Shown: one piece after another, positions 1 through 64,000 of the stretch
Numbering within the stretch: the stretch's first letter is position 1
How the letters are laid out: each line of letters starts with the position of its first letter
Virus record (IMG/VR): IMGVR_UViG_3300028735_000003
Coordinates: 124,001 to 188,000 of that record
Length of the DNA stretch: 64,000 nucleotides
Strand: one strand, 5' to 3'
Position numbers and translations under genes: made by a program
Notes under the pieces: model-generated
Database searches by the model: none
What the model was told of the DNA's origin: nothing
The model's input: the letters and a program-made list of their open reading frames with translations, nothing else

Positions 1-455
1 TCCAATGGAACAGCAATAACATTGCTTGGTAACTCAAGATATTCGTGTAATACACCAACATATCTTGCTGATAATTTAGAACTAAATAATTGTGGTCGGC
101 TATATACTATCGGTCCATGATTAAAAGTAATTGTATATGCTTGCTTATTTAGATTTTTGAATACATCAATATTATTAATTACAAGATAATCATCAGCGTC
201 TATTATAAATATATAATCCGCTTTATTTTTAGCTAGTTCTAAAGATTTATTTCTATTGGTAGCAAAATCAAACCACTTATGCTTATGGAATTCACCAGGA
301 ATATCTTTAAGGCAATTCTGAACAATATATTCTGTATTATCAGTAGAGCCAGTATCACATATAATCCAGTAATCAATAAATGGTTTTACAGAGTTAAGAC
401 ATCTTTCTATGCAATGCGCCTCATTTTTTACAATCATAGATAAACATATGGTCAT
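1..455 (-). CDS. GT2-family glycosyltransferase resembling the protein/peptide-modifying (SunS/flagellin-GT-like) type; runs off the left edge of the window
   Basis: Not in the ORF track; translated by hand from ATG at 455: MTICLSMIVKNEAHCIERCLNSVKPFIDYWIICDTGSTDNT...WFDFATNRNKSLE...YIFIIDADDYL...YVGVLHE. Contains the MIVKNE, DTGSTD, DF..RN, DxD (DADD) and G.xHE motifs; AGGA upstream. Confidence 0.85.
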   Translation of the reverse strand, partial: MTICLSMIVKNEAHCIERCLNSVKPFIDYWIICDTGSTDNTEYIVQNCLKDIPGEFHKHKWFDFATNRNKSLELAKNKADYIFIIDADDYLVINNIDVFKNLNKQAYTITFNHGPIVYSRPQLFSSKLSARYVGVLHEYLELPSNVIAVPL

Positions 456-476
456 GTCCTATGATATATCGATACG

Positions 477-1463
477 TTACTCATATTTTACAAGTATATA
501 TGCATCATAGCATATTAATTCGTTTAAGGAAAATATGGATACATTATAGTGAGCTGCTATAGCATTTCTTATGCTACCATTATTGTTTCCTACTGATAAT
601 TTTTCGCTGATATAACGAATTGGTTTTGTATCTTTTACGATAATATTTCCAGTAACAATTACTTCATTATTAGTTTCATCATATAATTGTATGGTTATCT
701 TTTCGCCAATATTATTAGATTTAATATCAATTACAAAAAATAATGTACGTGTTAGTCCAGATATTATAGTAGGATAATCTGCCATATCAATACTAGTGCC
801 GCCAACAACTCCATGGGTAACAGGCGTCATAGAGCTAACTATTGGTACTCGAACTGGTAAAATAGCGCCTGGTAATCCCTGAATACCAGGTGGTCCCTGA
901 AGACCTTGGTCTCCTTTTGGTCCTTGTATTCCTTGTGGACCTGCCGGTCCAACTGGACCCGTAGGACCAGGAATACCTTGTAGACCTTGAATTCCCTGAA
1001 CTCCCTGAACTCCTTGATCACCTTTTGGTCCTTGAGGTCCTCTAATTCCTTGAATACCGGCGGGACCCGTATCGCCTTTAGGACCTTGTGGACCTGTATC
1101 ACCTTTAGGACCAGTTGGTCCAATAGGTCCCATTGGTCCCGTTGGACCAATATCACCAGTATCACCTTTCGCGCCTATTTTACCTTCTGGTCCCTGTAAT
1201 CCTTGCGGACCTGTTGGTCCTGTATCACCAGTGTCTCCCCTTTCTCCAGTCATACCCTGTGGTCCTGTTGGACCTGGACTTCCAGAAATAGTAGCCACAG
1301 AATCGCCATCATAAAACATCCAACCAGATTTAACATTGTATCGTAAAGATGCTGTTTTACCATCTGCGCATTGGAAAACAATCTCTTTATCTGAATCGGT
1401 TCCATCACCAATGTATAATGTATTTCCAGGTATTGAATTTATCGGGCTGCTTAGTTTTGGCAT
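477..1463 (-). CDS. Collagen-like (Gly-X-Y) fibre/decoration protein; paralogue of 4877..5602
   Basis: Long uninterrupted G-X-Y tract (GPTGPQG...). Start moved to MPKLSS (ATG 1463) because the longer ORF overlaps the upstream gene and this N-terminus aligns with MAKIVS of 4877..5602. Confidence 0.8.
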
Positions 1464-1477
1464 GATTATCTCTTTAC

Positions 1478-1798
1478 TTAAATTGCCCAGGTTGCTATGA
1501 CTCTTATTGTAGGTTGAACTAATGTCCCAGGACCAGAATAATGTGCTCCAGTGAAATCTGGAGAACCAGTTACTGTCCAACCAACGTTATTTGTTCCATT
1601 ATAACCCACCATATGATAATATCTGACTTGTGTTGTTCCTGATCCTGCACCAACAGAGCAATAAACTGATGCCAATTTAGCATTTGGTAATGATGACTTA
1701 ACTGGGTCTTTAAACTCATGTTTTCCATCATATCTTACATCAGGTGCTGAAGAAGATACCGCAACATATGGAAGAGCTTCACCACTTAAATCAGCCAT
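1478..1798 (-). CDS. Small putative virion protein (106 aa)
   Basis: ATG at 1798 overlaps the upstream stop (TAATG coupling). Its C-terminal half resembles the N-terminus of 5616..8402. Confidence 0.65.
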
Positions 1799-2805
1799 TA
1801 GAAACCCACCAATGGTATTGTGCCAGGAACACTTGGAGTTCCATTCCAAGGAAAAATAAAATCATCGCATTGCCAAAATTGTCTTGTTGAATCATCTGGG
1901 TATGTTGTATCCACATATGATCCTAAATTAGCTGCAGATATATCTCCAAACCACAAATCATATATTTGCCCATGACGACCCTTAGCTCCGGTAGTTTCCG
2001 ACACGAGAGATATTGGATAAATATCATATTCATTGCTTATTTGATTTATAGAGCTAAAATTCTCTAATGTGGTTGCAGAGCCAAATCCCTCAGTGGCTAG
2101 ATACAATTTTGATGTTACAGAATTCATATAAGAAGTAAGAATTGCATTGTCATTATATATATCTAATCTACATTGAGTACTTAAATTACCGATACTACTA
2201 CCGGTTCTAAAAGCGACAATAAATGGATTTGTCCATCCACTTACTGGATTTTTTGGTTTGTCAAATAACCAAAATAAACCTGGGATACGTTGAGTTAGAT
2301 ATACTATCCTAGTACATTCTCCATCAGTACTCTGCATAATTTGCAACATAATATTGTCAGCAACGTTAGGATACCAATAGTCATTATTATTATCCAATAC
2401 AATCTGTGTCGTAGCAGTAGGTCTATTTAATGTTGAGCCGCCGGTAAATCCGCTAAGTCCGATTACAAATCCAATATATCTTGTACTGTATGAATATCCA
2501 AAATCTATACAAATCTCAAAATTGGAAAATATTCCAGTTTGTTTTAGAACTATCCAAGAATGTGCAACAGAACCTGCTGTTCCCCACTGAATATCATCTA
2601 TGGTATTCCACCTATCAACACCATCCATTCCTGCAGTGGTCTTGTTTGATGAGCCAGTAACAACCCATGGATTAGATTCAAAAGTTGTTAAGGCATTTTT
2701 AAGAGCCAAAATCATTTTTTTTGTATTAGTATGTTCATCACCAGTAGATGGTATCATTATATTTGGTTTAAATTGCCACGTTTTTTCAATTGTTGGTAAT
2801 GCCAT
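1798..2805 (-). CDS. Putative virion/fibre-associated protein, paralogue 3 of a tandem triplet
   Basis: Shares MALPT..KTW.F, NPW.V.GSS, AHSWIVL.Q, DGECTR, FWLFDKPKNPVSGW.NP, GRHG..YD and PWN with the two neighbouring genes. Confidence 0.7.
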   Translation of the reverse strand: MALPTIEKTWQFKPNIMIPSTGDEHTNTKKMILALKNALTTFESNPWVVTGSSNKTTAGMDGVDRWNTIDDIQWGTAGSVAHSWIVLKQTGIFSNFEICIDFGYSYSTRYIGFVIGLSGFTGGSTLNRPTATTQIVLDNNNDYWYPNVADNIMLQIMQSTDGECTRIVYLTQRIPGLFWLFDKPKNPVSGWTNPFIVAFRTGSSIGNLSTQCRLDIYNDNAILTSYMNSVTSKLYLATEGFGSATTLENFSSINQISNEYDIYPISLVSETTGAKGRHGQIYDLWFGDISAANLGSYVDTTYPDDSTRQFWQCDDFIFPWNGTPSVPGTIPLVGF

Positions 2806-2815
2806 TATATGTTCC

Positions 2816-3850
2816 TCATACGCTTCTATAAAAATCTGTTTTGTTCCATGGTAAGACTATGTTAGAAAAACACATAAATTCTCTGGCGCCAACTGCCGGA
2901 AAAGAATCTCCAGAATATAATACGCTGGATGTAAAATACATATCATAAATTTCACCATGTCTACCGTAACACCCAGGAGTTGTAGATGCCAAACCTATAG
3001 GGGTTAATGGCCATTCACCAGTTAATTGATTAGCGTATATTTGATTCTCTCCAATTGTTGCTGAGATATAAGCTTCTGTTGTCGCATATAGATACATGGT
3101 TGATGAATTAGCTACACCAATTATGGTGGCGTTATCATTTAATTGAGAATATGTAGCAGCAGTAGAGCCATTCAGTGCGTTGTATAAAAATATACATGGA
3201 TTAGACCATCCAGATACAGGATTTTTTGGTTTATCAAAAAGCCAAAATACTTTTGGAGTTAGTGCACTAAACGCAAATACTCTAGTACATTCTCCATCTG
3301 TACTCATCATACAACTTACATTATAACTAACAGGGACGTAACCGTTAATAAACAAATAATTATTTGGGAAACAGGTAATAACATCGGTTCCTGTCGGTGT
3401 TTGTGTAGTTACTGGTGAAGACAAATCAAATCCATTCAGTGGAGATACATATCCACAATTATAATAGGGGGAGGAATTTGGTTGTTTTAAAGAAATACAC
3501 ATTTCAAATTTAGTATTTATCTTTGGTTGTCTAAGGACGATCCAAGAGTGAGCGCTTCCACTAGGAGCCCAAACCAAATCATATATTGTTTTCCAATTAT
3601 CATTTGTATTTGCTACTAATGTTCCAGTATCAGATGTGGCTCCGTTTCTGCCAGACGATCCGCTAACAGTCCAAGGATTACTATTAATAACAGAATATCC
3701 ATCTTTGTCTTTCCATCCTGTAGGGTCAGTCAACATATTTTTTACAGTTAAATGGAAATTTCGCATATCTTCTTTATTGTCGTTATTACGAGTAAAATAT
3801 ACATTATTTGTCTTAAATATCCATGTTTTATCTAATGTAGGAATAGCCAT
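2816..3850 (-). CDS. Putative virion/fibre-associated protein, paralogue 2 of a tandem triplet
   Basis: Same conserved blocks as 1798..2805 and 3860..4867; AAGG RBS. Confidence 0.7.
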   Translation of the reverse strand: MAIPTLDKTWIFKTNNVYFTRNNDNKEDMRNFHLTVKNMLTDPTGWKDKDGYSVINSNPWTVSGSSGRNGATSDTGTLVANTNDNWKTIYDLVWAPSGSAHSWIVLRQPKINTKFEMCISLKQPNSSPYYNCGYVSPLNGFDLSSPVTTQTPTGTDVITCFPNNYLFINGYVPVSYNVSCMMSTDGECTRVFAFSALTPKVFWLFDKPKNPVSGWSNPCIFLYNALNGSTAATYSQLNDNATIIGVANSSTMYLYATTEAYISATIGENQIYANQLTGEWPLTPIGLASTTPGCYGRHGEIYDMYFTSSVLYSGDSFPAVGAREFMCFSNIVLPWNKTDFYRSV

Positions 3851-3859
3851 ATTATACCT

Positions 3860-4867
3860 TTAAGTAGTAACTGGTGTTGATTGATTCCATGGTAAGATTA
3901 TATCTCCAGCCTGTACGAATTGTTTTAAAGTTCCGCTTGAAGGATATGTATCCCCATTGGCAGGAGTAGTTGAGCCGAACCAAATATCAGATAATTTACC
4001 ATGACGACCATAAAATCCAGTAGTCATAGATGCTAGCCCAATCGAAGTAAATGGCCAAGCATTCGACAACGAATTAACTGTTGTTTGTCTTTCACCAACA
4101 GTCGCTGACACATAAAAAGACGTTGTATAATAACAGTTGGCGTTGCCAGTTTTACCGAACAAATTAGTAGCTTTTATGTATCCTCTTGCCGCATCATTTA
4201 ATACATCATATGTTGGCTCTAATGTAGAACACATAGTATTTATTGCTGGATTCGTCCATCCGGTTACTGTCTCTTTTGGTCTATCAAACTGCCAAAAACA
4301 TTTGATAACATTAGCCACGTATATCCATAATCTATTACAATACCCATCATCACTTATTTCTATATTTAAAACAGAACTAAATGGTGGCGTATTATTAGTT
4401 AACCACCCAGCGGATGCCAAATGTACCACTTCATCTGTAGCAGTTGGTCTTGTTAATGTTGATGGCGATGAAACATCAAATCCTGCGCCCAAAGAAGATA
4501 TTAGGCTTAATCTGTAACCAGAGCTATCTATTATATTTAAGTCTATACAAAGTTCAATATTCATGTCATTTATTTTGCTTTGTCTCAATACAATCCATGA
4601 ATGAGCTCCGCTATTCCAAACTAAATTTGTAATATTAGACCAATTATCAGCCGAATTAGCAGTAATAGAATTACTTGACGCGACAACTATCCAAGGATTA
4701 GATAATGTAGTTATTGCTCCAGACGAATCTGTCCAACCAGTACCAGAAGTCAATGCATTTTTTATGCCTAATAGAAGAGTACGATTATCTGTTAAAGCAA
4801 CACCTGATGTAGCATATGCTTGATTTACTTTAAATCTCCATGTATGTTCCAGTGAAGGTAATGCCAT
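3860..4867 (-). CDS. Putative virion/fibre-associated protein, paralogue 1 of a tandem triplet
   Basis: Same conserved blocks; GAGGA RBS. Confidence 0.7.
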   Translation of the reverse strand: MALPSLEHTWRFKVNQAYATSGVALTDNRTLLLGIKNALTSGTGWTDSSGAITTLSNPWIVVASSNSITANSADNWSNITNLVWNSGAHSWIVLRQSKINDMNIELCIDLNIIDSSGYRLSLISSLGAGFDVSSPSTLTRPTATDEVVHLASAGWLTNNTPPFSSVLNIEISDDGYCNRLWIYVANVIKCFWQFDRPKETVTGWTNPAINTMCSTLEPTYDVLNDAARGYIKATNLFGKTGNANCYYTTSFYVSATVGERQTTVNSLSNAWPFTSIGLASMTTGFYGRHGKLSDIWFGSTTPANGDTYPSSGTLKQFVQAGDIILPWNQSTPVTT

Positions 4868-4876
4868 AGTTCCTCA

Positions 4877-5602
4877 TTAGTACGAATATTCTATTGTAGC
4901 ATGTCTACATATAGCTACATTTGGACTTACCGACCCGACCAGACTTAATTGAACCTCATAATCTTTCATAGAGTTAGGAAAACCTCTTGTTGTTCCAGGA
5001 ATTAAAATAGCAGTTACAGTAGTTGGTACATGATTATTTGTAAATAAATTAGTTCCACTTACTTCTATATCATCAGTTGTATTATATAATCTAATGTAAG
5101 CATACCCATCAGTAGCTAATATATCAGCAATAAATAACCATGAACTAGCATCTGTAACTGATGGATCTAATCTTCTAATAGATCCCAATGTAGTATAACC
5201 ATTAGACGTACTAAAAACTCCTGCCAGACATGGGTATTCCCCTCGTAATAATCCGCCAGCAGTGCCAGTAGGACCAGTAGGTCCAGTTATGCCTGTCGGT
5301 CCTTGAGGTCCAGTGGGACCAGGATCGCCTTGAATACCCTGTATTCCTTGAATGCCCTGTACACCTTGTGGACCAGTTGGTCCAGTTGGTCCAGTTGGTC
5401 CAGTTGGTCCAGTTTGTCCAGCAGCAAAACTATGATATGCATATCCATCTGAATATTGCCAGCCGCCACCAATGTCAAACTTTAATGCAGCAATGTACCC
5501 ATCTGGTCTAATTGCTTCTATACGTTTTTCGGTGCCAGTGTCGTCTCCAATACGGATAACATTTTCATCTAATACATTGATGCCACTGACTATTTTAGCC
5601 AT
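4877..5602 (-). CDS. Collagen-like fibre/decoration protein (GPT-rich), 3 DGY motifs
   Basis: Central GPTGPT/GIQ collagen tract flanked by globular domains paralogous to 477..1463. Confidence 0.8.
5373..5408. repeat. 9-bp tandem repeat (ccagttggt x4) encoding the Gly-Pro-Thr collagen repeat
   Basis: Read directly from the sequence. Confidence 0.85.
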
Positions 5603-5615
5603 AGTGTTTACTCAC

Positions 5616-8402
5616 TTATATCTCTAGAGTTACAAATAAATTCTCAACTGCACAGGTGGCACTTGTCTCACATCTTATTGTAATCCAATCTCCTTCCACA
5701 ACGCTGAATGAATCTACTAAATTCTTAGCAACGTATCCAACTATACCAGCAGGCATAGAACTATCAAGTGTCAGTGTTAATGCTGTATCTATCTTATTTT
5801 TTCTTACAGTTATAATAACAGTTTCACCAGAAGATGGGGGTGTTGAACAAGTTACAATTAATCTACTTACCGTTGCAGTAGGTGCATTGACAACATATGC
5901 AGGGAAGTTCTCACTTCCAGCACCAGTTTCAATAGCCATACTTACAATGTACCCGTCTAGAGGCGGAGAACTTGTCAATGCTCCATATGCGCCAACAGTA
6001 ATTGCTGTAGAGCCCGCGCTTATAGAGTGAGTATGTAAAGCATCTGCATTGCTTCCATTACATAATTTACTTATATTTAGACCTGTCACTTGCTCTGCTA
6101 CATGATATCCATCAATTGCGAAATTTTCTGTTATTGTAGATGACCCACCAGGTAAATCTATATAAGCACCAGTTTTAGAATTAGCTTTCAAATATGCTTG
6201 TGGTCCCATTAGATTTATGAACAAATTCATATTGGACCCATCAAGATATATGTGGTCTGTTTGTGCATTGGAATTGAATATTACATCTGAATTACCTAAT
6301 ATCGTACCAGCATCAATATGAACTTCATATCCATCTAAATTAAGAGATGTTGCTGAAGTAACGTTTACTTCATAGCCATCTAGATTAGTAACAAAATCTG
6401 TGCTACCAATTAATAACTCGTCTGATGTATTAGTTGACCATACTGGAATATCTATATTATTTAAACTATTTCTGGCTGCCGATCCCAATGTATTGTTAGG
6501 AACTCTAAGTGCTCCAGATTGAGCGGCAATATATGTACCTGTTGCCGATGGCGTGACTACTACTGTAGATGCCATCATTGGCAAGTTAGAAAGCAAGGTT
6601 AAATCATCACCATTTTGCACACTAGCAAACTTCCAATATCCATCAGATTCGCTCCAAATTATTGCAGAGTGGTCTCTATCGGTGATTCCGTCAGCGCTGC
6701 CTCTCTGAATTGATATACCAGTAATCAATGTTGGTATTGGGGCAATACCAGTGGTATAATTTAAGTGAATTACTCTGTCTGCGATATCTACAACTGTGCT
6801 ATCAATAGATGTTGTGGTACCTACAACCTCAAGATTTCCCATAATAATCGTATTATTTGTGGCGGAGCCAATGACTACACGATTATATCCATCAGATCCA
6901 ATCAAATATATGTCATCAGAATTAGTGGTGTTTCTAGCCATAATAGCTGCAACACCATTTGGAACACGTATCATACCATCTTGGGATGGATTTGTACCAA
7001 TGTTAAAATAAGGTCCATACCCATCTATTCCAATATTAGCTCTATTAATACCTCCTAATTCAAATTGAATAAATCCAGGCTGTGTTCCACTGTTGCCGTT
7101 ACCAGAGCTTAGAACCAACCCTCCACCTTGAAATGCTCCAGAAGTATCCTGTGCTCTTACTGTTAAATTTTGTGTAACACCATTAGTAGAATCTTGTAAT
7201 ATAATTGGAGATGTTAATGCATCGTCAAATCTAAATGATTTTGCATTTAACCAAATACTATCATTATCAGTTGGATAAATTGCATTATTTGAGAATATAG
7301 TTAATTTGGTTTGGTTTGCAGTCTTAAAAGATATATCTCCATTACGACTACCAGAACCAGATTGAAGAATTAATTTTCCACCATAACCAGAAACGTCTGT
7401 TGTATTTTGTGCCTGAATCGTTAATATCTGCCCATTACCAACTGTTGTTGTAGTTTGATAAATAATCGGAGTATTTGCATCTATTGAAAATCTGGCAAAC
7501 GAATCTCCCAATTCTACAAATGACACGCCATTAACAAGAAAACTATGATAATATGTTGCAGCAACACTATTAAGTATGCCTTTATTTATAGAGTCACCAA
7601 TATATATAGTATCGCCAATGCTTTTAATCAAATTAAGATTATTACCAAGTGTGTCTATAGAATAGATTGAATCGCCATTTTGCAATCTAATAGTTCCAGT
7701 AGTTGGGACATTGCTAAGTCCATGCGTTATATGGTCGCCAACCAGTAGTTCTTGTGTAACATAAACAGGATTTGTTATTGAACCAAGTTTTACCCTATTC
7801 GATCCATCTATCTGTACAATATCTACGTCTGCAGTATTAGATGCATTTCTTCCTCTAATAACAGAATCATTTGGATTATAATTAGGAATACGTATTATCC
7901 CTGATTGTGCAGGATCTGTGCCAACTGCCAAATATCCATCGATAGATAACGATCCTGTAAATACAGGAATAGATGCGCCAACAGTAGTTCCATCGCCAGA
8001 TGTATTGTAAGCAAACTTCCATCCAGATAATGTTTCATCCCAGAATAGACAAGCGTGATCTCTAGGAATTAAACTAGAAGTATATCCTCTAACAGCCGCC
8101 AAACCAGTGATTTGTGGTGGTGGTGGAACTGTATCTAAATAAGGGGCAGTTGGAGGATGAATCCAATCATAACTGTTTATATGAAAGAAGTATCCATCTG
8201 TTGAGTTAGTAGGTTTTAAGAAATTCTCTACTGCTGATTGAACTATTCTATTTACAGTTATATTTACAAAATTAGCAGAATTATAAATAGGTGGGGCATA
8301 CTTTGCTATTGAATCGGGTTGATCATTAACAATCCAATCAACATATCCAACGGCTCCTGGTGCCGCTGTATTGTAGGCTCTCATATAATATTGTATTGGC
8401 AT
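5616..8402 (-). CDS. Long tail-fibre-like virion protein with internal repeats, 9 DGY motifs
   Basis: 928 aa, rich in G/S/T/N/I and beta-type. Internal repeats such as ITG...RG...RDH...W...WKF and SG.IR.PN...RN..N..D. Lies in the fibre cluster. Confidence 0.7.
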   Translation of the reverse strand: MPIQYYMRAYNTAAPGAVGYVDWIVNDQPDSIAKYAPPIYNSANFVNITVNRIVQSAVENFLKPTNSTDGYFFHINSYDWIHPPTAPYLDTVPPPPQITGLAAVRGYTSSLIPRDHACLFWDETLSGWKFAYNTSGDGTTVGASIPVFTGSLSIDGYLAVGTDPAQSGIIRIPNYNPNDSVIRGRNASNTADVDIVQIDGSNRVKLGSITNPVYVTQELLVGDHITHGLSNVPTTGTIRLQNGDSIYSIDTLGNNLNLIKSIGDTIYIGDSINKGILNSVAATYYHSFLVNGVSFVELGDSFARFSIDANTPIIYQTTTTVGNGQILTIQAQNTTDVSGYGGKLILQSGSGSRNGDISFKTANQTKLTIFSNNAIYPTDNDSIWLNAKSFRFDDALTSPIILQDSTNGVTQNLTVRAQDTSGAFQGGGLVLSSGNGNSGTQPGFIQFELGGINRANIGIDGYGPYFNIGTNPSQDGMIRVPNGVAAIMARNTTNSDDIYLIGSDGYNRVVIGSATNNTIIMGNLEVVGTTTSIDSTVVDIADRVIHLNYTTGIAPIPTLITGISIQRGSADGITDRDHSAIIWSESDGYWKFASVQNGDDLTLLSNLPMMASTVVVTPSATGTYIAAQSGALRVPNNTLGSAARNSLNNIDIPVWSTNTSDELLIGSTDFVTNLDGYEVNVTSATSLNLDGYEVHIDAGTILGNSDVIFNSNAQTDHIYLDGSNMNLFINLMGPQAYLKANSKTGAYIDLPGGSSTITENFAIDGYHVAEQVTGLNISKLCNGSNADALHTHSISAGSTAITVGAYGALTSSPPLDGYIVSMAIETGAGSENFPAYVVNAPTATVSRLIVTCSTPPSSGETVIITVRKNKIDTALTLTLDSSMPAGIVGYVAKNLVDSFSVVEGDWITIRCETSATCAVENLFVTLEI

Positions 8403-8414
8403 CGTTTCCCCTAA

Positions 8415-10268
8415 TTATGCTCTTGATAATTCTCTCCACTCAACAGTAGCAAATGCTCTTCTGTCATCAGCGCCTATTGTAGCTGTATCAACTCGTACTA
8501 TTAGTTCATTAGTAGATGTTGTTATTGTTGTGGTCCAGCCAGTGCCATTATCTGTAGCTAGTGTAGACTTTATTTCATCCAAAACTAAAGTTCCAGATTC
8601 TTGATGAGCTAATATATCATAAATAAATCTTGCGCACGTAGGCGTTCCGCTTGTATTTACAACAAGGATTCTAACACACATTTCATAGGCTTTACCATTT
8701 TCAGTTGTTATATTTGCTGACGTACCTGGGATGGTTAAATCAAATTGACCACCGTTGATTTGATATCCATCTAATAAAATTCTAGAAAATTGCGCATCTC
8801 CAACTGATGCCCAGTAATTTAATGCATAAGTTTGTTGCCCAGAAATTCTCGATTTGGCAGCATAACCACATGCTGAAGCATATGTTGCGGATACTGTATT
8901 TCCATATCCATCAGCTATTCCGAACTCTCCATTAATAGTATTTGAATTTCCAAATACATGGGAATTATCAGCAGTGACTATATTATTCGACCCTATAACG
9001 GAAGAATTCTTAGAAGTTACGTTATTACTAGAACCTAACAAGATAACACTATCAGCCCCGCTTACTGTATTTTGTGTACCAGTTATAACAACTGAATATT
9101 CACCACTTACTATGTTTCCAGCACCAGTGATAATTGTAGAAGAACCAGATGTGGCTTGATTTAATACACCATTAATAACTGTAGAAAGACTACCCGAAGC
9201 AGTATTATTTGATCCGTTTAATATAGCAGACAAATAGCCATCGGCGGAATTGTGTATTCCATTATTAATAGATCCTAAATGTCCTGTAACAGAGTTAGAT
9301 AAACCTCCAATAATGGATGCATAATAGCCATCAGCTATATTATTCGACCCGCCAAATATAGACGAATACGGCTTAGTTATAGAATTATAGCTTCCCCCCA
9401 ATATGGAGGCAAATTCTTCAGAAATCGAGTTTTCTAATCCCCCGCCAATTATAGAATAATCAGCCGTAATTGTGTTTCTATATCCGCCAACTGATGTAGA
9501 ATAGTTTCCTGATACACCAATACTCAAATTACTACTTGCTAAATTGACAATACCAATCTTTGTATTATCAATTACCGACTGACTAACGGGTCTATTAGCA
9601 ACTATATTTTGTGATTCATAAAGAGGGTTGAAGACGATAGGTAATCTTGTTGGAACCCAAGATGATGACTGCCATATTAATGCGTAACCATCAGATGGTG
9701 TAATGGCAGATACGGGGCGTCCTTGAATACCTATTACTGTTTGATCTGTTTTTGTTCCTGAAAGATCTCTATATGCACTAAAACCAACTTGTGGCTCCCA
9801 ATATCCGTCAATGTTATTCCATGTAAGATGATATCCGTCAAGCGGCATTGTTGATACCAATGGTCTGTCTTGCAACCCTATTACAGTCTGGCTGTAATAT
9901 CCTCCAGACAAATCTCCACCAGCCGACCAAAAATCAGTTGGAATCAATTGCCAAAGATTATTTCTGCGTTGGTACAGTCCCTCATAGACATAACCGTCTC
10001 TTCTAAGGTACAGAGAACCGTTAAGCCTATTTTCTGTTGGATATCCATCACCAACACTAATAGAAACACCGCCATATCCATCTATATAAAATGGATTAGT
10101 AACATTTGGTGCAGGTGCATGTGGGTTGTTTATTCTCGCTTCTAGAATATCTAATCTAACACGAAGATCTGCATAAACTCCAAATGGAGCTATGCCCAAC
10201 ACTCTTTCTATTGTTTGCACCGCATTAATTAGATTATTAATAGCGATTGTTTTATCGTCAATAACCAT
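8415..10268 (-). CDS. Tail fibre/adhesin with beta-helix (YadA-head-like) repeats, 10 DGY motifs
   Basis: Two DLSG....QTVIG.Q.RP.....P.DGY...W repeats, followed by many ~14-aa S.I.GG..N repeats. Confidence 0.7.
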   Translation of the reverse strand: MVIDDKTIAINNLINAVQTIERVLGIAPFGVYADLRVRLDILEARINNPHAPAPNVTNPFYIDGYGGVSISVGDGYPTENRLNGSLYLRRDGYVYEGLYQRRNNLWQLIPTDFWSAGGDLSGGYYSQTVIGLQDRPLVSTMPLDGYHLTWNNIDGYWEPQVGFSAYRDLSGTKTDQTVIGIQGRPVSAITPSDGYALIWQSSSWVPTRLPIVFNPLYESQNIVANRPVSQSVIDNTKIGIVNLASSNLSIGVSGNYSTSVGGYRNTITADYSIIGGGLENSISEEFASILGGSYNSITKPYSSIFGGSNNIADGYYASIIGGLSNSVTGHLGSINNGIHNSADGYLSAILNGSNNTASGSLSTVINGVLNQATSGSSTIITGAGNIVSGEYSVVITGTQNTVSGADSVILLGSSNNVTSKNSSVIGSNNIVTADNSHVFGNSNTINGEFGIADGYGNTVSATYASACGYAAKSRISGQQTYALNYWASVGDAQFSRILLDGYQINGGQFDLTIPGTSANITTENGKAYEMCVRILVVNTSGTPTCARFIYDILAHQESGTLVLDEIKSTLATDNGTGWTTTITTSTNELIVRVDTATIGADDRRAFATVEWRELSRA

Positions 10269-10363
10269 TGATTACCGTTCCATACTGGATTTTACGCTAC
10301 ATCCCAATATATGCGTAAAGTTTAGTATACCACGGCGATTCAATTAATAATATAGACTATAAA

Positions 10364-10936
10364 TTATGAGGGGAAAATTATTAAATTCATTGATATTGGG
10401 ATTACATTAGCAACCCAATGTGTTTCTATAGAACTGCTACCACTTACCTGCACAGACAATACATTGGAAGAATATACTACTTGATAATAATATGAATTAT
10501 GCAAATATGGCGGCACGATATTAACCGATTCAATATTATATAGTAAACCTGAGATAGTTCTTAATACAATACGATCATACCAACATGATGTATGACCAAA
10601 AATATCAGTTGACATTATATGTACTAGAAGCGAACCATAAACATTATCCCCCCAAGGTATAGATATTATATTTGTATAGCCGTCATCATACGTGATGACA
10701 GAACCAAAATAACCATCAGATGGTCCAGTTGGTCCAGTAGCTCCAGTTGGTCCAGTAGCTCCAGTTGGTCCAGTAGCTCCAGTTGGTCCAGTAGCTCCAG
10801 TTGGTCCAGTAGCTCCAGTTGGTCCAGTAGCTCCAGTTGGTCCAGTAGCTCCAGTTGCACCACTAGGCACACTAGAATCAATAACGTATTTTAGTCCATC
10901 CCATTTTAGATATCCTGGATTTGGCAATGATGTCAT
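10364..10936 (-). CDS. Short collagen-like protein with (GATGPT)7, 2 DGY motifs
   Basis: G-X-T tract. Start moved to MTSLP (ATG 10936), which is preceded by a GAGGA RBS. Confidence 0.75.
10729..10854. repeat. Perfect 18-bp tandem repeat x7 (ttggtccagtagctccag) encoding the GATGPT collagen repeat
   Basis: Seven identical units counted directly. Confidence 0.95.
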
Positions 10937-11133
10937 ATCGTCCTCATAGCGGCGCCATATACGATATGATATCAAAAAAATAGTATGATCACAGGTCAGA
11001 TATCAATTTTTTAAATTCATCACTGGATAATTCTACAGCGTTAGTAATTTTTTTTAATGGGTTTTCATGATCTTTAGCTTGAATAATTATTAATACCTTA
11101 CCGCCATCTGTCTTTCTTGCTTCTATAAATGAT

Positions 11134-11955
11134 TTATCTGAAAATTGAATTTTCATAAAAAGCGCTCCTATCTGTTATCACCTCAACATGATCTTCATGG
11201 ATATAAACTGAATGTTCAGCATGAGCACAAATTCCATCTGCTTGAACCGTCCAACCATCATATAAAATTCTAGTGCCAGTAGTTCCTTGAACAAGCATAG
11301 GCTCAATTGCTATAACCAGTCCAGGTTGAATTCTTATTCCAATTTCTGGTTCAGATTTATTATCAACAAATGGAGCGGCATGGAGAGTATTCCAAGATAA
11401 ACCATGACCACCATATTTCGTTATCACAGAAAAACCATTACCTTTAGCTGATTTATATATGGCGTTACCAATAACTCCAAGATGTTTATTTACAGATATT
11501 GCGCTTATGCCTTTGTTTAGAGCCTCATATGTTGACTCAATTAATTTAGTATGCCAAGCATATTTTGGCTTTCCATAAATGCAGGTAATAGCAGTATCAG
11601 CAATAGCCCCCTCATATGTAACACCAATATCAAATGTAACCAAATCACCATCTTGCAAATGATAATCGGAAGGAATACCGTGTACTAATTGATTATTTAC
11701 AGAAGTACAAACGGCTGACGGAAATCCTTTGTATCCTTTGAATGTTGGAATGCATCCATTATCCACAACAATCTTTTCAGCAAGATTATCTAATTCTATT
11801 AGAGATAGGTTGGTTTTGTTTTTAACTTCCTGTTCTAAAATAACCAAAGCCTTAGCGGCTATCTTTCCAGCATATCTTTGTTTTTCTAGCCACTCATTAT
11901 TTTGTAATGGAAAAAAGCCGTTCTTATCGAACAGCTCTCGTGTTATAACTCTCAT
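11134..11955 (-). CDS. map: Methionine aminopeptidase type I
   Basis: GYKGFPSAVCTSVNNQLVHGIP, metal ligands in DIG...AD, GHG..LH, IAIEPM, DGWTV and AHAEHSV motifs. Confidence 0.95.
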   Translation of the reverse strand: MRVITRELFDKNGFFPLQNNEWLEKQRYAGKIAAKALVILEQEVKNKTNLSLIELDNLAEKIVVDNGCIPTFKGYKGFPSAVCTSVNNQLVHGIPSDYHLQDGDLVTFDIGVTYEGAIADTAITCIYGKPKYAWHTKLIESTYEALNKGISAISVNKHLGVIGNAIYKSAKGNGFSVITKYGGHGLSWNTLHAAPFVDNKSEPEIGIRIQPGLVIAIEPMLVQGTTGTRILYDGWTVQADGICAHAEHSVYIHEDHVEVITDRSAFYENSIFR

Positions 11956-11975
11956 ATTACTTGACCTTCGAGCAA

Positions 11976-12227
11976 TTACTTTATCAAACCGGATTTAATA
12001 TTTGTAATTTTGGCAGCTTCTTTAATAGCATCTTTGACACTTGAGTAATCTATATAATCTTTGAAAGCAGGTGTCTGTAACAATGCTACTATCTTTTTAT
12101 CTAACATTAACAGCGTATTATTCATTTCTGTAACGGTAGCTCTATCAAGAGTAGGATTGCCCATAGTATTAGATAAATATTGTCTTATCTGGATTAGATT
12201 GGTTATTTCAGTTAAATCCACTTTCAT
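11976..12227 (-). CDS. Hypothetical protein
   Basis: ORF tightly packed between its neighbours; start moved to MKVDL (12227), just after the upstream stop. Confidence 0.6.
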   Translation of the reverse strand: MKVDLTEITNLIQIRQYLSNTMGNPTLDRATVTEMNNTLLMLDKKIVALLQTPAFKDYIDYSSVKDAIKEAAKITNIKSGLIK

Positions 12228-12228
12228 C

Positions 12229-12498
12229 TCACTTTTGCTGATGCTGTTGTGCTCCGCCACGTATGATTGCACCATTTTCATCTATTGCATCGGCTTCTGT
12301 TAAACCATATTTCATATATAGTTGCAAAACTACATATTTATATGACAATTCTGCGGTCTCATTTTGAGCTAAAGCCTTTTCTGCTTGGGCTAGAGCTACT
12401 AATCTTTTAGATTTCGCCAGCTCTAACGCCATCCTATCAACATCCTGCAACTTATCAACTGATTGTGTGGCTTGTATGTCTTTCATTTCTTCAACCAT
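12229..12498 (-). CDS. Hypothetical helical/coiled-coil protein
   Basis: 89-aa ORF with an AGGAG RBS. Confidence 0.65.
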   Translation of the reverse strand: MVEEMKDIQATQSVDKLQDVDRMALELAKSKRLVALAQAEKALAQNETAELSYKYVVLQLYMKYGLTEADAIDENGAIIRGGAQQHQQK

Positions 12499-12507
12499 AG
12501 TAACTCC

Positions 12508-14892
12508 TTACAAAATTTCTGAAGCTAATGTAGCTAACTTGCTACGTTCTCCTTGTGTAAATGTAATATGTCCAGCCAGATCGGATCCTTTAAATTTTTC
12601 AATTACATAAGTTAATCCATTACTGGTCGCATCCAACATAGAATTATCAATTTGCTCTATATCGCCAGTAAGAATAATTTTTGAGTTTTCACCAGCCCTT
12701 GTAAGAACGGTTTTCACATCTTCTTTAGAAAGATTCTGACAGTTATGAGCAATTAATCCGCCCATAGTATTTCGAGATGAAGAACATACTATAAAATTAT
12801 GATTATCTTCTACCTCTAAATCATATACAATTTCTTTCTCTGATAGTATATCTATACTATCTACTATTGTTAACCCATAATTATTAAATTTATTAGACCA
12901 AATATAACTACCTATTTCTGGATTGTTAGCACTATCATATATTTTATGATGTAAATCAGTATGTACATATGGAGAAATTATCTCGCATAATTTCAAATAA
13001 CCATTTTTATTCATATAAATTGAATAATATCCTGATTTCTTGTATTTCATAGGTGAGAATTTATAATTACAATCTATACCCATTGATTGTAATTTTTGTA
13101 CCATTCTTTTTTGAGAATCTTCGTTAAAGGAACATGTAGATATAGTAGCATTAACATTGTTTTGTACGCTACCACTGTCCATAAACCAAATAGCTAATCC
13201 TCGTGCGTCTAATCTATCTAAAATCCACTGGGGGCAAGTTGTTTTATTTTTAGGAAACTCATTAGGTAGAGCGAACATTTCACTAGAGAATTTAATATAT
13301 GGTTTTTTAGAATATCCATTATTAATGATTTCGTTCGTGTTTGAATTAAACATGAACGCTTTCCATTTACAATATTCCTCTTGTTGTTTCCCGTGAACTA
13401 CTCGCAATCTATATCTGTTAAGTCCATGATTTGATATATTCCCGTCACCAAGAAATGATCCTAATATTATTTGTAATTGATCATTATTAACTGATTTTAA
13501 TAAGTGATGACCATCAGGTGATGTGGTTTTGATTAAATCACCCCTTTGTAATTTATTGGCTTCAACCCAACCATTTTCTGTTAAAAACTTATGATTTTCT
13601 GTACATTTAATTTTTCTATTACCACATGTTATTTGAAGTAAATCCCTTTCACCTCTATTCCATGCATTAATTATCTTTTTATATTCAAATTGATTGGTGT
13701 GTTCATTATATGATTTAACAAGAGGCAATTCTTTTTTATTGTTCCACATATCATAAAGAGTACCAATACGTTTTTTACCAGAGTTAGTTTCTATATTTTG
13801 TTCGTAGGGGAAACATTCATCTAATAGAATGATGGCATTAGGAATGCTTCTACCACGAATGTAAGTAATAGCCTCCATTTCAATTCTGCCCCTTTTTACA
13901 TACATTTCTAATTCTCGACGCCAGTCGCCGCCATTTTTACTAGTAAAAAGTGTTTCAAAGTTATCCATAATAGCTTGAAACCAGGGCGCAAGTTTTTCTT
14001 CCATAGTTCCTGGTAAAAATCCGATATCATTACCAACAGATTGAATTGGTCTGTATATGATAAGCCTATCGTACTCTTTTCTATTAATTACTAGTTCTAG
14101 GGCAGTAGCTAATACAACTAAGCTCTTACCAGTTCCAGCTCTGCCAATTAGTGTTACCAAATCAATATTCTTATCCATAATCATATCAATGGCACACAAT
14201 TGTTCCTTGTTTCTAGCAGAAAGATGCCAAGGATAAATCTTTTTAATTATCTCTAATTTATTCGGAGATGTTTGTCTGGCTAGAGCTATATCGTTTCCCG
14301 AAGAATCTTCGAAATAAGCGCACTCATTTGGATTAAGTTCTATACCATATAGAGCGGGGTTAATAATACCTTTCTTTTGTAAATCCAATGCTGCGTCATC
14401 ATTCTTAATTGTTTGGATTCCAGCATATAGATCACTTAAAGAACACCTAGGTACTTCGTGTGCTATAGCATTTATTCCTCTAGATTTAGCTTTTATTCTT
14501 AGATTAATATCATTGCTTACAAGTATAACTTCTTTATCTGGATTATTATTATGTATTACAAATGTTGATACAAGAATTTGAGTATCAGGATAATAAGGGT
14601 CTCCAAAACCTTTATATTTATCTTCCATTAAATCATAATATGTGGCATCTACTTTAAGTAGAATGTCGTCGTCTAATAAGACGCCCTTGCTAATATCTCC
14701 AAGTTCAGTAATTTTGTCAAGTAATCTGCAGCATACTCTTGAGTTCTTTCCGACCTCACCGACCGATACTTTCTTTTTATCTAGTTCGTTAATAACTGTG
14801 ATAGGAATAATTACATCACTATTTTTGAAATATTTATAAGCTGCAGGGTCATCAATTAAAACAGAGGTATCTAGTATGTGTATTTTTCTCAT
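12508..14892 (-). CDS. phoH: PIN-domain PhoH-family ATPase (PhoH2/YlaK-like) with an intein
   Basis: N-terminal PIN (ILDTSVLI...LVSNDINLRIKA), Walker A GRAGTGKS, GFLPG, YIRGRS, Walker B ILLDE|intein|CQN, TRAGE, GDIEQID. Confidence 0.92.
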   Translation of the reverse strand: MRKIHILDTSVLIDDPAAYKYFKNSDVIIPITVINELDKKKVSVGEVGKNSRVCCRLLDKITELGDISKGVLLDDDILLKVDATYYDLMEDKYKGFGDPYYPDTQILVSTFVIHNNNPDKEVILVSNDINLRIKAKSRGINAIAHEVPRCSLSDLYAGIQTIKNDDAALDLQKKGIINPALYGIELNPNECAYFEDSSGNDIALARQTSPNKLEIIKKIYPWHLSARNKEQLCAIDMIMDKNIDLVTLIGRAGTGKSLVVLATALELVINRKEYDRLIIYRPIQSVGNDIGFLPGTMEEKLAPWFQAIMDNFETLFTSKNGGDWRRELEMYVKRGRIEMEAITYIRGRSIPNAIILLDECFPYEQNIETNSGKKRIGTLYDMWNNKKELPLVKSYNEHTNQFEYKKIINAWNRGERDLLQITCGNRKIKCTENHKFLTENGWVEANKLQRGDLIKTTSPDGHHLLKSVNNDQLQIILGSFLGDGNISNHGLNRYRLRVVHGKQQEEYCKWKAFMFNSNTNEIINNGYSKKPYIKFSSEMFALPNEFPKNKTTCPQWILDRLDARGLAIWFMDSGSVQNNVNATISTCSFNEDSQKRMVQKLQSMGIDCNYKFSPMKYKKSGYYSIYMNKNGYLKLCEIISPYVHTDLHHKIYDSANNPEIGSYIWSNKFNNYGLTIVDSIDILSEKEIVYDLEVEDNHNFIVCSSSRNTMGGLIAHNCQNLSKEDVKTVLTRAGENSKIILTGDIEQIDNSMLDATSNGLTYVIEKFKGSDLAGHITFTQGERSKLATLASEIL
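12742..13815 (-). mobile_element. Intein (358 aa) with LAGLIDADG domain in PhoH
   Basis: Starts CFPY after Walker B DE; block B CTENHKF; ends VYDLEVEDNHNF...IAHN|C; endonuclease motifs LGSFLGDG and AIWFMDSG. Confidence 0.92.
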
Positions 14893-15275
14893 TATGTCTC
14901 TTGTTGTTCAAATATCGTCCAAAAATTAATCGTCATTTCCATATACAATTGTTTTTTGGGATCAAGTTCTCGTAGATCGCGCTTAAGCTTATATGTGCTT
15001 TTAAACCATTCTCCTACCAATTCTTTGTCTACATAAACCTGCATATGTCCATCTAAATCATCTATAACTTGAATTCCGTAAGTAGCTAATATACTACGTA
15101 ATTTAATTCTTTGATCGATAGACAGAGATGTATCCGTAGTCCAAAATTCTTCAATTGGAACGCCCATTTGTTCTAACAAGCCTCGAAGAAATCTAGTTTT
15201 TTCCTCTTCTTCAACTTGTTTTACGTTCTCATTGTAATTGAGAAGGATAGTCCCTTGCATCTGCAATAATACCAA
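14892..15275 (-). CDS. Hypothetical protein
   Basis: 127-aa ORF whose stop is coupled to the phoH start. Confidence 0.65.
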   Translation of the reverse strand: MVLLQMQGTILLNYNENVKQVEEEEKTRFLRGLLEQMGVPIEEFWTTDTSLSIDQRIKLRSILATYGIQVIDDLDGHMQVYVDKELVGEWFKSTYKLKRDLRELDPKKQLYMEMTINFWTIFEQQET

Positions 15276-15301
15276 TTAATTCATAGTGTTAGATTTTTAT
15301 G

Positions 15302-18300
15302 TTAACCGCATTTGCTAAATTTCTTGCAAGCTGAACACTTCATACAACCTTCTTCATATATAATTGAATTCTCAGCACCACATTCTGGACACTTTTTTTC
15401 TGAAGCACTACTGGTTCCATCTTTGATGTATGCCTTCAATACTCTGGCTATAACACGAGAAAACGATGTCATTTCTGAAAACTTATCTTTTGTTAATTGT
15501 TCTACAACAAATTGAATAGGTGTACCATGTCTAATTGCTAGAGATAATGTGCGCGTAAACGCGCCATAATTTTTGTTTTCAAAGATGTTTGCAATGTCTT
15601 TTACTATCATTTGATCATCACCTTCGCCTACAACCAAGTTATAGGCAGTGATTCCGTCTGCATTCTTACCATTCTTAACTATCTTGCCAGACTTATATTT
15701 ATTAGGAATATCTATGAACTTGGACAGCCCTCCAAAAACTTCATATGGAGCGCCATTGAGCAATCCTACGAATATTGTCCAAGCTTCTCCGTCAATCTTA
15801 GACTTTTTAATATGACAGGGCAGTTCTAATGGTCGTTTAGGCGCAGTATGAGGCTCTATATTTGCTGGGCGACCGTTAATATGTTTTGGTTTTTGAGCAG
15901 AATTTTCGCTTACTAATACACCTGCGCGACACCCTTCACGATATACAGTAAACCCCTTGCATCCAAGCTCCCAAGCCTTCATATATACTTCTGACACTAA
16001 CTCCTTAGTTGCATTTGCTGGAAGGTTACATGTTTTACTTATAGAATGATCCACTGATTTTTGTGCGGCAGCCTGAATAGCTACAGAAGCGACCCAATCT
16101 ATTTCTGTCGCAGTAGCACCCCAATACGGAGATTTTGTAATATCGTCATTACCAGTAACTTCCATCCATTTCTTTATACCAGGATGATAGATTGTAAATT
16201 CTTGCCACTTATCACCCAACGCATCAACGAAATCTACCCTCGCATTTTTATCCGAAGGATTTATCTTCTTGCGACGAACATAAGTCAACATGTACGCCGG
16301 CTCAATTCCAGAGGTTGTTCTGGTTAATGTAGATACAGAACCTGTAGGCGCTGTCGTAGTCAAAGCTATATTCCTTCTTCCAGTTTTCTTCCACATTGCC
16401 CTTGTTGATCTACTTACATCTTTCATTATGCTATTTAGATATGGATGGTCTTTCTCCTTGTTGTAATTAAAAACGGGGAAAGCACCGCGTTCTTTAGCCA
16501 TTATACACGAAGATGTATGTGCAGCCACAGCCAAAGCATGATAAATATCGTATGTTAGCTTAATAGATTCCTCAGAGCCATATTTAATATTCATCATCGC
16601 AATTGTATCGCCAAGCGCAGTTGGTCCTAAACCAGTTCTTCTTCCACCAATAATAGCTTTTCTAATCTTATTCCATAGATTTAGTTCAACTAATTTTACT
16701 TCCATTGGTTCAGGATCTGAATTGACCTTTGCAAGTATTCTATCAATCGCTTCAATCTCAAGATCGACAATATCATCCATTAATCTTTGAGCAATAATTG
16801 CGTGTTTATGGAACAATTCATAATCAAATGCTGCGTCCTTAGTAAATGGATTTTTAACATAAGATGACAAATTTATAACTAATAATCGACAAGCATCATA
16901 TGCGCTAAGTACGATTTCTCCACACTGTGGTATAGATATTCCAGAAAACCATTTATTGTTTTGATGTTCATTAATTTTTGTAATAACAGAAACAGTATGA
17001 TTGTCATCTACAGTAATATTATACACAGTATGTTCGCCGCTTAATTCTTCTATTCTTACAACTTTATTATAAGTATTGCTAGACCCAGATATTTCTTCGA
17101 AATTTTCAGGACTGAATTTTATTGGTTTTCTAATTTCTTTAGAATCAGAATTTTTATTTATATAAATATTTTTACAAATTGTTGAACAAACAGACGATTC
17201 TCTATGCAAATGATCTATTTCAAATTCATTATTACAAACTTCGCATGTTCGTTTAACTAAAACAATACCATCTTCAATTCTGGCATCATAATTTTGAGAT
17301 AACATATCACGATATATTTTAATAATTCTAGGATCTTCATTTACAAAATCAAGACCCAACTCAACCGCACATAATCTAGAAAGATTAATAATAGATTTTA
17401 TATTATTTTGTCCAAATATAGAAAAAGTTTGTGGTAAATTATTGTCTTTAGCATAAGTCTGCCAATCTTGATAAGAAAATCTTCTTCCCAATAATTTAGT
17501 TAATTCAATTGCTTTTTCTTTTATTCTGTCTGATATGAACCAAGAATAATTTCTATTATTATCATCATTCTTAATGGGCTCTAAATCCTTAGTAAATCCT
17601 GGCAATGAATCACCAATTTTTAGATTTTTAGCCTCTTTTTGTGTTCCATCCAATAATAGATATTTATGGTCTGGCGTTGTATCTACAAATGAACCATCAT
17701 CTAAATGAACTCTAACAAGTTTTTTGTTATAACCAGTTACTCTTGGATGGCGTCCCATTTTAATCTCAACCATTCCGGTTTTTTTATTCATAGAATAAAC
17801 CGGTACGTCTTTGTTTTCATCCGCTAATTGTTTTATAGTTACGGCGTTTCTGCCATCAGCAACAGCAATTAATGTATTCTCAGAAAAACATGGATTTGTA
17901 GAGATAGACCCGTAACCCTCTTCTTCATAAATATCGGATGGAGTATTTCTTTTAACATGATCCCAGAATAGTAATCCTGGTTCTGCATTATTCCATGCAG
18001 AATCAACTATTTGATTCCAGATATCTCTTGCTCTGACTTTTTTGGTAATTTTAGCATCTTCTACACTCAAATCAACTGGCCAACGTAGGATATATTCTTC
18101 GTCGCGAGCTATTGCGTACATAAAATCATCGTATATTCGTATTGAATTGTTAGCACCAGTTACTCTCTTTAAATCACGTTTGATATTGATAAAAGTTTCA
18201 ATCTCTGGGTGTTTTCCAGAAATCGTAAGCATTTCTGCGCCTCTTCTACCATTTTGAGCAACTTCCCTACATGTATTAGAGAAACGGTCCATAAATACAC

Positions 18301-18787
18301 CAATGCCATCTGTTGTCTTGGCTGCATTGTTAGTTATTGCATTTTTAGGTCTAATACCAGATATATCAGCACCACAGCCGCCCCGGCGTTTCATAATCTG
18401 CGCAAACTCTTGATCTGCTAACATGATTCCGCCGTATGAATCTAATTGACTTGAATACACACCCTGAATTACAAAACAATTAGACAAACTCTGCAATTGA
18501 TATTTATTACCGATTGCAGACATAGGGCTGCCTTGTGGAACAATATATTTGAACCCATCTAATAAATCGAATATTTCCTCTTCAGATAAAGGGTTAGGAT
18601 ATTTGTTTTCGATTCTTGCGAGTTCTTTTGCAATACGACGATGCATATCTTTTGGCGTTAACTCAAGATATACCCCTTCATTATTTTGTAGAGCATATTT
18701 ATCGACGAATACTTTGGCAGCAAATTCATCTCCATCAAAATATTCTAAAGTAGCATCAAACACCTGAGAGTATACATATCCTGTCAT
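15302..18787 (-). CDS. nrdJ: Class II (B12-dependent) ribonucleotide reductase with intein and C-terminal zinc ribbon
   Basis: SNCFV, RRGAEM, AEPGLLFWD, TNP|intein|CGE, RRTGLG, APTGSVS, SISKTCN, KGFTVYREG, C-terminal CPEC...CSAC. No NrdB gene in the window. Confidence 0.9.
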   Translation of the reverse strand: MTGYVYSQVFDATLEYFDGDEFAAKVFVDKYALQNNEGVYLELTPKDMHRRIAKELARIENKYPNPLSEEEIFDLLDGFKYIVPQGSPMSAIGNKYQLQSLSNCFVIQGVYSSQLDSYGGIMLADQEFAQIMKRRGGCGADISGIRPKNAITNNAAKTTDGIGVFMDRFSNTCREVAQNGRRGAEMLTISGKHPEIETFINIKRDLKRVTGANNSIRIYDDFMYAIARDEEYILRWPVDLSVEDAKITKKVRARDIWNQIVDSAWNNAEPGLLFWDHVKRNTPSDIYEEEGYGSISTNPCFSENTLIAVADGRNAVTIKQLADENKDVPVYSMNKKTGMVEIKMGRHPRVTGYNKKLVRVHLDDGSFVDTTPDHKYLLLDGTQKEAKNLKIGDSLPGFTKDLEPIKNDDNNRNYSWFISDRIKEKAIELTKLLGRRFSYQDWQTYAKDNNLPQTFSIFGQNNIKSIINLSRLCAVELGLDFVNEDPRIIKIYRDMLSQNYDARIEDGIVLVKRTCEVCNNEFEIDHLHRESSVCSTICKNIYINKNSDSKEIRKPIKFSPENFEEISGSSNTYNKVVRIEELSGEHTVYNITVDDNHTVSVITKINEHQNNKWFSGISIPQCGEIVLSAYDACRLLVINLSSYVKNPFTKDAAFDYELFHKHAIIAQRLMDDIVDLEIEAIDRILAKVNSDPEPMEVKLVELNLWNKIRKAIIGGRRTGLGPTALGDTIAMMNIKYGSEESIKLTYDIYHALAVAAHTSSCIMAKERGAFPVFNYNKEKDHPYLNSIMKDVSRSTRAMWKKTGRRNIALTTTAPTGSVSTLTRTTSGIEPAYMLTYVRRKKINPSDKNARVDFVDALGDKWQEFTIYHPGIKKWMEVTGNDDITKSPYWGATATEIDWVASVAIQAAAQKSVDHSISKTCNLPANATKELVSEVYMKAWELGCKGFTVYREGCRAGVLVSENSAQKPKHINGRPANIEPHTAPKRPLELPCHIKKSKIDGEAWTIFVGLLNGAPYEVFGGLSKFIDIPNKYKSGKIVKNGKNADGITAYNLVVGEGDDQMIVKDIANIFENKNYGAFTRTLSLAIRHGTPIQFVVEQLTKDKFSEMTSFSRVIARVLKAYIKDGTSSASEKKCPECGAENSIIYEEGCMKCSACKKFSKCG
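16925..17890 (-). mobile_element. Intein (322 aa) ending in Gln, inserted at the RNR active-site NP|CGE
   Basis: Starts CFSENT; block B TTPDHKY; block F VYNITVDDNH; ends ...SIPQ|CGEI. No LAGLIDADG; internal CxxC...CxxxC. Confidence 0.88.
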
Positions 18788-18833
18788 AATTCATCCTTGC
18801 ATAGAATTAAGATAACACAAACAACATTACCAT

Positions 18834-19463
18834 TTATATTCTAATATGCTCTTTCATTACTGATAGAGAGGTATTAATCATTTTTATACAATTGATTCTT
18901 GAGATGTTCAGCTTCTTACAGATCTTGTTTATTGACATTGGTTTCTCCCCGTCAATACCATAAGCAAGATTAATAACCTCTTGTTGTTCTTTAGTTAATA
19001 AAGAAAATACAGATTTGATAGCATTTGTTAATTGATTTTTCTCAAGTTCTTTATCAGGACAATATGTTTCCTCAATCAATGTTGGCATTAATGCCTCTTT
19101 GTGTGGCGCATTATTCTTCGCAACCTTTAGAGGAAATCTAATAGCTGTATGTAGATTGGCGCTTCTAGATATTCTAGTGTCTATGTACTTATGCGCCCAC
19201 CAAAAGAAAGATCCTTTGTTTGGATTATAATTGTTCATCGACTTAATTAGCGCTTCAAATCCTTCCTGATTAAGATCTTCATAATTACTAAAAGTCTTAT
19301 AACGTCCTGTCTTCATAGTTACTAAATACTTGAACTTTTCCATACATAAAGCTTCATGTTTCTTTAACTTAACAATTATAGAACGATCCGCAGAATCTTT
19401 GTTCTTTGCTCTGAGATCAATAAGTGTCGTCATTAGGTCTTGGGCTTCTTGTTCTGTCAACAT
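18834..19463 (-). CDS. Phage-encoded sigma70-family sigma factor
   Basis: Region 2 (EDLNQEGFEALIKSMNNYNPNKGSFFWWAHKYI) and region 4 HTH (LTKEQQEVINLAYG...MSINKICKKLNISR). Confidence 0.85.
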   Translation of the reverse strand: MLTEQEAQDLMTTLIDLRAKNKDSADRSIIVKLKKHEALCMEKFKYLVTMKTGRYKTFSNYEDLNQEGFEALIKSMNNYNPNKGSFFWWAHKYIDTRISRSANLHTAIRFPLKVAKNNAPHKEALMPTLIEETYCPDKELEKNQLTNAIKSVFSLLTKEQQEVINLAYGIDGEKPMSINKICKKLNISRINCIKMINTSLSVMKEHIRI

Positions 19464-19690
19464 TCTTGTTCTCTCTTAATTAAAGTACTGATATACTGGA
19501 ATATTGATATTGGTATAATAATACCATTTATAGGTCAATTTATATAAACGTTTAGATATTGACTATTCTACCAATTCGATAATCGGCTCAACATAAGATT
19601 TTAATATCTCTTCATTATTTTGATACAATATACATTTCAATATATTGTTGGTGATTTATGTTTTATTGGTAGTAATGGATGACATGTTAG

Positions 19691-19891
19691 TTAGCTGTAA
19701 CCATTTCTTGCCCAGCCAGATCCTCCTTCTTTGAGTATAAAAGTAGCTCCTGGTGCAATCAGTCGAACTATCGTCTTGGGTGGCGATATGCCTTCATCAC
19801 GACATTTGGGACATTCAGTTAATACCTCTTTAATAGAATGAACTTCTTCAAATTCACCATGAATTTCACATTTGTAAAGATATGTAGGCAT
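19691..19891 (-). CDS. FmdB-family zinc-ribbon protein
   Basis: MPTYLYKCEIHGEFE...CPKC...RLI...F..K..GSGW; start moved to MPTY. Confidence 0.8.
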   Translation of the reverse strand: MPTYLYKCEIHGEFEEVHSIKEVLTECPKCRDEGISPPKTIVRLIAPGATFILKEGGSGWARNGYS

Positions 19892-19917
19892 AAATTTTCT
19901 CAACTTATAGAATAGTT

Positions 19918-19945
19918 AATATAACTTCCCCATTTTAATTGTCAA
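19918..19945 (-). promoter_or_regulatory. Candidate sigma70-type promoter TTGACA-N16-TATATT
   Basis: Minus-strand ttgacaattaaaatggggaagttatatt in the intergenic gap upstream of 19691..19891. Confidence 0.5.
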
Positions 19946-19957
19946 TAGTCAAAAAAG

Positions 19958-20263
19958 TTATCTTTTTCTTTTTCTTCGATCTATTTTGGTTTGTAATTCG
20001 TGATATTTATCATATCCTAATAGATTGGCATATGTATTCTCATCTTTAGAGGCTTCTATTTGTATTTTTTTTGCGTCAGATTTGCATTTATCGATTAAAT
20101 CTTGACCTGTTAATTCGACCACTCCCTTACCACCTAGAGATATCAATCTCTTAACAGTTTTGGATTTACAGTTTGGGCATGTATCTGGTGGATCTGCTTT
20201 AATTGAATATTCGTCTTCCCATTCATACGTACATGTTTCACATAAATGTTCATAAATAGGCAT
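19958..20263 (-). CDS. FmdB-family zinc-ribbon protein
   Basis: MPIYEHLCETC...CPNCKS..VKRLIS. Confidence 0.8.
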   Translation of the reverse strand: MPIYEHLCETCTYEWEDEYSIKADPPDTCPNCKSKTVKRLISLGGKGVVELTGQDLIDKCKSDAKKIQIEASKDENTYANLLGYDKYHELQTKIDRRKRKR

Positions 20264-20266
20264 ATA

Positions 20267-20452
20267 TTACTCCTTACTGTCTGTAACTAATAAACGGTCT
20301 ATTATTCTACACTCTATATCGTTTGCCCAATTAGACTTTATAAAATTCTTTTGTTTCTCGCTCTTAATTTCAAAAACTATAAATAGTCTACCTGTTGTTT
20401 GTTCATATTCTATTCTGACAGCCTCACCAATGATTTCTTCATAATTTTTCAT
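20267..20452 (-). CDS. Hypothetical protein
   Basis: 61-aa ORF with a GAGG RBS, filling the gap between neighbours. Confidence 0.6.
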   Translation of the reverse strand: MKNYEEIIGEAVRIEYEQTTGRLFIVFEIKSEKQKNFIKSNWANDIECRIIDRLLVTDSKE

Positions 20453-20478
20453 GATGACCTCATCAGTTAGATACCATT

Positions 20479-21888
20479 TTATAGGTCTAATAGGTCGACT
20501 TTATCTGAAATGTCATCAGGGTCTTTCATAAAGAATTCAGTATCGTCTTCTTGTGTTTTGTCGTCCAATAACGTGCCATTTGCTAGATTTTTTATGATTC
20601 TTCCTTTTCCAAGCTCTCCATCTCTATTCTTGATCAAATGATAAATCATGTCTGGATAGCTTTTCTCTTTATCTCTTGTTTCAATTTGAATTGCTATGTT
20701 GGCATTTTGAAGAATTAATGCTGAACGACCAACTCTGTGTAAACCAATTTTTTCTTCAGCATCTTTGGTAGGTTTGGCTCTGTTAAGCTGTACTGCGCTC
20801 AATACTATGCAGTTATGAACTCTAGCAAATTCATGTATCTTCTCTGCAATCTTTCCGAGCTTAAGCCAATCCTCCATTTCAGCGCCTTCATACGACATTA
20901 AACCTAGATAGTCTATTACAATGATTTTTGGATCATAATGCGCTTTAACATCCTCATAAATAAGCTCAATACTTTCCATCGTAGCGCCACGAGGAATATC
21001 TATAATTTCAAACTCGTATGGATAATTCTTAATGAATTTCAATGCTTTTTTAAGTTTGGCAGCTTCTTCCGCATCTAACGTCGCATTTCTTATCTTTTTA
21101 GACGGATTTCCAGACATACGAGACAAAACACGATTCAAACATGGTTTGAAAGGCATTTCTAACGAAAAATACAAAATATTATTTCCAGGCTTCCATCCCT
21201 CTGTCATATTTATGTTGTTGTCTTGTAACCACATTTGAATAGCCATATTCATAAGGAGCATGGACTTACCAGCACCAGATTCAGCACCAATTAGCAAAAG
21301 TTCTCCAGGTCTTAGTCCATCTGTGGCAAAATCTAGATATGAATATCCTGTTTTGATGCCACGATCAAAATTAGGATCGTTTATCTTCGCATTATATTCA
21401 TCCCTAAAAATTGGAACAGCTTCCTTAAGAGTCTTTCTCTCATAAGCTTTGATTTGACTTAGACTCTTAATCGATTGAAGTGTCTTTTGCATGTCAAGGG
21501 TGGCTTTATTGATATCAATACTTCCTGTCTGCAATTTTGCAAACTTATCTCTCATAGAGATTAATTCACGTTCTGCATATCGTCTCTTGAACTTTTCTAA
21601 GTCGTGCTTAAATTCCGAATCAACTATCTTTGTTTTATCAAGTTGTTCCCAGACATCTTTAATATGTGCTATTAGCTTATCATTTTTCCCCTTCTCTAAT
21701 CGCTCTGTTATTACTCTTAATGTTGGAATATCTTTATAAGTTCGAATATATCCAACAATTAGATTAGCTGCATTCCAAGCGTCTGGAGAAAATAGTGCCG
21801 TGTCACATTCATTAACAAAATCCAATGCATGCTTCTTATTTGTTACAAGTGTTTTGAGAATTATTAAATCTAACTCTTGCAAATTCAT
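20479..21888 (-). CDS. dnaB: Replicative DNA helicase (DnaB family)
   Basis: GIKTGY..LD, Walker A GAESGAGKS, YFSLEM, IVIDYLGLM, SAVQLNR, KNRDG. Confidence 0.92.
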   Translation of the reverse strand: MNLQELDLIILKTLVTNKKHALDFVNECDTALFSPDAWNAANLIVGYIRTYKDIPTLRVITERLEKGKNDKLIAHIKDVWEQLDKTKIVDSEFKHDLEKFKRRYAERELISMRDKFAKLQTGSIDINKATLDMQKTLQSIKSLSQIKAYERKTLKEAVPIFRDEYNAKINDPNFDRGIKTGYSYLDFATDGLRPGELLLIGAESGAGKSMLLMNMAIQMWLQDNNINMTEGWKPGNNILYFSLEMPFKPCLNRVLSRMSGNPSKKIRNATLDAEEAAKLKKALKFIKNYPYEFEIIDIPRGATMESIELIYEDVKAHYDPKIIVIDYLGLMSYEGAEMEDWLKLGKIAEKIHEFARVHNCIVLSAVQLNRAKPTKDAEEKIGLHRVGRSALILQNANIAIQIETRDKEKSYPDMIYHLIKNRDGELGKGRIIKNLANGTLLDDKTQEDDTEFFMKDPDDISDKVDLLDL

Positions 21889-22589
21889 TATTTACTCTTT
21901 CTAAAGTCTTCGCCAAGAACCGGAAATATCTTAAGATAGCCTTTTATTAAGCTCTCAATACTCTGTCTAAGTGTGCCTTGAAACTTTTCTATTATATTAG
22001 GACTATTCGTACACATAATAGTTGGTTGTTTATTTTGACTTCGGGTTCTGAACACTCCTTCAAGACTTCTAGCATACAGATCAGCCGCGTTTTCTGATGG
22101 CATGAATCTAGAATCGAACTCATCAATTACCAAAAAATCTACCATTGCTAACTCTCTTCTTGCAAGATATCTATCTTCACCAACACCTTGTGTAAGGACA
22201 TTAACAATATCACTGAGCGTAGAATATAGACAAGAAAACCCCTTTTGACTGGCTTTCTTTAAAATGCAGGTAGCAGTCATAGTTTTGCCAACACCATGAC
22301 CGCCAGCAAAACAAATAGAAACACCATTAATATATGATGCCTTTAAATCTGCTATATATTCGTTATATTTTGTTAATAATCTTGGATCGCCATGAAAGTC
22401 CCTTTCCATCTTGAGTGACCAATATTCTATAGGAATGTTACTCTCGGCATATCTGTTGATGGCGATCATTTTTATTGTTTTTGTCTTTTGATCGTCATCG
22501 CTATCTTCTATAACTGATAATGCTTCAGATAATTTCTTTTGAGGAATGGTATTAAGTGCTTTGGTTCTTGTGAAATCTAAAGAATCCAT
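21888..22589 (-). CDS. DnaC/IstB-like AAA+ ATPase, probable helicase loader
   Basis: GGHGVGKT, DFLVIDE, R......TIMCTN, G.DFR; translationally coupled to dnaB. Confidence 0.85.
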   Translation of the reverse strand: MDSLDFTRTKALNTIPQKKLSEALSVIEDSDDDQKTKTIKMIAINRYAESNIPIEYWSLKMERDFHGDPRLLTKYNEYIADLKASYINGVSICFAGGHGVGKTMTATCILKKASQKGFSCLYSTLSDIVNVLTQGVGEDRYLARRELAMVDFLVIDEFDSRFMPSENAADLYARSLEGVFRTRSQNKQPTIMCTNSPNIIEKFQGTLRQSIESLIKGYLKIFPVLGEDFRKSK

Positions 22590-22591
22590 TA

Positions 22592-23044
22592 TTAACCCTT
22601 TATCTTATTTAAGATGCTAGGATAGCCGTAATTAGTTTGTTTAACTTCACTAATGTTATGACTTTTTAGCTTTTCTGAAATAGCTTTTCTTTCTTCTTCT
22701 GCCGCCGCAATACGTAATTCTGCTAATTTAGCGGCACGCAAATCCATAGCAAACCTCTGTAAAGAATCTGGGTCATCATCTTCCGTGACAACTTTAGATG
22801 TTTCTATGGTTGGTTTTACATTTTTCTTAACACCATATTCATAAGTATTTTTAGTTTTAGGTTCCGCGGTATTAAGTATTACTTTAATAGCCATTATATC
22901 CTGCTCTGGGTTTTGTATTATTAAAATACTTTTGCCGTCTCTAGATTTCAATATATATTCTTTATCCCAAACTAGAACAACACCTTCAACACTTGTTCCA
23001 TTGCGAAATAATATCTTGACTTCTTGATTTGGTTCTATTTGCAT
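22592..23044 (-). CDS. Hypothetical protein
   Basis: 150-aa ORF in the replication operon. Confidence 0.6.
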   Translation of the reverse strand: MQIEPNQEVKILFRNGTSVEGVVLVWDKEYILKSRDGKSILIIQNPEQDIMAIKVILNTAEPKTKNTYEYGVKKNVKPTIETSKVVTEDDDPDSLQRFAMDLRAAKLAELRIAAAEEERKAISEKLKSHNISEVKQTNYGYPSILNKIKG

Positions 23045-23046
23045 AA

Positions 23047-23646
23047 TTATAATACTTTTTTTAAAATTGATAGGTCAAAACCCATATTCTCTACCCTAGA
23101 AAATGCTCGTCGCACTAATTCTGGCATATCTGACATATGATACAAAAAAGACAAATCGCCATATGTGTTAATTGGATATCCGATAGAAACAAATTGCTCT
23201 TTGTATTTATCTGGTAATTGAGTAGATCTATCTATGGTATTATTAACACTATTCTGCTTTAACAAAACGTTGAATTTATACTCATTAATTACACCTTCCA
23301 CAGTCATAAAAGAAATGGAAGTTAGTCTGCGTTTTGCCCTAGTTACTTTGTTTAGATACACCCAATCAATATATTCTTTTAGAAGAACAGGATCAGATGT
23401 CAGTAATGATGCTAGCTTCTTAATCTGAAATACTTCAAAAGATTTTGAAGGAGATGGACTGTTGAATTTGAACTTATACTTCACGTTATATGTATCATGA
23501 TACTTTTTACAAAAGTAACCCAAAATATGTGGAACTTTCCATTTAGAAGTATCTAAAGAATCAATCTCTTTGAATTTCTCAAAAAGTTGTTTGTACTTCT
23601 CATTTGGAACATCATTTAAATCATAATAATCATTTGGTGAATTCAT
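23047..23646 (-). CDS. Hypothetical protein, possibly a replication initiator
   Basis: 199-aa basic/aromatic ORF heading the loader-helicase operon; function inferred from position only. Confidence 0.55.
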   Translation of the reverse strand: MNSPNDYYDLNDVPNEKYKQLFEKFKEIDSLDTSKWKVPHILGYFCKKYHDTYNVKYKFKFNSPSPSKSFEVFQIKKLASLLTSDPVLLKEYIDWVYLNKVTRAKRRLTSISFMTVEGVINEYKFNVLLKQNSVNNTIDRSTQLPDKYKEQFVSIGYPINTYGDLSFLYHMSDMPELVRRAFSRVENMGFDLSILKKVL

Positions 23647-23925
23647 GGTATATTTCTTATGTGTATAGATTTTGTTACGTTACACCATATAAAATATTTT
23701 ATTTTGAAGAGTATATACTAAAATTCAAATTATCTAGTTACTTATTTTTAACGCATATATTGAACTTTATTGTAATTATACCCATGTTTATTTAAAATAA
23801 TATACGGCACTATATACGGAATTTAGTTATAATTTGCGATAATTTTCATTTATAGTATCAGTCTGGGCGTCTACAGTCGTATCTTTTAATCTTCAGTTAA
23901 AATGTAATCACGAGAACTTACGAGG

Positions 23926-26454
23926 TCAACTTGTTTTCATTTCTTTGCATTTTATGACACGGAACCCTTTTTCCGATGAATAAATTTCCGATCTAATAAT
24001 TGAGTGTTTTTTGAGAAACTTAACCTGGTCATAAAAATCAACTATTGCCGCAAATTTTTTACCAGGGAAAAATCTAATAACTCTTCCGATTCTCTGTAAT
24101 GCGCGAATACTGCTTTTACCACCGCCACATAACACCAGTGCATTTAGCATGGGTATATCAACTCCCAAGTCAAATATTGTGCTTGCTAGAATAGCCTGTA
24201 TTTCGCCTTTTATCAGCATTTCTTTAACTTCAATGCGGCGTTTAATAGAATCATTACCATATAACATTTCACATTTAATGCCAGCTTTTATCATGCTATC
24301 AAACAAAATCTGACCATGTTTAATATGCTTGAAAAGTACAAGTGGAGTGTACTTCTTTTCTAGAAGTTCTTTGGTTTGCTGAATAATTAGCATATTTCTG
24401 ACAGCGTTATCAGTGATATACGTTTTGTAGACTGTCTGATATTGAGCCAAAGGCATGCTAATTGGAGGTACGGCTATAAACTTTATGATTGGTTGCGCCA
24501 ATATCTTTTTATCAATCAATTCAGATGCTGATACATCTACTATTTGTTTACCAAGTATACCATTTATTAATAAATCTGTATTGTCATCCCTATATGGCGT
24601 ACCACTAAATCCGTATATGTGTTCAGGGTCAATCTGTTTATGTATTGACTGTATAGTATCACACGTGACAACGTGACATTCGTCGAATATATGAACTTTA
24701 GTTTGTTTGAGTAATGTAAGTATCTTTTCTTTTTGTGATAAATCTACCTTTTCTTCGCAACTTATTTCATCATCTGTACAGATGTTCTTTTTATTTATAT
24801 TCAGAGCGCTTCCAATTGTCCAAATACTGGCAACGTTTATTCTTTCTATTTTGCAAACACCATCACCAATATAACCTATTGGCTCTTTAAACAATATAGA
24901 AAACAGATCATGTGTCTGTTTAAGTAAATCAAGACCTATTACATAAATAATTGTAGGTTTGTTTAATTTTGCAGATATTAATGCGGTACACAGAGTGTTA
25001 TGTGTTAGAATAAAATCATCTGTTGTATATAAATGATCTTTTGAATCTATTAATATACATTGTGCCTGTTTTTTACCAACAAATTCTATTTTGTCAATAT
25101 ATTTAAACGGTTTATATTTTGTTTTTTCGGCAAACAAATTTCTTTTTCTAGATAACCTAAAAGGATTTAATTCTTTTGGCAAAGATATAAAAACTGCGAA
25201 GATATTTTTGCCATCTTTATGAAGATTTTTATACGTGTGATGTGTTTGTTTGTTTTTTATAACCGCTTTACCACCCAAAGATTGTACTATAAATTGTACA
25301 TTTTTAGATAATTGAGATGAAGAACTATAAAAAATTATTGATTTTCCATTTTTAGAGAAAAATCCATTAGTATCCATTAATCCTTGCAAAATTGCTAATC
25401 TAACATCAATACTATTGTATAAATAATCATTTGGTATAAATTTGTCTGAAGATTTTATTCCAATAAGATTATATGCTTTTAATTTAAATATTAACTCATT
25501 TGGTGGAAATCCTTTTTTGATTCTATTAATTACAGAATATTTACTTTTATATTTTTTAATAATTTTTATTGTTTTAGGAATTAAATTACGACAATTATTT
25601 ATAACTTCATCACTTGAAGATAATGATAAACTGTATTCAGAAGACAAACATCCATCACCTAATAAGACTCCCAATAAATATGGATTAATAGTTACATCTC
25701 TTTTATTAAAATGGACAGGTTTTACCATTGGAATTGAATGGTTTCTGCTATTATTTTTATTGTCTTTTAAAGGCTTTATTGAAGATCTAATATCTTGTAA
25801 AGACTTAACACTTCCACTATTGTGTTTTCTTTCATCATAAGTACTTGTATACCATAAATGATCATTACAACATTCAGTTGATGTTCCATCAGAAAAAGAT
25901 ACTTTGTAAATATCTTTTTCCCCTTGTGGGAAAACACTTAAAACATTTTTTGGATTTCCGTCAGAGCCAATAACGCACATGCCTGGAATAATTTCCCCCA
26001 TAGTTATCCAACCATTAGGCGTTAATATCTTTGCATCTAATGGTTGAGCCTTACCAGAACCAGTACAGGCTCGCACAATACCATTGCGCGAATTGCAAGC
26101 GGAATCAACAATTCTTTCCTGATAATCTCTTGGAACCATATTGATATTATTTAAAACATCAGACAGATCAATAGGTTTATTAATTTGTAATGGTGGTCGT
26201 AAATCTTCAATATCCAAATTAACATGTCTTTTATTAATGAATTCTTTAATATCTTCTAGGAGTCCTAAAAAAAAATAACCTCTTTTATCAATAAGAAATG
26301 TTCTACCAGACCACCCATTCTTGTAAGCCTGCGTATATTCTACACCAACTTTTTTATAAGAAAACTCAAATAACAACAATTTAAATAATGAAGAATCTTC
26401 TAATATTATCTGCGCATACTTATTATTATGTATTATGATTTTGCCTTTTTGCAT
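23926..26454 (-). CDS. Superfamily 2 DNA helicase (UvsW/XPB-like) with an intein
   Basis: PRDYQ, TGSGK|intein|T, IFDECH, GFSGTP, GVDIP, QRIGRVIR. Confidence 0.9.
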   Translation of the reverse strand: MQKGKIIIHNNKYAQIILEDSSLFKLLLFEFSYKKVGVEYTQAYKNGWSGRTFLIDKRGYFFLGLLEDIKEFINKRHVNLDIEDLRPPLQINKPIDLSDVLNNINMVPRDYQERIVDSACNSRNGIVRACTGSGKAQPLDAKILTPNGWITMGEIIPGMCVIGSDGNPKNVLSVFPQGEKDIYKVSFSDGTSTECCNDHLWYTSTYDERKHNSGSVKSLQDIRSSIKPLKDNKNNSRNHSIPMVKPVHFNKRDVTINPYLLGVLLGDGCLSSEYSLSLSSSDEVINNCRNLIPKTIKIIKKYKSKYSVINRIKKGFPPNELIFKLKAYNLIGIKSSDKFIPNDYLYNSIDVRLAILQGLMDTNGFFSKNGKSIIFYSSSSQLSKNVQFIVQSLGGKAVIKNKQTHHTYKNLHKDGKNIFAVFISLPKELNPFRLSRKRNLFAEKTKYKPFKYIDKIEFVGKKQAQCILIDSKDHLYTTDDFILTHNTLCTALISAKLNKPTIIYVIGLDLLKQTHDLFSILFKEPIGYIGDGVCKIERINVASIWTIGSALNINKKNICTDDEISCEEKVDLSQKEKILTLLKQTKVHIFDECHVVTCDTIQSIHKQIDPEHIYGFSGTPYRDDNTDLLINGILGKQIVDVSASELIDKKILAQPIIKFIAVPPISMPLAQYQTVYKTYITDNAVRNMLIIQQTKELLEKKYTPLVLFKHIKHGQILFDSMIKAGIKCEMLYGNDSIKRRIEVKEMLIKGEIQAILASTIFDLGVDIPMLNALVLCGGGKSSIRALQRIGRVIRFFPGKKFAAIVDFYDQVKFLKKHSIIRSEIYSSEKGFRVIKCKEMKTS
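24997..26049 (-). mobile_element. Class 3 (Ala1, WCT-motif) intein, 351 aa, with LAGLIDADG domain
   Basis: Starts AQPL; block B DHLW; block F AQCI; block G ILTHN|T; endonuclease motifs LLGVLLGDG and LQGLMDTNG. Confidence 0.9.
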
Positions 26455-26622
26455 TTTATATTAGTTTTCCCAAAATAAAATCAAATTATATAGCACTTTC
26501 TATAATTTTTTCTATTAAACGTTTTGTTATACTCTTATAGATAAGTGTTCTTATTAATTTAATTAAATGTGTCTAAATCAAATATATCTTGATTTCACTG
26601 CCAAAATCATAATAAAATTCAT

Positions 26623-27875
26623 GAAAACCTCGCAAGGAGACCCACGGCTTTAGCCGTGGGAGGAATTGCGGATTAAAAAATTTAATCCGCTTATTATTTT
26701 TATTTGATTTTCTACTACTAATTATATATATATCTGTGATGCGAAGAATTTATAGTTTTTATTTATCCGCTCCTGATGGGTTTTTAGATTTCCTAAAAAC
26801 CTGTGCAGATATTTATTCGCATCATGTCGAGTGGGCTTTCGAAAATAAATCTACCAATAAAGTTAAAGCTCATCAAGATTTATATCAGAAATTACGATCT
26901 CTTTATCCTGATATTCCTGCCAATATCCTACAAGCTACAAGAGACCAGGCATTAGAGGCAGTTAGAAAGTTGAAATTCAAAATTAAACCGAAAAAGAAAC
27001 CATATTCTGCGGTTAGATATGATGTAAGAACCATTTCTCTTCGTGGTAGTCTATTAACTTTCTCTTGGTCAGGTAAGAGAATCAGAACCCTAATTAACTT
27101 ACCTAAATATTTTCAGCAATATCAAAACTGGACGATGAAGTCTGGAACTATTGGATATGATCAACAAAAAAAGAAACTTAAAGTCAGCTTAATTTTCGAA
27201 GCTCCAGATACTCTTCCTATTCAAAACTCTAATCGAATAGTAGGAGTAGATAGAGGATTATATAATATCGTCTCGTTGTCGGATGGTCAATTATATAATG
27301 CGAAACAAGTAAGAAAACAAAAACGAAAGTTTCTATATGTTAAAAGACAACTTCAAGCAAAAGGCACTCATTCTGCCAAGAGAAAATTACAGAAAAGGTC
27401 AGGACGAGAAAAGCGGTTCAGCTTGAATATTAATCATATTATTTCGAAATGGTTAGTTAATCAACCTTATGATATTTTTGTTCTTGAAGACCTTAAAGGA
27501 ATAAGGAAACAGAAAAAAGCAAGAAATTAAACGGTTGGTTATCTAATTGGACTTTCTATCAGTTAGAAAAATTTTTAGAATATAAAGCATTAGCATTAGG
27601 AAAACAAGTAGTTAAAGTTGATGCAAGATATACTTCTCAAAAATGTTTTAATTGTAGAATTATTGAAAAGTCTAATAGAAATAAGTCGAGATATATTTGT
27701 AGCAGATGTGGTTACATAGAACATGCAGACATTAATGCTGCTAAAAATATTAAGACAAATTATTTTATCTCGTTAGCTGAAAAGAATAACGAGCAGGCTG
27801 TTGTCAATCAGCCAAATGCAGCCAAAACTAATGTTTTGAGCAGCAAGCCCACGACTTTAGTCGTGGGTTATTGAC
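26623..27875 (+). mobile_element. IS200/IS605-family (IS1341-like, tnpB-only) element, copy 1
   Basis: Left hairpin cccacggctttagccgtggg; right hairpin cccacgactttagtcgtggg followed by ttattgac. Ends defined by identity with copy 2; preceded by TCAT. Confidence 0.88.
26736..27874 (+). pseudogene. tnpB: TnpB RNA-guided nuclease, frameshifted near 27520
   Basis: RuvC-I (VGVDRG) and RuvC-II (VLEDL) lie in the first frame, which stops at 27530. The rest (KLNGWLSNWTFYQL..FLEYKA...YTSQKC..C...C..C..HADINAAKNI) continues in the -1 frame to TGA at 27874. Confidence 0.88.
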
Positions 27876-27933
27876 ATAACGTATTTCTTATATTATCAAA
27901 GGCGTTAATGTGAAAATTTTTGTCGTTTATAGC

Positions 27934-28785
27934 TTATTTTATTCCGAAAATTTTCTGGAAAAATCCAAGAAAAGTTGACTCATGCGCTCGCAATGGTTCG
28001 TCGGCAGATTTATCTATCACAGCAGGCTCGGAATGTAAATCCAATTCTATTGGAATAAGTGGCACTTGGGGTATTCTTTGTTTTGGCTCGTGATGTAAAC
28101 CTTTTGCAAATGCTTCTAATTCAGCAGCGGTTCCGCGATATTGATTTCTATCAACTACGACATTAATTCCTGGAACATGTAGAACAGTATCGCCAACAGC
28201 ACATTGATCGCCAGACCTTTGCCAAATAGTCCACCCAACTTTCTTCCAAACATATGGAACATACTTATCTGGATTCTTAGTATAAGCGGCAAGCCACAAA
28301 GGATAACGTGAAAGTTTATTTACTATCTCTTCATTTGGATACCACTCACCTTTATCATTTTCTCTTCCACCATGCTCATCGAAATACGGTCCGCCAGTAT
28401 AGACTATTGGTGTAACATTAGATAATTTTTCCACAGTTTCTAGAAACGAGATATTCCAATTAATAAAGTCTTCCTTGGACAACGTATTTTTGTTATCTTC
28501 TATATCCAGAGCCAACATATCTGCCGGGTCTAATTTACCAACAGTAGCAACAAAATGTGTTGCTTCTTTTATAGGATCATTCTTAGTATGAGCAAAGTGA
28601 TAAGCTCCTCTGATTAATCCAACTGATTTGATTCCATCCCAATTAAGTTTAAATCTTTTTTGCATATACGTTTCACCATCGGTTGCTTTGCAGAAGGCAT
28701 AAGCGATTCCGCTATCTTTAACCTTTTTCCAATTAATGAAACCTTGAACATCAGAAACATCAATTCCTTCCAACATATAAGTCAT
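27934..28785 (-). CDS. GH25 muramidase (endolysin)
   Basis: GIDVSDVQG.INW, KATDG, GAYHF, LDIED, LWLAAY, WQ.S, VDRN; amphipathic C-terminal tail. Confidence 0.9.
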   Translation of the reverse strand: MTYMLEGIDVSDVQGFINWKKVKDSGIAYAFCKATDGETYMQKRFKLNWDGIKSVGLIRGAYHFAHTKNDPIKEATHFVATVGKLDPADMLALDIEDNKNTLSKEDFINWNISFLETVEKLSNVTPIVYTGGPYFDEHGGRENDKGEWYPNEEIVNKLSRYPLWLAAYTKNPDKYVPYVWKKVGWTIWQRSGDQCAVGDTVLHVPGINVVVDRNQYRGTAAELEAFAKGLHHEPKQRIPQVPLIPIELDLHSEPAVIDKSADEPLRAHESTFLGFFQKIFGIK

Positions 28786-28819
28786 ATTTATCTCCTTTTA
28801 TACCAAAAATAATGATAAT

Positions 28820-28859
28820 AAATCTGCCTGATAGAATAAATTCTCCAGCAGGCAGATTT
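28820..28859 (-). terminator. Stem-loop between tubulin and endolysin genes; candidate terminator
   Basis: 11-bp inverted repeat aaatctgcctg/caggcagattt followed on the minus strand by an A/T-rich run. Confidence 0.5.
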
Positions 28860-28931
28860 CTTCTAACAGTATATAGTTCTATATTTTGCAGCAACGAATA
28901 CAATTGACAATATTATATTGTCATATATTGA

Positions 28932-31736
28932 TTACTTTCTACGGTCTACTACACCAGTTACGAATTTACCAAACACAGATGATTTCGCCGCAATTTTATC
29001 TTTCACTTTCTGTGCGGCGGATATTGTTTCATTTCCATTATCTAAATGTAATGTTAGATTTCTGGAATCATCTTTTGATTTAACTTTAGCTTGCAATTCT
29101 TTTGTTTCATTCTTTAATTGTTCTATTCTGGATGATGGTAATCCAAGTCCAGAAAAAATAGAATATACCTTAACAACATTATCTGGCAAATCTATACTAT
29201 AAATACCTTTAAATATACCTTTTGGAGAACCGCATAAATCGTTAATCATACTTCCGGCATAATCAATGCTTGATGCTGGTATTTGTGCCCATACATTTTT
29301 ATTAGCAGCAACAATATACCCTACATATTTAGATTGTTTCAGATCAAACCCTGTCGCTAATAAATTGTTAGTTAAATTATTTATTACAGCTTCTGCTATT
29401 GCAGTGTCTTCCTGATAATTTGTAACATCAAACTCACCATATATTGTTAGCCCCTCACTGTCTAAGAAGATTTTTGAAAATTCCATAGGATCAAGACCCT
29501 TGACTGAAGAAGCCATTGAAGATAGTGTGTTAAATGTATCGATTGGTTCTACAATAGCTTTATTTGCTGTAGGGTAAAAATCTACTTGACTTATATGTTG
29601 ATAGATAGATTCTATCTTAGCGTTGTCTACAATAATTAAATTATTGACCTTTTTTGTTTGCGTGAGTTTTGCTAGCTTCGACAATGTTTCAAGGGCATTT
29701 GATTTTGTTTGGGCATCTTCTGTTTCCATTGGCAACGCAGCAATAACTACTAATGGCTTTCCACTTTGAGATAGAAGTTCAACCAATATTTCGCATGAAC
29801 CTGCACCAGAACCCCCGCCCAAGCTAAGGCACAATACATTAACTAGTGCTTTAGATAGTTTATCATTGACAAGTTGCAAAATTTCACCACTGTGCGACTC
29901 TGCTGCGGCTTTCCCTATGTCAATCTCTTTCGCCGCTCCACCCAGACCATATTCTAAAAGTAATTTGTTGGAATCTGGAATATCAATATACTTTAGATCT
30001 TGCATCGCGGTATTAATAGCAACAGCATCATATCCTAATTTATAGAACGATTCTGCTATCCTACTATTATGAGTAAACATAAGACCATTATTTCCTGCCA
30101 CATAATTCTCATATTTATCAACAGTTAAATCATAAAATTGACATTCTTGTTCGTCAATAGATTCAATACTTTTAATTTCTAAAAGCTTAGGGGATATACT
30201 TTTAATATAAGCTATTTGTTCATTCATTTCTAATGAATCCATAACTTTACCAAAAGAATTTACAGACAACTTTCTTTCGCCATTTGCCCAAAATTTTATA
30301 TTTACACCTAATCTGGCTGATAAATTATTAATATTCTTCATACCACTATTGGTCATCCAATATGATAATTCATCAAAAGATAATGGAACATGTGAATCTG
30401 TAAAATTCTCTTTGTCATTTTGTGACCAAAATATTAACTGTTCCTTTTTAATATAATGTGATAAATTATTTATAATGGTGTCAAATAATGGTCCATGATT
30501 CAATTTACCAGATAATCGTACTTTATATTCTATAGATTCACCTTCTTTTCTTCCAGAAACTATTTCTATTTCAGCTCTACCGCCTATAGAAGAGACTAAA
30601 CAACCTATCTGTTCGGCTAATTTTTTAGAAGATGTTGATACACTAGTTTCACACCAATCCTTACATACAATTCCACTAGAGTCTATTAATCCAGACAAAA
30701 ATGCAGCCCTTATATGTGAATAAGCACCTGATATACAAGAAGGTATCTCTATCGTAGAGGTTTTATACCCCAATTCTACACTAGTTTTACTAATAATAGG
30801 CTCAAATGCAGATTCAAAAAATAATCTTGCTTGTAATCCACAAACACATACTTGTTTGCGCCAAATATTTGTCTTTTGAATTATAGAAGTATGTGGTATT
30901 TGTTTGGAAACCTCAACTATTTTATTTGTAAAATGGTCATCGTCAGAATAAAATGATATTTCGTCATGATTTAACGAATCATGCCCGTTACCAGCAAAAA
31001 CACCTAATAACCAAGCAATATCTGGTGTTATTTCTATGCCTCTAACATACGTTTTTTCTGAAATTACATCCAATACTTCTAGTCTTGTATCAAATAATCT
31101 ATCATTAACGTGTAATGGGGTTAAACTACTTAATGAATTGAAAAAAGCTTTTTCGTTTGCATTTGGTCTAAATACCAAACTAGGATGTTTCTTTGAACAA
31201 GTTAAAAAACTACCATTATTCATAGTTATTTTATTTTTACTAACCGCTCTGTTTTTCCAAACAGCTAATACTTTCGCTTTCTTTAATTCTCCAGTATTCG
31301 GGTCAATTGATACAGTATAAATGTTATCATCATTTAATGATATGTAGGTCTGTTTATCGTCTTTTACATTGATATTTTCTAATTTAGAAGAATTTAATTT
31401 CTTAAAAAAGAAATCTTCGATTGAAATTAATCCATAATTAGATAAATATATGTATGTATTACCATCTATACATCCTGCCTGACCAGTTCCTATAATACCT
31501 AGGTTTAAACTTCTTTCCTTTTTTGCAACAATTTTTGCTGCCATTTGTGTCTCCTGTTTTGCTCGGCTTTTTGCCTTCAAGGCTGCTAATTTATCTGCAT
31601 TTACAGTAGCATCTTCAGATGGTGTTGCTAATTTGTCTGCATTTACAGTGTTTTCAGGTGATTTTGTTTCAACTGTAGAAACATCATCTATTAACTCTTC
31701 CGGAGCTGTTTCGTTTGTAATCGAAGTAGCTGACAT
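28932..31736 (-). CDS. Tubulin/FtsZ-family GTPase (PhuZ/TubZ-like) with an intein
   Basis: GIIGTGQAG|intein|SRIAE, AINT...D, GLGGAAK...G, tubulin signature SLGGGSGAG, IIVDN, LDPMEF. About 465 aa after splicing. Confidence 0.88.
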   Translation of the reverse strand: MSATSITNETAPEELIDDVSTVETKSPENTVNADKLATPSEDATVNADKLAALKAKSRAKQETQMAAKIVAKKERSLNLGIIGTGQAGCIDGNTYIYLSNYGLISIEDFFFKKLNSSKLENINVKDDKQTYISLNDDNIYTVSIDPNTGELKKAKVLAVWKNRAVSKNKITMNNGSFLTCSKKHPSLVFRPNANEKAFFNSLSSLTPLHVNDRLFDTRLEVLDVISEKTYVRGIEITPDIAWLLGVFAGNGHDSLNHDEISFYSDDDHFTNKIVEVSKQIPHTSIIQKTNIWRKQVCVCGLQARLFFESAFEPIISKTSVELGYKTSTIEIPSCISGAYSHIRAAFLSGLIDSSGIVCKDWCETSVSTSSKKLAEQIGCLVSSIGGRAEIEIVSGRKEGESIEYKVRLSGKLNHGPLFDTIINNLSHYIKKEQLIFWSQNDKENFTDSHVPLSFDELSYWMTNSGMKNINNLSARLGVNIKFWANGERKLSVNSFGKVMDSLEMNEQIAYIKSISPKLLEIKSIESIDEQECQFYDLTVDKYENYVAGNNGLMFTHNSRIAESFYKLGYDAVAINTAMQDLKYIDIPDSNKLLLEYGLGGAAKEIDIGKAAAESHSGEILQLVNDKLSKALVNVLCLSLGGGSGAGSCEILVELLSQSGKPLVVIAALPMETEDAQTKSNALETLSKLAKLTQTKKVNNLIIVDNAKIESIYQHISQVDFYPTANKAIVEPIDTFNTLSSMASSVKGLDPMEFSKIFLDSEGLTIYGEFDVTNYQEDTAIAEAVINNLTNNLLATGFDLKQSKYVGYIVAANKNVWAQIPASSIDYAGSMINDLCGSPKGIFKGIYSIDLPDNVVKVYSIFSGLGLPSSRIEQLKNETKELQAKVKSKDDSRNLTLHLDNGNETISAAQKVKDKIAAKSSVFGKFVTGVVDRRK
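30066..31472 (-). mobile_element. Intein (469 aa) with degenerate LAGLIDADG domain in the tubulin
   Basis: Starts CIDGNT; block B CSKKHP; ends FYDLTVDKYENYVAG..GLMFTHN|S; motifs LLGVFAGNG and FLSGLIDSSG. Confidence 0.9.
31584..31649. repeat. 24-bp direct repeat (1 mismatch) encoding TVNADKLA twice in the tubulin N-terminal extension
   Basis: 31584-31607 versus 31626-31649. Confidence 0.8.
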
Positions 31737-31996
31737 AAAATCTCCTAACTTATTTTATTAAACTTTAGTTTGTGGCTAGTAATACCAGATTTGTTGTTCT
31801 ATATCTCAATATTACGAAATCCTTTTCGATTTGCAAGAAATTAATTAGTTGATTTTCATCGAATAATGTATAAAAAGAGAATACATCAATTCAACACTTG
31901 CTTACAAATCTAAATTGGATAATTGATCTATTAAGCCTTTAACTTTCATGAACCTTTCCCTTTATTTATGGTACATTATTACATATTTGGCATGCG

Positions 31997-32968
31997 TTAT
32001 TTGAACCACCACTGGTTGTTTAGATACCATGGGACACATAAATTTGATAATCCATCAGACAGCTTAATGGTGGGTTTCCAGCCAAGTTTTTTTAGTTTAT
32101 CTGAATTGATTGAGTATCTAAAATCGTGCCCATTCTTTCTAGGATCTTCAACGAATGTTATCAAATCATGACCAGTCTTCATAACATTACATATATTTTG
32201 TATTACTTCAATATTAGAAAACTCTTGATTTGCAGATATGTTGTATATTTCGTTTGGTTTACCCTCCTTTAACACAGTCATAATTCCAGTACAATTATCG
32301 AATACATGAGTCCAGTCTCGTAGCTGCGAACCCTGTCCGTAAATAGGAATAGGAATGCCCTTTAGAATGTTTTTTATAGCTTTTGGAATCAACTTTTCGG
32401 GCGACTGCCTTGGTCCATAGTTGTTAGCAGACCTAGTAATGTTATAAACTAAACCATGCGATTGGTTGGCTGCTTTTACGATTAATTCTCCAGCAGCTTT
32501 TGTAGCAGCATATGGATTACGAGGGTTGATAGGAGAATCTTCAGTCCATGAAGGCTCATCTTCAGATGTTAATTGACCATATACTTCATCTGTTGATATG
32601 TAAATAAGTTTTTGAACACCATGTTTAATGCAAGCATTTACTATAACTTGTGTTCCTAAAACATTAGACGTTACAAACGAATTAGGATCAATAAATGAAT
32701 GGTCAACAAAAGTCTCGGCAGCACCATGTATAACTATATCTGGTTTTTCAAATTGAAAAATTACATCAATAACATGTTGATCCCTGATATCTGCTATATG
32801 AAATGTATGATTTTTGTTCCAATACATAGAATTAATGACGTTTGAATTAATTCTATCTATACTAACAAAAGAATAAGGTTGTTTCTCATAGATAGCCTTA
32901 CGAATGAAGTTTCCGAATATAAACCCACAGGATCCAGTTATTAAAACTTTTGGTCTGTTATTGTTCAT
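31997..32968 (-). CDS. rfbB: dTDP-glucose 4,6-dehydratase-like NAD-dependent SDR
   Basis: VLITGSCGFI, HGAAETFVD, STDEVYG, YAATK, NNYGPRQ.PEKLIP, RDWTHV.D, HDFRYS. Confidence 0.85.
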   Translation of the reverse strand: MNNNRPKVLITGSCGFIFGNFIRKAIYEKQPYSFVSIDRINSNVINSMYWNKNHTFHIADIRDQHVIDVIFQFEKPDIVIHGAAETFVDHSFIDPNSFVTSNVLGTQVIVNACIKHGVQKLIYISTDEVYGQLTSEDEPSWTEDSPINPRNPYAATKAAGELIVKAANQSHGLVYNITRSANNYGPRQSPEKLIPKAIKNILKGIPIPIYGQGSQLRDWTHVFDNCTGIMTVLKEGKPNEIYNISANQEFSNIEVIQNICNVMKTGHDLITFVEDPRKNGHDFRYSINSDKLKKLGWKPTIKLSDGLSNLCVPWYLNNQWWFK

Positions 32969-32971
32969 TAA

Positions 32972-33802
32972 TTACCTATCATATATGTTAAATTTTTGAT
33001 TTTTTTCGTACATATATTGATCTAGACAATATCGATGTTGCCATTTTTCTCTAAGATATATCAGGTTATGGTTCAAAAATAACCTATTTGTAGGAACCTT
33101 CTTAAGCGAGCTGCTATCTTCATGATAAATATTGGTATTACCACAATATAGAATCTTCTTTTCCATATTATAGTGAATTGCTAAACACAAATCTACATCA
33201 TCAAACCCCCAATGATATTTTTCATCCATTCCATCATTGCCAGATTTTACATTGTGATGAACTTTTCTGTAATATTCTGCTTTAGTTAATAAAACAGCAC
33301 CTGTAACGACTTGAAATAAACGATTTTTCTCAGCAGCATCATCTGTAATTTCATTAAGTCTAAAATGAACAGGCGCTTTGTTATCGTGATTAAATACTAC
33401 ACCAGCATGTTGTAGTCTATTGGTATTTGTAAATAGTAATCTAGCTCCAACAACACCAATACTAGAATCTTTGTCCATTAATCTAATCATTTTTTCAATT
33501 GATGTCTTATCATTAAATATGATGTCATTGTTTAGTAATAGAACATAGTCATTATCATTCGGAGCTGCCTCGTTAAAACACATATTTGTGCCCTGAGAAA
33601 AATTCTGAAGATTATTTGGGTGCTTTATTAGTTTTATATTACCTCTCCAAGAGGCAACTATTTCTGCAGTATTATCTGTTGAAGCATTATCTTTTATAAT
33701 CCAATTATACTCGATATTAGATAAAGCAGGCAAAAGCGAATCTTTTAGTTTAGTTAACTTATCTATTCCATTCCAAGTCAAAGTCAATATATGTAGCATC
33801 AT
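32972..33802 (-). CDS. GT2-family glycosyltransferase
   Basis: DNASTD, NFS...N, LLLNND, VVGARL, QHAGV, VTGAVLL, DDVDLCL, H..S.S. Confidence 0.88.
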   Translation of the reverse strand: MMLHILTLTWNGIDKLTKLKDSLLPALSNIEYNWIIKDNASTDNTAEIVASWRGNIKLIKHPNNLQNFSQGTNMCFNEAAPNDNDYVLLLNNDIIFNDKTSIEKMIRLMDKDSSIGVVGARLLFTNTNRLQHAGVVFNHDNKAPVHFRLNEITDDAAEKNRLFQVVTGAVLLTKAEYYRKVHHNVKSGNDGMDEKYHWGFDDVDLCLAIHYNMEKKILYCGNTNIYHEDSSSLKKVPTNRLFLNHNLIYLREKWQHRYCLDQYMYEKNQKFNIYDR

Positions 33803-34015
33803 ATTTTCTTTCTATATCTGTCAGTTCTTTTTTTTATTTGCACACATCCGGCGACATCTGCCAAACTTGATTTTATTTATAGTGGTATCACAAATAGTTT
33901 TACATTCATTACGCCTTAAAGAATATGGAGTAGCTTGCCATCTATAAAATATGATATATCTTACAAAGATATTATTGCTACTCTATTCATTTTACTAAGA
34001 TATAGTATTACTAGA

Positions 34016-35035
34016 TTAAAACCCCATACTTAAATTGCTTCCAACCATAAAATTACCAGTATAATCTACTTGTATAGATGGTCCAAGATATGTATTTCTA
34101 ATTAGCCCTGAAGAAAATAATTTAGACATATTAAAGTTAATTGGATTAATTATCATCACAAACCTTTTGCTTACCACCTCATATCCAAGACCTAATTGTA
34201 AAATACTTATATTTGGATTGGGTTTATATTGTCCATAACTCATCATACCCAAAGTAATGCCCGTATTAAATGTACCTTGAATACTAGATGTATTTAAATT
34301 AATGCCCCCACCTGATGTTAAAAATAATCTTGGATTCCAAAACTGAAAACTAGCGGAAGGATATTCTTGCTTCGTCTCTGTCTTATCAATACGCAAATCA
34401 TATGATCTGCCATCTACAATAATACTAAATTTATTATATACATACTCGCGCTGATTCTCATCAATACCGGTTATAGTAGCTACCTTATATTGCCTTGGTA
34501 AAATATTAACAAACCAAGGCTCTTTTTTCCAAGCAGAAAACCCTACAGTGCCAATTGGTACGGCAAAAGAACCGAATTGCTCAGATAATGTTAAATCACG
34601 TCTTGCCGTTAAATACCCATTAGGGTCAGCATTTGGACATGGAATTTGCTTTCCATTGCAATCCACTGTGGGAGTTTGAGGATTTGGATTTATTGGACCC
34701 GTCCCTGTACTAGGAACATTATCTTTCTTTACTCCTCCACTAGTTACAGTAATCACATTAATAGCCTTAATTTCAGCATGTAGTTTATCCATGTCATTTC
34801 TAATAACATTTATATCTACACCATTATTTTTGGCGAATACTTCAATATCTTTTTTAGTAGCATACTCATTTAAACTTCGTGTTATATTATCAGATAATTC
34901 TTTTTGTTTTACAACTTCTGTTTCTATGGCTTTTTGTCTCTCAGACATTTCAAACTGCTTGTAAATTATTAATGAGACAGCACAAACAGCAACAGTTACT
35001 ACTAAAATTATTAATATTTTATTTGATAATGACAT
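34016..35035 (-). CDS. Membrane-anchored protein with N-terminal TM helix, coiled coil and beta-rich C-terminus; possibly spanin-like
   Basis: ILIILVVTVAVCAVSLIIY TM segment, helical stalk, amphipathic strands ending GSNLSMGF. Start is ATG 35035 or TTG 35065. Confidence 0.55.
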   Translation of the reverse strand: MSLSNKILIILVVTVAVCAVSLIIYKQFEMSERQKAIETEVVKQKELSDNITRSLNEYATKKDIEVFAKNNGVDINVIRNDMDKLHAEIKAINVITVTSGGVKKDNVPSTGTGPINPNPQTPTVDCNGKQIPCPNADPNGYLTARRDLTLSEQFGSFAVPIGTVGFSAWKKEPWFVNILPRQYKVATITGIDENQREYVYNKFSIIVDGRSYDLRIDKTETKQEYPSASFQFWNPRLFLTSGGGINLNTSSIQGTFNTGITLGMMSYGQYKPNPNISILQLGLGYEVVSKRFVMIINPINFNMSKLFSSGLIRNTYLGPSIQVDYTGNFMVGSNLSMGF

Positions 35036-35094
35036 AATGACATAACCTTGTGTTAAGACATTCAATAGACTTCTATATCTTCACCTATACCAAA

Positions 35095-35799
35095 TCATTT
35101 CTTCCATTTATTAACAAAAATTTCCCTGGCAGATTTATACAGTTGATATGTATTCAATTGAGAGCTTGTTTGCCTTCCAAAATGTACAACCGGTATAGAT
35201 ACTACTTCAAGAGGTATGCCAATTTTTTTTGCTCTGAAAGATAAATCTGTATCTTCGAAATATGCGATTCCAAATTCCTCTGAGAAAATCTGTGGAACAC
35301 ATGCGTCTGTAATTATACATTCTGTTTTCCTAGGAATATCTAATTGCGACCATATGTGTTTTGACCCAGCAATACACCATCCAGATAAATATGACTTTCC
35401 AGACAGTTTTTTATTTGCTTCCATTACAAATTCTAAATTATCATTTAATAATCCCATTGTAGGACCACATAGTGAATTTGCACATTTATCTATTAATGGT
35501 TTTGTCCAATCTTCATGATTGGACCTAACCCTTATATCATTGTTTAAAAATAAAACATTTGGAGCGGTTGCCAAATAATATCCAATATTACAGGCTTTTG
35601 CAAATCCCATATTATATGAATATCGCTTGTATACAATTTCTGTAGATTCTTTTAAAGATGATTCTGTTTCATCTGTACTTCCATTATCTACAATAATAAT
35701 TTCATGATCATTAGTGAGTCTTGTTAGATCTTTTAAGCAAGATCGTGTAAAGTTGTATTTGTTGAATACTGGGACTACTATGCTTAGTATTTTATTCAC
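35095..35799 (-). CDS. GT2-family glycosyltransferase
   Basis: LSIVVPVFN, IIIVDNGSTD, GFAKACNIG, FLNND, YFEDTDLS. Confidence 0.9.
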   Translation of the reverse strand: MNKILSIVVPVFNKYNFTRSCLKDLTRLTNDHEIIIVDNGSTDETESSLKESTEIVYKRYSYNMGFAKACNIGYYLATAPNVLFLNNDIRVRSNHEDWTKPLIDKCANSLCGPTMGLLNDNLEFVMEANKKLSGKSYLSGWCIAGSKHIWSQLDIPRKTECIITDACVPQIFSEEFGIAYFEDTDLSFRAKKIGIPLEVVSIPVVHFGRQTSSQLNTYQLYKSAREIFVNKWKK

Positions 35800-35947
35800 T
35801 ATTTAATCTCTCTTTTAATATATATTTATGATTTATATTCCATAATCACATATTTAATTCCAATTTTCGTTTTGTAAGTTATTACTGCATTATAATCAAG
35901 TTTATAATATTGAATATGATCAGACCCTCACATTTATATGTATTTTA

Positions 35948-37084
35948 TCATATACACAGACTTAAAATCTTCCTGGCAGCCTTTTCCCAAGTATAGTTTA
36001 TAATAAGCTCTTGCATATTTGGAGAAAATTTCGAATGATAATCGTTGTAATTACCTACGACATCTTTTAATGCTTGCGCAGCTTTATCTACATCTGCCGC
36101 AAATACCTTAGCATAAGGAGAGGGTTCCCAATATTGCATTCTTGCATCAGCTCTTATTTCCTTTCCATCTATAAGTACAGAATTCTCATCATTCATAAAG
36201 TCTAATTGTCCTCCATAACGTGGGGCAATTACGATTTTGTTAGCGCCAAATCCTTCAAGTCCAGGCATCCAAAAACATTCCGCATATGACATAGAAAATA
36301 CAATGTCACAAGAATTATACAGTGCTTCAATATCTGGAATGAAGTGGTCAATAATCTCTACATCACCGTGTTTTCTAAAGTCTTGGCAGAAATCTCTATA
36401 TATATCGTTAAACGGAACGCTATCTGTTGTATCTTGCGGACTCTTTCTAGATACTTTTAAAACAAGACATACATCATCTTTATTAGTAAATGCTTTACCA
36501 TACGCCTTTAGTACATTAGGAATGTTTTTTCTCAAATGCGGTTGGGCAATATTGACAAGTATCTTGTATCTCTTCTTTGTCTTTAATGGATATTTGCCTA
36601 CTGTAGAAAACTTTTCCAGATTAATTCCGTGAGGAACAACTACTTGATGATTTTCTGGTATTCCATTGTCAACAAATATCTTCTTTGAAAATTCAGAAGA
36701 TGGTAATACTTTATCTACGCTTTTATACGCTTTGGCAAAAGCTTTTGGTAAAACTGTTGTCTCATAATTCCAAATACCAAACCTATTTTTATCGCCCCTT
36801 ACAAAATAATGCGCGAAATTCTTTAGTGCTGTATATGATAATTGCATATCATATGATCTATCTAAAGACGAATTAATATAATTAATTAATTCTGGTGTAA
36901 ATGGATCTCCTTCTTCTATACTTCCCTTTAGAAAAGGTTGTAAATCATCCGGGAAATGAGTTCTACCGTTAGTAGAAAATAAATCCACTGTATGACCCAT
37001 CTTGATAAATTCTCGTGAGAGATTTTGAGCTACAATGGACCAAGAAAAATTTTTGGCGAGAAAACCAAACCAGCATATTTTCAT
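35948..37084 (-). CDS. GT4 (GT-B fold) glycosyltransferase
   Basis: ETT..P, PSSEF, VVPHGI, RKN, LYNSCD, AECFWMPGLE (E-x7-E), GGQLDF, YTWE. Confidence 0.85.
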   Translation of the reverse strand: MKICWFGFLAKNFSWSIVAQNLSREFIKMGHTVDLFSTNGRTHFPDDLQPFLKGSIEEGDPFTPELINYINSSLDRSYDMQLSYTALKNFAHYFVRGDKNRFGIWNYETTVLPKAFAKAYKSVDKVLPSSEFSKKIFVDNGIPENHQVVVPHGINLEKFSTVGKYPLKTKKRYKILVNIAQPHLRKNIPNVLKAYGKAFTNKDDVCLVLKVSRKSPQDTTDSVPFNDIYRDFCQDFRKHGDVEIIDHFIPDIEALYNSCDIVFSMSYAECFWMPGLEGFGANKIVIAPRYGGQLDFMNDENSVLIDGKEIRADARMQYWEPSPYAKVFAADVDKAAQALKDVVGNYNDYHSKFSPNMQELIINYTWEKAARKILSLCI

Positions 37085-37132
37085 ACTATACCCACTAGTA
37101 ATATATCAATAAATTCAAACCAACATACTTTA

Positions 37133-37708
37133 GTCAATAACCCACGAATAAAGTCGTGGGCTTGCTGCTCAAAACATTAGTTTTGGCTGCATTTGGCTGA
37201 TTGACAACAACCTGCTCGTTATTCTTTTCAGCTAACGAGATAAAATAATTTGTCTTAATATTTTTAGCAGCATTAATATCTGCATGTTCTATGTAACTAC
37301 ATTTGCTACAAATATATTTCGACTTATTTCTATTAGACTTTTCAATAATTCTACAATTAGAACATTTTTGAGAAGTATATCTTGCATCAACTTTAACTAC
37401 TTGTTTTCCTAATGCTCTAGCAGGAATATCAGGATAAAGAGATAGTAATTTCTCATATAAATCTTGATGAGCTTTAACTTTATTGGTCGATTTATTTTGG
37501 AAAGCCCACTCGACATGATGCGAATAGATATCTGCACAGGTTTTTAGGAAGTCTAAAAACCCATCAGGAGCGGATAAATAAAAACTATAAGTTCTTCGCA
37601 TCACAGATATATCATTAGCAGTATAAAATAAAAATAATAAGCGGATTAACTTTTATAATCCGCAATTCCTCCCACGGCTAAAGCCGTGGGTCTCATTGCG
37701 AGGTTTTC
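37133..37708 (-). mobile_element. Internally deleted copy 2 of the tnpB element (non-autonomous)
   Basis: Both hairpin ends near-identical to copy 1; also preceded by TCAT and ending TTGAC; about 670 bp missing internally. Confidence 0.88.
37134..37604 (-). pseudogene. tnpB: TnpB remnant with in-frame internal deletion
   Basis: YPDIPA is fused to (R)ALGKQVV; RuvC-I and RuvC-II are lost, the zinc finger and RuvC-III are kept. Confidence 0.85.
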
Positions 37709-37937
37709 ATGATCTTTGGCAAGGATACTACCATCTTGTGGTGACGGAAAATTGTTGCTCCGTAATTATTTTTTATCTATACTACAGGCTTTATGACAAA
37801 AAATAAGAACGGAGCTTTCTCCATTACTTATTAATTATAATATTACCATGTATGTCTTTCACAATTGGGAACAAATTATATCTAAAATAAAACATTACGA
37901 TCATTTATTATAAATGCAATACACAAATCCTGTGTCC

Positions 37938-37965
37938 AATCTAAATTCTTGTTAATTTATGTCAA
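37938..37965 (-). promoter_or_regulatory. Candidate sigma70-type promoter TTGACA-N16-TAGATT
   Basis: Minus-strand match just downstream of the 37977..42020 stop, pointing toward the sugar module. Confidence 0.4.
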
Positions 37966-37976
37966 GGGCGACTAAA

Positions 37977-40900
37977 TCAAGCAGGTAGTATGTGCAAGAA
38001 AGGAACAAAATTATAGCTGTGAGCATATGTATCGCTTGGGCTACCATCACCATATGTAGACGGATTATTATAAGTAATTACCAATCTGACCATCTTACAA
38101 ATAGCTGCTTCTAATCCGCTTCCAGGAGATAGACTCAAATGTACTTCATAAACAAAATCAGAGGCTCCTTCAGATAATTCCGATGCTATATTGTTAGAAG
38201 ATAAATATGTAGCTTCTGTATTAGTGGTAGTCATACCAGTCATATAAATATAACTATGTGTAGACACATTATACAATTGTATTTGGGCAGTATTTGCAAC
38301 ATTAGTGGTCTCAAGTATAGCTTCCAGCTTAATTTCCTTTAAAGATTGACCAATGTATTTATCAAATCTAAATGGGAAAGCACCAATAACAGTTGGAGAA
38401 GCGCTATTATGAGAGAACACTCCAGCAGTACCATAAATATATACCGGATTCTTATAGTAGAAGCTTGGATCTAACTTACCATATCCATCAGTCTTAGGAA
38501 CTCTGTTAGCATCAAGTGTGCCACGAGAAAAAGATCTAACACCTTCTAGATCATAAACGAATTGATAACTTAATGCACCACCAGAACTCATTAATACTGT
38601 ACCATAAGGACCAGTATCATTAAGTCCTGTACCACCATGAATGATTGGTAACACACCAGTTACTTCTGTTTCAAGATCAATTAATGTGGATGGACCGCCA
38701 ATTGCAGGACCACTGAATACACTAATCAGTGATAATATATTCTGTACCTTAGCAGAATCAACAAATAAAGGAGTATTGTTAAATCCGCCTTTCTTAAGAT
38801 ATACGCTTATCTGAATCTTAGTACTTAGCGTTCGTAATACTAAATCTTCATATAAATTAGTGAAGTTAAGTGTCAATAAACCGTTCTCATAATCTACAGA
38901 AACCCCTATTTTACCATCAACAATGATACCTTCATATCCATCTCCAATACCATTAGTATTAGGAGAAAATGACTGTACGGCTACAGAAAATCTAACCTGA
39001 TCTTTAGTCAATGCATCAGATTGAACAAAAGAACAATCAGCGAATCTCATGGCTGGAAATCCAAGTTTGGTTAATCCAGTTGGTAATCCTGTTGTTCCAT
39101 CAAGTTCGCTAGCAATAAAGTCTTGTAATATATTTATTGTTTTTTCTGAAGAGTACAATCCATTTGGAATCTCAATAACAACAGTACCTACTTCGAAATC
39201 TACCTTATAGAAAGTGCCATCAGGTCTCTGAAGATCTCCTTCTCCAATAATAATGTTATTTGGGGCAAATATATCTATCTTACCAGGATCAAAGTCTGGT
39301 TGAGATGAAAATACATTACACAATATACCATCTAAAGAGCAAGGATGACTGCCTGCCCCAGACAATGTTGTAAATACGGTTGGAACTAATTTTGCTTTGC
39401 TGTTACATACTATTAGATTTTCGTTCCATGTTAATTGTTTTTGAACATTAAACGCGACTGGTTCTGTATAAAAGTTATGATTTGCAAAATAAGTATCTCC
39501 TTCAAATACATCTTGTGGTGGGTGTATCTCAGTAGGTCTTCCAGTAGATACTGAAGAATAATCGTCAGTTCTATCAATGAATTTTTCTACTTTAAGTCTT
39601 AATACATTAAACTTTGTGCCGATTTTTGTGTAAGGATCTGTGGTTGGAGCCGGATATGTTTGGAATGGGGACGAAACATGATGAACCCTATTTATGTAGT
39701 TTTGTACTAAATAACCATCTCCAATAGTTACGGCAAAATCTCCATTGATATCAGCGCGAAGCATCTGAGCAATAGTATCTCCAGTAAGTATAACTTTTCG
39801 GATGGTTAATACATCTGATGTTCCATCAACGCCAACAATATCAAAAGCCCCCTTGTTAGTTAGGTCTGAAGGAGAAACAATTACTAATTTATAGCTTGAA
39901 ATCCCTATAATTGAACTAAAATCTATAGTGGAAGATGTAAACAAGCCTATTCTTTCATCATTAGGATCTGCAAGTAATACTCCATCTAATGCGCTAGCAA
40001 CTACTGACCCATATCCATCAATTAATTGGAACTCTAAACCAAATGCATTATTAAATGGATTGATGTAGGCACTGTAACCGTTAGTATATGTAGTAGTGAT
40101 TCCATCAGTTGTAACAATTGAATCTTGTGGTAAACCTGTATTAAAATTGAAACCAAGATATGATACTAACAAATCAAGATCTGTTGAATCTATGATGCCA
40201 TCTCCGTTGACATCACCTACAATCATAGAGCACAATCTAGCGTCAGATACACGATAATATATATTTGGTCTATCGGCATCTGGAGTAATCTTAGCATCTA
40301 CAAAATCACCATTTAATAAATTATATTCTAAATTAATAACAGACGTATCATATCTTCCTGTATCAGTTTGATCTGTTACAATCCTTATTAAGATTTCATC
40401 TCTAGCAAAAGTTGCAGCATGTAAATTAGAAGCAAATACTGAGCCGGCAGGGTCGAAAGATTTTTTATTTTTATCTGATATGGCACCCAGTATTAATGGC
40501 TCAGATGCAGCTTCGAGATTTACAATATCGGTTGAATTAAGCAATCTTATTTCAGGCACGTATTCTTGTCTTGAATCAACTGGTTGCCCAGTTCTTTGAT
40601 CAGGAATAGGTACACTCTCCAATGTTGTTGCTGACAAAACTGCTCTATATACATCATTCCCCGTAAATTGCAAACCTTTATACGAATAGTCTACGGTTGC
40701 TTGTGTAGTAGTGTCCACCGTAGTCTTAGGTATAATAACACCGTGTCCTGTATCATATCCTTGACCATCCGAGATCTTTGCGGCAGATGTCCAAATTCTG
40801 AACCATAAATCTTCTTCTGGTATGTCAACCCACAATGTTCCAGTAAATGTGGTAATTCTGGAATTATCAAGCCTATTAGAACCATTATCAATTAGAATAT

Positions 40901-42020
40901 CACATTTATTTGCAGAACCAGAGCGTTTAAGTGTGAAAGCGTAATAATTTCCAACAGTTAAAGCTGCTCCTGCTGCAATCGGGCTATTACTAAACACAAA
41001 ATCTACTGGTTGTGGAACAGAATTACCATAGCCATCATCTAATACAACACCCATTGCTTTTAAGCTGTCATAGTTAACACTTATTTGAGCAATAGGCATA
41101 TTAGTTGGGGCAAAATCTATTGCCAAATCAGGAGCTACATCAGATGGGCACTCTATACTAGTTTGTAGAGGATACACACTTAGAACCAAATCACCAGTCC
41201 ACGCTAAATCAGTTTCGGACCCCGGCTCAAGGTTTCTAACAGATAATAATAATGTGATCTTTTGAATATTATTTGTAGTTGCGATGAACTTTTGACCTAT
41301 TTGTGTAGTAACATCACCGTGTGACAATACCTTTTGGTCTTTACTTCCGGTATATATTCCAAGAGTATCTATATTATAGTATGGCAAAGCAGCCTGTAAT
41401 GCCGTTGATAGTGATAAAGTGCCGTTGAAGAACATATCCCTAAAAAACAAGTTTGGTTCAACGTCCTGTGCTAGCATAATTGCACTACGCGATAACGTCA
41501 TAGGGTTTGCCTCTCTAATCACTATTCGTCCACCAAGATTTAATGATAAAGAGGGATCACCAATAAAATCGTTAAACAATAATACTAAAATTTTAGTAAA
41601 ATGTTTTTGACCAACTTGAATCTCATTGGTTTTGAATACAAATGTCTCAAATTGTAAGTTACTTTCAAAGTCTAACCCTATTACTGCGATTTTTACAGTT
41701 TTTCTTCCTGCCGCTAGTGAATTGGTCAGTTCAATTTCTAATTGATTTCCAAAATTACTATCTGTTGGTTGGGATATCCTATAATCAGTGTTAGATGCCG
41801 CCCTAGCATCACCATCTAGATATCCGCTAACTAGAGAAGAGTCAAATAATACATTCTGAACCAACGCCTCTGGCAATACACCAGAACCAATGTGGTTATT
41901 TATGATACCTGATTGTATTGTATCATTATAGCCTTGTTCTAATGTCAAATCTGAGTCATCGACTTGCTCGGCGTCGAACCAAATATTTTTAATGGCGGAA
42001 ACAGGATTTCTTTTTGTCAT
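37977..42020 (-). CDS. Large baseplate-associated/fibre protein with dockerin-like EF-hand repeats, 5 DGY motifs
   Basis: Follows the baseplate wedge genes. GDVNGDGIIDSTD and ADINGDFAVTIGD repeats; fibre-type GVLPIIHGGTG motif; C-terminal domain shared with the collagen proteins. Confidence 0.65.
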   Translation of the reverse strand: MTKRNPVSAIKNIWFDAEQVDDSDLTLEQGYNDTIQSGIINNHIGSGVLPEALVQNVLFDSSLVSGYLDGDARAASNTDYRISQPTDSNFGNQLEIELTNSLAAGRKTVKIAVIGLDFESNLQFETFVFKTNEIQVGQKHFTKILVLLFNDFIGDPSLSLNLGGRIVIREANPMTLSRSAIMLAQDVEPNLFFRDMFFNGTLSLSTALQAALPYYNIDTLGIYTGSKDQKVLSHGDVTTQIGQKFIATTNNIQKITLLLSVRNLEPGSETDLAWTGDLVLSVYPLQTSIECPSDVAPDLAIDFAPTNMPIAQISVNYDSLKAMGVVLDDGYGNSVPQPVDFVFSNSPIAAGAALTVGNYYAFTLKRSGSANKCDILIDNGSNRLDNSRITTFTGTLWVDIPEEDLWFRIWTSAAKISDGQGYDTGHGVIIPKTTVDTTTQATVDYSYKGLQFTGNDVYRAVLSATTLESVPIPDQRTGQPVDSRQEYVPEIRLLNSTDIVNLEAASEPLILGAISDKNKKSFDPAGSVFASNLHAATFARDEILIRIVTDQTDTGRYDTSVINLEYNLLNGDFVDAKITPDADRPNIYYRVSDARLCSMIVGDVNGDGIIDSTDLDLLVSYLGFNFNTGLPQDSIVTTDGITTTYTNGYSAYINPFNNAFGLEFQLIDGYGSVVASALDGVLLADPNDERIGLFTSSTIDFSSIIGISSYKLVIVSPSDLTNKGAFDIVGVDGTSDVLTIRKVILTGDTIAQMLRADINGDFAVTIGDGYLVQNYINRVHHVSSPFQTYPAPTTDPYTKIGTKFNVLRLKVEKFIDRTDDYSSVSTGRPTEIHPPQDVFEGDTYFANHNFYTEPVAFNVQKQLTWNENLIVCNSKAKLVPTVFTTLSGAGSHPCSLDGILCNVFSSQPDFDPGKIDIFAPNNIIIGEGDLQRPDGTFYKVDFEVGTVVIEIPNGLYSSEKTINILQDFIASELDGTTGLPTGLTKLGFPAMRFADCSFVQSDALTKDQVRFSVAVQSFSPNTNGIGDGYEGIIVDGKIGVSVDYENGLLTLNFTNLYEDLVLRTLSTKIQISVYLKKGGFNNTPLFVDSAKVQNILSLISVFSGPAIGGPSTLIDLETEVTGVLPIIHGGTGLNDTGPYGTVLMSSGGALSYQFVYDLEGVRSFSRGTLDANRVPKTDGYGKLDPSFYYKNPVYIYGTAGVFSHNSASPTVIGAFPFRFDKYIGQSLKEIKLEAILETTNVANTAQIQLYNVSTHSYIYMTGMTTTNTEATYLSSNNIASELSEGASDFVYEVHLSLSPGSGLEAAICKMVRLVITYNNPSTYGDGSPSDTYAHSYNFVPFLHILPA

Positions 42021-42065
42021 GTTGATCTCATATAATATGTATTAAGATTAGTTACATACGCCATT

Positions 42066-45000
42066 TTATCGTGTGTATTGTATGTAGACCTTGCTATTGG
42101 CAGGTTTGAGTGTCTTTATGAGCTTTTCCAGAACCTCTTGAACCTTTACACTGCTATTTACTATACCGAAAGAATCAAAAATATTAATGGAGAAGTCAAA
42201 CGCGCCAGTATTTCTATTAATAATGGTCGTAAAATCTTCATTTTTAATATTTGTTGAGTCGCTATCCAATAGATATGTTGTGTACAAGTCCTTAGTCACC
42301 GGGTACACTATATTTAAGTTGCTATTGTAATTAACATCAATTGGCTCACCATATGGGGAATAAACTGGTCTTGATATGTTGCTAATTCTGAGATTATTTA
42401 TCAACCCGAATAGCTTATTCGAACCAGTATACTGAGAACCAATATATAACGTATGTATTGGATCTTTAAATCTAATATTTCCAACGATGTTGGAGCCAAA
42501 TCCAACTCTAACAGAGCCCATAACAGTAGGAGAGTTTCCGAATACTAATCCAGACCCGAATAAAATACTTGAATCATTGCCATATTCGTAACCATCAAGG
42601 AACAAACTTATTTCATCTTGACCCTTACCACCATTTATCTTATATCCTACCCTAACACGATGCCATGTATTTCTGACCCAACGTGTTGGGGCACGGACAA
42701 CATAATCAGTTCCAGATGCTGAGATTGCAAAATTAATATATCCAAATTCATCCTTGTATATTGCCATCCTATCGCCCTGCATTCCATTAGGGATATATTT
42801 TACAAGAACTTTAGACTTTTGTGCTGGCAATTTTCTGTTTAATCTTATTATTTGTGTATTTAGAGTCACATTGTTATTTTGTAGTGTTTGATAAGTAACA
42901 GTAACCTCTGTATTTGGATCTGGAAGTGTTTTGGCTAAATAAATTGTCTTTCTATCTGGTCCAATAGAACCTCCAGCAAAGTAATCAGTTGCAGAATAAT
43001 CTCCTGGTATCTTAACGGATATTATTTGCAATATTGGTAAGTCTACTTCTACGACTGTTGCGGAAGTGCTTGTATAATTTCTCATGACAGCGCGCTGAGT
43101 ATCAATTTCAACCTTCCCGCCAGCAAAATAATCAATCTTTGGATCGCCTGATTTTAACGTGACGCTTAGAACTCTATCAACCGTATGAGGCAATTTTACA
43201 GATACCAAGTCTGTGCTGACTGCTTCTTCTATTACTGCACTGGTAGCGTCAAAATAGAATCTTGTTACAGGATCATTTGCGGTATCATATAATGGACATG
43301 TCCAAAATTCTATAGTACCCTGCTTTCTAAAATCTAATATTCCATCATTACCCAAAATCATAGGCTCTGATATGATAGCTAAGCTATCCCCGAAATTCTC
43401 ATTGACCTTGGCAGAAGAATGGAACTGTTGTTTGTCAGTGTAAGTATTGATATAGAAATCAGCCTCATTTGTGAACGGATATTTGTCAAAATTAATCAAC
43501 ATTAAAGTGTCGCTATCTTTCTTAAGAGGCTTTATAGAGTTAAAGTCTTTCGTAACAGATCTTTGATTACTACTTACTTGTTCTCCGATTCTTGTATCAG
43601 TAAGCATACTAGAATAGACTTTTGTCTGACCTATAATTGCATTTATTTGGTTTCCGCCAAACATGTCTGACCCCAAGAATACATCTCCGCGTGGCAAATC
43701 TAATTTAATTCTAGCGTATGTTTGATAGTCAACCTCATAAAATCCATGAGATAACATGTAGGCAGTACTTGGTAACAAACCAACTTCTAGAGTTATGAAT
43801 CCATTCTGTAAACCGCTTCTGTAATCACTAACATTTAGAATCTGATACACACCACCAGTAAAAGTTGGTATTGGATAAGGAGGATATGGTCCCGCTGTTG
43901 TTGCTTCTATTGTAAGTGTCTTTTTATCAGAAGAAACACCAAGTATTCTATAGAATCCAGCGGCTATTAGTGGGGATTGAATTACTAAATACCCACCAAC
44001 ACAATGATCACTGAATGTATAATATCCATCTGATACAGTATTAGAGCCTGTACTATACAGAGTAGTTCCTGTGCCAATTTGATAACTATATCTAACAACA
44101 GGCGCTAACCCACTGAATTCACTGTATGTGATTGGATATTTCTCTCTAACATCCAAAACAAGAGCATTCTTGGAAGAATTGATTGGTCTGGCAACAACAT
44201 TAATATAGTTTATAGAAATATATGGATTTGTAAAATCCAAGGTACCATAATCATCAAAATATATAGTTTCACTTACGGTATAAACCCCGGTTACTCCATT
44301 TATAGTAACTGCCACCGGTGTTGAGAAATCTACATTATTACCAGATATTGTGACACTGATTGTTCTACCAAATTGACTATTTGAAGGATGTGTACAAGGG
44401 AAATTAATTGAATGAAACTCTCCCCCAATAAGCGTAGAATTTGAAGGACCTATGGCTGAAGCATATCCGTCATTCAATATTAGTTTAGTTATATGCAATT
44501 CATCTAGAGATATTGGAGGAGGCATCCTGGTCATAAGAATATTTTCACGTTCGTCACTCCAAACATAATATTGCTTTTTAATTCTCCTATGATTCAATCC
44601 AAGTGTTCTGATTAGAATCAAATCATTAGCAAAAACAGAATTAGAAATAGTTAGTATATTGTTGAAATATCCATCTTTAGATATTGAGTATGATGGCCTT
44701 GTTGCTCTTACACCCGGTATTTCGATTTCATCATTTGAATAAATATTAAATTCTACATTACTCAACGCCACTGGCAAATCGCCAGATATTTTTAATGAAT
44801 TATTAGATACCTGCAAAATAACATAAGTAATTGGCAGCGCAGGATCATTAATTCTGATCGAATAACCAGCCAACACACCCGCTGTAGTAAAATTAATTGA
44901 TCCAGATGTTACAATATTTGTATTTATAGAACCAGATAAATCAGATCCAGAAACCATAGAACTAATTCTGGTAATTTGAATATTGGAGGCAATATCAATA

Positions 45001-48000
45001 TCTGATTTTACTATATATTTTGTTCTATTTATTGAATATCTTCCGTTTGTGATAGACGCTGGCATAGGCTGTGCCAATGTAAGTGTCTGACCGAAAACTG
45101 TTATTATTGTATAACCAGATTCGTCAAATCCAACTTCATCAATAAATATCTTATCTCCACTAAATATATTGTATGCACTAAAATCAACGCTTGATGATAC
45201 TGTATATCCATCCAGCGTTGTTACTAAATCAGTGCTGGCAATGATATCTCTATTAGAGAGCCCCAAAACCTCTTCCGGATCTACTGTTCTGAAATTTTCA
45301 TGTAAATAAGGTTGTAATTTTTGCCCATATTTAACTATATTAGGAACCTCAAAACCATCGATAAACAAATGCATTTCATCTCTGCTATCAATTGTATTTA
45401 GTTTCCATGATACCGCAACATGATGCTGGTCAAATGCCTTCCATGAAGATATGTCTGCACTGACATTGTATTGTACGCAATCTCTGTCTATAGTTCTAAA
45501 GTTTAAATAGCCTCCCGAATCTTTAAATATCGACACTCTGTTGCGTAATGCGCTCTCACCAAAATCCAATAAATAATGTGGGAAATCAGACAAAAATGTT
45601 ATAGCGCTATCTATAGGAGAACCACCTGTTATGTTTATAGTTATACTATTGGCTCCAGTAAACATACTTAAATTTGGTGGTTTAGGCAACACAACAGATT
45701 TTGCATCATAAATTGTGCCCGGGGTAGTAATCTTAATATTATAAGTAGAGCTAGTAGAATTAACATATCCATCTATTACTTCAACATACCATCTAGAAAA
45801 ATCTCCAGACACATCCTTATCGTAATATATAAAGACGCCATCTTTATTATTATTCGGATATCCGTGCGCTATAGATAGTTTATTTAATGTAAATAGACCA
45901 TTAACTATAACTGGGTGGTCTTCAGAAGCGCCAATAAATACCTCTCCTGGATCAATTGTAGAACCATTCTTCAAAATATTAAATGTCAAATCTGCATCAT
46001 TATCAAGACCATTCCACTGTGGCGTAATCCAAGTTTCAAATGTCCCCTCTTCTAATTTGATATTGGAATTTAATGGAAAAGTTATGGTTTGATTCGGTGC
46101 ATTTACCAACACACCATTATAGAACTTAGCTGGCAATAAACTGAATTCACCGGTTGTAGATATATCTCTTGGATTTAGAAGGCTATTTCCTAGTGACCAC
46201 CCACCAAATACAGACTCAATAATCTCTGGAGTAATATGAGATATTGTTTTGCCAATATTTTTCATGGCAGGAATGGTTGGTCCCTGTATGAATGAAGATA
46301 ACGCAGCCATTAAAGCTTCTCGATACCTCTCTCTATCAAAATCTATGTCAAAAGTTGTTAACTCTGGTATGTTGACTAAATTACCAAAATTCCTATACAA
46401 TGCATCTCTTAGTGCTCCAGCCTTATATGATACATAATATGTGGTGTTGGTTTGCAAACTATTTGTTGAACGAAAATCTAGTACGTTATCACCATATTCA
46501 TAACTAAGAATCAGCTCATCAGCCAAATAAGTATAATCAACGAAATAATCACCTTTATTATAGTCAACCATTACAGAAGATAAATCTTTAATTGCAAATG
46601 AATATGTTATACTGACTGTATCACCTAATACTGGAGAACCTGTTCCGGATAACACTAATTTTAATGGATTGCCTGGCACTACTGTTCCAGAATAATCCCA
46701 TAATTCTTGAGAGTCAGATATTCTAATCACGCTATATGTATATGTTATATTTGGAGAAATATAAGGTATATTTTCATTTATGTTTACATAAAAATCGGTG
46801 CCATCAAATAAAACATTATCAAATGTTTGTTTTGAAATTGTATCTACATATATATTAAAATCTGAATTAGTAGAATTAATAGCAAAGTTAATTGGTGCTT
46901 TGCTGTTCTTTAGGTCAGACATCTCATATATTGCTCTGACAAATTTTATTTGATTTGTTACACCAGCAACGAAAGCAGAATCCACAAATGAGCCAATTTG
47001 TCCTGAGTATAAGTAATATTGGGTAGTATTATTATCATTTAGGAATAATTCATCGGTATATTCCAATGTACTTGGAACTATCGAGCCATCTTCAAACGAC
47101 AAATAACTAAATGATTTACTCTTCGATACCAATGTATTAACTCTATAGTAGATATCTTCAACCGATATAATATGCGGATTGTTTGGAGAAATATTATTTG
47201 TTTTATATGTTGCTTCACCAATAATATTGTTTTGTGTAGCAGATACTGCGCAATAAATTATCCCATTAATATAATCTATTAAGTAATCTCCGATAGATTG
47301 CAAAATATCTAAATTAGTTTCGGCAGATTGCCTTCTATCAAACCAACGTTCAGAAACAAATATGTTTGGCTTAGAAAAGCTTACGCTTGAGTTAAATGCG
47401 TATCCAATTCCATCTTCAGTGGCAGATACTAACATATTATTTTTTAAAAAGATCTTAAATATTCTTAATCCGCCAGTATTGAATACTGTATCATTCACGA
47501 ATAACATCTCATTTGCTTCCGTTGCAAACGAAGCTCGTTCTCCGATCTGAGCATTAAGTCGCGGCGGATTTCTATACTTAAAATAGATCTTATTATCATT
47601 CCATCTAGTTACATTGTAGATTTCGCCAGAAGTTTCGTTGTATACTCTAAATACATTTGTTATTGGGTAATTTAGTGTTTTAACTACATTTAAAGCCAAC
47701 AATCTATTTTGGGCTCGTTCTGTTAAAGCCTCTTGATGTAATGCTGATTTGTAATCTATTCCTGGTACTAATACTTCTTCATATGAAAAAGATATTGTTC
47801 CACCGAAATTTACTAAACTTCCATTAGGCAAAGCCACAATTTCAAACGTACTTGGATCGTATGTATAATCGATTTCCGATTGATATGTAAATCTATACTT
47901 ATATGTTGCAAGAGGGGGGAAAGCTCCCGTACCGTCATTATTTAGATCAGCACCGAATACATAAACTGTTCCGGTACTATAATCAATAGAATATTGTCCA

Positions 48001-49229
48001 ACAGCATTTGGTAGGGCATTTAATCTAAATGGAATTTCGGTAATAAAAGCAGGATGTTTCGCGTTAGGAGTATTGTTGTTTGGGTCTGTAAATACTACTC
48101 CACCCAATGTAGGAATAGAATTATCAGAGTATATTATTGGAGCGTGTTTTAGTGTAAAAACATTTATTATTGGTGGTAATGTTTCACGAATTGAATCTTC
48201 TGCAGTATATACGACAACACTAGTTTCATCAATTACCCTACCCAAGTCTTTATATTCGTATGTAACAACTATTTTTAATATATTTTCAATATCAAAAAGA
48301 GAGTCTTCTAAAATTGATGGGTTTATTTTTATTTGATTATTATCTAGTTGAGAATAAGTAGATGCATAATCTTGATCATATCTTGAATCACTTATTTGAT
48401 ACCCGAGCGTAGAGATATTATATGTAAATATTGGCGTTGCTGATTTTATTGTAAATACAATACTAGTAACTCGTGTTACTGGCTTATTAGCCAAATTAAG
48501 TACAAATGTATTTATATTAAATTTACCAATCTCATCGCTTGAGCCGGCATATAAAGTTTCAACCGCATGCTGTTTTTGTAGTGTTATTGGATAAAATGGC
48601 GTTGTATCATACACAAATGACATTGTTGCATTAGTACCAGTAGGTGTTCTTGATACTCTCTCTAATTTATAGGCGCCTTCTTCATTTAACCTATCAAATG
48701 GTCCAGCTCCGCGAACTTTTATCTCATCAACTACATCAATAGACAAATAGTTTTCATTTTTTACCAAGCCGATATCATGCAATGCCCTGGATAAATTAAC
48801 CGATAACGCTTGTATGTATTTATTGATTACTGTATTAGAATCGTCAATATTATAAATATTGTCTCTTAGATAACTTATCAAATAATTCTTAAACAAATCG
48901 TCAGATGGTAGCGGTCCTATTATCATATATTTATTTGCAACGCCATCTTCTAATAGTTTTGCGTCTCCATTTAGAGAAATAAATGGGGATGTCGGTGTTG
49001 ATTGAAATTTAAGATAATAATAACCATAAGGAGTTAATGGTTGGCAGGCTATACTTAGTGTAGCGCCACTAACTTTTATTTCTAAAACGTTTGATGTCGC
49101 ACTTGTGTCTATCTCTGATACTATAGATACATTGTATGTTGATAATTGTTGAGTTAAGTAATGTGTAAATTTTACAACTATATTTGTACTATCAACAATA
49201 TCAACATTTACAATTCTAAGATTTTCCAT
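42066..49229 (-). CDS. Giant baseplate wedge-like protein with LamG/concanavalin-like domains, 6 DGY motifs
   Basis: Coupled to the baseplate-J gene. DRERYREAL...GPT and terminal KPAN resemble P2 gpI/T4 gp7-type proteins. LamG motifs GT.E.W, HHVAVSW/WHRVRV, LF.DG, LYIGS, NLRIS. Confidence 0.65.
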   Translation of the reverse strand: MENLRIVNVDIVDSTNIVVKFTHYLTQQLSTYNVSIVSEIDTSATSNVLEIKVSGATLSIACQPLTPYGYYYLKFQSTPTSPFISLNGDAKLLEDGVANKYMIIGPLPSDDLFKNYLISYLRDNIYNIDDSNTVINKYIQALSVNLSRALHDIGLVKNENYLSIDVVDEIKVRGAGPFDRLNEEGAYKLERVSRTPTGTNATMSFVYDTTPFYPITLQKQHAVETLYAGSSDEIGKFNINTFVLNLANKPVTRVTSIVFTIKSATPIFTYNISTLGYQISDSRYDQDYASTYSQLDNNQIKINPSILEDSLFDIENILKIVVTYEYKDLGRVIDETSVVVYTAEDSIRETLPPIINVFTLKHAPIIYSDNSIPTLGGVVFTDPNNNTPNAKHPAFITEIPFRLNALPNAVGQYSIDYSTGTVYVFGADLNNDGTGAFPPLATYKYRFTYQSEIDYTYDPSTFEIVALPNGSLVNFGGTISFSYEEVLVPGIDYKSALHQEALTERAQNRLLALNVVKTLNYPITNVFRVYNETSGEIYNVTRWNDNKIYFKYRNPPRLNAQIGERASFATEANEMLFVNDTVFNTGGLRIFKIFLKNNMLVSATEDGIGYAFNSSVSFSKPNIFVSERWFDRRQSAETNLDILQSIGDYLIDYINGIIYCAVSATQNNIIGEATYKTNNISPNNPHIISVEDIYYRVNTLVSKSKSFSYLSFEDGSIVPSTLEYTDELFLNDNNTTQYYLYSGQIGSFVDSAFVAGVTNQIKFVRAIYEMSDLKNSKAPINFAINSTNSDFNIYVDTISKQTFDNVLFDGTDFYVNINENIPYISPNITYTYSVIRISDSQELWDYSGTVVPGNPLKLVLSGTGSPVLGDTVSITYSFAIKDLSSVMVDYNKGDYFVDYTYLADELILSYEYGDNVLDFRSTNSLQTNTTYYVSYKAGALRDALYRNFGNLVNIPELTTFDIDFDRERYREALMAALSSFIQGPTIPAMKNIGKTISHITPEIIESVFGGWSLGNSLLNPRDISTTGEFSLLPAKFYNGVLVNAPNQTITFPLNSNIKLEEGTFETWITPQWNGLDNDADLTFNILKNGSTIDPGEVFIGASEDHPVIVNGLFTLNKLSIAHGYPNNNKDGVFIYYDKDVSGDFSRWYVEVIDGYVNSTSSTYNIKITTPGTIYDAKSVVLPKPPNLSMFTGANSITINITGGSPIDSAITFLSDFPHYLLDFGESALRNRVSIFKDSGGYLNFRTIDRDCVQYNVSADISSWKAFDQHHVAVSWKLNTIDSRDEMHLFIDGFEVPNIVKYGQKLQPYLHENFRTVDPEEVLGLSNRDIIASTDLVTTLDGYTVSSSVDFSAYNIFSGDKIFIDEVGFDESGYTIITVFGQTLTLAQPMPASITNGRYSINRTKYIVKSDIDIASNIQITRISSMVSGSDLSGSINTNIVTSGSINFTTAGVLAGYSIRINDPALPITYVILQVSNNSLKISGDLPVALSNVEFNIYSNDEIEIPGVRATRPSYSISKDGYFNNILTISNSVFANDLILIRTLGLNHRRIKKQYYVWSDERENILMTRMPPPISLDELHITKLILNDGYASAIGPSNSTLIGGEFHSINFPCTHPSNSQFGRTISVTISGNNVDFSTPVAVTINGVTGVYTVSETIYFDDYGTLDFTNPYISINYINVVARPINSSKNALVLDVREKYPITYSEFSGLAPVVRYSYQIGTGTTLYSTGSNTVSDGYYTFSDHCVGGYLVIQSPLIAAGFYRILGVSSDKKTLTIEATTAGPYPPYPIPTFTGGVYQILNVSDYRSGLQNGFITLEVGLLPSTAYMLSHGFYEVDYQTYARIKLDLPRGDVFLGSDMFGGNQINAIIGQTKVYSSMLTDTRIGEQVSSNQRSVTKDFNSIKPLKKDSDTLMLINFDKYPFTNEADFYINTYTDKQQFHSSAKVNENFGDSLAIISEPMILGNDGILDFRKQGTIEFWTCPLYDTANDPVTRFYFDATSAVIEEAVSTDLVSVKLPHTVDRVLSVTLKSGDPKIDYFAGGKVEIDTQRAVMRNYTSTSATVVEVDLPILQIISVKIPGDYSATDYFAGGSIGPDRKTIYLAKTLPDPNTEVTVTYQTLQNNNVTLNTQIIRLNRKLPAQKSKVLVKYIPNGMQGDRMAIYKDEFGYINFAISASGTDYVVRAPTRWVRNTWHRVRVGYKINGGKGQDEISLFLDGYEYGNDSSILFGSGLVFGNSPTVMGSVRVGFGSNIVGNIRFKDPIHTLYIGSQYTGSNKLFGLINNLRISNISRPVYSPYGEPIDVNYNSNLNIVYPVTKDLYTTYLLDSDSTNIKNEDFTTIINRNTGAFDFSINIFDSFGIVNSSVKVQEVLEKLIKTLKPANSKVYIQYTR

Positions 49230-52200
49230 TATCTAGTCTCGGTGTTTATTATGATTGTGCCAGGAACAAAATATTCATTCTTTTGTGCTTGTATTTTTAG
49301 TAATTGACCAGCTTTACCAGCTTTATTAAAGTGTAATATTCTGGCTCTTGCTATACCTGGAACTGCTTGTGCTACATTTATCAATGTTGCGGAATCTACT
49401 ACTGTTCCTAATGATAGCGAAGTTAAAGATGATATCAATTGACTACGTAGGTTTTGAATCACAGTGTCTTCTGAACTCTTGTAATCATTAGATATGACAA
49501 CATTCATGGTTAAGTCTACCACTACTGTGATTGCTTGCTTTACTAATACATCAGCATTTATCGGTCGTGTATTTTCTATATTAAACGTTGTATCCGCAAT
49601 TAATCTGTTATAATAATATTTAATTGTAATTCTTTCATTTTGTTTTGGAGCCAAGTAATCATAAAATACTTTATACCTAGATCCTGTTGCTGGTTGAGTA
49701 AAAGACGAAACGGTAAATTTTGTTGATTGCGACGTTCTAAATCCGCTGGAAATATAGATCTTATTGATCAATGCGAATTTTTTATTAGTATATAATGAGC
49801 CGTTTCTAGTATAAGATACATTTTCAGAATCATTTTCAGTTACATAGTAAAATGAAACTCTTAATTTATCACCAATTGCAGGCAAATTCCTGGTATCTAA
49901 ATTAAGTGTATTATTCTGTGTGTATGGCAATATAAATTCATTGTTCTGCAAAGAAGGATCTGACAACATATCTGATAAATAAAACAGATTATTTTGTATG
50001 GTTGTATTCTTAACATCATACGTTGTTAATACAGATAAAACATCATTGCTTCCAGGACTTACAGTAATAACCTTTTCAAGCTTTATTAGCTTTGCCAATC
50101 TTACATTTGTTGGCAATGTGGCAGATGAGCTTAAGCCAAGTGCTTTGCGCATAGCTTCAGATAGATTTAATCTTAATCCATTAGCAGTTGCAGTAAAGAT
50201 TAAATCACTTGCTTTTGTAATTGATGTACCAGATATAGAAATAACACCAGTATTTACTACCTGATCTATGGTTGTACAAGCAAGTCTTGTCTGAGCCTTA
50301 CGTAGATTATTGAAGTTATAGAACATAACGAAAACACTGTCGCCAGGTTGTGCAGTTACTCCGCTAGCTAACAATATTCTATTGCTAGAAGCCTGTATAG
50401 TCCCAGAATAATTCCACACTTCTTTTCCATCAGAAATTCTAACTACAGATATTTGATCTTTAGTTACATGATCAAGTACATTAGCAATTGTAATAGTATT
50501 TGTAGCTAAATTATAGGATAAAATATCATATGTTCCATTATTATTAGGATCGGCTGCTCCAAATATTCTTAATTTCTTAGCAGTTAAATCGGCTTTACTT
50601 GAAAAATTTACAGATAAACTACTAACCAAACCAGTCCCTGACCCAACAGAAAGATAACCGTCCGTAACAGAATATAGAACGATGTCTGTGTTTGGCTCGA
50701 TTATAACATATTTCAGCCCAGATGCTTGAGGCACAAATTTGTTCAATGAAACCATCAATCTGCCAGATGCTGGTTCTTCAGACAATCTATCAATTCTTTG
50801 CTTAATTATCGTATTACTGTAGCTATATGGCTGATATCTTCTAATATCATCGGCATAGTATATTACTAAACACTTATCATTCAATGTTGGTGTATTGTAT
50901 CCAGTAAATATTAGTTGATAATTTCCGGCAGTACTCGTAGTTATTGTGCCTACATTATCAGAGTTCCATAACTCCAAATTGTCAGACAATCTTATTATTG
51001 ATATTATTTGACCCGCAGACAGAGAAAACTCTGAACTATTTATTGTCAATTCTACATAAAATTGAGAACTTAAATTCTGTCGCACTGTTGCGTTTTCTCT
51101 TCTAGAAATATTAGTTATACTGAAATTATTAAATCCAGTGTTATCGTTTAATTTAAACCCATTTCCTAAACGACTTGATGGAAGAGATGTAGTAGCAGAT
51201 GAAAACAAATCTGTAACATTAGCAATATATGTTACCATCAATTTTATTGAACTTGCCAAAGTATCTATAAGAACAGCAGGTATAGTTATTTGTTTTCCGC
51301 TAACACTACCATTAGTGCTTGTAGAATAAAATACATCAGAACTATTAAAATATACCGTAACCTTGTCTCCAACTTTAGCAGTACAATCCGTTGGTAAGAT
51401 TATTCTTATATTGTAAAGAACCTGAATACCAACTACGGTGGTTTCATTTATTACAGTGCCATTATTTTCTGCAGTATTGTATATTTCTACATTACTGTTT
51501 TTGATAGTAATGGAATCAATAGAATATGCAGAAACCGCATTATTTCTAATAACAACAGACAGTCTATTTACAAACACACCAGAAGTTACAGTTTCAACAT
51601 ATGTGTCTGCGCTACTGAACATTTTAGCAGATACAACGGAGCTAATATTGTGAGAAGCTGTGCCAACGAAAAAGTTATTGCTTATATTCTTATCAAACCA
51701 TATTTCTTCATTAGTAATCATTGAAGAATATCCCCAATCAATGCTATCGGTGACTGAGCGAGCATTAGAAGTATATTCTAATCCATCATAATCAGAATAT
51801 CGGTCATATGTAATAATCCAACTATAATCAACTTGTAATACGTCGCTAGGAGAAGGCAAAGTGTTTCCAGAAATCTTTATTCTTCCAGTAGTATTATATG
51901 TTCCTGTCTCATCCAAATTCTGATTTGTTACTATATAACGTTCACCAGTATTTACATTGAATACTCTAGTAACATTCGTTGCCGGGTAATGTAGTAGTTG
52001 GATAACAGATCTATCATAAGTTACAGTACTATTTTCGTTACTAATTGGTATTAATTGTTGAACTTGTGAAATACTTGTAACATCCGTAAATGATACATTA
52101 TCTTGACCATTAAATTGTGACTTAACCCTATCTTCTTGATAAAGAGATACTCTATCAGAAATCCAATGAAAAGTATCAAATCCCCAGGGACCACCGCTAT

Positions 52201-53326
52201 ACGCGCCAGTATCTTTTAACAGCTCATAGTTACCTGATATTCTGCCATATTCGTCAACAGTTTTTTCTTTAAAGTTTGACCCGCTTACTGATCCTGTAAC
52301 TTGGAGTATACTCTCTACTGGTTGTTTTGGTAAAACGCCACTTGCAATATTATCCAATCTTTTACGATTAATAGTCTTGTTTTCATCTCCAGATATTTGA
52401 CCTAACACAATATTATTTTTTGGACTAGTTGGGTCATTATTGTTGCTTTTGTCTATATAAATTTGGCTATCCGAATTTTCTACTAGTATAGAACCAAGTA
52501 TAGAGATATCTACTTTACCGCCTGAGCCTTCCGATACTATTGTCCGTGAACCATCTGAAGCAACAGTAACAACAGTTCCATCACGAGTCATTAATGGATC
52601 TCCTGGCTCAATAACTACTGCATCAGCAACGCCCGCTGTACTCAGAGCGGTATTTAGATATCCCAATGCAGTTCCTACACTAGAACCACTAAAAGATGAT
52701 AGCACTCTATTTCTAAATGAAACGTCATCTTCCTGATCGGCTCCGCCAGTAAATGCATTAATGTTTGTAACATTGCTGACACCAGGAATTGATGTTCTTG
52801 TTAAATAGTAGCTTCCTATATTTCCTATAGATCCTGCTGATGTTGCTGCTACAGTAACTTCAACTGCAAATTCATCAGAAATTCCAAGCAAATCCAACTG
52901 TGTTCTGTATTTAGTTGCAACAGATCTGTAGAAATTTGATGCTGATGGTGTAACCGAAATACCATTAGAAACGGCAAACGAGAATCCATTGGAGGCAATT
53001 ATGATATCACCTTTCCTGATATTTACAGGCGCATTTAAGCTTGAGAAAGTAAGCAAACATATACCAGAAGATGTGGTAGCTCTTTTTCTAATTATTCCGA
53101 AATTTTTTGCTAACTGATCTAGTTCACTACCTACAACTAATCTTAGTGATTGCTTGTTAGAAATTGCCGACAATTCATCATATAATAATGATAATTGTGT
53201 CGCTGGGGCATCTATAAATAAGTCTCTTGCAACGGATCCAGGCTTGATATCCAAATCAGGCTGAGCAATTCTGTAAAAATCAATCAGGCTTAGTATAATT
53301 TCATTAACGCTACGGATCGTTACCAT
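49229..53326 (-). CDS. Baseplate J / gp6-like wedge protein with a large insertion
   Basis: PGSVARDL, LDQLAKNFGIIR..A, GSIGN, VTN..AFTGGADQEDD..FRNR; C-terminal AVPGI. Confidence 0.85.
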   Translation of the reverse strand: MVTIRSVNEIILSLIDFYRIAQPDLDIKPGSVARDLFIDAPATQLSLLYDELSAISNKQSLRLVVGSELDQLAKNFGIIRKRATTSSGICLLTFSSLNAPVNIRKGDIIIASNGFSFAVSNGISVTPSASNFYRSVATKYRTQLDLLGISDEFAVEVTVAATSAGSIGNIGSYYLTRTSIPGVSNVTNINAFTGGADQEDDVSFRNRVLSSFSGSSVGTALGYLNTALSTAGVADAVVIEPGDPLMTRDGTVVTVASDGSRTIVSEGSGGKVDISILGSILVENSDSQIYIDKSNNNDPTSPKNNIVLGQISGDENKTINRKRLDNIASGVLPKQPVESILQVTGSVSGSNFKEKTVDEYGRISGNYELLKDTGAYSGGPWGFDTFHWISDRVSLYQEDRVKSQFNGQDNVSFTDVTSISQVQQLIPISNENSTVTYDRSVIQLLHYPATNVTRVFNVNTGERYIVTNQNLDETGTYNTTGRIKISGNTLPSPSDVLQVDYSWIITYDRYSDYDGLEYTSNARSVTDSIDWGYSSMITNEEIWFDKNISNNFFVGTASHNISSVVSAKMFSSADTYVETVTSGVFVNRLSVVIRNNAVSAYSIDSITIKNSNVEIYNTAENNGTVINETTVVGIQVLYNIRIILPTDCTAKVGDKVTVYFNSSDVFYSTSTNGSVSGKQITIPAVLIDTLASSIKLMVTYIANVTDLFSSATTSLPSSRLGNGFKLNDNTGFNNFSITNISRRENATVRQNLSSQFYVELTINSSEFSLSAGQIISIIRLSDNLELWNSDNVGTITTSTAGNYQLIFTGYNTPTLNDKCLVIYYADDIRRYQPYSYSNTIIKQRIDRLSEEPASGRLMVSLNKFVPQASGLKYVIIEPNTDIVLYSVTDGYLSVGSGTGLVSSLSVNFSSKADLTAKKLRIFGAADPNNNGTYDILSYNLATNTITIANVLDHVTKDQISVVRISDGKEVWNYSGTIQASSNRILLASGVTAQPGDSVFVMFYNFNNLRKAQTRLACTTIDQVVNTGVISISGTSITKASDLIFTATANGLRLNLSEAMRKALGLSSSATLPTNVRLAKLIKLEKVITVSPGSNDVLSVLTTYDVKNTTIQNNLFYLSDMLSDPSLQNNEFILPYTQNNTLNLDTRNLPAIGDKLRVSFYYVTENDSENVSYTRNGSLYTNKKFALINKIYISSGFRTSQSTKFTVSSFTQPATGSRYKVFYDYLAPKQNERITIKYYYNRLIADTTFNIENTRPINADVLVKQAITVVVDLTMNVVISNDYKSSEDTVIQNLRSQLISSLTSLSLGTVVDSATLINVAQAVPGIARARILHFNKAGKAGQLLKIQAQKNEYFVPGTIIINTETR

Positions 53327-53339
53327 AATTGTTCCTTGA

Positions 53340-53771
53340 TTATATTGTAGAGACTCTAAAAGCAGTAGTAATTGGTTTAGACCCTTTAGTAAAAGCCTTA
53401 ATTCTTACGTCAAACAATCTTGGATCTATTTTATTTCTAATTATAGATATATCCAAAATAGCTCCTAATTGCTCGTCTGCGCTCATTCTTTGGAAAGATT
53501 TAATCTGAAGATCTTGTAATGTCTTCAAGTTCTCCAATGATTTATTAAGCTGAGATTTTGCCATTTGGACTAAAACATCATTTTGATTAGGATTACCTAC
53601 TATAGTTCTAGATAGATAAGATCCATACCACGGATGTTGAGGATTAGATCCTGCCGTAGTTAAACATATCTTAAGTATATCCTGTATTAACTTTTCAGAA
53701 TCAACTACAGTTTGTAGTTTGCCCTTGTTAATTACCAAATCACCTTTATTTATCTTCAAATCAAACGACAT
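53340..53771 (-). CDS. gp25/gpW-like baseplate wedge (sheath initiator) protein
   Basis: GDLVI...KLIQDILK...T..GS...HPWYGS; size and position immediately before the J-like gene. Confidence 0.75.
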   Translation of the reverse strand: MSFDLKINKGDLVINKGKLQTVVDSEKLIQDILKICLTTAGSNPQHPWYGSYLSRTIVGNPNQNDVLVQMAKSQLNKSLENLKTLQDLQIKSFQRMSADEQLGAILDISIIRNKIDPRLFDVRIKAFTKGSKPITTAFRVSTI

Positions 53772-53840
53772 TCAACGTTCTCCTACCTTTCCTAATGCGG
53801 AAATATTAGATAAATCTCTAGGTTAGAAGAATCGTTATAT

Positions 53841-55520
53841 CTAACTATTATTTTGACGTTTATCTAAGTACAGCTTATCCATGAGATTAAAAAAGTCTTT
53901 AACAGTTCTATTTAAAGAACTAATGGACACAGATAACTGACTTTGTGTAGCATCTGGTTTATTTAACAAGTATTTCATTCGATTGAATGCGTCTTTATCC
54001 AGAAAACCAAGTAGATCTTCAATTGGCATTATGTATAAAGATGCAATTATAGCTAATATATCGCACAATCCGAGACCACTAAATTCTCCCATAATCATTT
54101 CTATAATTTGAAGAGCTTCTCCAGCTTTTTTCATTGAAAAATTTCGAGCAGACGTTAATCTTTCTACGGTATCATTAGTAATATTACCGCAGGCAGGGTT
54201 TACATCTGGATTAAATATAGTCGCTACACTGGGAAATACGGGGCTTCTTACAACTTGTTCATATCCTGAACTAGCAGCGGTTTGTCCTATAAACTTTTCA
54301 ATAGACGCAATTATTAAATCATAATCGTCAATGGTTATGAACATAGGATTATTCATCAATTGTTTAGATATAATTATCGGTCTTATAGTACAGCCTCCTT
54401 CTGGACCATTTGTGGCAGGAATTGGCAACCAATAGTAAAATTTCTGTGTCTCTTCAATAGCATTTTGTGCTTGAACCAATTTATCGATCATTGCACGCAT
54501 GATATCTAAATATCCCAAGAATCTCTGTTGTTCATTTAATTTATAATCTTGAGAAATTTTTTGTATTAATTCTTCATCTGCAATTGATGGAACGTTGGCA
54601 ACGTAATCCTTAAGTTCCTGTAATTCTCCAGAAATATTTGGTTCTGACAATCTATTACGTATGATTGTTTCTAACATAGGAATCTCGACAGTAACTGTCG
54701 GTGATGCTATAAGATGTTTGTCGCTTAAAACAAACGGTACTGCGGGCATGTTTTCAACATTAACACTTTCTGAATATCTAGCATCAACAAGGAATGGGTA
54801 TAAGATATGTTTTCGATCAAATGCAGTTTTAGGAAGTGTTGGGGTTGTTCCGTCTGCTCCAATATATTCTGTTAGATCTGGCTTATTATTACCCACATGC
54901 CCCTCTTTACTAATAGTATATGTTTGGCTCAATGGATCTAGATCTGAACCTAATTGATCTATGGCTAGTATCTTTTCCAGTGGAGCAATAAAATCTCTCT
55001 TATTCATACTAGATAGGGCAAGAACCGAAGCATTTAAAGATTGATTATAGTTAAAAATGTTAGCAAAAGTAGAGGCAGTAGATTCTCTAGCATCAAATAG
55101 CGCTGTCAAAGCTTTTATATTTATAGATGTAGTTGCTATTCTAATTTTATCGGATTTTTTTATTTGTTTAGAATTATTGTTAGCATCTTTAAACATTGAA
55201 TCAAAACCAGGATTATAGAAGTCAGTTCCATCATATACAGGAAAGCCAATCATCCTATAAAAGGCGTGACATCTGCTTTCCTGATATGTATCCTCTGGTT
55301 TTAATAAATCCCTTAGAGAATTGTTTTTTATAGCTTTTGTAATATCATTAACAGTTTTACCACTAATACTTATTTTGCTTCTATAATCATCAATTCCTCG
55401 TTGTTTAGTTTTGCTTGGTTTATTTGGTTTGATAAAACTATAATACGCATCTTTTACATTAAAATCAAATGTTTGACGATTTTTGTAGTTATTTTGGTTC
55501 GTTTTATTAGGCTCCACCAT
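53841..55520 (-). CDS. Hypothetical protein, probably virion/baseplate
   Basis: 559-aa ORF coupled to the upstream gene in the baseplate module. Confidence 0.6.
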   Translation of the reverse strand: MVEPNKTNQNNYKNRQTFDFNVKDAYYSFIKPNKPSKTKQRGIDDYRSKISISGKTVNDITKAIKNNSLRDLLKPEDTYQESRCHAFYRMIGFPVYDGTDFYNPGFDSMFKDANNNSKQIKKSDKIRIATTSINIKALTALFDARESTASTFANIFNYNQSLNASVLALSSMNKRDFIAPLEKILAIDQLGSDLDPLSQTYTISKEGHVGNNKPDLTEYIGADGTTPTLPKTAFDRKHILYPFLVDARYSESVNVENMPAVPFVLSDKHLIASPTVTVEIPMLETIIRNRLSEPNISGELQELKDYVANVPSIADEELIQKISQDYKLNEQQRFLGYLDIMRAMIDKLVQAQNAIEETQKFYYWLPIPATNGPEGGCTIRPIIISKQLMNNPMFITIDDYDLIIASIEKFIGQTAASSGYEQVVRSPVFPSVATIFNPDVNPACGNITNDTVERLTSARNFSMKKAGEALQIIEMIMGEFSGLGLCDILAIIASLYIMPIEDLLGFLDKDAFNRMKYLLNKPDATQSQLSVSISSLNRTVKDFFNLMDKLYLDKRQNNS

Positions 55521-57748
55521 TACATACCGTCCCTGCCACCACTACCATCTATAGCCGCGTCACGTTCGTCTCTTCTTGGTTGACCAGTTACGTCACTCTC
55601 AGAAACAGCAGTCCCAGCCCCAATACCTGCAGGAGTATATACAAATTGATATTCTATTTCTTGCAATGTATGTGTTGGATCTTTATCAATATCACTTGGT
55701 AAAGTATTTGTGCAGAATATATTATCATCAAATGATATCATCATCTTGCCTTTGCCAGGGGTCTTACTAGTTATTTCTGCTGTGAAAGCCTGATATCCAT
55801 CGTAATTAAAATTGGTTACATTTCCAAATGTGGCATATGGTTTAATCTTAGCTGCAATACCAGAGGCAACATCTTGTGTAAGATTTGTCGTAATAGGAAA
55901 ACCATTTCTTTCATTAATATTTACTGTAACCTTAATTGATTTGCTAGTAAATTGTTTAGTTGGTTCAAGTGTAAAGTTGCTTTTACAAGGATCAAACCCT
56001 AAACTAACCATTTTTCCTAATGTAGTGTTTGTATCATCTTTTAATTTTTGCAAACAAACTAGACTTGTAGCTTGGAATTGCGCAACACCAAGCACAGTAA
56101 AATTACTTCTTAATGCAGAAATTGCTGTGGTTAAGCACTCTTGTGCCTTCTTTGGGTTAGGAAATCCATTTTCCTCTTTAAGCGCCTCATTCAATAACGC
56201 CAACTTAAGACCAGCATCACCGGCAATAACATTAGATACAAACTGCCTATCTATAGATAAGTCTGGCAAACATCCTAATGTAATTAAATCTTTTCCAATC
56301 AGTACCGGTCTATTTGGTTTAAATGTGTATTCAACATCTGAATATAAATAACCATCTGTTGGTTGTGGGTTTGGCTCAATAGACGTCAATACTGCAGGCA
56401 TATGGAAAAAGTTTCCTAATGTTGCCTGAATTGTCCCCTGAGTCACACCATCTTCCAAATAAGCTTTTAGTACTGTTGTTCCATCATCTTCATAGCCTGC
56501 ACCACGTACTAATTTAAATACTCCATTTGGTACAGTAATAGATTCATTCTTATAATCCAACAAATTAGTTGTAGGAGCTGTAAGGACTATACAATCTTTA
56601 AATCTGATGTAACGAGCAGGTCCATCGGACTGTTTGAAACGTCCCCAATTTTTTGGTTCATAGAATATGCGTAAATCAACAGTATATGCAGCCTGCTTTG
56701 GATCTGTTGTATCATTATACACAGCATCTGTTGGGAAAAACACCGGTTTCGGAGTATTAATAATATTCCCATTAGGATCAACTTGGGGGATATCATATCC
56801 ATCAACAATATTTATGAATGCTTGCCCAATTTCTTGATTTGGATCGTACAATTGCCAGCTTTCTGGTCTATAATCAACTGTAAAGAATGGATTAGTCCCA
56901 AAAGGTAGCGGCAATGTCGTTTGAACAGCTATTTGGTTATAATATTGTAATTTACCTGTAAATCTAGTATAATCACTCTTAACAATAGTTGGACAAACGT
57001 CAGGAGTACAACAACTATCTGCATCAGTAGAACCAGAGTCATCACAAGGAGGAATCGAAAATACTAAACTAAGAATATCCCTAAATATATCGATAATAAT
57101 ATTAATTACTGCTAACAATACAAATAGGTTCTGAAAAATACACAAAAATGATCCTAATTTCTTAGCGATTGCTAGAACAGAATTTTCATCAGCTCTAGCC
57201 ACTGCTTTATACAAAGCATTTAAGTTTCTAAGAATTCTTTTAATCATTTTGATGATTTCATTAATTATATATTCAATCAAAGCTAATAGCAATAATAGCA
57301 AAGAAATAATCATAATAATTAAAGCAAATAATGGGAATAGATTAAGAAAATCTGGAAGACAATTTCTAAATAATCTTTTCAGAGCCCTACTAAGTTTAAA
57401 TGGGTTCTTTATGGCGCATAACACTTCAATTATGCACAATAATAATTTCAAAATTGGCAAGAAAAATTTATACATCATCAAGTAAGGCATAAATTGATCT
57501 AGCAATTTCATAATTGCATCGAATATGTCTCTTCCAAAGTTTGGACTTAATGATGGTTTTAATGCGCCAGGAGGAATAAGCATTTGAAGCTTATTTAATA
57601 TATTTAGTAAGTCTTCGGGAAATCCATCTGGGAACGGATTAATATTTGGAAGTTTTAATGAGAAAGGCGTGCCAAATCCAGGAATAGCCGGACCACTAGG
57701 ACCATCAGGTATATTGAACGATACATCGTTTGGAGAACAGGGGCTCAT
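55520..57748 (-). CDS. Hypothetical protein with hydrophobic N-terminal helices, 3 DGY motifs
   Basis: 742 aa; FPLFALIIMIISLLLLLLALIEYII and two further apolar Cys-containing helices. Confidence 0.6.
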   Translation of the reverse strand: MSPCSPNDVSFNIPDGPSGPAIPGFGTPFSLKLPNINPFPDGFPEDLLNILNKLQMLIPPGALKPSLSPNFGRDIFDAIMKLLDQFMPYLMMYKFFLPILKLLLCIIEVLCAIKNPFKLSRALKRLFRNCLPDFLNLFPLFALIIMIISLLLLLLALIEYIINEIIKMIKRILRNLNALYKAVARADENSVLAIAKKLGSFLCIFQNLFVLLAVINIIIDIFRDILSLVFSIPPCDDSGSTDADSCCTPDVCPTIVKSDYTRFTGKLQYYNQIAVQTTLPLPFGTNPFFTVDYRPESWQLYDPNQEIGQAFINIVDGYDIPQVDPNGNIINTPKPVFFPTDAVYNDTTDPKQAAYTVDLRIFYEPKNWGRFKQSDGPARYIRFKDCIVLTAPTTNLLDYKNESITVPNGVFKLVRGAGYEDDGTTVLKAYLEDGVTQGTIQATLGNFFHMPAVLTSIEPNPQPTDGYLYSDVEYTFKPNRPVLIGKDLITLGCLPDLSIDRQFVSNVIAGDAGLKLALLNEALKEENGFPNPKKAQECLTTAISALRSNFTVLGVAQFQATSLVCLQKLKDDTNTTLGKMVSLGFDPCKSNFTLEPTKQFTSKSIKVTVNINERNGFPITTNLTQDVASGIAAKIKPYATFGNVTNFNYDGYQAFTAEITSKTPGKGKMMISFDDNIFCTNTLPSDIDKDPTHTLQEIEYQFVYTPAGIGAGTAVSESDVTGQPRRDERDAAIDGSGGRDGM

Positions 57749-57768
57749 ATTACTCTATATATATCAGA

Positions 57769-58125
57769 TTATTTAGATTCGCCAGGAAGCTTAGGCTCCA
57801 ATGGTCCTTTAATAGAACCATATACTCCCATCCCTTCCTCTATCGCATCAATCATTTTGGTAGCCCAATAAGTTACCGCTGCATTGACTTTAAGTGCATC
57901 AATAGAATTAATGTCATGATATATCGCTAATTTAGTTACTACCTTCCATAAATCCTTATGGATATCTTCTTGCAGTTCAGAATATGAATATTCTGTCTTT
58001 TTCAAACCAGCTTCAGTACCAATCGCATCCACGATAGCATCAGCTAATTTTACCATGCCAAGTTCTCTCGCTTCATCAGCTTGTAATAATAGTTTATTGT
58101 AAATAACAGGATCTAATTTCCTCAT
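57769..58125 (-). CDS. Hypothetical protein
   Basis: 118-aa ORF with an AGGAG RBS. Confidence 0.65.
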   Translation of the reverse strand: MRKLDPVIYNKLLLQADEARELGMVKLADAIVDAIGTEAGLKKTEYSYSELQEDIHKDLWKVVTKLAIYHDINSIDALKVNAAVTYWATKMIDAIEEGMGVYGSIKGPLEPKLPGESK

Positions 58126-58134
58126 AACTTCTCC

Positions 58135-60219
58135 TTATATTGAGCCACCAGTTTCCTTTTGTACTAACCTATTTTGAAGAATTAAGTTTTCTGCCTCTAT
58201 TGAAATATCGGCATCGCTTGTTATCTTCATGCCTTGTGATGCATGCATCCTAACAAATGATGGCGTCAAAATTTGTATACCAGTCTTATCAATCCTTATC
58301 ATAGTAGCTTGTAATCCATCTTGTAATACTCTAATATCTATAACCGCCCCCTTATATCCATTATATGGCGCATTAGGTCCTGTAAATCTGCTATCAGTTG
58401 ATACACCAACACCTCCAACTTGAATATAAACGTCTCCATCCATATTCATCGCTAAACTTCTACTCTTTAAGTCTCTTCCAATATTAGAAACAATTCCTCC
58501 TGCCATATCTAACCACAACGATTGCCTATCTATAGTATTGGCGCCAATATTAAGTTCTAAAGATCCATCTAGATTTATAGATCCGCTTCTGCCCCCTGCA
58601 TTAGCGTCATCGCCAGAGGTTTTAATTGTACTGGTAACTATATGATTTAAATCTGGACCAGTTTCAGCATTATTCTGTTCAGTAATAGCATCAACATCAA
58701 TAGTACTTAATGGCAAATCATCATTTTGATATTGCAAAAACATAACTTGAGAATGAGAGTAGCATGTATTTAAAATGTCATGATAAGCAGTTCCGTGTTT
58801 TATTGGTTGTTTAGTTATTCGATCTATAGGTGTAGCGACCGCATCTCCATCCATTATAGTAATAGACCCTCTATTTGAACTGTCTTGAGGAATTACATCA
58901 TTCGAGTTCCTATTTACATGCGGTGAAGCAAATGAATCTAAAAAGATATCTAGATTGTCATCTCTATATTCAAAAGCATCAGGATTGCTAGCTCCGAATG
59001 TAGAATAATTTTCATATCTTGTTAGCAATGGAACATTGCCCTTTTCACTAGATGCCGGTACGTTAATTTTAAATTGTCCTTCTTTATCTATATCAATAAA
59101 GAATCTACTTCTATTTCTGGCATAATCGGCGTTTGATTCAATATCTAATAATGCAACAATATCAGTATTAGCTTTTGTTGTATTCTTCCCTGATAGATCT
59201 TTTCTAGCATTTAATTCGAAATGATATGCTATGCTTTTTCTTTCGAGTTCCTTAATCTTTAAAAAAGATTGAACCTTGTCTGTACTTTTCTTGGCATTAA
59301 TCGTATTTTGCCCAGTTCCTATTGGTAATGGAACTCTGTTTAAATCCAGTATGTTTCCAAAAATATCTACAACTGTTCCCTTGACGGTTTCCATTAAATA
59401 ATTCGGAGAAGCAAGGGTAAGGCTAAGTGTATCAGTGCGCGCTGTACGTCTGTTAATAAAATTGTAAGCTTTTGGAACTGGATTTTTATCACTATAGAGA
59501 GACGACTCATACAGATCATCAGCAATATCTGCGTAATATTGAAACTCATAAATCATCTCTCGTTGTTCTACAAAAGGAGGATTTTTACTAGAACCAGAAG
59601 CGATATTTGGAGATGTCGATGGATCCATACCAATTACAAATAATTGTGATTGATATAAATCATTTTCAAGTTTCAATGATTGTGATATTTTATCGTTTAA
59701 CCTTAAATCTCTCCTAACTAATCCATTAATTTGTCTGCCAGATTGGGTAAAATGATATTCATCCTGAAAATTAACACTAAATAAACTAGATGATGTATTT
59801 AGGTGTATTCTACTTTTATCAGCACCGATAATGATATCTTCATTTTTATCTAATGTTATTTTCGTTTTACCGTAGTTGCTTGTAATTAAAATCTCCCCCC
59901 AATCTAGAGAAGGAACGTATTCTGGAATATTTTCCGCCAAAAAAGACACAAAATACCATTGGTTACCACTTCCTTGTGCAACTACAACAGGAGTTTCTGG
60001 ATCTGGAAATGTTCCGATAAATAAACCATTATTATAGAACATACTATGAGGGCATGGAACATCTATGGGCGAATTACTACTCATAGCGGGGGCTGTATGC
60101 AACTCTACCTGCATCATCCCTGTTTTTTCATTGTATCCCTTTATAGTTCCCCTCTTTAATAAACCAACTGATTCATCAAATAAATCAGTACTGTCATTGT
60201 AACGATACATTATAGGCAT
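58135..60219 (-). CDS. Putative baseplate central spike (gp5/gpV/VgrG-like)
   Basis: N-terminal OB-fold-like pattern (RGTIKGYN...MQVEL...P.PETPVVV) and C-terminal beta repeats; follows the hub gene. Start moved to MPIM. Confidence 0.55.
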   Translation of the reverse strand: MPIMYRYNDSTDLFDESVGLLKRGTIKGYNEKTGMMQVELHTAPAMSSNSPIDVPCPHSMFYNNGLFIGTFPDPETPVVVAQGSGNQWYFVSFLAENIPEYVPSLDWGEILITSNYGKTKITLDKNEDIIIGADKSRIHLNTSSSLFSVNFQDEYHFTQSGRQINGLVRRDLRLNDKISQSLKLENDLYQSQLFVIGMDPSTSPNIASGSSKNPPFVEQREMIYEFQYYADIADDLYESSLYSDKNPVPKAYNFINRRTARTDTLSLTLASPNYLMETVKGTVVDIFGNILDLNRVPLPIGTGQNTINAKKSTDKVQSFLKIKELERKSIAYHFELNARKDLSGKNTTKANTDIVALLDIESNADYARNRSRFFIDIDKEGQFKINVPASSEKGNVPLLTRYENYSTFGASNPDAFEYRDDNLDIFLDSFASPHVNRNSNDVIPQDSSNRGSITIMDGDAVATPIDRITKQPIKHGTAYHDILNTCYSHSQVMFLQYQNDDLPLSTIDVDAITEQNNAETGPDLNHIVTSTIKTSGDDANAGGRSGSINLDGSLELNIGANTIDRQSLWLDMAGGIVSNIGRDLKSRSLAMNMDGDVYIQVGGVGVSTDSRFTGPNAPYNGYKGAVIDIRVLQDGLQATMIRIDKTGIQILTPSFVRMHASQGMKITSDADISIEAENLILQNRLVQKETGGSI

Positions 60220-60220
60220 A

Positions 60221-63200
60221 TTATGTTCCAGTTTGTGGTACGTCTTCGTATACAAGCCAACAATCTACTATGGACGTAAATAGGACATTTCTTAACGCAT
60301 CAATCTTTTTCTTATTACTATTGCCATTTTTTGTTGCAGATGGCGGCAAGTGAGCCAGATACTCTTGATAATCTGATGATGCTTGGTGAGAGACCATATC
60401 TCTTGCAAAATTTAATGCTTGTTGAGACGGTGATCTTGGATCTTCTTCATCACTCATATTAATATCTTCAGATTGTAAAGCATAAGGATTTTGTATCCAA
60501 GGCGTAACCGCTTTTACATTAGTATTATATGACGACTTAGGTCCAGCATCGTTATATCCTCTTAATATTTTCATTATCTCATGTTTAAAATCTTGTAGAT
60601 CTTGATTTGGTTCGTTATTATTATCGTAATATGTTCGTAATTGCACTCTAGTGATCTTTGTGATTGCCCCAGAATCATCCTTATTCTTATTTACAAATTG
60701 CTGTGCCAAATACAAAATATTGTTTATTGTTCTCATATTCTGATCACTATATATTGTCTTTGAACTGCTATCTGTGCCTTTTCCATTAATAACTAACTTA
60801 GTAGTTGGATCAAATAAAATAACTCCAAGAGACCGTTCATTTAATGAGCTTTCTTGTCTGTTTATTATTATATTAGCCAAATCTCTGTTGTTATACAACA
60901 TTTTACCCATGATATCCAGTGTTGTTGGAATGTATTCTCCGGGCGCATGACCATATGTCAATTCCAATGTTGTTGTAAATCCTCCTCCATAATTAAAATT
61001 ATGTCTAACAGATTGAACATAAAATAGTAGCCCGCGATCTTCAATGAATACCACTTCTCCAGGTTGCATGAATTCATTTCCAGAGATGGTCACTGATCCT
61101 CTTAAAACTTCTTTTCTGGCTCTACTTAATATCATACTAGCAAATGGAGCACACTGACGATTTGGGTCTTGTAAAAATGGGACATTTATTGGAGCCTGGC
61201 TTCTAAAGCCATAATTGCGCCACATATCATAGTCAACAGCCTGTGCTGTTGTCATAGCATTTCCACCGCTCGGGAAACTAGCTAATCCTTGTGGCAAACC
61301 ACTTGGAGCATATGGGTTCAATGTGCCCTGTACTTCCACGAATGTCATTGGTGGTGGTTGCTCAAAAAATGTCATGCTGAGAATTTGAGCTCTCTTTATA
61401 ACATATCTTTTACCAGAACCAGGACCTAAATCGTCATATGATTCGTCTTCTATCATATGCTCAAATATCTCTGGAATATTAGAGTTGTTGAAATTACCAT
61501 CTGTTAATAACTTATTTGTAATTGATTGATCACTATTCAACGAAGTAGATTCTTTATAGTTCTTTAACAGAGAATAAAATAATTTTACAGCCTTTTGTCT
61601 TTCAGCAATCTTTTCAGAAATATCATTAAAGATCTTGAATACATCTACGGTATAGTTTGCCGCTTGTACTTCGCCAGAAATAACTACTGGTTTAGTAGAT
61701 ATATAATCAGTAACTTTAACTTTGATTCCAGATTTGTCTGATATTCTTTGTGCTATATTTTGTACTACAGTATTCTGTATAACTTTATCAGTTTCATTAA
61801 TACTATACCCGGCAAGAGATAATTTTTTCCCAGATAATACTTCAATTAAAGCCTGAGTTCTTCCGGCAGTATTAAGTATATTTCTTCTCAAAATTGCCTG
61901 TGAATGAATAGTTTCGTACAACTCTAATCCTTGAGAAATATCTTTAGAATCAGGATTAGCTTCTTTTATAATCTTATCTATAGCGGCAATAGCCCCGTTG
62001 TCATTAGATATAAATTCAAAAAATCCAGTATTTCCTGTTTTTGAATCAGTCGAATAACTGCTAATAAATATATAGCACCCCATATCTGTATCGTATCCTA
62101 AAATTGCGCAGTACAGCCTAATATAATCCTCTATTAATTCAATTTGTAGTTTAATCTCTTCAAGTTGATTCTTAAACAGATCAGATAGGAATTCTGGAAA
62201 TACTTGTATTCCCATTTTATCTTTCATATACATCATTCGATAAAATACAGAACTAGGAACCCTATTGTATTGTGGGGGGCGTACCCTTATATGACCTTGC
62301 GTATCACAAAATACTTCTAAATTAAGTAAAGAAGCTACTGTTTTGATATTCTCTTTTACATTGACATAACTATTATTATATAATTTTATATTTGAAAGTT
62401 CTTTATTATATGCAATAATGTCATAGTCCTTATCGTATTGATCATCCACAATGAATAAATTTTTATCATCATTTGCCCTAACATTGTATGACATTCTTCT
62501 TGTAAGATAATTCAGTTGCCTGCGCAATTTCTTTCTCAAGGTATTGCGCTGCGCAACGCCAGTTTCATCTGTCGCAAAATCTGGATCATCCATAATATCA
62601 AATTCTACATCATTGCCGGCAATATTATAGATATCCTCATTTTGAACTACTTGTTCATTTACAAGAGTGTTTATCTCCTTTTCTAACTCTTTAGCTTGAG
62701 TTTTTAGCAAGTTATACATGCCAGAATCTACATCAGCAAAAATACTGTCTTTACTATCATTTAGAATTTCAGCAACACCAAAAATCTTTAATTTATCATA
62801 AATATCTTTAAGTTTATTAAGCTTATCATTTATCTTGTCATTCTGATTTACAATATCAAATTGTCCTTTAAGTCGTTTAGCATATTCTTCTTCATTAACT
62901 GATAAACTTTTGAATGGTATAAAGTTACCCCACAACAGATTATTTCTGGATAATGTGGTTCTTAATGATTCGTAGAATGTAGATGCTGCGCTTCTATTAG
63001 CATTCGGATCATTATTATAATTTGGCGAACTAATTGCCTTCCAATATGTTGCAAAATTGTATGGTAATCCAGTTATTAGCAATGATATAACATTCATTAC
63101 ATCTTGACCAGCAAACGGGTCTTTGTAGATATTTGGAAATCCAACCTTATTCGGACCATTTAAGTCAGAAGAACTTCCATATTGAACTTGTACTCCAATA

Positions 63201-64000
63201 CCTTCTTTCCATTTATATACAAGACCATCTGGTGCATAAAATGTTCTCGTTAATAAACCAGATAATGGATCTGTACTTTTATCTTGTATTACAGATTTTT
63301 CTGTAACCGGTAAGCCAACACTTGGACCATTTTTATGTTTAACTATCGGCTGCTCACCTTTGCCACCATTAGCTGCCTCTAACAATAACCATTTATTCTC
63401 TTCCAATAATTCAGGATTCTCACTTTTAGCATTTGAATTAATAGTATCAAAATTGGTTTTAAATGGAGTTAATGGGTCAAAAACAGCTCCATTAAATACA
63501 TCAACACCAGGATTAAAATTAACCTTACCCATTTCAAAATACTTGGTATTATCAGTACAACGAACATCTATAATGTATTGCCCGTCACGCCAATTATCCT
63601 GTGAAGAATCTATTAACCCAGCAAATACATGAACTCCTTCATTCTCATTTACAAACTGAGAACGAACCATTTGCCAAAGCCATGTCGGGAATTCTCTTCC
63701 TACAAACGCTGACTTTTCTATTTGAAGATCTATACTACCACCTTGATCACTAAACATAGCATCAAAATTCTGAAATGCGTTCTTTAAATCTGATAGTTGT
63801 TGTGTGGCTTTTTGTAAAAAGCCGCCACCATTGAACATGTTTTGCAATCCACCAAGTAATTGATTATCAAACCTACTTCTAGATGTCATATATACATGTA
63901 CAACATCCATTGGCTGAATTATTAGCTTACCGAGAAAATTAAAACGTAATTTACGTCTCGCATACGTAGTGTTTTGGTTAGCAGTTTGAAATGCATTATG
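60221..64000 (-). CDS. Baseplate hub (gp27/late-control-D-like) protein; 5' end outside the window
   Basis: The frame stays open to 64000. VFAGLID, EVFCDTQGHIRVRPP, GSVTISGNEFMQPGEVV...YVQSVRHNF..GGFTTTLEL. Confidence 0.7.
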   Translation of the reverse strand, partial: HNAFQTANQNTTYARRKLRFNFLGKLIIQPMDVVHVYMTSRSRFDNQLLGGLQNMFNGGGFLQKATQQLSDLKNAFQNFDAMFSDQGGSIDLQIEKSAFVGREFPTWLWQMVRSQFVNENEGVHVFAGLIDSSQDNWRDGQYIIDVRCTDNTKYFEMGKVNFNPGVDVFNGAVFDPLTPFKTNFDTINSNAKSENPELLEENKWLLLEAANGGKGEQPIVKHKNGPSVGLPVTEKSVIQDKSTDPLSGLLTRTFYAPDGLVYKWKEGIGVQVQYGSSSDLNGPNKVGFPNIYKDPFAGQDVMNVISLLITGLPYNFATYWKAISSPNYNNDPNANRSAASTFYESLRTTLSRNNLLWGNFIPFKSLSVNEEEYAKRLKGQFDIVNQNDKINDKLNKLKDIYDKLKIFGVAEILNDSKDSIFADVDSGMYNLLKTQAKELEKEINTLVNEQVVQNEDIYNIAGNDVEFDIMDDPDFATDETGVAQRNTLRKKLRRQLNYLTRRMSYNVRANDDKNLFIVDDQYDKDYDIIAYNKELSNIKLYNNSYVNVKENIKTVASLLNLEVFCDTQGHIRVRPPQYNRVPSSVFYRMMYMKDKMGIQVFPEFLSDLFKNQLEEIKLQIELIEDYIRLYCAILGYDTDMGCYIFISSYSTDSKTGNTGFFEFISNDNGAIAAIDKIIKEANPDSKDISQGLELYETIHSQAILRRNILNTAGRTQALIEVLSGKKLSLAGYSINETDKVIQNTVVQNIAQRISDKSGIKVKVTDYISTKPVVISGEVQAANYTVDVFKIFNDISEKIAERQKAVKLFYSLLKNYKESTSLNSDQSITNKLLTDGNFNNSNIPEIFEHMIEDESYDDLGPGSGKRYVIKRAQILSMTFFEQPPPMTFVEVQGTLNPYAPSGLPQGLASFPSGGNAMTTAQAVDYDMWRNYGFRSQAPINVPFLQDPNRQCAPFASMILSRARKEVLRGSVTISGNEFMQPGEVVFIEDRGLLFYVQSVRHNFNYGGGFTTTLELTYGHAPGEYIPTTLDIMGKMLYNNRDLANIIINRQESSLNERSLGVILFDPTTKLVINGKGTDSSSKTIYSDQNMRTINNILYLAQQFVNKNKDDSGAITKITRVQLRTYYDNNNEPNQDLQDFKHEIMKILRGYNDAGPKSSYNTNVKAVTPWIQNPYALQSEDINMSDEEDPRSPSQQALNFARDMVSHQASSDYQEYLAHLPPSATKNGNSNKKKIDALRNVLFTSIVDCWLVYEDVPQTGT

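What the first reader, a model, noticed from the sequence alone, without database searches (positions are those of the whole stretch)
1..455. Unannotated GT2 resembling protein glycosyltransferases sits directly at the end of the fibre cluster
Seen: a minus-strand ORF missing from the track starts 21 bp after the last collagen gene, with MIVKNE/DTGSTD/DADD/GVLHE motifs. Established: this GT2 pattern is found in peptide- and flagellin-modifying transferases (SunS-like, GmaR-like), often with C-terminal TPRs, although it also occurs in LPS transferases. Inference: this is the best candidate for the initiating enzyme acting on DGY or on collagen Thr residues.
Basis: partly seen in the sequence, partly recalled or inferred. 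Interest (0 to 1): 0.7.

Follow-up and report, generated by a model that had tools for sequence, protein, structure and literature searches.

The report
Phage fibre-cluster protein glycosyltransferase (GT2-TPR)
A jumbo phage carries, inside its collagen-like tail-fibre gene cluster, a soluble sugar-adding enzyme built like the bacterial enzymes that glycosylate peptides, flagellin and spore collagen, so it most likely decorates the phage's own fibres with sugar, which has not been shown for phage collagen-like fibres.

Summary
The ORF is real. Window 3..455 (-) holds the first 151 residues of a 356-aa gene that runs off the window edge; this probably explains why it is missing from the track. 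It starts 21 bp after a collagen-like gene. The closest solved structures, by sequence and by fold, are ThuS, GmaR and SunS.

New evidence concerns the wider family. It is very large, and in bacteria and phages its members sit beside Gly-X-Thr collagen-like genes far more often than chance allows. In four of the nine bacterial genomes checked, every collagen-like match lies next to the single homolog. C. difficile SgtA has the same size and architecture, sits next to bclA3, and O-GlcNAcylates Thr in GPT repeats.

Best reading (about 0.6): a cytoplasmic, metal-dependent protein O-glycosyltransferase that initiates glycans on Thr of the phage's collagen-like fibre proteins. Comparative data do not support DGY as the target. 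The gene lies in the middle of the fibre cluster, not at its end, and it abuts a sulfotransferase-like gene. No biochemical evidence exists.

The parts
1..455 (-). 5' part (codons 1-151) of the 356-aa GT2-TPR glycosyltransferase gene. The whole gene is G000:123385-124455, i.e. window -615..455. The window part carries the nucleotide-sugar-binding motifs, the DAD(D) metal site and the GxxHE motif.
456..476 (-). 21-bp spacer between the collagen-like gene's stop and the GT's ATG. It contains AGGA just upstream of the ATG. No terminator-like hairpin was found here.
477..1463 (-). Collagen-like fibre protein, 328 aa from the ATG at 1463 (a TTG at 1580 would overlap the upstream ORF). It has 47 G-X-Y triplets, 11 of them with Thr at Y. 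It is the nearest candidate acceptor.
1478..1798 (-). 106-aa ORF of unknown function in the fibre array.
1798..4867 (-). Three tandem paralogs (335, 344 and 335 aa). They are phage-specific proteins with no named family. The nearest relative has a single 318-aa copy upstream of its GT.
4877..5602 (-). Collagen-like protein, 241 aa, with 19 triplets, 10 of them G-X-Thr (GPT runs).
5616..8402 (-). 928-aa fibre-like protein with 9 DGY. Its N-terminal 438 aa are conserved in the nearest relative and its C-terminus is variable.
8415..10268 (-). 617-aa beta-roll (LbR_Ice_bind) fibre-like protein with 10 DGY.
10364..10936 (-). Collagen-like protein, 190 aa, with 16 triplets, 15 of them G-X-Thr. It is the first gene of the minus-strand fibre array.
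11134..11955 (-). M24 metallopeptidase. This conserved backbone gene marks the far edge of the variable fibre cassette in relatives.
31997..37084 (-). Second glycosylation cluster, whose enzymes could elongate or supply sugars: an NDP-sugar 4,6-dehydratase/epimerase, a 276-aa GT2, a 339-aa ORF, a GT2 of about 235 aa and a 378-aa GT4.

Best explanation
The gene encodes a soluble, cytoplasmic GT-A-fold (CAZy GT2-type) protein O-glycosyltransferase. Its N-terminal domain (about residues 1-160) binds an NDP-sugar and a divalent metal through D34/D39 and the D86-A-D88-D89 motif, and H137-E138 probably act in catalysis. The C-terminal TPR-like solenoid (170-355) docks the protein substrate. During late infection it most likely transfers a first sugar to Thr (and Ser) at the Y position of Gly-X-Thr triplets in the phage's collagen-like fibre proteins, before or while they trimerise and join the virion. 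By analogy the sugar would be a hexose or HexNAc from a UDP-sugar. The phage's other glycosyltransferases may then extend the glycan. Shown here: the gene, its fold, its family signature, its position in the fibre cluster, and the statistical linkage of the family to Gly-X-Thr collagen-like genes. Inferred: the acceptor, the donor sugar, the timing, the catalytic roles of individual residues, and the biological effect (fibre stability, protease or antibody shielding, or receptor interaction).
For: Fold and signature: the AF2 model has pLDDT 95.3, with a GT-A sheet followed by ten helices. SunS and ThuS are the top six PDB fold matches, and ThuS, GmaR and SunS are the top PDB sequence matches. 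The motifs are shared with SunS and GmaR. There is no hydrophobic segment (maximum 19-residue hydropathy 1.03). Context in this genome: the GT lies 21 bp downstream of, and co-directional with, a collagen-like gene. All five collagen-like ORFs of the 354-kb record lie within 11 kb of it. 58 of their 113 triplets are G-X-Thr. Close relatives and the cultured Tunturiibacter phage Tunturi_5 all have Gly-X-Thr fibre genes within 8 kb of their GT; in Tunturi_5, tail fibre gp29 has seven such runs. Family-wide linkage: 22 of 52 bacterial loci have a collagen-like ORF within two genes, with Thr at Y in 58% of triplets. 49 of 80 bacterial loci and 12 of 32 dereplicated viral loci have a run of at least 8 triplets in the flanks. 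In four bacterial genomes of 3.7-4.9 Mb, every Pfam collagen match lies beside the single GT copy, and in four more one of the three or four collagen genes does. The linkage is scattered over the GT tree rather than confined to one clade. A B. thuringiensis plasmid homolog sits next to a BclA-like gene. Precedent: C. difficile SgtA is 358 aa with a GT-A domain and a C-terminal TPR, is encoded next to bclA3, and adds beta-O-GlcNAc to Thr of GPT repeats in a Mn2+-dependent way (PMC7157674). The GmaR TPR is proposed to recognise flagellin (PMC9638930). Two long relatives are fused to the collagen-modifying GT_PLOD domain.
Against: There is no biochemical or proteomic evidence. The catalytic half also resembles LPS-core GT2 enzymes. 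Fusion partners include the LPS-associated families GT9 and GT25. After dereplication, direct adjacency to collagen genes in viral loci is only modestly enriched (5/63 against 12/477, p=0.04). Many family members have no collagen gene nearby, and one enterobacterial plasmid homolog follows an autotransporter gene, so acceptor choice varies within the family. In Tunturi_5 the GT is co-directional with a nucleotidyltransferase and replication genes. The phage has five other GT2 ORFs and a GT4 that could act on the fibres instead.
Confidence: 0.6

Rival explanations
1. The enzyme modifies a host envelope glycoconjugate (LPS core or O-antigen, teichoic acid, capsule) during infection, for example to block superinfection. 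It sits in the fibre cluster only because that region is a hypervariable host-interaction island.
For: The GT-A half matches the LPS-core enzymes WaaE, KdtX and LpsC at 1e-9 to 1e-12. The PHROG label is 'beta-1,4-glycosyltransferase', moron/AMG category. Relatives are fused to GT9 and GT25 domains. GTs in phage host-recognition clusters have been read this way (PMC7029224).
Against: The LPS-core relatives lack the TPR domain. The whole-length fold matches are protein and peptide GTs. There is no membrane segment. This reading does not explain why bacterial homologs sit beside the only collagen-like genes of their genomes.
Confidence: 0.15
2. It is a protein glycosyltransferase for virion proteins, but the acceptor is not the collagen repeats. 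It could be the DGY tripeptide (Tyr) or other Ser/Thr-rich parts of the large fibre proteins, or the three paralogous proteins of about 340 aa.
For: DGY is the most over-represented tripeptide of the proteome (88 observed against 16.5 expected) and is concentrated in fibre proteins next to the GT. Family members occur beside non-collagen surface proteins such as an autotransporter and Laminin_G_3 fibres.
Against: DGY enrichment is seen only in this phage lineage (L009 34 against 2.1, L015 11 against 1.2) and not in the 29 other dereplicated GT-bearing viral loci. No enzyme of the SunS, GmaR or SgtA type is known to me to glycosylate Tyr (my own knowledge). Collagen linkage is the family-wide signal.
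Confidence: 0.12
3. It glycosylates phage DNA as an anti-restriction hypermodification.
For: Phage GTs are known to hypermodify DNA (cited in PMC12619734). In Tunturi_5 the homolog follows a nucleotidyltransferase and lies near dCMP deaminase and thymidylate synthase genes.
Against: There is no fold or sequence match to DNA glycosyltransferases among the top hits. A TPR domain and the linkage to bacterial chromosomal collagen genes do not fit a DNA role. In this phage both flanks are fibre genes.
Confidence: 0.04
4. It is a glycocin-type (SunS-like) S/O-glycosyltransferase that matures a small secreted antimicrobial peptide.
For: The best NCBIfam model and the best structures are SunS and ThuS.
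Against: It scores 48 bits against the SunS-family cut-off of 350. It lacks SunS's 50-residue N-terminal extension. The neighbourhood has no precursor peptide, SunT-type transporter or thiol-disulfide oxidoreductase, unlike the phage SPR sun locus.
Confidence: 0.02

Closest known systems
SgtA of Clostridioides difficile (BclA3 O-GlcNAc transferase)
   Same: Nearly the same length (358 against 356 aa). Both have an N-terminal GT-A/GT2-type domain and a C-terminal TPR. Both genes sit directly beside a collagen-like gene rich in Gly-Pro-Thr. SgtA is a metal-dependent, soluble enzyme that adds the initiating sugar to Thr (PMC7157674).
   Different: SgtA is a bacterial spore-surface system, whereas this gene is phage-encoded and sits among tail-fibre genes. 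Sequence homology to SgtA could not be tested here. The donor sugar is unknown.
SunS / ThuS glycocin S/O-glycosyltransferases (PDB 7msn, 7msp, 7msk)
   Same: Best whole-length fold matches (E 3.5e-15 to 1.2e-13). They share the IVxNE, DxxSxDxT, WxDFxxxRN, DAD and GxxHE motifs and the GT-A plus helical C-domain layout. SunS is itself prophage-borne.
   Different: Only 18-22% identity, and far below the family cut-off (48 against 350 bits). It has no N-terminal extension, and no peptide precursor, exporter or Bdb genes nearby. The acceptor is probably a large structural protein rather than a small Cys peptide.
GmaR of Listeria monocytogenes (flagellin O-GlcNAc transferase and antirepressor)
   Same: GT domain signature (E 1e-9) followed by TPR repeats. 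It modifies a filament-forming structural protein in the cytoplasm.
   Different: GmaR is 637 aa, with linker and MogR-antirepressor domains that are absent here. There is no flagellar context.
Mycobacteriophage virion glycosylation (Freeman et al. 2023, as summarised in PMC12619734)
   Same: Phage-encoded glycosyltransferases that decorate the phage's own virion proteins.
   Different: The targets there are C-terminal tails of capsid and tail-tube subunits, not collagen-like fibres. The relation between the enzymes was not tested.
Giant-virus fibril and collagen glycosylation (Mimivirus-type; PMC9614988)
   Same: Virus-encoded glycosylation machinery acting on surface fibrils, with collagen-like proteins encoded by the virus. 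Family members occur on giant-virus MAG contigs, and two relatives are fused to a PLOD-type collagen GT domain.
   Different: The known Mimivirus collagen enzyme acts on hydroxylysine through a PLOD-like protein (my own knowledge). Here the predicted target is Thr, and the enzyme is GT2-TPR.
LPS-core GT2 enzymes WaaE / KdtX / LpsC
   Same: Similar GT-A catalytic domain (Foldseek 1e-9 to 1e-12 over residues 2-240).
   Different: These are about 255-270 aa with no TPR domain, and they act on lipid-linked oligosaccharide.

Membership tests
Glycosyltransferase family 2 (Pfam PF00535, GT-A fold) | HMM score above the curated gathering threshold | tested here: met
   41.2 bits against 23.3 for the full protein, and 43.8 bits for the window fragment.
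Glycosyltransferase family 2 (Pfam PF00535, GT-A fold) | Rossmann-like GT-A sheet with an Asp-x-Asp metal/NDP site | tested here: met
   The AF2 model (pLDDT 95.3) has alternating strands and helices over residues 3-157. D86-A-D88 is invariant in 40 homologs and in SunS and GmaR.
SunS-family peptide S-glycosyltransferase (TIGR04195) | Equivalog HMM score at or above the cut-off (350 bits) | tested here: not met
   48.3 bits.
SunS-family peptide S-glycosyltransferase (TIGR04195) | Operon with a glycocin precursor, a SunT-type exporter/peptidase and thiol-disulfide oxidoreductases | tested here: not met
   The neighbours are collagen-like and fibre genes and a sulfotransferase-like gene. Compare the phage SPR sun locus.
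SunS-family peptide S-glycosyltransferase (TIGR04195) | GT-A domain followed by a helical (TPR-like) C-terminal domain | tested here: met
   Foldseek aligns about 378 columns to 7msn and 7msk at 3.5e-15 to 2.3e-14.
GmaR-type flagellin O-GlcNAc transferase | GT domain plus TPR plus linker plus MogR-antirepressor domain (637 aa) | tested here: not met
   The protein ends after the TPR-like domain at residue 356.
SgtA-like collagen-repeat O-glycosyltransferase | About 358-aa protein with an N-terminal GT-A domain and a C-terminal TPR | tested here: met
   356 aa, GT-A at 1-160 and helices at 170-355. SgtA is described in PMC7157674.
SgtA-like collagen-repeat O-glycosyltransferase | Gene adjacent to a Gly-X-Thr collagen-like gene | tested here: met
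   A 21-bp gap to the 328-aa collagen-like gene. The pattern recurs across bacterial and viral homologs.
SgtA-like collagen-repeat O-glycosyltransferase | Sequence homology to SgtA (CD3350) itself | not testable with these tools
   No tool gave the SgtA sequence. The nearest proxy is a B. thuringiensis plasmid homolog (27.5% identity over 93% of the query) next to a BclA-like gene.
SgtA-like collagen-repeat O-glycosyltransferase | Transfers a sugar from a UDP-sugar to Thr of GPT-type peptides | not testable with these tools
   This needs an enzyme assay.
PHROG 13126 ('beta-1,4-glycosyltransferase') | Full-length HMM match | tested here: met
   E 1.1e-29 over residues 1-337 of 356. The label is an annotation, not a tested activity.
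Phage DNA glycosyltransferases | Fold or sequence similarity to known DNA GTs, and a hydroxymethyl-pyrimidine pathway | tested here: inconclusive
   No such match appears among the top PDB or Swiss-Prot hits. The pathway genes were not examined.

The most novel reading that the evidence does not exclude
The glycosyltransferase and the sulfotransferase-like gene that abuts it tail-to-tail (0 bp apart) work together, with the phage's other glycosyltransferases, to coat the collagen-like fibres with sulfated O-glycans. That would make a proteoglycan-like or mucin-like phage fibre. More broadly, this GT2-TPR family would mark a widespread and largely unrecognised system, in bacteria, phages and giant viruses, for O-glycosylating Gly-X-Thr collagen-like surface fibres.
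Probability: 0.12. Interest if true: 0.85.

Novelty: new member of a known kind. Interest (0 to 1): 0.55.

Why it matters
If correct, collagen-like tail fibres of large environmental phages are glycoproteins made by a phage-encoded enzyme. Phage virion glycosylation is so far documented for capsid and tail-tube subunits of mycobacteriophages. Glycans on receptor-binding fibres could affect host range, fibre stability, and resistance to proteases and antibodies. The comparative result may be more useful than the single gene: a family with thousands of representative clusters, named only 'glycosyltransferase' or 'involved in cell wall biosynthesis', is tied to Gly-X-Thr collagen-like genes across many phyla. 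That assigns a testable acceptor class to many unannotated enzymes and extends the SgtA/BclA3 model well beyond spore-formers. A cultured relative, Tunturiibacter phage Tunturi_5 (gp35 with tail fibre gp29), makes the idea directly testable.

Tried and rejected
- Complex prediction of the GT with the adjacent 328-aa collagen-like protein returned 'no answer' (score 0.00). It is not evidence either way.
- Direct comparison with SgtA was not possible because no tool gave its sequence. The SunS/ThuS structure paper (PMC8688163) and the mycobacteriophage glycosylation paper (PMC10527164) are not held, so the catalytic roles of residues are inferred only.
- A single-protein scan of viral contigs found only 5 loci. 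The alignment-based scan was needed.
- The sulfotransferase-like neighbour shows no BLAST similarity to the sulfotransferase part of the fused relative P0122. It has no PDB sequence match and no homolog in the records of the three nearest relatives. I therefore dropped the idea that it co-varies with the GT or with DGY.
- The promoter and terminator scan gave nothing informative around the GT.
- Tree test: collagen adjacency is not clustered on the GT tree. I take this as broad distribution, not as evidence of co-evolution.
- The cyanobacterial pilin Ogt is GT41 and not related.
- The three paralogs of about 340 aa have no named relatives.

Full report
WHAT IS THERE. The window is bases 124001-188000 of a 353,765-bp IMG/VR virus record, which CheckV rates 79% complete. 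It is a tailed jumbo phage: it has a baseplate wedge and a gp25-like baseplate protein, ribonucleotide reductase, PhoH and helicases, and its GC content is 30-37%. The ORF at window 3..455 (-) is open at the window edge. In the full record it is a 356-aa gene, G000:123385-124455 (P0001). Its ATG at 455 lies 21 bp downstream of the stop of a co-directional collagen-like gene (477..1463).

The first strand of the predicted Rossmann-like sheet spans residues 3-9. SunS and GmaR align through this strand. The ATG at 455 is therefore the better start, rather than Met7, which the public 350-aa gene call uses (P0002).

WHAT KIND OF PROTEIN.
- Pfam gives GT2 at residues 7-91, plus weak TPR hits at 172-215.
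- An AlphaFold2 model built on 40 homologs has mean pLDDT 95.3. It shows a GT-A alpha/beta domain (about 1-160) followed by ten helices (170-355).
- The best PDB sequence matches are ThuS (1.8e-10), GmaR (1e-9) and SunS (1.5e-8).
- The best NCBIfam model is the SunS family, at 48 bits against a cut-off of 350.
- Foldseek against the PDB puts SunS and ThuS in the top six places (3.5e-15 to 1.2e-13), aligned over both domains. The next matches, near 1e-6, are TPR proteins, TarP and TarS.
- Against Swiss-Prot models the top matches are an uncharacterised cyanobacterial TPR protein and SunS. TPR-less LPS-core enzymes (WaaE, KdtX, LpsC) follow and match only the catalytic half.
- An alignment with SunS from phage SPR and with a GmaR ORF shows that I8 V9 E12, D34 S37 D39 T41, W61 F64 R68, D86 A87 D88 and G134 H137 E138 are invariant.
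- The protein has no hydrophobic segment.

So is the caveat about LPS transferases.

WHERE IT SITS. My ORF map of the record shows that the GT is the last gene of a minus-strand array, window 455-10936. The array holds:
- three collagen-like proteins (190, 241 and 328 aa);
- two large DGY-rich fibre-like proteins (928 and 617 aa);
- three paralogs of about 340 aa;
- a 106-aa ORF.

The GT's stop codon abuts, with 0 bp between them, the stop of a plus-strand gene outside the window (G000:122734-123384). The ESM Atlas places that gene with phage sulfotransferase-family clusters (feature score 0.98; structure TM 0.73-0.79 to Sulfotransfer_3 clusters). That gene ends a second fibre arm, G000:118266-123384, which contains a 414-aa collagen-like protein and a 634-aa DGY-containing protein. 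The GT is thus at the convergence point of two fibre arms, in the middle of the cluster and not at its end. All five ORFs of the record with five or more G-X-Y triplets lie within 11 kb of the GT, and so do all four runs of eight or more triplets found in six-frame translation. Thr occupies the Y position in 58 of their 113 triplets.

The record also carries five other GT2-domain ORFs, a GT4 and an NDP-sugar dehydratase/epimerase, in two further clusters. None of these has the GT2-TPR architecture.

RELATIVES. The family is very large.
- 2185 proteins match at E<=1e-5 in the word-indexed search. Many are 50-79% identical and lie on contigs of 140-476 kb.
- In the exhaustive search, 18,857 representative clusters match at E<=1e-3 and 3,239 at E<=1e-30.
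- More than 588 stretches in IMG/VR and more than 564 in GTDB species genomes encode relatives. The bacterial hosts include Streptomyces, Holophagaceae, Burkholderiales, Xanthomonadales-like genera, Chlamydiae and cyanobacteria.
- The nearest relatives (49-77% identity; L009/L005, L014, L015, L007) keep the GT at the junction of variable fibre cassettes. The neighbouring proteins have conserved N-termini and swapped C-termini (Laminin_G_3, Peptidase_S74, collagen), between the same backbone genes: an M24 peptidase, a flavoprotein-like 404-aa gene and RNase T.
- Each of these loci, and the cultured Tunturiibacter phage Tunturi_5, has Gly-X-Thr runs in fibre genes within 8 kb of the GT. In Tunturi_5, GT gp35 is 38.6% identical and tail fibre gp29 has seven such runs.

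LINKAGE TO COLLAGEN-LIKE GENES.
- Viral loci: a collagen-like ORF is the immediate neighbour in 28 of 149 adjacent positions. After dereplication at 70% identity this falls to 5 of 63, against 12 of 477 for genes four or more positions away (p=0.04). 12 of 32 dereplicated loci have a run of at least 8 triplets in the flanks.
- Bacterial loci: 22 of 52 have a collagen-like ORF within two genes. Its Y position is Thr in 58% of triplets (GAT, GPT, GST, GNT, GET). By six-frame scan, 49 of 80 loci have a run of at least 8 triplets within 6 kb, and 47 of these are Thr/Ser-rich.
- Whole-genome controls: in four genomes of 3.7-4.9 Mb (those of L121, L175, L108, L135), all Pfam collagen matches lie beside the single GT copy. 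In four others, one of three or four collagen genes does. In one genome none does. I chose most of these genomes because a collagen ORF had already been seen near the GT, so the control shows how rare collagen genes are in these genomes and is not an unbiased rate. With one to four collagen genes per genome, the chance of finding one within about 5 kb of a given gene is below 1%, against the 42-61% observed.
- The linkage is scattered over the GT tree, needing at least 16-22 changes, and is no more clustered than in shuffles. It is therefore a family-wide property and not one inherited block.
- More distant homologs repeat the pattern. A B. thuringiensis plasmid GT (27.5% identity, 93% coverage) is the divergent neighbour of a BclA-like 'collagen-like repeat preface' gene with GPT/GAT repeats.
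- There are exceptions. An enterobacterial plasmid homolog follows an autotransporter gene, and many loci have no collagen gene.
- Long relatives are fused to further GTs (GT25, Anp1/GT62, GT9, GT1/4 and, in two cases, the collagen-modifying PLOD GT domain), to methyltransferases and to a sulfotransferase. This suggests the module belongs to multi-step glycan assembly.

PRECEDENT. C. difficile SgtA is 358 aa, with an N-terminal GT-A domain and a C-terminal TPR. It is encoded immediately upstream of bclA3. It adds the initiating beta-O-GlcNAc to Thr (and also Ser) in GPT collagen-repeat peptides, using UDP-GlcNAc and preferring Mn2+ (PMC7157674). GmaR has a GT domain followed by a TPR that its authors propose recognises flagellin (PMC9638930). 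Phage-encoded virion glycosylation is known for mycobacteriophage capsid and tail-tube proteins (as cited in PMC12619734).

MECHANISM PROPOSED. This is a cytoplasmic, metal-dependent GT-A enzyme. Its TPR-like domain docks unassembled fibre subunits, and it adds a first sugar to Thr at the Y position of Gly-X-Thr triplets. Other phage GTs may elongate the glycan. The gene, the fold, the signature, the position and the linkage are shown. The acceptor, the donor, the timing and the effect are inferred. I put this at about 0.6. The rivals are:
- host envelope modification, about 0.15;
- a non-collagen virion acceptor, including DGY, about 0.12;
- DNA modification, about 0.04;
- a glycocin system, about 0.02.

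DGY. The tripeptide is real and striking. It is the most over-represented tripeptide of the proteome (88 observed against 16.5 expected) and is concentrated in fibre proteins, with no conserved flanks. It is enriched only in this phage lineage (L009 34 against 2.1; L015 11 against 1.2) and not in 29 other dereplicated GT-bearing viral loci. It does not co-vary with the sulfotransferase-like gene. It therefore remains unexplained, and it is a weaker candidate acceptor than Gly-X-Thr.

VERDICT. The classification is supported. The acceptor inference is supported by association for collagen Thr and is not supported for DGY. The pairing is the phage counterpart of a known one (SgtA with BclA3), so I file it as a new member of a known kind. 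Its interest is moderate to good because glycosylated collagen-like phage fibres have not been demonstrated, and because the family-wide linkage gives a testable acceptor class to a very large unannotated enzyme family.

Noticed in passing
window 5616-10268 and 37977-49229; also L009 and L015: DGY is the most over-represented tripeptide of the proteome (88 observed against 16.5 expected). There are 9-10 copies each in the 928- and 617-aa fibre proteins, with no conserved flanking residues. The same enrichment is seen in the nearest relatives' fibre loci but not in other GT-bearing phage loci. Its role is unexplained.
   Followed up: partly
outside the window: G000:122734-123384 (+), i.e. window -1266..-616: A 216-aa phage sulfotransferase-family protein (Atlas feature score 0.98; structure TM 0.73-0.79 to Sulfotransfer_3 clusters). 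Its stop codon abuts the GT's stop with 0 bp between them. No homolog was found in the records of the three nearest relatives. One long GT relative carries a fused sulfotransferase domain.
   Followed up: partly
window 26614-27875 and 37133-37717: Inverted repeats, 94-98% complementary over about 570 nt, made of two TnpB/OrfB_IS605-like (Cas12f-like TNB) gene copies. They flank a 9.3-kb segment that carries a GH25 lysozyme, a 933-aa protein with a PhuZ-tubulin-like region, and the second glycosylation cluster. This could be a mobile or invertible cassette, or an assembly feature.
   Followed up: partly
window 31997-37084; G000:308929-311760: Two further glycosylation clusters. The first has an NDP-sugar 4,6-dehydratase/epimerase, two GT2 ORFs and a GT4, next to the giant 1347- to 2387-aa structural proteins. 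The second has three GT2 ORFs of about 235 aa. With the finding's gene, the record has six GT2-domain ORFs in all.
   Followed up: partly
window 1798-4867: Three tandem paralogs (335, 344 and 335 aa) with no Pfam or PHROG family and only phage 'hypothetical' look-alikes. The nearest relative has one copy, just upstream of its GT. Tunturi_5 has four paralogs of about 285 aa in the equivalent place, but homology between the two sets was not shown.
   Followed up: partly
L182 (Citrobacter plasmid NZ_CP056187.1, locus 1921-6197): A 37%-identical GT2-TPR homolog lies directly downstream of a 990-aa autotransporter gene on conjugative enterobacterial plasmids. It may be an autotransporter-glycosylating member of the family.
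   Followed up: no
alignment A3 (55 long relatives of the GT): The GT2-TPR module is often fused to other enzymes: GT25 (8), Anp1/GT62 (6), GT9 (4), GT1/4 (4), PLOD-type collagen GT (2), several methyltransferase families and a sulfotransferase. Tandem copies of the module also occur.
   Followed up: partly
window 477-1580: The collagen-like gene next to the GT is listed from a TTG at 1580 (367 aa), but that start overlaps the upstream 106-aa ORF. The ATG at 1463 (328 aa) fits the gene spacing better.
   Followed up: partly

Follow-up and report, generated by a model that had tools for sequence, protein, structure and literature searches.

Asp-Gly-Tyr, a tripeptide kept by selection in the distal-tail proteins of an uncultivated clade of large phages

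The fibre genes at the start of the window (the whole stretch of 64,000 nucleotides analysed here, positions 124,001 to 188,000 of IMG/VR record IMGVR_UViG_3300028735_000003) raise the question of why the tripeptide Asp-Gly-Tyr (DGY) occurs at some positions of their products and is replaced at the equivalent positions of paralogues and internal repeats. An initial annotation had proposed that DGY is gained and lost independently at such positions, on turns whose fold does not need the tyrosine, as an evolvable modification tag. All of the strings quoted for this proposal were found in minus-strand open reading frames (ORFs) where they had been placed, and the positions compared proved equivalent by alignment.

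It was noted that the 354-kb phage record contains 87 DGY compared to 16.1 expected (P 6e-35), which ranks it first among tripeptides by enrichment. The structural (virion) block holds 73 compared to 6.7 expected, approximately eleven-fold (P 6e-49), distributed over 28 different ORFs, and the six proteins encoded between 477 and 8402 hold 14 compared to 0.65 (P 1e-14). The genome outside the structural block showed neither depletion nor enrichment (14 compared to 9.4; P 0.1). This enrichment is not chance, and it concerns the exact D-G-Y only: DGF, DGW, DGH, xGY and DxY lacked any comparable excess. The structural-block sites have no flanking sequence context; T, L, Y, I and F are favoured at the preceding residue, and proline is found nearby only at -2 (7/86 sites, 2.1x). 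Because the codons are mixed (GAT/GAC, GGN, TAT/TAC) and all 41 copies in the window lie in coding frames, on a single strand, the signal resides in the protein and a DNA-level motif was ruled out. It is extremely improbable that composition, repeat amplification or a DNA word produced the signal without selection on the tripeptide. Some copies do lie in duplicated modules, namely hairpin units, beta-roll repeats and the three modules of a 928-aa protein, but the P values, the codon variation and the 28 ORFs argue against such an origin, as do gains from unrelated tripeptides in non-repetitive orthologues and the absence of an excess in the same families outside the clade (7 observed, 7.0 expected).

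We assessed the distribution of DGY across four related genomes, in which the genome-wide observed and expected counts were 87/16.1, 80/21.8, 57/18.9 and 43/18.3, with the sites clustering in the same large proteins of the tail. DGY enrichment is thus a trait of the clade; searches of GenBank phages by megablast or tblastn returned no match. A clean comparison of genomes with and without the motif was ruled out, since even the "poor" genome G009 retains ancestral sites and is enriched 2.3x. Approximately half of the DGY occurrences (49%) fall in columns conserved across the four genomes, which places DGY first among 268 common tripeptides. Its retention in orthologues was 65-100% in six of the eight pairwise comparisons (33-100% in all eight), compared to a tripeptide identity of 12-33%. 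The outcome opposite to the initial proposal, that DGY is ancestral and conserved, was therefore found in part.

The collagen-like proteins illustrate how the differences between paralogues should be read. The protein of 328 aa at 477..1463 (minus strand, as are all features below) has no DGY among its three DG, as had been claimed, and its start at 1463 is backed by N-terminal alignment with its paralogue and orthologues. That paralogue, of 241 aa at 4877..5602, has DGY at three of three DG (codon starts 5503, 5449 and 5110), and its RPDGY and YSDGY align with CADGK and FYDGD of the former; the two N-domains are 33-38% identical (E 5e-7 and 9e-8). A third protein, of 203 aa at 10364..10975, carries two DGY, both of them missing in the L004 orthologue when compared by eye. 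Collagen repeats (Gly-X-Y, Pfam PF01391, cut-off 27.2 bits) were detected in all three, at 82.2, 35.9 and 32.8 bits for 477..1463, 4877..5602 and 10364..10975, respectively. The RPDGY site is DGY in 4/6 collagen N-domain sequences, so that its loss, or a failure to fix it, in 477..1463 is more likely; this polarity was read from six sequences, all from loci, and a large protein index returned no homologues of the N-domain.

The three triplet paralogues are 42-44% identical to one another. The first (335 aa, 1798..2805) and second (344 aa, 2816..3850) both read STDGECTR; the first has no DGY, and the second has one elsewhere (KDKDGYSV, also encountered in homologue P0013). The third (335 aa, 3860..4867) reads SDDGYCNR, with its DGY codons at 4348-4340. 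DG was retained at this column in 113/123 homologues, followed by Q (55), E (33), A (10), S (7), K (6) or Y (4). By this alignment the tyrosine of 3860..4867 is derived, from an ancestral Q or E. The expected excess of convergence was not borne out at this column alone, where Y arose two to three times in 38 changes. Across the triplet family at large the 7 DGY equal the 7.0 expected, without enrichment outside the clade; this, with the DGY-less homologues of a 617-aa fibre protein, ruled out DGY as a general trait of fibre families. In a model of 3860..4867 (pLDDT 96.5), D173-D174-G175-Y176 forms a beta-hairpin turn. The same model resembles JBD30 gp47/gp48 (PDB 8rk3; Foldseek probability 0.97-0.98, TM 0.43-0.50, identity ~10%), and BFVD holds three consecutive accessions with the triplet-protein fold. 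In both phages the genes are tandem paralogues that adjoin baseplate genes, although JBD30 has two and the phage here has three. By analogy with JBD30, the triplet proteins may assemble into heteromeric arms.

The 928-aa fibre protein (5616..8402) has DGY at nine of its 14 DG and contains three copies of a module of ~90 aa. BLASTP self-comparison (E<=1) missed these repeats, and Smith-Waterman alignment against 500 shuffles detected them (A-B z 18, A-C z 17.5, B-C z 9). One copy reads WDETLSGWKF and another WSESDGYWKF; likewise, QIDGSNRV aligns with GSDGYNRV. The WSESDGYWKF site is DGY in 41/45 aligned homologues, and the WDETLSGWKF copy is DGY in none of its own. To judge from these homologues, WSESDGYWKF is the ancestral form, and the contrast is an old, stable difference between repeats rather than independent toggling. 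The family as a whole retains the sites at residues 69, 155, 587 and 816, and 439 of the 665 DG in 53 homologues are DGY. Tyrosine is strongly preferred over phenylalanine at conserved sites (46 DGY to one DGF, and 41 to two). No relatives with solved structures were found for this protein, and the model of its N-terminus was poor (pLDDT 66.8, both DGY regions <50) and was not used.

In the 617-aa fibre protein (8415..10268), all ten of ten DG are DGY. Its conserved N-domain is accompanied by two hairpin units and a UspA1/YadA-like beta-roll. Residues 253-473 of the protein match the UspA1 head (3pr7; E 7.3e-17); Pfam LbR_Ice_bind scores 51.7 bits. Where the head repeats of the trimeric adhesins UspA1/YadA are aligned, the phage reads A-D-G-Y and UspA1 reads A-K-G-R, which indicates that DGY was laid over surface positions of a pre-existing repeat. 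Its best 150 relatives were bimodal, with 27/31 or 16/17 DG as DGY compared to 0/30 or 1/38, and the shared hairpin unit has Y in DGY-rich proteins and E, Q, D or N in DGY-poor ones. A further 15 DGY are encoded at 37977..57748 by large baseplate-region genes (1347, 2387, 1365 and 742 aa) and a sheath-initiator-like gene; some are kept throughout the four genomes compared, others are particular to this genome.

We then considered gains across orthologues, counting those that were lineage-specific and changed at least two residues. Seven new DGY were observed in structural core orthologues of the four genomes, compared to 0.96 expected (P 6e-5), and one in non-structural proteins, compared to 1.4; examples are NSN/GND/GST to DGY and GGS/GGG/GGG to DGY. 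An excess of new sites, for which the initial annotation had proposed a test, was thus found in orthologue alignments. The usual substrate was, as proposed, an existing Asp-Gly turn: among the non-DGY members of variable DGY columns, D was kept in 32/66, G in 37/66 and Y in only 9/66, and with the modelled hairpin this locates DGY on Asp-Gly beta-turns. Homologues outside the clade have E, Q, D, N, S or T at the tyrosine position, so the folds do not require it, again as proposed. The alignments argue for a fixed core of ancestral sites with lineage-specific gains and losses rather than free toggling, so the claim of independent gain and loss holds for the lineage-specific gains and fails for the WSESDGYWKF/WDETLSGWKF pair. 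The creation and loss of sites lineage by lineage accounts for the paralogue and repeat differences that were first noticed. That the virion mixes tagged and untagged fibres is offered as an idea only.

An intriguing question is what the tyrosine does. In the variable columns it is replaced mostly by Asn (11), Thr (10) and Ser (9), and phenylalanine is rarely accepted; from these substitution patterns we infer that the tyrosine is solvent-exposed and that its hydroxyl matters. We tentatively rank first, at somewhat less than even probability, that the exposed tyrosine of the DG turn serves as a short acceptor or recognition element in post-translational modification within the infected cell. 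The features sought in a sequon, an exposed position and enrichment in the target class only, are seen here in the virion counts (73 compared to 6.7), the polar aligned residues and the modelled turn. Pre-existing DG turns would be one substitution away from becoming modification sites, which would explain why nearly every fibre DG is DGY. The leading candidate modification would be O-glycosylation of the tyrosine by the phage's sugar pathway and glycosyltransferases. Short sequons are familiar from N-X-S/T and from Bacteroidota O-glycosylation (D-S/T-[AILVMT]), and glycosylated fibres from mycobacteriophage capsid and tail glycans and the Gly-Pro-Thr repeats of Bacillus BclA (review PMC12619734). 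Like these, DGY consists of three residues, is context-free, sits in surface proteins, arises and disappears through point substitution and has virus sugar genes nearby. It differs in that the candidate acceptor is tyrosine and that no transferase co-varies cleanly with it. Literature searches for the motif gave nothing relevant and no tyrosine-directed sequon, and to our knowledge no tyrosine-directed "DGY" sequon has been described. The stronger proposal, that DGY is the sequon of a new tyrosine-directed fibre modification such as virus-encoded tyrosine O-glycosylation, with the number of sites tuned by evolution as a programmable coat, is unlikely as it stands.

The sugar genes of the window were examined with this in mind. 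The fibre cassette ends, at 3..455, with the N-terminal part of a GT2 glycosyltransferase whose full gene (L005:15385-16455, 356 aa) encodes a GT-A domain (Pfam Glycos_transf_2, residues 7-91) followed by a helical TPR-like C-terminus (designed-TPR chains match 169-284). Its nearest solved relatives are protein-glycosylating enzymes (7msk, GmaR, SunS), and its score of 48.3 bits against SunS NCBIfam TIGR04195, below the cut-off of 350, marks it as a distant relative only. The peptide glycosyltransferases SunS/ThuS and GmaR (PDB 7msp, 7msn, 7msk, 22ao) share its GT-A and TPR-like layout; they act on Cys, Ser or Thr, whereas the candidate acceptor here is tyrosine. This SunS-like GT2 was found in G000, G001, G004, G007, L008 and L018 and is missing from the complete DGY-enriched genomes G017 and G009; as the enzyme of DGY it is not supported, given its absence from the DGY-rich G017. 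Farther homologues (35-38% identity) occur in loci not rich in DGY. A second cluster of five genes (31997..37084) adjoins the baseplate genes and comprises a dTDP-glucose 4,6-dehydratase-like gene (31997-32968), a GT2 (32972-33802), a membrane-anchored protein of 349 aa (34016-35065), another GT2 (35095-35799) and a GT4 (35948-37084). The dehydratase-like gene and the GT4 are core to all four genomes. The GT2 of this cluster is missing only from G009/G010, which have the lowest-DGY fibre loci; G016 and G018, both DGY-poor, have it. In the four genomes only, GT2 counts of 6, 3, 2 and 0 parallel DGY ratios of 5.4, 3.7, 3.0 and 2.3. Pfam searches of these genomes for GT8, sulfotransferase_3, 2OG-Fe(II) oxygenase_3 and protein kinase yielded nothing above cut-off, and a tyrosinase search was uninformative because none of the control genomes gave a match. 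The glycosyltransferases could instead act on the Gly-Pro-Thr collagen repeats, on DNA or on host polysaccharide.

That no modifying enzyme follows the DGY trait favours the reading ranked second, in which DGY is a structural element: an Asp-Gly type-I' turn whose tyrosine hydroxyl caps the turn or bridges trimer subunits, favoured for the stability it gives to long-lived extracellular parts of the tail, and serving neither modification nor ligand. This is possible but rather doubtful. It would account for the top rank of DGY in tripeptide conservation and for its hairpin-turn position in the confident model (pLDDT 96.5), and the extreme conservation within large, partly internal baseplate proteins, some of whose sites are invariant in four genomes, suits it equally well. 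The preference for Tyr over Phe also recalls the hydroxyl-dependent tyrosine corner (LxPGxY) of Greek-key beta proteins, where a tyrosine by a Gly turn is poorly replaced by Phe. However, DGY departs from the L-x-P-G-x-Y consensus, with Tyr directly after Gly and Pro only at -2, and, unlike the fold-bound, universal tyrosine corner, DGY is clade-specific and found on unrelated folds. The homologous domains of other lineages function with E, Q, D, N, K or R in place of the tyrosine, the replaced residues are small and polar as in exposed loops, and one structural trick would have to fit collagen N-domains, beta-rolls, hairpin units and the gp47/48-like fold. Its restriction to a single phage clade would also be left unexplained.

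Ranked third, and improbable, is that DGY loops form many weak glycan sites for multivalent adhesion to host capsule, mucus or exopolysaccharide, the exposed tyrosine stacking on a sugar to which the aspartate hydrogen-bonds. An aromatic and an acidic residue are the usual chemistry of lectin sugar sites. The motif is limited to host-facing virion parts, has a higher copy number in the fibres of some lineages and lies at probably exposed positions without flanking context, all of which would suit adhesion. However, binding loops usually diversify and DGY ranks first in tripeptide conservation, a binding site would usually involve more than three residues, and several sites are in shaft repeats and baseplate proteins unlikely to contact the host.

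These results demonstrate that selection keeps DGY in the fibre and baseplate proteins of the distal tail in an uncultivated clade of phages of 350-480 kb. Its enrichment, conservation and repeated re-creation on surface turns point to an as yet unassigned function: the most enriched and most conserved tripeptide of host-facing proteins marks a function under strong selection that no annotation captures. Should DGY prove to be a modification site, phages would have a novel sequon and with it a novel means of coating or tuning their fibres; a structural or adhesive DGY would be a portable surface element usable on unrelated folds. Whichever reading applies, DGY can serve as a simple marker by which sequences of this uncultivated clade are recognised.

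The virus record containing the window (bases 124001-188000 of it) comprises 353,765 bp with a G+C content of approximately 34% and an estimated completeness of 79% (IMG/VR virus record), and across window positions 1-12000 every gene lies on the minus strand. The fibre cassette begins at its upstream end with a 203-aa collagen-like protein (10364-10975), followed by a fibre protein of 617 aa that includes a UspA1/YadA-like beta-roll (8415-10268) and a 928-aa fibre protein (5616-8402). Downstream of these are a 241-aa collagen-like protein (4877-5602), three paralogues of 335-344 aa (3860-4867, 2816-3850, and 1798-2805), a 328-aa collagen-like protein (477-1463), and, as the last cassette gene, a GT2 glycosyltransferase crossing the left window edge. 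This gene order was also found in related metagenomic contigs. Neither the DNA nor two large proteins matched any GenBank phage record, leaving the clade without a named relative there.

Several other genes of the window were also noted. Residues 469-620 of the 794-aa PhoH-like protein (12508-14892) form a LAGLIDADG homing-endonuclease segment, the large subunit of ribonucleotide reductase (15302-18787) is oversized at 1161 aa, and the PhoH-like and ribonucleotide reductase genes of two related loci (L018 and L019) gave Intein_splicing, HNH, and LAGLIDADG hits; the insertions are probably inteins whose presence varies between relatives. A 156-aa ORF between the sugar and baseplate genes (37134-37604) matched a Cas12f1-like TNB domain at 62 bits and looks like a TnpB-like remnant or small nuclease. 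Residues 569-698 of a 934-aa protein (28932-31736) gave a weak match to the PHROG tubulin PhuZ family (E 8e-8).

The tripeptide Asp-Gly-Tyr (DGY) was found to be the most enriched in the genome, with 87 occurrences observed and 16.1 expected. The excess was confined to the virion block (73 observed, 6.7 expected; P 6e-49), with 14 observed and 9.4 expected in the remaining genome. The DGY pattern seen in the initial annotation was confirmed and is stronger than was known at that time. The carriers within the block are the fibre proteins and large baseplate-region proteins, while several other large virion-block proteins contain no DGY. The motif is strictly D-G-Y with no flanking context, and counts of DGF, DGW, xGY, and DxY in this genome gave no comparable enrichment. 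Because the DGY codons vary, the signal lies at the protein level, and we consider it highly improbable that the pattern is an artefact. Literature searches found no description of a DGY motif. Five tandem paralogues of 580-887 aa outside the window (genome 341562-353484), with 9-14 LAK and 4-6 VRQ each, explain why these two tripeptides rank high in enrichment behind DGY. Outside the virion block, a 437-aa protein (genome 8877-10190) has DGY at all four of its DG positions in Kelch-like contexts (DGYVYLF, DGYIYLF); ORFs likened to it by size and pattern alone were seen in the related genomes G009 (404 aa, 4/4) and G017 (415 aa, 6/6).

Three more clade genomes of 448-480 kb each were analysed whole, and all were DGY-enriched (80 observed with 21.8 expected, 57 with 18.9, and 43 with 18.3), with the enrichment located in the same large tail proteins. 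The simple ORF set of G009 (452 kb; L046-L065 and L086-L088) was enriched in RRR, AAA, and RRG, a possible sign of ORFs in the wrong frame or of unusual coding, and the expected DGY count of this genome could be slightly inaccurate. Among 53 homologues of the 928-aa protein, DG was followed by Y in 439 of 665 cases, 22 times the expectation. For the 617-aa protein, 10,306 relatives were recovered at E values up to 0.001, and in the best 150 of these DGY use was bimodal, with either nearly all DG positions (27/31, 16/17) or almost none (0/30, 1/38) followed by Tyr. The shared hairpin unit, G-L-Q-G-x-P-V ... P-x-D-G-x-x-L-x-W, has Y in the DGY-rich proteins at the position that E, Q, D, or N occupies in the DGY-poor proteins. 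Precomputed Pfam annotation assigns DUF5907 and ALK_LTK_GRD hits to a 1660-aa fibre homologue (P0205 on locus L015) with DGY at 27 of 31 DG positions; the repeated hairpin unit may be the counterpart of DUF5907.

We assessed the conservation of the motif across orthologues. DGY retention ranged from 33 to 100% over eight pairwise comparisons and was 65-100% in six of them, compared to 12-33% identity for tripeptides overall. Across 123 four-way orthologue groups, DGY ranked first in conservation among the 268 tripeptides occurring at least 60 times; 49% of DGY occurrences fell in columns that did not vary between the four genomes, and conservation was far rarer for DGS and DGT. In the 928-aa family, residues 69, 155, 587, and 816 were DGY sites in 42, 46, 41, and 28 of 54 sequences. 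Turnover was also observed. Lineage-specific gains, defined as DGY differing by at least two residues from all three other genomes, numbered 7 in structural proteins compared to 0.96 expected (P 6e-5), and 1 compared to 1.4 expected in non-structural proteins. Examples include NSN/GND/GST, DSS/DNN/DAN, and GGS/GGG/GGG, each opposite DGY, and seven three-against-one losses were seen. Non-DGY members of variable columns kept D in 32 of 66 cases, G in 37, and Y in only 9, with N, T, and S as the chief replacements. In the 203-aa collagen-like protein, SDGY and DDGY directly follow the collagen repeats; neither is present in its orthologue at L004:2131-2685, which on inspection by eye shows APYE and ETGV at roughly corresponding positions. 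The genome would then have two further gains of its own.

The initial annotation had proposed that DGY is gained and lost independently at equivalent positions of paralogues and internal repeats. All quoted strings are present, and the compared positions are indeed equivalent: the collagen N-domains share 33-38% identity, the triplet paralogues 42-44%, and the 928-aa protein contains three copies of a module of approximately 90 aa (A vs B z 18, A vs C z 17.5; 500 shuffles each). At the triplet site, DG was kept in 113 of 123 sequences, followed by Q (55), E (33), A (10), S (7), K (6), or Y (4). The Tyr of 3860-4867 is derived, since Q occupies the position in the closest relatives of this protein below 97% identity. 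A tree of 108 homologues places at least two origins of Y among 38 changes at this column, so convergence is not in excess there. The collagen RPDGY site has DGY in four of six available N-domain sequences, with DGK in 477-1463, and looks old with one loss; the YSDGY site has DGY in two of six, with DGD, DGI, DGV, or NGT in the others, and looks patchy. The contrast of WSESDGYWKF with WDETLSGWKF proved to be an ancient, stable repeat difference rather than toggling, being DGY in 41 of 45 aligned homologues at the former and in no homologue at the latter. GSDGYNRV is shared with the 52%-identical L004 orthologue, with few further sequences aligning at the site, and the QIDGSNRV column is DGY in three homologues. 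The proposed interpretation held in part: the folds can do without the Tyr, and DG turns become DGY in excess. Many sites, among them one that the annotation took to be variable, are ancestral and strongly conserved.

In the structural model of the triplet protein 3860-4867 (pLDDT 96.5), strands 165-172 and 177-184 are joined by a turn consisting of D173-D174-G175-Y176. Among solved structures, the best match was to chains K and G of the JBD30 baseplate (probabilities of 0.98 and 0.97; TM 0.43-0.50); as these chains are 317 and 305 residues long, we take them to be gp47 and gp48. These two proteins have alike folds, and each lateral fibre is built of three heterodimers (PMC11445458). Among predicted viral structures, the same fold was found in virion structural proteins of several phages and in three consecutive accessions. 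We infer that the three paralogues may form heteromeric side arms.

Judging from its genes, the phage is equipped to produce sugars and to transfer them. A cluster directly upstream of the baseplate genes (31997-37084, minus strand) comprises a dTDP-glucose 4,6-dehydratase-like gene (334 bits compared to a cut-off of 365), two GT2 genes, and one GT4 gene; the dehydratase-like gene and the GT4 form a core present in all four genomes. Searches of Pfam, PHROG, and NCBIfam matched nothing to a 349-aa protein also encoded in this cluster (34016-35065), yet it is conserved in all four genomes; a hydrophobic helix lies at its N-terminus, followed by a charged helical segment, and its C-terminal part is rich in beta structure. 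The cassette GT2, of which the window holds the N-terminal part (3-455), shows 61-77% identity among relatives with far more diverged fibres. The solved structures closest to it are 7msk, GmaR, and SunS, enzymes that glycosylate polypeptides. It is absent from G009 and from the complete G017 genome, in which 19 of the 47 DG in the fibre locus are DGY. The cluster GT2 is missing only from G009/G010 (1 DGY among 32 DG in the fibre locus) and is present in the DGY-poor genomes G016 and G018. The GT2 counts of 6, 3, 2, and 0 track the DGY ratios, over four genomes only. The Gly-Pro-Thr collagen repeats could just as well be the substrates of these glycosyltransferases, for which Bacillus BclA is a precedent. 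In Pfam searches of the four genomes, no GT8, sulfotransferase, 2OG oxygenase, or kinase scored above cut-off.

At the DGY sites, Tyr stands in for small polar residues, the UspA1 head repeat has K-G-R aligned to the phage DGY, and Phe is not interchangeable with Tyr at conserved sites. Taken together, these features suggest that the Tyr is exposed and that its hydroxyl is important. A hydroxyl-dependent turn or interface motif, ranked second, is a possible though doubtful reading of the same pattern, and multivalent glycan binding, predicted and ranked third, is improbable. Ranked first, and put forward tentatively as a predicted modification hypothesis, is that the exposed Tyr would serve these phages as an acceptor or recognition site.

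What the first reader, a model, noticed from the sequence alone, without database searches (positions are those of the whole stretch)
4877..10936. A dispersed Asp-Gly-Tyr (DGY) tag marks virion proteins only: candidate sequon or docking code for an undescribed virion-decoration system
Seen (manual counts): DGY occurs 3x in 4877..5602, 9x in 5616..8402, 10x in 8415..10268 and 2x in 10364..10936. That is 24 of the 30 DG dipeptides in about 1,980 aa, including 10 of 10 in the 617-aa fibre. It also occurs 1x in 2816..3850, 1x in 3860..4867, 5x in 37977..42020, 6x in 42066..49229, 1x in 49229..53326 and 3x in 55520..57748, about 41 in total. It occurs 0 times among roughly 34 DG dipeptides in about 7,900 aa of non-structural proteins (11134..37084). 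Composition alone predicts around one per several thousand residues. The codons vary (GAT-GGG-TAC 5495, GAT-GGA-TAT 5441, GAC-GGG-TAC 5949, GAT-GGC-TAT 6372, GAT-GGT-TAC 9684, GAC-GGT-TAT 9990), so selection acts on the peptide. Flanking residues are mostly unrelated, so this is not a repeat domain. Inference: DGY is a recognition tag on exposed turns, either a sequon for Tyr modification (O-glycosylation by the phage GTs; Tyr O-glycans are established on some Bacillota S-layers) or a docking site for a decoration protein or chaperone. I know of no described DGY sequon in phages.
Basis: partly seen in the sequence, partly recalled or inferred. Interest (0 to 1): 0.95.

Follow-up and report, generated by a model that had tools for sequence, protein, structure and literature searches.

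The report
Asp-Gly-Tyr motif on phage tails
In a clade of uncultured giant phages, outward-facing tail proteins carry the tripeptide Asp-Gly-Tyr about 20 times more often than expected, which points to an undescribed surface recognition code (perhaps a glycosylation site) whose function is still unproven.

Summary
All counts and all six cited codon positions are exact. DGY is the most over-represented tripeptide in the window: 41 seen against 3.8 expected from composition and 9.7 from a first-order Markov model. It occurs only in frame on the coding strand. The same bias holds in 120 homologues of the fibre (1042 of 1383 DG followed by Y) and 53 homologues of the 928-aa protein (439 of 665). 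The baseline in diverse viral ORFs is 3.5%. All three residues are co-selected (NGY 18, EGY 1, DGF 9, DGW 0). D and Y are gained and lost together at glycine turns. Homologues lacking the motif have small polar residues at the Y position, which implies exposure. The motif is a clade-specific overlay: the same repeat modules in other phages, T4 fibres and some nested sublineages lack it. "Virion proteins only" needs refining. DGY marks fibres, baseplate periphery and sheath accessory domains, but not tube-region, tape-measure-like or gp25-like proteins. A GmaR/SunS-like protein glycosyltransferase ends the fibre operon, and a dTDP-sugar/GT cluster adjoins the baseplate genes. The sequon reading is therefore plausible but unproven. 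A self-contained structural turn staple is the main rival.

The parts
8415..10268 (-). 617-aa tail fibre with 10 DGY among 10 DG. It has an N-terminal region with three DGY, two DUF5907-type repeats ('..IGLQ.RP......P.DGY.L.W...DGYW.P'), a UspA1/LbR-type left-handed beta-roll and a C-terminal beta-sandwich.
   Evidence: counts and contexts; PF21300, E 9.7e-14; PDB 3pr7 UspA1, E 7e-17; AF2 model, pLDDT 78; fold matches to tail fibres and tailspikes.
5616..8402 (-). 928-aa tail protein of unknown fold with 9 DGY among 14 DG. Its family shows the same bias (439 of 665).
   Evidence: The AF2 model is poor.
4877..5602 (-). 241-aa collagen-like fibre protein with 3 DGY among 3 DG. Two of them lie just before the Gly-Pro-Thr triple-helix repeats.
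10364..10975 (-). 203-aa collagen-like fibre protein with 2 DGY among 3 DG, directly after the collagen repeats.
1798..4867 (-). Three ORFs of 335-344 aa of unknown function inside the fibre cluster, with 0, 1 and 1 DGY.
   Evidence: no family match.
477..1580 (-). 367-aa collagen-like fibre protein with 0 DGY among 3 DG.
1..455 (-). First 151 codons of a 356-aa GT2 glycosyltransferase of the GmaR/SunS type. It is the last co-oriented gene of the fibre cluster and runs off the left edge of the window. It is the candidate reader of the motif.
   Evidence: translation, with an IDADD motif; PF00535, E 2e-10; NCBIfam SunS family, E 6.5e-13 for this phage's protein and 1.3e-16 for the relative's, below cut-off; PDB GmaR E 2.5e-12, SunS E 8e-12; conserved position in L261 and L268.
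31997..37084 (-). Glycan gene cluster next to the baseplate/fibre module: an RmlB-like dTDP-glucose 4,6-dehydratase (31997-32968), a GT2 (32972-33802), an unknown 349-aa ORF (34016-35065), a second GT2 (35095-35799) and a GT4 (35948-37084). None contains DGY.
   Evidence: In one search, homologues of the first three were found in 11-14 of 14 relatives' loci.
37977..49229 (-). Two giant tail or baseplate-attached proteins of 1347 aa (5 DGY) and 2387 aa (6 DGY, all beyond residue 1150).
49229..53326 (-). 1365-aa gp6-like baseplate wedge protein with 1 DGY at residue 889, outside the gp6-homology region. Orthologues total 47 DGY among 149 DG, all in the extension.
55520..57748 (-). 742-aa baseplate-region protein with 3 DGY. 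Orthologues total 55 among 168, at three conserved places.
53340..55520 (-). gp25-like baseplate protein (53340-53771) and a 559-aa protein (53841-55520). Both are inner virion proteins without DGY in the window. Their orthologues together have 1 DGY among 9 DG.
57769..64000 (-). A 118-aa protein, a 706-aa protein and the 3' 1229 codons of a 1666-aa tape-measure-like protein. All are DGY-free here. Orthologues have 0 of 1, 2 of 115 and 1 of 193.

Best explanation
DGY is a lineage-specific surface motif. An Asp-Gly pair closes a tight turn, and the Tyr opens or precedes the next beta-strand. In a clade of uncultured jumbo myoviruses it has been installed again and again at pre-existing glycine turns of outward-facing tail parts: fibres, baseplate periphery, giant tail proteins and accessory domains of the sheath. 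Selection keeps it as a three-residue unit. The most likely function is a recognition element (sequon) read by a clade-encoded protein glycosyltransferase. Proposed mechanism: late in infection, the GmaR/SunS-like GT2 encoded at the end of the fibre operon binds DGY turns on fibre and baseplate proteins in the cytoplasm. It transfers a sugar to the Tyr hydroxyl, with the Asp two residues upstream acting as a specificity determinant and possibly as a general base. The dTDP-glucose-4,6-dehydratase/GT2/GT2/GT4 cluster supplies and extends a 6-deoxyhexose-containing glycan. The result is a glycan-coated tail surface that could give protection, masking or adhesion. Shown: the enrichment, strict co-selection of D, G and Y, turn location, polar replacements, clade specificity, secondary decay in sublineages, restriction to outward-facing proteins, and the presence and type of the GT genes. 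Inferred: that any modification occurs, that Tyr is the acceptor, and which enzyme reads the motif.
For: 1. Enrichment is about 20-fold over a 3.5% baseline in two unrelated protein families and in every clade member examined. 2. Residue specificity is typical of enzyme or partner recognition: DGY 1042 against NGY 18, EGY 1, DGF 9, DGW 0, DAY 11 and DSY 9, although N is twice as common as D and F is about as common as Y. 3. DGY occupies 64 different columns in 44 aligned fibres. Only about six of these are well conserved. Where DGY is absent the site is mostly xGx (759), against DGx 57 and xGY 32. Orthologues at 53% identity differ by five gains and two losses. 4. In non-DGY homologues the Y position holds S, N, D, T, K or A. 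Only 16-18% of residues there are hydrophobic, against a 27% background. This implies an exposed, permissive position. 5. The motif is an overlay. The same 'GDLSGxYPNP..IQG' module in other phages has SGQ, NGQ, EGD or NGN at that place. T4 gp34-37 have 0 of 22, and two other jumbo phages have 1 of 79 and 2 of 83. 6. It behaves as a lineage trait. DGY-poor fibres form nested clusters (4 changes against 9.7 when labels are shuffled, 0 of 500 shuffles as low). A syntenic DGY-poor phage keeps only two N-terminal sites, so most sites are not needed for folding. 7. Only outward-facing proteins carry it. DGY/DG is 24/108 in the sheath (all outside the conserved core), 55/168 in the 742-aa protein and 47/149 in the gp6-like extension. 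It is 1/193 in the tape-measure-like protein, 2/115 in the 694-aa protein and 0 of about 150 in tube-region proteins. 8. A GT2 whose closest solved relatives are GmaR (which glycosylates flagellin) and SunS/ThuS-type enzymes (which glycosylate peptides) lies between two convergent fibre clusters. It keeps that place in relatives at 77% and 49% identity. GmaR's GT-plus-TPR architecture is documented in PMC9638930. 9. An RmlB-like/GT2/GT2/GT4 cluster adjoins the baseplate genes, and its first three genes are conserved in relatives.
Against: There is no direct evidence of any modification. No known member of the GmaR/SunS group uses Tyr as acceptor, as far as I know. The GT scores far below the curated SunS-family cut-off (48-60 bits against 350), and its C-terminal TPR character rests on weak matches (E 0.055). 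GT homologues at 44% identity or less in other viruses sit in loci with background DGY, and the homologues at 49% or more all belong to the DGY clade, so the co-occurrence is not independent of phylogeny. One clade member (L266) has the GT beside DGY-poor large proteins. The DGY-dense cluster L257 shows no GT within its 15 kb. Depletion of DGY in non-target proteins, which is expected for a cytoplasmic enzyme reading a three-residue tag, is only at about the 1st to 8th percentile of tripeptides, and is not significant in this phage alone at 0 of 53. The phage GTs could serve DNA or host-surface modification instead. In DUF5907-type repeats the Tyr has the same strand parity as the conserved Leu and Trp (DGYvLtW), which could mean partial burial.
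Confidence: 0.38

Rival explanations
1. DGY is a self-contained structural staple. D-G forms a type I' beta-turn, and the following Tyr hydrogen-bonds through its hydroxyl to the Asp carboxylate or the turn backbone, while its ring caps the sheet. This clade uses it as a modular way to stabilise beta-hairpins and beta-roll corners in fast-evolving fibrous domains. No partner is involved.
For: The motif is always at Gly turns. Y146, Y156 and Y195 start strands after the turn in the AF2 model, and D460 and D587 behave similarly in the weaker model. Strict Y-not-F and D-not-N requirements, and all-or-none gain and loss, are what a D-Y hydrogen-bonded pair would give. There is precedent: in tyrosine corners of Greek-key domains, Tyr is never replaced by Phe for purely structural reasons (my own knowledge). 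Two N-terminal sites are kept even in DGY-poor lineages. Y shares strand parity with the conserved L and W in DGYvLtW. Tail-fibre modules recombine, which could spread a local solution within a clade.
Against: A generally stabilising turn should not be confined to one clade, yet homologous modules elsewhere use xGQ or xGN, and T4 and other jumbo-phage fibres lack it. Whole sublineages dropped most sites and kept the fibre. Replacement residues at the Y position are small and polar, not hydrophobic or aromatic. Beta-rich inner virion proteins of the same phages have none, for example 0 of 45 DG despite 57 GY in the 284-aa protein family. The high rate of new sites between close orthologues suggests that the number of sites matters.
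Confidence: 0.3
2. DGY is a direct adhesive micro-site. An exposed Tyr and Asp on a turn bind a repeated ligand on the host envelope or in the matrix, such as a sugar hydroxyl pair or a cation. Many weak sites along the fibres, baseplate and sheath surface give avidity, in the way Ig-like domains on other phages bind glycans.
For: The motif has an exposed, turn-located character. It is restricted to outward-facing tail parts. Site numbers are high and turn over. The lineage trait could track a host group. Asp plus an aromatic residue is the usual sugar-binding pair in lectins, and Tyr, Asp and Gly dominate minimalist binding surfaces (my own knowledge).
Against: Three contiguous residues in many different structural contexts are unlikely to form a defined binding pocket. 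Sheath accessory domains are an odd place for host adhesion. The near-absolute sequence invariance looks more like recognition by one macromolecule than like many independently tuned binding sites. No ligand or host is known.
Confidence: 0.14
3. DGY is a docking or quality-control mark for a phage protein, such as a decoration or cement protein or an assembly chaperone, which binds DGY turns during tail-fibre folding or on the finished tail.
For: The specificity, exposure and clade-restriction arguments are the same as for the sequon reading. The fibre clusters contain several conserved ORFs of unknown function (1798-4867 here, and small ORFs in L257).
Against: No candidate partner has been identified. 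About 10 sites per chain in very different folds, including the sheath and the wedge, would need a very promiscuous binder. Known fibre chaperones act on C-terminal tips or whole domains rather than on dispersed tripeptides (my own knowledge).
Confidence: 0.1
4. The enrichment is an artefact of composition, of hidden repeats, or of a DNA-level signal.
For: Some sites lie in repeats. GATGGATAT makes up 20 of the 41 triplets against about 11 expected from codon usage.
Against: The enrichment survives the first-order Markov null (P = 7e-14). 32 of 41 sites have unrelated flanks. The DNA motif never occurs out of frame or on the other strand, and 11 different codon combinations are used. The bias is present in hundreds of diverged homologues at many different columns.
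Confidence: 0.01

Closest known systems
Multi-site cytoplasmic glycosylation of fibrous bacterial adhesins and filaments: HMW1 by HMW1C at N-x-S/T, AIDA-I/TibA by AAH/TibC, flagellin by GmaR
   Same: In both, a dedicated soluble glycosyltransferase encoded next to its substrate gene modifies many sites on a long beta-rich or filamentous surface protein before export or assembly. The GT found here is a sequence relative of GmaR (PDB E 2.5e-12), and the fibre contains a trimeric-autotransporter-type beta-roll.
   Different: The acceptor in those systems is Asn, Ser or Thr, and a Tyr sequon is not known. The substrates here are phage tail proteins. Modification is not shown here.
Three-residue O-glycosylation motif of Bacteroidota, D-(S/T)-(A/I/L/V/M/T) (my own knowledge)
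   Same: It is a minimal tripeptide that starts with Asp and is scattered over many unrelated surface proteins. It is read as a sequon irrespective of fold.
   Different: There the hydroxyl residue is at position 2 and modification takes place outside the cytoplasm. The DGY motif has Gly at position 2 and Tyr at position 3. The host of this phage is unknown.
Tyrosine O-glycosylation of Bacillota S-layer proteins (PMC2943079)
   Same: Glycans are linked through Tyr (beta-Gal or beta-Glc to Tyr), often through rhamnose-rich adaptors. The phage encodes an RmlB-like enzyme and GT2s that weakly resemble rhamnosyltransferases.
   Different: S-layer proteins carry two to four sites. They are modified by a membrane oligosaccharyltransferase during secretion, and the review gives no consensus. 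No DGY context is reported. Nothing links this phage to Bacillota.
Mycobacteriophage virion glycosylation (Freeman et al. 2023, as cited in PMC12619734)
   Same: Phage-encoded GTs decorate virion surface proteins with glycans.
   Different: The glycans there sit on the C-termini of capsid and tail-tube subunits. Here the candidate sites are dispersed DGY turns on fibres, baseplate and sheath accessory domains, and tube-region proteins lack the motif.
Tyrosine corner and type I' Asp-Gly beta-turn (structural motifs; my own knowledge)
   Same: These combine a Gly-containing turn next to a Tyr at a strand end. The Tyr hydroxyl is indispensable for a hydrogen bond, so Phe is not tolerated.
   Different: Tyrosine corners have Tyr three to five residues after the bonded residue (L-x-P-G-x-Y), occur in all kingdoms and are fixed positions of a fold. 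DGY has Tyr directly after Gly, is clade-specific, moves between columns and replaces polar residues.

Membership tests
Protein glycosylation sequon system | A short linear motif enriched on target proteins irrespective of fold | tested here: met
Protein glycosylation sequon system | A cognate protein-directed glycosyltransferase encoded by the same genome | tested here: inconclusive
   A GmaR/SunS-like GT2 lies in the fibre operon and further GTs lie elsewhere. The specificity of all of them is unknown.
Protein glycosylation sequon system | A covalent glycan on the motif residue | not testable with these tools
   This needs mass spectrometry of virions or of co-expressed proteins.
Protein glycosylation sequon system | The motif is avoided in accessible non-target proteins of the same compartment | tested here: inconclusive
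   There is 1 DGY against about 11 expected in non-structural homologues, and 4 against about 16 in inner virion proteins. However, the tripeptide ranks are only the 1st and 8th percentile, and this phage alone has 0 of 53.
Protein glycosylation sequon system | Motif richness co-varies with presence of the enzyme across lineages | tested here: inconclusive
   The association is confounded with phylogeny. The contigs of the DGY-poor lineage are too short to test.
GmaR/SunS-type GT2 protein or peptide glycosyltransferases (for the gene at window 1-455 and beyond) | An N-terminal GT-A domain with a DxD motif that is most similar to GmaR and SunS | tested here: met
   PF00535, E 2e-10. PDB GmaR E 2.5e-12, and SunS and its relatives E 8e-12 to 9e-11. 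An IDADD motif is present.
GmaR/SunS-type GT2 protein or peptide glycosyltransferases (for the gene at window 1-455 and beyond) | A helical TPR-like substrate-binding domain after the GT domain | tested here: inconclusive
   The alignment to SunS runs to about residue 210. There are only weak matches to designed TPR proteins (E 0.055 and 0.58), and no Pfam TPR hit.
GmaR/SunS-type GT2 protein or peptide glycosyltransferases (for the gene at window 1-455 and beyond) | Reaches the curated family score (NCBIfam TIGR04195) | tested here: not met
   It scores 48-60 bits against a cut-off of 350. It is a relative of SunS, not an equivalog.
Trimeric-autotransporter-head / LbR left-handed beta-roll (fibre residues about 250-470) | Sequence match to PF21300 above the gathering score, and to a solved head domain | tested here: met
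   PF21300 at 51.7 bits against a cut-off of 30. UspA1 3pr7, E 7e-17.
DUF5907 repeat (PF19264) for fibre residues about 117-210 | Match to the Pfam model | tested here: inconclusive
   The window fibre gives no PF19264 hit. Homologue P0106 does (E 1.5e-26), and its repeats share the '..IQ....V....P.DGYvLTW' pattern with the fibre.
Tyrosine corner | Tyr three to five residues after the residue it bonds, with consensus L-x-P-G-x-Y, at a fixed position of a Greek-key fold | tested here: not met
   Tyr directly follows Gly. The sites move between columns and replace polar residues. The hydrogen bonding itself could not be tested, because the tools give no model coordinates.

The most novel reading that the evidence does not exclude
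DGY is the first tyrosine-directed protein glycosylation sequon. A GmaR/SunS-like phage glycosyltransferase writes a glycan coat onto dozens of Asp-Gly-Tyr turns across the whole outer surface of the tail (fibres, baseplate and sheath) in a large clade of giant phages. The number of sites is tuned by selection, and the sites decay when the system is lost.
Probability: 0.28. Interest if true: 0.9.

Novelty: new variant of a known kind. Interest (0 to 1): 0.78.

Why it matters
A three-residue motif that is 20-fold enriched, strictly co-selected, positionally mobile and confined to the outer tail surface of one widespread clade of giant phages implies that something specific reads those turns. 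I found no such motif described.

- a new acceptor chemistry (Tyr) for the GmaR/SunS group;
- a simple predictive sequon for phage glycoproteomics;
- a portable tag for glyco-engineering proteins;
- a new view of how giant phages shield or target their tails.

If the motif is instead a structural staple, it would be a compact, transferable design rule for stabilising beta-hairpins and beta-roll corners. Either way, the motif is a cheap sequence marker for tail-surface proteins in an uncultured clade where most structural genes have no annotation.

Tried and rejected
**DNA-level cause.** Rejected. The motif is frame- and strand-specific and uses 11 codon combinations.

**Composition or dipeptide bias.** Rejected by the Markov null.

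**A single hidden repeat domain.** Rejected as the sole cause. Only 9 of 41 sites share flanks, and the repeat modules lack DGY in other phages.

**A general property of tail fibres.** Rejected. T4 gp34-37 have 0 of 22, LR756501 has 1 of 79 and Dickeya JA13 has 2 of 83. T4's 9 of 61 in its baseplate/head region are scattered single sites in unrelated proteins, including Seg endonucleases.

**Trimer-only clasp.** Weakened, because the sheath and the wedge protein also carry the motif.

**Searches that gave nothing:**
- Cultured phages with the fibre or with P0106.
- Solved structures with P0106 or the 928-aa protein.
- GTDB genomes with the fibre profile.
- A DGY-repeat DNA pattern in GTDB genomes. 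This returned only chance hits plus one mis-binned phage contig.
- Literature on a DGY motif, DUF5907 or tyrosine glycosylation in phages.
- The primary papers on S-layer Tyr glycosylation sites, which are not held in the library.
- Host or organism labels for NCBI-held homologues.

**Other dead ends:**
- The moraphage paper (PMC12619734) could not be tied to this clade.
- The second AF2 model was too poor to use.
- Model coordinates are not exposed, so solvent accessibility could not be computed.
- The co-occurrence test with the GT was uninformative because of phylogenetic confounding and short contigs.

Full report
**1. What the window is**

The window is part of IMG/VR contig IMGVR_UViG_3300028735_000003 (353,765 bp). 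Window coordinate x corresponds to contig coordinate x + 124,000. Almost all genes are on the minus strand.

Annotation shows a jumbo myovirus.
- Non-structural genes: a TubZ-like tubulin, ribonucleotide reductase and PhoH-PIN (all three with inteins), DnaB-like and UvsW-like helicases, a GH25 lysin, an M24 peptidase and a sigma-like factor.
- Baseplate genes: gp6-like and gp25-like proteins.
- Fibre genes: collagen-like fibres.

No cultured phage is similar at the DNA or protein level.

**2.

Among all tripeptides, DGY is the strongest outlier. There are 41 occurrences against 3.8 expected from composition and 9.7 from a first-order Markov model (P = 7e-14). DGY ranks above the collagen GPT/PTG/TGP repeats.

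In the fibre block (477-10975), 26 of 38 DG are followed by Y and 26 of 40 GY are preceded by D. In the 7,592 aa of 11134-37604, none of 34 DG is followed by Y.

The DNA pattern GAYGGNTAY occurs 41 times. All are on the coding strand in frame 0, and 11 codon combinations are used. The signal is therefore at the peptide level.

**3. It is a property of a whole clade**

- A relative at 52-67% protein identity (L003) has 10 of 13, 10 of 13, 7 of 7 and 4 of 6 DG followed by Y in its fibre-cluster proteins.
- Across 120 homologues of the 617-aa fibre, 1042 of 1383 DG are followed by Y.
- Across 53 homologues of the 928-aa protein, 439 of 665 are.
- Another fibre cluster (L257) has 13 of 14, 14 of 20 and 19 of 21.
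- The baseline in about 630,000 aa of ORFs from diverse viral contigs is 3.5%.

**4. Anatomy of the motif**

All three residues are co-selected. In the fibre family the counts are DGY 1042, NGY 18, EGY 1, SGY 23, DGF 9, DGW 0, DGH 22, DAY 11 and DSY 9. This is despite N being twice as frequent as D and F about as frequent as Y.

In an alignment of 44 fibres, DGY occupies 64 different columns. About six are well conserved and the rest are sporadic. Where the motif is absent, the site is mostly xGx (759 cases), against DGx (57) and xGY (32). So D and Y come and go together around a pre-existing glycine.

Two orthologues at 53% identity differ by five gains and two losses in alignable regions, for example PPIY/PDGY, DGT/DGY and ADAL/LDGY. 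Existing sites in the closer fibre pair are better conserved than the average residue, with 9 of 11 shared at 67% identity.

In the AF2 model of the fibre (mean pLDDT 78), seven of the ten sites lie in turns at strand boundaries. Y146, Y156 and Y195 are each the first residue of a strand after a D-G turn. The model of the 928-aa protein is too weak to use, apart from two similar hairpin sites.

At DGY columns, homologues that keep the Gly but lack the motif have S, N, D, T, K or A at the Y position. Only 16-18% of residues there are hydrophobic, against a 27% background, and 5-10% are F, W or H. This is the signature of an exposed, permissive turn position.

**5. Repeats: partly, but the motif is an overlay**

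Some sites lie in recognisable modules.
- Two DUF5907-type repeats in the fibre ("..IGLQ.RP......P.DGY.L.W...DGYW.P") match the repeats of P0106, which hits PF19264.
- The fibre also has a left-handed beta-roll related to the UspA1 head (PF21300, E 9.7e-14; PDB 3pr7, E 7e-17). There the DGY tyrosine aligns to the variable residue next to the corner glycine, not to UspA1's conserved Tyr.

Within the window, only 9 of 41 sites have significantly related flanks.

The module itself does not require DGY. I scanned IMG/VR for the DGY-independent lead-in GDLSGxYPNP. In other phages the equivalent place reads SGQ, NGQ, EGD, NGN, NGS, AGD or DGD. Only one locus has DGY, and it comes from a metagenome that also yielded a clade member.

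Other phages' fibre regions show no bias. T4 gp34-37 have 0 of 22, LR756501 has 1 of 79 and Dickeya JA13 has 2 of 83.

**6. Which proteins carry it**

I extended the contig upstream (L004, L218) and compared about 30-40 related phages. DGY/DG by orthologous group:

| Protein group | DGY / DG |
|---|---|
| Sheath | 24 / 108 |
| 742-aa baseplate-region protein | 55 / 168 |
| gp6-like wedge | 47 / 149 |
| 1666-aa tape-measure-like protein | 1 / 193 |
| 694-aa protein | 2 / 115 |
| 787-aa protein | 0 / 29 |
| 284-aa protein (despite 57 GY) | 0 / 45 |
| Two tube-region proteins | 0 / 79 |
| gp25-like protein | 0 / 2 |

In the sheath, all DGY lie outside the conserved C-terminal core, which itself has a DGF. 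In the wedge protein they lie beyond the gp6-homology region. A 1969-aa protein upstream of the sheath has 5 of 13.

So the motif marks outward-facing tail parts, not virion proteins in general. Capsid genes were not reached.

**7. Is it avoided elsewhere?**

Homologues of the non-structural proteins in 14 relatives, together with the window's own, have 1 DGY among 312 DG, against about 11-13 expected. Inner virion proteins have 4 among 473, against about 16 expected.

Orthologues are not independent, so I ranked DGY against all tripeptides in the same data. It falls at the 1st percentile (non-structural) and the 8th percentile (inner virion). This phage alone has 0 of 53 (P about 0.16). Avoidance is suggestive but not established.

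**8. A lineage trait that can be lost**

On a tree of 103 fibres, DGY-poor proteins form a few tight clusters nested among DGY-rich ones. The tree needs 4 changes, against 9.7 for shuffled labels, and 0 of 500 shuffles were as low.

One such phage (L213) is syntenic with the window (M24 peptidase, then fibre, then collagen-like protein). Its fibre cluster has only 5 DGY among about 31 DG. Its fibre keeps just the two N-terminal sites, and its DUF5907-type repeats read ND..SW and DGTQW. Most sites are therefore dispensable for the fold, and richness appears to depend on something that differs between lineages.

**9. Candidate readers**

There are two sets of candidate enzymes.

- *Glycan cluster.* Adjoining the baseplate/fibre module is an RmlB-like dTDP-glucose 4,6-dehydratase (E 8e-100), a GT2, an unknown ORF, a second GT2 and a GT4, at 31997-37084. 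Homologues of the first three are present in 11-14 of 14 relatives' loci.
- *Fibre-operon GT.* The last co-oriented gene of the fibre cluster is a 356-aa GT2. Its first 151 codons are window 455-3 on the minus strand. It lies between two convergent clusters of DGY-rich collagen-like fibre genes. It keeps that position in relatives at 77% and 49% identity.

The closest solved relatives of the fibre-operon GT are GmaR, the Listeria enzyme that transfers GlcNAc to flagellin and has a GT domain followed by TPRs (PDB 22ao, E 2.5e-12; PMC9638930), and the SunS/ThuS-type peptide glycosyltransferases (E 8e-12 to 9e-11). NCBIfam's best match is the SunS family, far below its cut-off. This is the subgroup of GT2 enzymes that act directly on proteins or peptides.

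The co-occurrence test gave no independent support. Of 261 relatives in IMG/VR, those at 49% identity or more belong to this clade. Most sit beside DGY-rich genes, but L266 does not. Those at 44% or less sit in loci with background DGY.

**10. Interpretation**

The data show a clade-specific, exposed, turn-located tripeptide under selection as a unit. It has been installed repeatedly on outward-facing tail proteins and is lost in some sublineages.

The clade specificity, the mobility of sites, the polar replacements and the dispensability in DGY-poor lineages fit a recognition element read by a lineage-specific factor better than a universal structural device. The protein-type GT in the fibre operon makes Tyr O-glycosylation the most concrete mechanism (confidence 0.38).

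A self-contained D-G turn with a hydroxyl-bonded Tyr explains the residue specificity and the all-or-none pattern equally well. It cannot be excluded without coordinates or experiments (0.30). Direct adhesion (0.14) and docking of a phage protein (0.10) are further possibilities. Artefact is essentially excluded (0.01).

**11. Comparison with known systems and novelty**

I found no description of a DGY motif. The nearest analogues are:
- multi-site cytoplasmic glycosylation of fibrous adhesins and flagellins;
- the Asp-initiated three-residue O-glycosylation motif of Bacteroidota;
- Tyr-linked S-layer glycans (PMC2943079);
- mycobacteriophage virion glycosylation.

DGY differs from each in acceptor residue, motif, compartment or target. 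I rate it a new variant of a known kind, with function unproven. Interest is 0.78, because the statistical signal is extreme, general across a large uncultured clade and directly testable.

Noticed in passing
window 12508-14892, 15302-18787, 23926-26454, 28932-31736: Four essential-type genes carry inteins or homing-endonuclease inserts: PhoH-PIN, ribonucleotide reductase, a UvsW-like helicase and a TubZ-like tubulin. The relative L258 has intein-free RNR (838 aa against 1161) and PhoH (436 aa against 794).
   Followed up: partly
window 26736-27530 (+) and 37134-37604 (-): IS605 OrfB/TnpB-like transposase fragments. The second lies exactly between the glycan gene cluster and the first giant tail protein gene.
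   Followed up: no
window 37977-42020 (-), residues about 602-627: Dockerin type I repeats (PF00404, E 1e-8) inside the 1347-aa tail protein.
   Followed up: no
window 60221-64000 (-); L004:8690-13690: The 1229-aa ORF listed in the window is the 3' part of a 1666-aa ORF (tape-measure-like) that starts beyond the right edge.
   Followed up: yes
window 11134-11955 (-); L213:565-1365; L258:7987-8787: An M24-family metallopeptidase gene keeps its place immediately upstream of the fibre cluster in distant relatives. Its role is unknown. Processing of fibre proteins is one possibility.
   Followed up: no
all 41 DGY sites in the window: The codon triplet GATGGATAT accounts for 20 of the 41 sites, against about 11 expected from codon usage. 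GGA is used 24 of 41 times against 42% overall. This is a mild bias and is unexplained.
   Followed up: partly
L260:11072-16190 (-), just beyond the window's left edge: A second, convergent cluster of DGY-rich tail-fibre-like genes: 216 aa (1 of 1), 634 aa with weak beta-propeller matches (3 of 6), 414 aa collagen-like (4 of 5) and 342 aa (2 of 2).
   Followed up: partly
L258:12911-16467: In the relative, two fibre-cluster proteins carry Laminin_G_3 / concanavalin-like lectin domains that are absent from the window's cluster. This is an example of module exchange between these fibre clusters.
   Followed up: no
L179 (JBEKIG010000024.1, binned as a Nitrososphaeria archaeon MAG): A 25-kb contig with a DGY-rich DUF5907-repeat protein (P0117, 7 of 10). 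It is probably a phage contig mis-binned into an archaeal MAG.
   Followed up: no
L052 (phage T4), SegD and SegE: The T4 GIY-YIG homing endonucleases share an 'NDGY.GSG' stretch. This is an unrelated, catalytic-domain use of DGY and explains part of T4's slightly raised DGY count.
   Followed up: no

What the first reader, a model, noticed from the sequence alone, without database searches (positions are those of the whole stretch)
28932..31736. Intein inside a phage tubulin, in the first GTP-binding loop
Seen: a 469-aa intein splits GTGQAG|SRIAE of a tubulin/FtsZ homologue that keeps the GGGSGAG signature. Established: inteins concentrate in replication and nucleotide-metabolism enzymes and terminases; PhuZ/TubZ position phage DNA in large phages. 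I do not recall an intein in a phage tubulin. Inference: filament assembly depends on splicing, which could act as a conditional or timing switch.
Basis: partly seen in the sequence, partly recalled or inferred. Interest (0 to 1): 0.7.

Follow-up and report, generated by a model that had tools for sequence, protein, structure and literature searches.

The report
Homing intein inside huge-phage tubulin
A huge phage from a microbial mat carries a self-splicing protein insert (an intein) exactly in the first GTP-binding loop of its TubZ-type tubulin. It is a real, mobile, selfish element in a host protein family where I found no earlier report of one, but it works like an ordinary intein.

Summary
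Window 28932..31736 (-) is one intact 934-aa ORF. It has an 88-aa N-extein ending GTGQAG, a 469-aa intein (Cys1 ... His-Asn) and a 377-aa C-extein starting SRIAE and keeping GGGSGAG.

Syntenic relatives carry the same gene without the 1407 nt, so the insertion is precise. The host protein is a TubZ-like tubulin, not PhuZ, and no chimallin was found in the 354-kb phage record.

The intein is a standard class-1, PI-PfuI-like LAGLIDADG intein with all splicing residues intact. At least ten other alleles carry it at the same T1-loop site, about 1% of close homologues. They are scattered over the extein tree (monophyly rejected, p = 2e-6). The intein and extein trees disagree. The +1 Ser codon is AGY in 4 of 5 occupied alleles and TCN in 25 of 26 empty ones. 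These are marks of homing.

More distant relatives carry related inteins in the T4 signature motif (GGG|TGSG).

This window's copy has lost both catalytic LAGLIDADG aspartates, so its endonuclease is probably dead.

Tubulin function must depend on splicing. Nothing supports a regulatory switch.

I found no published report of an intein in a tubulin/FtsZ protein.

The parts
28932..31736 (-). Whole precursor gene (934 codons plus stop): TubZ-like tubulin interrupted by an intein
31741..31746 (-). Ribosome-binding site AGGAGA, 4 nt upstream of the ATG at 31736
   Evidence: read directly from the sequence
31473..31736 (-). N-extein (residues 1-88): a poorly conserved tail, strand S1 and the T1 loop ending G-T-G-Q-A-G
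   Evidence: S1 and H1 placement from the model of P0002
31584..31649 (-). Two copies of a 24-nt repeat 42 nt apart in the N-extein tail, encoding TVNADKLA twice. Relatives lack this duplication
30066..31472 (-). Intein, 469 codons (Cys1 ... His468-Asn469). It has a HINT splicing domain plus a LAGLIDADG endonuclease domain, is PI-PfuI-like, and has 28.8% GC against 35-38% in the exteins
31470..31472 (-). Block A nucleophile, Cys1 of the intein
   Evidence: invariant in 12 of 12 T1-site alleles
31185..31196 (-). Block B S-K-K-H (the SxxH form of TxxH, as in PI-PfuI)
   Evidence: S181 and H184 are invariant
30981..31004 (-). LAGLIDADG motif 1, GVFAGNGH. The catalytic Asp is replaced by Asn (D162N); the ten close relatives all have GDG
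30666..30689 (-). LAGLIDADG motif 2, LIDSSGIV. The catalytic acid is replaced by Ser (D266S); relatives have D[SA]DGT and PI-PfuI has DAEG
30066..30137 (-). Blocks F and G (FYDLTV...NYVAG...THN): the block F Asp, the penultimate His and the terminal Asn
30063..30065 (-). +1 nucleophile Ser558, codon AGT (AGY in 4 of 5 occupied alleles, TCN in 25 of 26 empty alleles)
28935..30065 (-). C-extein (residues 558-934): helix H1 onward of the GTPase domain, the TubZ-like C-terminal domain, a long C-terminal helix and a conserved basic tail ending DRRK
29799..29819 (-). T4 tubulin signature GGGSGAG, intact here. It is the second intein insertion site in distant relatives
28817..28862 (.). 19-nt inverted repeat (84% complementary) about 70 nt downstream of the stop codon; a possible terminator hairpin
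   Evidence: sequence only; function inferred

Best explanation
The gene encodes a TubZ-family tubulin of an uncultured tailed huge phage. The record is 354 kb, estimated 79% complete, and comes from a microbial mat. A selfish class-1 intein of the PI-PfuI type has invaded the gene at the DNA encoding the T1 (GxGQAG|S) GTP-binding loop.

Proposed sequence of events:
1. Translation gives a 934-aa precursor in which strand S1 and the T1 loop are separated from helix H1 by 469 residues. The precursor should therefore be unable to form the nucleotide pocket or the longitudinal filament interface (inferred).
2. The intein splices by the standard route: an N-S acyl shift at Cys1, transesterification onto Ser+1, cyclisation of the terminal Asn helped by the penultimate His, then an O-N shift. 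This releases a 465-aa tubulin with the native T1 loop and a free 53-kDa intein. This is inferred from intact catalytic residues and from purifying selection on the exteins.
3. In relatives, the free intein is a LAGLIDADG homing endonuclease. During co-infection it cuts the empty T1-loop site, and repair copies the intein in together with the adjacent AGY Ser codon. This is inferred from the patchy distribution, the conflict between intein and extein trees, and the codon footprint.
4. In this window's copy both catalytic aspartates of the endonuclease are replaced, and 9 of its 10 unique substitutions at otherwise invariant columns lie in the endonuclease region. This copy is therefore probably an immobile passenger that survives because only precise deletion could remove it.

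It is one of several inteins in this genome's replication module.
For: Anatomy and domain hits.

Precise 1407-nt insertion relative to syntenic empty alleles.

Splicing residues:
- Cys1, S-x-x-H, the block F Asp, His-Asn and Ser+1 are invariant in 12 T1-site alleles.
- They align residue for residue with PI-PfuI, 1dq3, at E 1.2e-14.
- The precursor model matches PI-PfuI (TM 0.74) and the TliVMA intein (TM 0.81), then TubZ.

Host protein:
- Best sequence match among solved structures is RepX/TubZ 4ei7, E 9e-14.
- The model of the intein-less homologue (pLDDT 80.6) matches B. thuringiensis TubZ 2xka/2xkb and B. cereus TubZ 4ei7 at E 1e-25 to 1e-23, TM 0.75-0.80.

The gene is under selection: extein dN/dS against the L020 allele is 0.10/1.49.

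The intein-bearing allele is found again at about 97% identity, with contigs crossing both junctions, in an independent hot-spring metagenome. A fragment crossing the C-terminal junction occurs in a third sample, and a fragment inside the intein in a fourth.

Mobility:
- About 1436 intein-less close homologues against 10 T1-site alleles.
- 11 occupied tips need 10 changes on a 37-row extein tree, at least 8 of them forced by well-supported branches. Shuffled labels give a mean of 9.7.
- Monophyly of the occupied exteins is rejected, p-AU 2e-6.
- The P0124 and P0126 inteins are sisters (100/100, 73% identical), while their exteins are 62% identical and sisterhood of the exteins is disfavoured, p = 0.025.
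- The +1 Ser codon is AGY in 4 of 5 occupied alleles and TCN in 25 of 26 empty ones, Fisher p = 7.7e-4.

Endonuclease decay:
- D162N, D266S and seven more unique changes lie in the endonuclease region.
- Among the listed differences to the hot-spring variant, the endonuclease region has 11 nonsynonymous and 8 synonymous changes. The N-terminal splicing region has 1 and 5.

Intein-rich context: PhoH, RNR and UvsW-like helicase inteins lie in the window, with further intein-family matches elsewhere in the record.
Against: - Splicing has not been observed. No protein or RNA data exist for this phage.
- dS against the nearest allele with DNA is near saturation, and the time of intein entry is unknown. 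Purifying selection on the exteins after invasion is therefore likely but not proven.
- The codon association is not corrected for phylogeny and rests on 5 occupied alleles. One occupied allele (L067) has TCT and one empty allele (L040) has AGC.
- The AU test for a second tree conflict (P0129+P0133+P0134) gave p = 0.06.
- The list of differences to the hot-spring variant was truncated by the tool (57 not shown), so the synonymous/nonsynonymous contrast is partial.
- Asp-to-Asn in one LAGLIDADG motif does not by itself prove total loss of DNA binding or nicking.
- Patchiness could owe as much to repeated precise loss as to repeated gain.
Confidence: 0.8

Rival explanations
1. Regulatory switch. 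Splicing is conditional on, for example, redox state, temperature or time in infection. The phage uses it to delay or gate tubulin filament assembly.
For: Insertion in the T1 loop should make assembly strictly dependent on splicing. Conditional splicing is known for some other inteins (background knowledge, not tested here). The intein has several conserved cysteines, including one next to block B.
Against: - The nearest relatives, with exteins 86-89% identical and the same synteny, manage without the intein.
- Only about 1% of close alleles carry it.
- Presence is scattered like random labels on the extein tree.
- It carries homing-endonuclease machinery.
- The same genome has ordinary inteins in PhoH, RNR and a helicase.
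- No feature specific to regulation was found.
Confidence: 0.08
2. Dead gene. The intein no longer splices, and the tubulin is a pseudogene in this phage.
For: The endonuclease part of this copy is visibly decaying. This tubulin family is not universal in phages: only a distant 25% match, in Bacillus phage G, was found among cultured phages.
Against: - The 934-codon frame is open.
- All splicing residues are intact, and this copy's unique substitutions spare the splicing blocks.
- The extein is 88-89% identical to its intein-less sister, on an end branch of normal length (0.07-0.08).
- Extein dN/dS is about 0.07.
- The RBS is intact.
- The same allele persists at about 97% identity in another sample, with no indel listed inside the gene.
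Confidence: 0.05
3. The intein is still an active homing element in this very copy. The endonuclease would tolerate Asn and Ser at the two metal-binding positions, or act as a nickase.
For: The rest of the LAGLIDADG fold is predicted with confidence. The domain has not been deleted, so this is not a mini-intein.
Against: Both canonical acidic residues are lost at once, and only in this copy among the 11 close T1-site alleles. There are further non-conservative changes at invariant endonuclease columns: G169H, C205R, G233E, Q354K and S356N. The endonuclease region also has excess nonsynonymous change against a 97% variant.
Confidence: 0.1

Closest known systems
PI-PfuI, the intein of Pyrococcus furiosus ribonucleotide reductase (PDB 1dq3), and related LAGLIDADG inteins (TliVMA 7qss, PI-TkoII 2cw7)
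   Same: Same class-1 architecture: a HINT splicing domain split by a LAGLIDADG endonuclease, plus an extra DNA-recognition region. Similar size (469 aa against 454 aa). Blocks B, F and G are nearly identical (SxxH; FYDLTV..NY.AG..HN). Sequence E 1.2e-14; fold TM 0.74-0.81.
   Different: The host protein is a tubulin-family GTPase rather than a replication or nucleotide-metabolism enzyme. It is phage-borne. In this copy both catalytic acids of the endonuclease are replaced.
TubZ / RepX of Bacillus plasmids (pBtoxis TubZ 2xka, 2xkb, 3m89; B. cereus TubZ/RepX 4ei7) and TubZ of Clostridium phage c-st (3v3t)
   Same: The exteins have the Tubulin GTPase domain, the TubZ-like C-terminal domain, a long C-terminal helix and a basic C-terminal tail. 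These are the best sequence and fold matches.
   Different: Identity is only about 20%. There is an extra N-terminal tail of about 60 aa. No TubR-like gene or iteron centromere lies next to the gene. The gene sits between sugar-modification genes and a replication module. No intein is reported in those TubZ proteins.
PhuZ of phiKZ-like nucleus-forming phages (3zbp)
   Same: A phage-encoded member of the tubulin/FtsZ superfamily. There is a weak PHROG match to 'tubulin PhuZ', E 8e-8 over 130 residues.
   Different: The sequence match to 3zbp is only E about 1e-3, and PhuZ is not in the top 50 fold matches. The C-terminus is basic (…DRRK), not the acidic PhuZ tail (the PhuZ tail is from background knowledge). 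No chimallin (PF25677) was found in the record.
Inteins in nucleotide-binding loops of other NTPases (P-loop of helicases, RecA/RadA, DnaB, terminases, IF2)
   Same: Insertion falls exactly in the most conserved nucleotide-contacting loop, and the loop's own Ser/Thr serves as the +1 nucleophile. The same window shows this in a helicase Walker A motif, GSGK|T.
   Different: Here the loops are the T1 and T4 loops of the tubulin fold, a different nucleotide-binding architecture. I found no described intein for it.

Membership tests
Intein (class 1, canonical) | N-terminal nucleophile (Cys or Ser) as the first residue, block A | tested here: met
   Cys89 is intein residue 1, invariant in 12 of 12 T1-site alleles; NCBIfam intein_Nterm 33.7 bits against a cut-off of 24.5
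Intein (class 1, canonical) | Block B [TS]xxH | tested here: met
   S181-K-K-H184, both invariant; aligned to SPWH of PI-PfuI
Intein (class 1, canonical) | C-terminal His-Asn followed by a Ser, Thr or Cys +1 nucleophile (block G), with the block F Asp | tested here: met
   D536, H556, N557 and S558 are invariant; NCBIfam intein_Cterm 26.9 bits against a cut-off of 15.6
Intein (class 1, canonical) | In-frame insertion that is precisely absent from orthologous alleles, with the host motif restored on removal | tested here: met
   1407 nt are absent from L020, L026 and L027; the empty alleles read GxGQAGSRxAE
Intein (class 1, canonical) | Protein splicing actually occurs | not testable with these tools
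   Indirect support only: extein dN/dS about 0.07 and intact catalytic residues
Active LAGLIDADG homing endonuclease | Two LAGLIDADG motifs, each ending in a catalytic Asp or Glu | tested here: not met
   The motifs are present, but they read GNG (D162N) and SSG (D266S). The 10 close relatives keep the Asp, and PI-PfuI has Glu at the second site
Tubulin/FtsZ superfamily | T1 loop GxGxxG and T4 signature GGG[TS]G[SA]G | tested here: met
   GTGQAG is restored only after conceptual splicing; GGGSGAG lies at 640-646; Pfam Tubulin 56 bits against a cut-off of 33
Tubulin/FtsZ superfamily | Conserved polar and acidic residues after helix H7 (the T7 region), needed for GTPase activation in the filament | tested here: inconclusive
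   N736 and D749 are invariant across 20 homologues and fall after the long H7 helix of the model. Their assignment to T7 is by position only
TubZ family (structural) | TubZ-type C-terminal domain and extended C-terminal helix; closest fold and sequence to TubZ | tested here: met
   PF22453 34.7 bits against a cut-off of 26; 4ei7 E 9e-14; Foldseek ranks 1-22 are all TubZ, TM 0.73-0.80; the model has helix 385-412
TubZRC partition system | Adjacent TubR DNA-binding adaptor gene and tubC iteron centromere | tested here: not met
   The neighbours are a sugar dehydratase and a GH25 lysozyme, a helicase or homing endonucleases in the window and four relatives. No iterons occur in the 260-nt upstream region. 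A distant adaptor gene is not excluded
PhuZ / nucleus-forming phage spindle | PhuZ-type protein together with the chimallin shell protein | tested here: not met
   No PF25677 match in the 354-kb record (the record is estimated 79% complete). PhuZ 3zbp only at E about 1e-3 and absent from the top 50 fold hits

The most novel reading that the evidence does not exclude
The two GTP-contacting loops of the tubulin fold (T1 and T4) are recurrent natural intein homing sites in huge-phage TubZ proteins. These would be the first inteins described in any cytoskeletal tubulin/FtsZ protein. In at least some lineages splicing would be condition-dependent, so the intein would act as a natural post-translational gate on filament assembly during infection.
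Probability: 0.1. Interest if true: 0.75.

Novelty: new member of a known kind. Interest (0 to 1): 0.5.

Why it matters
For intein biology, this extends the known host range of inteins to the tubulin/FtsZ fold. It also gives two independent insertion sites, T1 and T4, and both use the loop's own Ser or Thr as the +1 nucleophile. That is a clean new example of the rule that inteins settle in the most conserved ligand-binding loops.

For phage biology, a homing element at about 1% frequency is scattered across tubulin alleles that are only 47-75% identical. Inteins come and go in the neighbouring helicase and sugar-dehydratase genes too. Together this implies frequent co-infection and recombination among uncultured huge phages (relatives' contigs reach about 500 kb).

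In practice, a natural tubulin whose assembly should be strictly splicing-dependent is a ready-made starting point for engineered control of FtsZ/TubZ polymerisation.

The mechanism itself is conventional, and no new biology of the tubulin is shown.

Tried and rejected
- Megablast of the gene against 50,697 GenBank phage records found nothing. tblastn of the C-extein found only Bacillus phage G at 25% identity. The family is therefore essentially known only from metagenomes.
- A global MAFFT alignment of the occupied gene against the empty gene misplaced the gap. I replaced it with blastn.
- The AU tests on the 106-row tree did not finish in the time allowed. I repeated them on a 37-row subset.
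- A 12-row extein-only tree was unresolved, so it was not used for congruence.
- P0129+P0133+P0134, whose inteins form a clade, could not be shown to conflict with the extein tree (p = 0.06).
- DNA of the occupied alleles P0122 and P0129 could not be fetched. The planned test for a co-conversion tract in the closest occupied/empty pair (P0122 and P0031) was therefore not possible.
- Sliding nucleotide identity between the window's exteins and L027 shows no clear tract around the site.
- Searches of the record for Terminase_6N and Gp23 gave nothing and are uninformative. Phage identity rests on the virus-database record, a baseplate-wedge match, and one close homologue that NCBI names as from an 'uncultured Caudovirales phage'.
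- No intein-less joint was seen in the four metagenome runs. These are assembled contigs and cannot show absence.
- Seven full-text literature searches found no paper on an intein in PhuZ, TubZ, FtsZ, CetZ or tubulin. Intein catalogues such as InBase and subscription journals were not searchable.
- PhuZ identity and a TubZRC partition operon were considered and rejected (see the membership tests).
Full report
**1. What is in the sequence**

Window 28932..31736 on the minus strand is one uninterrupted ORF of 934 codons. It has an AGGAGA ribosome-binding site 4 nt upstream of the ATG and an inverted repeat downstream of the stop codon.

Pfam finds a Tubulin GTPase domain (residues 564-712), a TubZ-like C-terminal domain (736-875), an intein splicing domain (140-557) and LAGLIDADG/Hom_end modules (331-410). 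NCBIfam finds the N- and C-terminal intein splicing regions at 89-185 and 534-558, both above their curated cut-offs.

The intein runs from Cys89 to Asn557, which is 469 aa at window 30066..31472. The flanks read GTGQAG | SRIAES, and the tubulin signature GGGSGAG is intact at 640-646.

**2. The insertion is precise**

A syntenic relative (L020) carries the same gene as a 452-aa protein. blastn aligns the window gene's nt 116-263 and nt 1674-2805 to contiguous L020 sequence, leaving exactly the 1407 intein nucleotides unmatched.

Twenty-six distinct empty alleles from public contigs read G-x-G-Q-[AG]-G-S-R-x-[AS]-E without interruption. In the AlphaFold model of the closest intein-less homologue (P0002, pLDDT 80.6) this motif lies between strand S1 (65-70) and helix H1 (71-83). 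That is the T1 phosphate-binding loop.

**3. What the host protein is**

- The record is a 353,765-bp virus contig, estimated 79% complete, assembled from a microbial-mat sample.
- The window contains a baseplate-wedge gene. Homologues of the tubulin sit on contigs of up to about 500 kb, and NCBI names one as from an 'uncultured Caudovirales phage'.
- Among cultured phages only Bacillus phage G has a homologue, at 25% identity.
- By sequence, the best solved relative is B. cereus RepX/TubZ (4ei7, E 9e-14). FtsZ and CetZ follow, and phiKZ PhuZ is marginal at E about 1e-3.
- By fold, ranks 1-22 are all TubZ (TM 0.73-0.80, including the long C-terminal helix), and PhuZ is not in the top 50.
- No chimallin was found in the record. 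No TubR-like gene or iterons adjoin the gene.

So the protein is TubZ-like by structure. It is not a PhuZ, and it is not shown to be part of a TubZRC partition operon.

Its position is conserved: downstream of sugar-modification genes and at or near the head of a replication module (UvsW-like helicase, helicase loader, DnaB, sigma factor, RNR). The same order appears in a relative whose extein is only 53% identical. What the filament does is not known. A role connected with phage DNA is plausible but inferred.

**4. What the intein is**

It is a canonical class-1 intein of the PI-PfuI type.

- Sequence match to PI-PfuI (1dq3): E 1.2e-14, with near-identical blocks B, F and G.
- The precursor model (pLDDT 73) matches PI-PfuI at TM 0.74 and the TliVMA intein at TM 0.81.
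- Cys1, S-x-x-H, the block F Asp, His-Asn and Ser+1 are invariant in all 12 alleles with an intein at this site.

The exteins are under strong purifying selection. dN/dS against L020 is 0.10/1.49, and 0.08/1.9 in the tubulin core.

The occupied allele turns up again at about 97% identity in an independent hot-spring metagenome, with contigs crossing both junctions. A fragment crossing the C-terminal junction occurs in a third sample, and a fragment inside the intein in a fourth.

I therefore take the intein to be splicing-competent, giving a 465-aa tubulin with a native T1 loop. This is inferred, not observed.

**5. It behaves as a mobile, selfish element**

- *Frequency.* A search restricted to intein-less lengths gave about 1436 homologues (74-91% identical among the best 120). 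The search restricted to long proteins gave only 15, ten of them with this intein at this site.
- *Scatter on the tree.* On a 106-row extein tree, 19 intein-bearing tips need 16 state changes. On a 37-row tree, 11 T1-site tips need 10 changes, at least 8 forced by well-supported branches. That is no fewer than random labels give (mean 9.7).
- *Monophyly.* A single clade of occupied exteins is rejected (lnL difference 610, p-AU 2e-6). The window's own extein is sister to the intein-less P0002 at 88-89% identity.
- *Tree conflict.* The inteins of P0124 and P0126 are sisters (100/100) and 73% identical. Their exteins are 62% identical, and forcing them to be sisters is disfavoured (p = 0.025).
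- *Codon footprint.* The +1 Ser codon is AGY in 4 of 5 occupied alleles for which DNA was available, although these are not sister alleles. It is TCN in 25 of 26 distinct empty alleles (Fisher p = 7.7e-4, not corrected for phylogeny). The two codon families are at least two substitutions apart. The simplest reading is that the codon travels with the intein by co-conversion, or that it protects the occupied site from re-cutting.
- *Base composition.* Intein GC is 28.8% against 35-38% in the exteins. A relative shows the same contrast, 31.5% against 40.3%.

**6. This particular copy looks immobilised**

Among the 11 close T1-site alleles, only the window's intein has lost the acidic residue at the end of both LAGLIDADG motifs. 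It reads GNG where the others read GDG, and SSG where the others read [SA]DG and PI-PfuI reads AEG.

In a leave-one-out count, it has 10 substitutions at columns invariant in the other ten. Nine fall in the endonuclease region and are mostly non-conservative. The other alleles have 1-7, mostly conservative.

Among the differences the tool listed between the window and the 97% hot-spring variant, the endonuclease region has 11 nonsynonymous and 8 synonymous changes. The N-terminal splicing region has 1 and 5 (the list is partial).

This fits the usual homing cycle: invasion, fixation in a lineage, decay of the endonuclease, and continued selection for splicing.

**7. A second site, and an intein-rich neighbourhood**

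Among the 150 best 50%-identity cluster representatives of the family, nine carry inteins.

- One (P0250, 32% identical extein) carries it at the same T1 site.
- Eight carry it in the T4 signature motif, as GGG | C…HN | [TS]G[SG]G, where the motif's own Thr or Ser is the +1 nucleophile.
- Several of these sit next to close intein-less sisters.
- The T4-site inteins are 22-25% identical to the window's intein, mostly over their full length (E down to 3e-26). That is closer than the other inteins of the same genome.

The window itself also holds inteins in PIN-PhoH, in the RNR large subunit, and in the Walker A motif of a UvsW-like helicase. The record has further intein-family and LAGLIDADG matches outside the window. 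Relatives lack the helicase intein, but they carry one in the sugar dehydratase or epimerase that is intein-free here.

**8. Comparison with what is known, and novelty**

The intein's mechanism and architecture are conventional. The host protein family is the new element.

Seven full-text searches of about 8.4 million open papers and preprints found nothing on an intein in PhuZ, TubZ, FtsZ, CetZ or tubulin. Reviews of jumbo phages mention inteins only in polymerase, RNR and similar genes. From memory, the classical intein catalogue lists no tubulin/FtsZ host, but I could not check it.

The alleles already sit unremarked in public protein collections; one is named only 'tubulin-like protein CetZ'. 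I rate this as a new member of a known kind.

**9.

It is sound structural inference that filament assembly depends on splicing. A role as a conditional or timing switch has no support here, and the population pattern argues against it, though it is not excluded (my estimate is about 0.1).

Interest is moderate (0.5). It is a clear, well-supported first for the tubulin fold, with tidy evolutionary footprints and some value as a tool, but it is not a new mechanism.

Noticed in passing
window 23926-26454 (-); intein at 24997-26049: The UvsW-like helicase carries a 351-aa LAGLIDADG intein inserted in the Walker A motif (GSGK | T). Its first residue is Ala rather than Cys or Ser, it ends THN, and +1 is Thr. 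The syntenic relative L020:11153-12622 has the empty allele (489 aa). An Ala1 intein implies a non-canonical (class 2 or 3-like) splicing route.
   Followed up: partly
window 12508-14892 (-) and 15302-18787 (-): The PIN-PhoH protein (794 aa) carries an intein with a LAGLIDADG_2 endonuclease (residues about 373-702). The ribonucleotide reductase large subunit (1161 aa) carries an intein at residues about 308-597. The whole record has at least 5 N-terminal intein-region matches and 7 LAGLIDADG_3 matches.
   Followed up: partly
L020:4984-6981 and L024:1685-3946 (window counterpart 31997-32968, intein-free): Relatives carry an intein inside an NAD-dependent sugar 4,6-dehydratase or epimerase (665 and 753 aa, against 323 aa here). 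This is another unusual intein host. It shows inteins coming and going gene by gene along one syntenic backbone.
   Followed up: partly
window 26736-27530 (+): A TnpB/OrfB_IS605-like ORF (264 aa, partial domain match) is the only plus-strand gene in a long run of minus-strand genes. It is absent from the syntenic relatives L020 and L024, so it is probably an inserted and possibly truncated IS element.
   Followed up: no
L020:9396-10142 and L020:6994-7959: In the intein-less relative the tubulin gene is flanked by a free-standing GIY-YIG homing endonuclease and by a 321-aa ORF. Both are missing from the window, so different mobile elements occupy the same neighbourhood in different phages.
   Followed up: no
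window 30063-30065; loci L020-L067: The +1 Ser codon is AGY in 4 of 5 intein-bearing alleles and TCN in 25 of 26 empty alleles. The single empty allele with AGC (L040) could be a scar of precise intein loss or an endonuclease-resistant variant.
   Followed up: partly
proteins P0136, P0182, P0186, P0199, P0220, P0239, P0266, P0274 (not in the window): Distant homologues of the tubulin carry a related intein in the T4 signature motif (GGG | C…HN | [TS]G). P0136 differs from its intein-less sister P0178 by very short branches, which suggests recent gain or loss.
   Followed up: partly
window 31584-31649 (-): Two 24-nt repeat copies 42 nt apart (96% identical) duplicate the peptide TVNADKLA in the N-terminal tail of the tubulin. 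Relatives lack the duplication.
   Followed up: no
window 8415-10268 (-) and 37977-53326 (-): A 617-aa ORF matches the 'grass antifreeze beta roll' family (E 1e-13). Three giant ORFs (1347, 2387 and 1365 aa) lie in a row, and the last has a baseplate-wedge match. They are probably tail or baseplate proteins with no other recognisable family.
   Followed up: no
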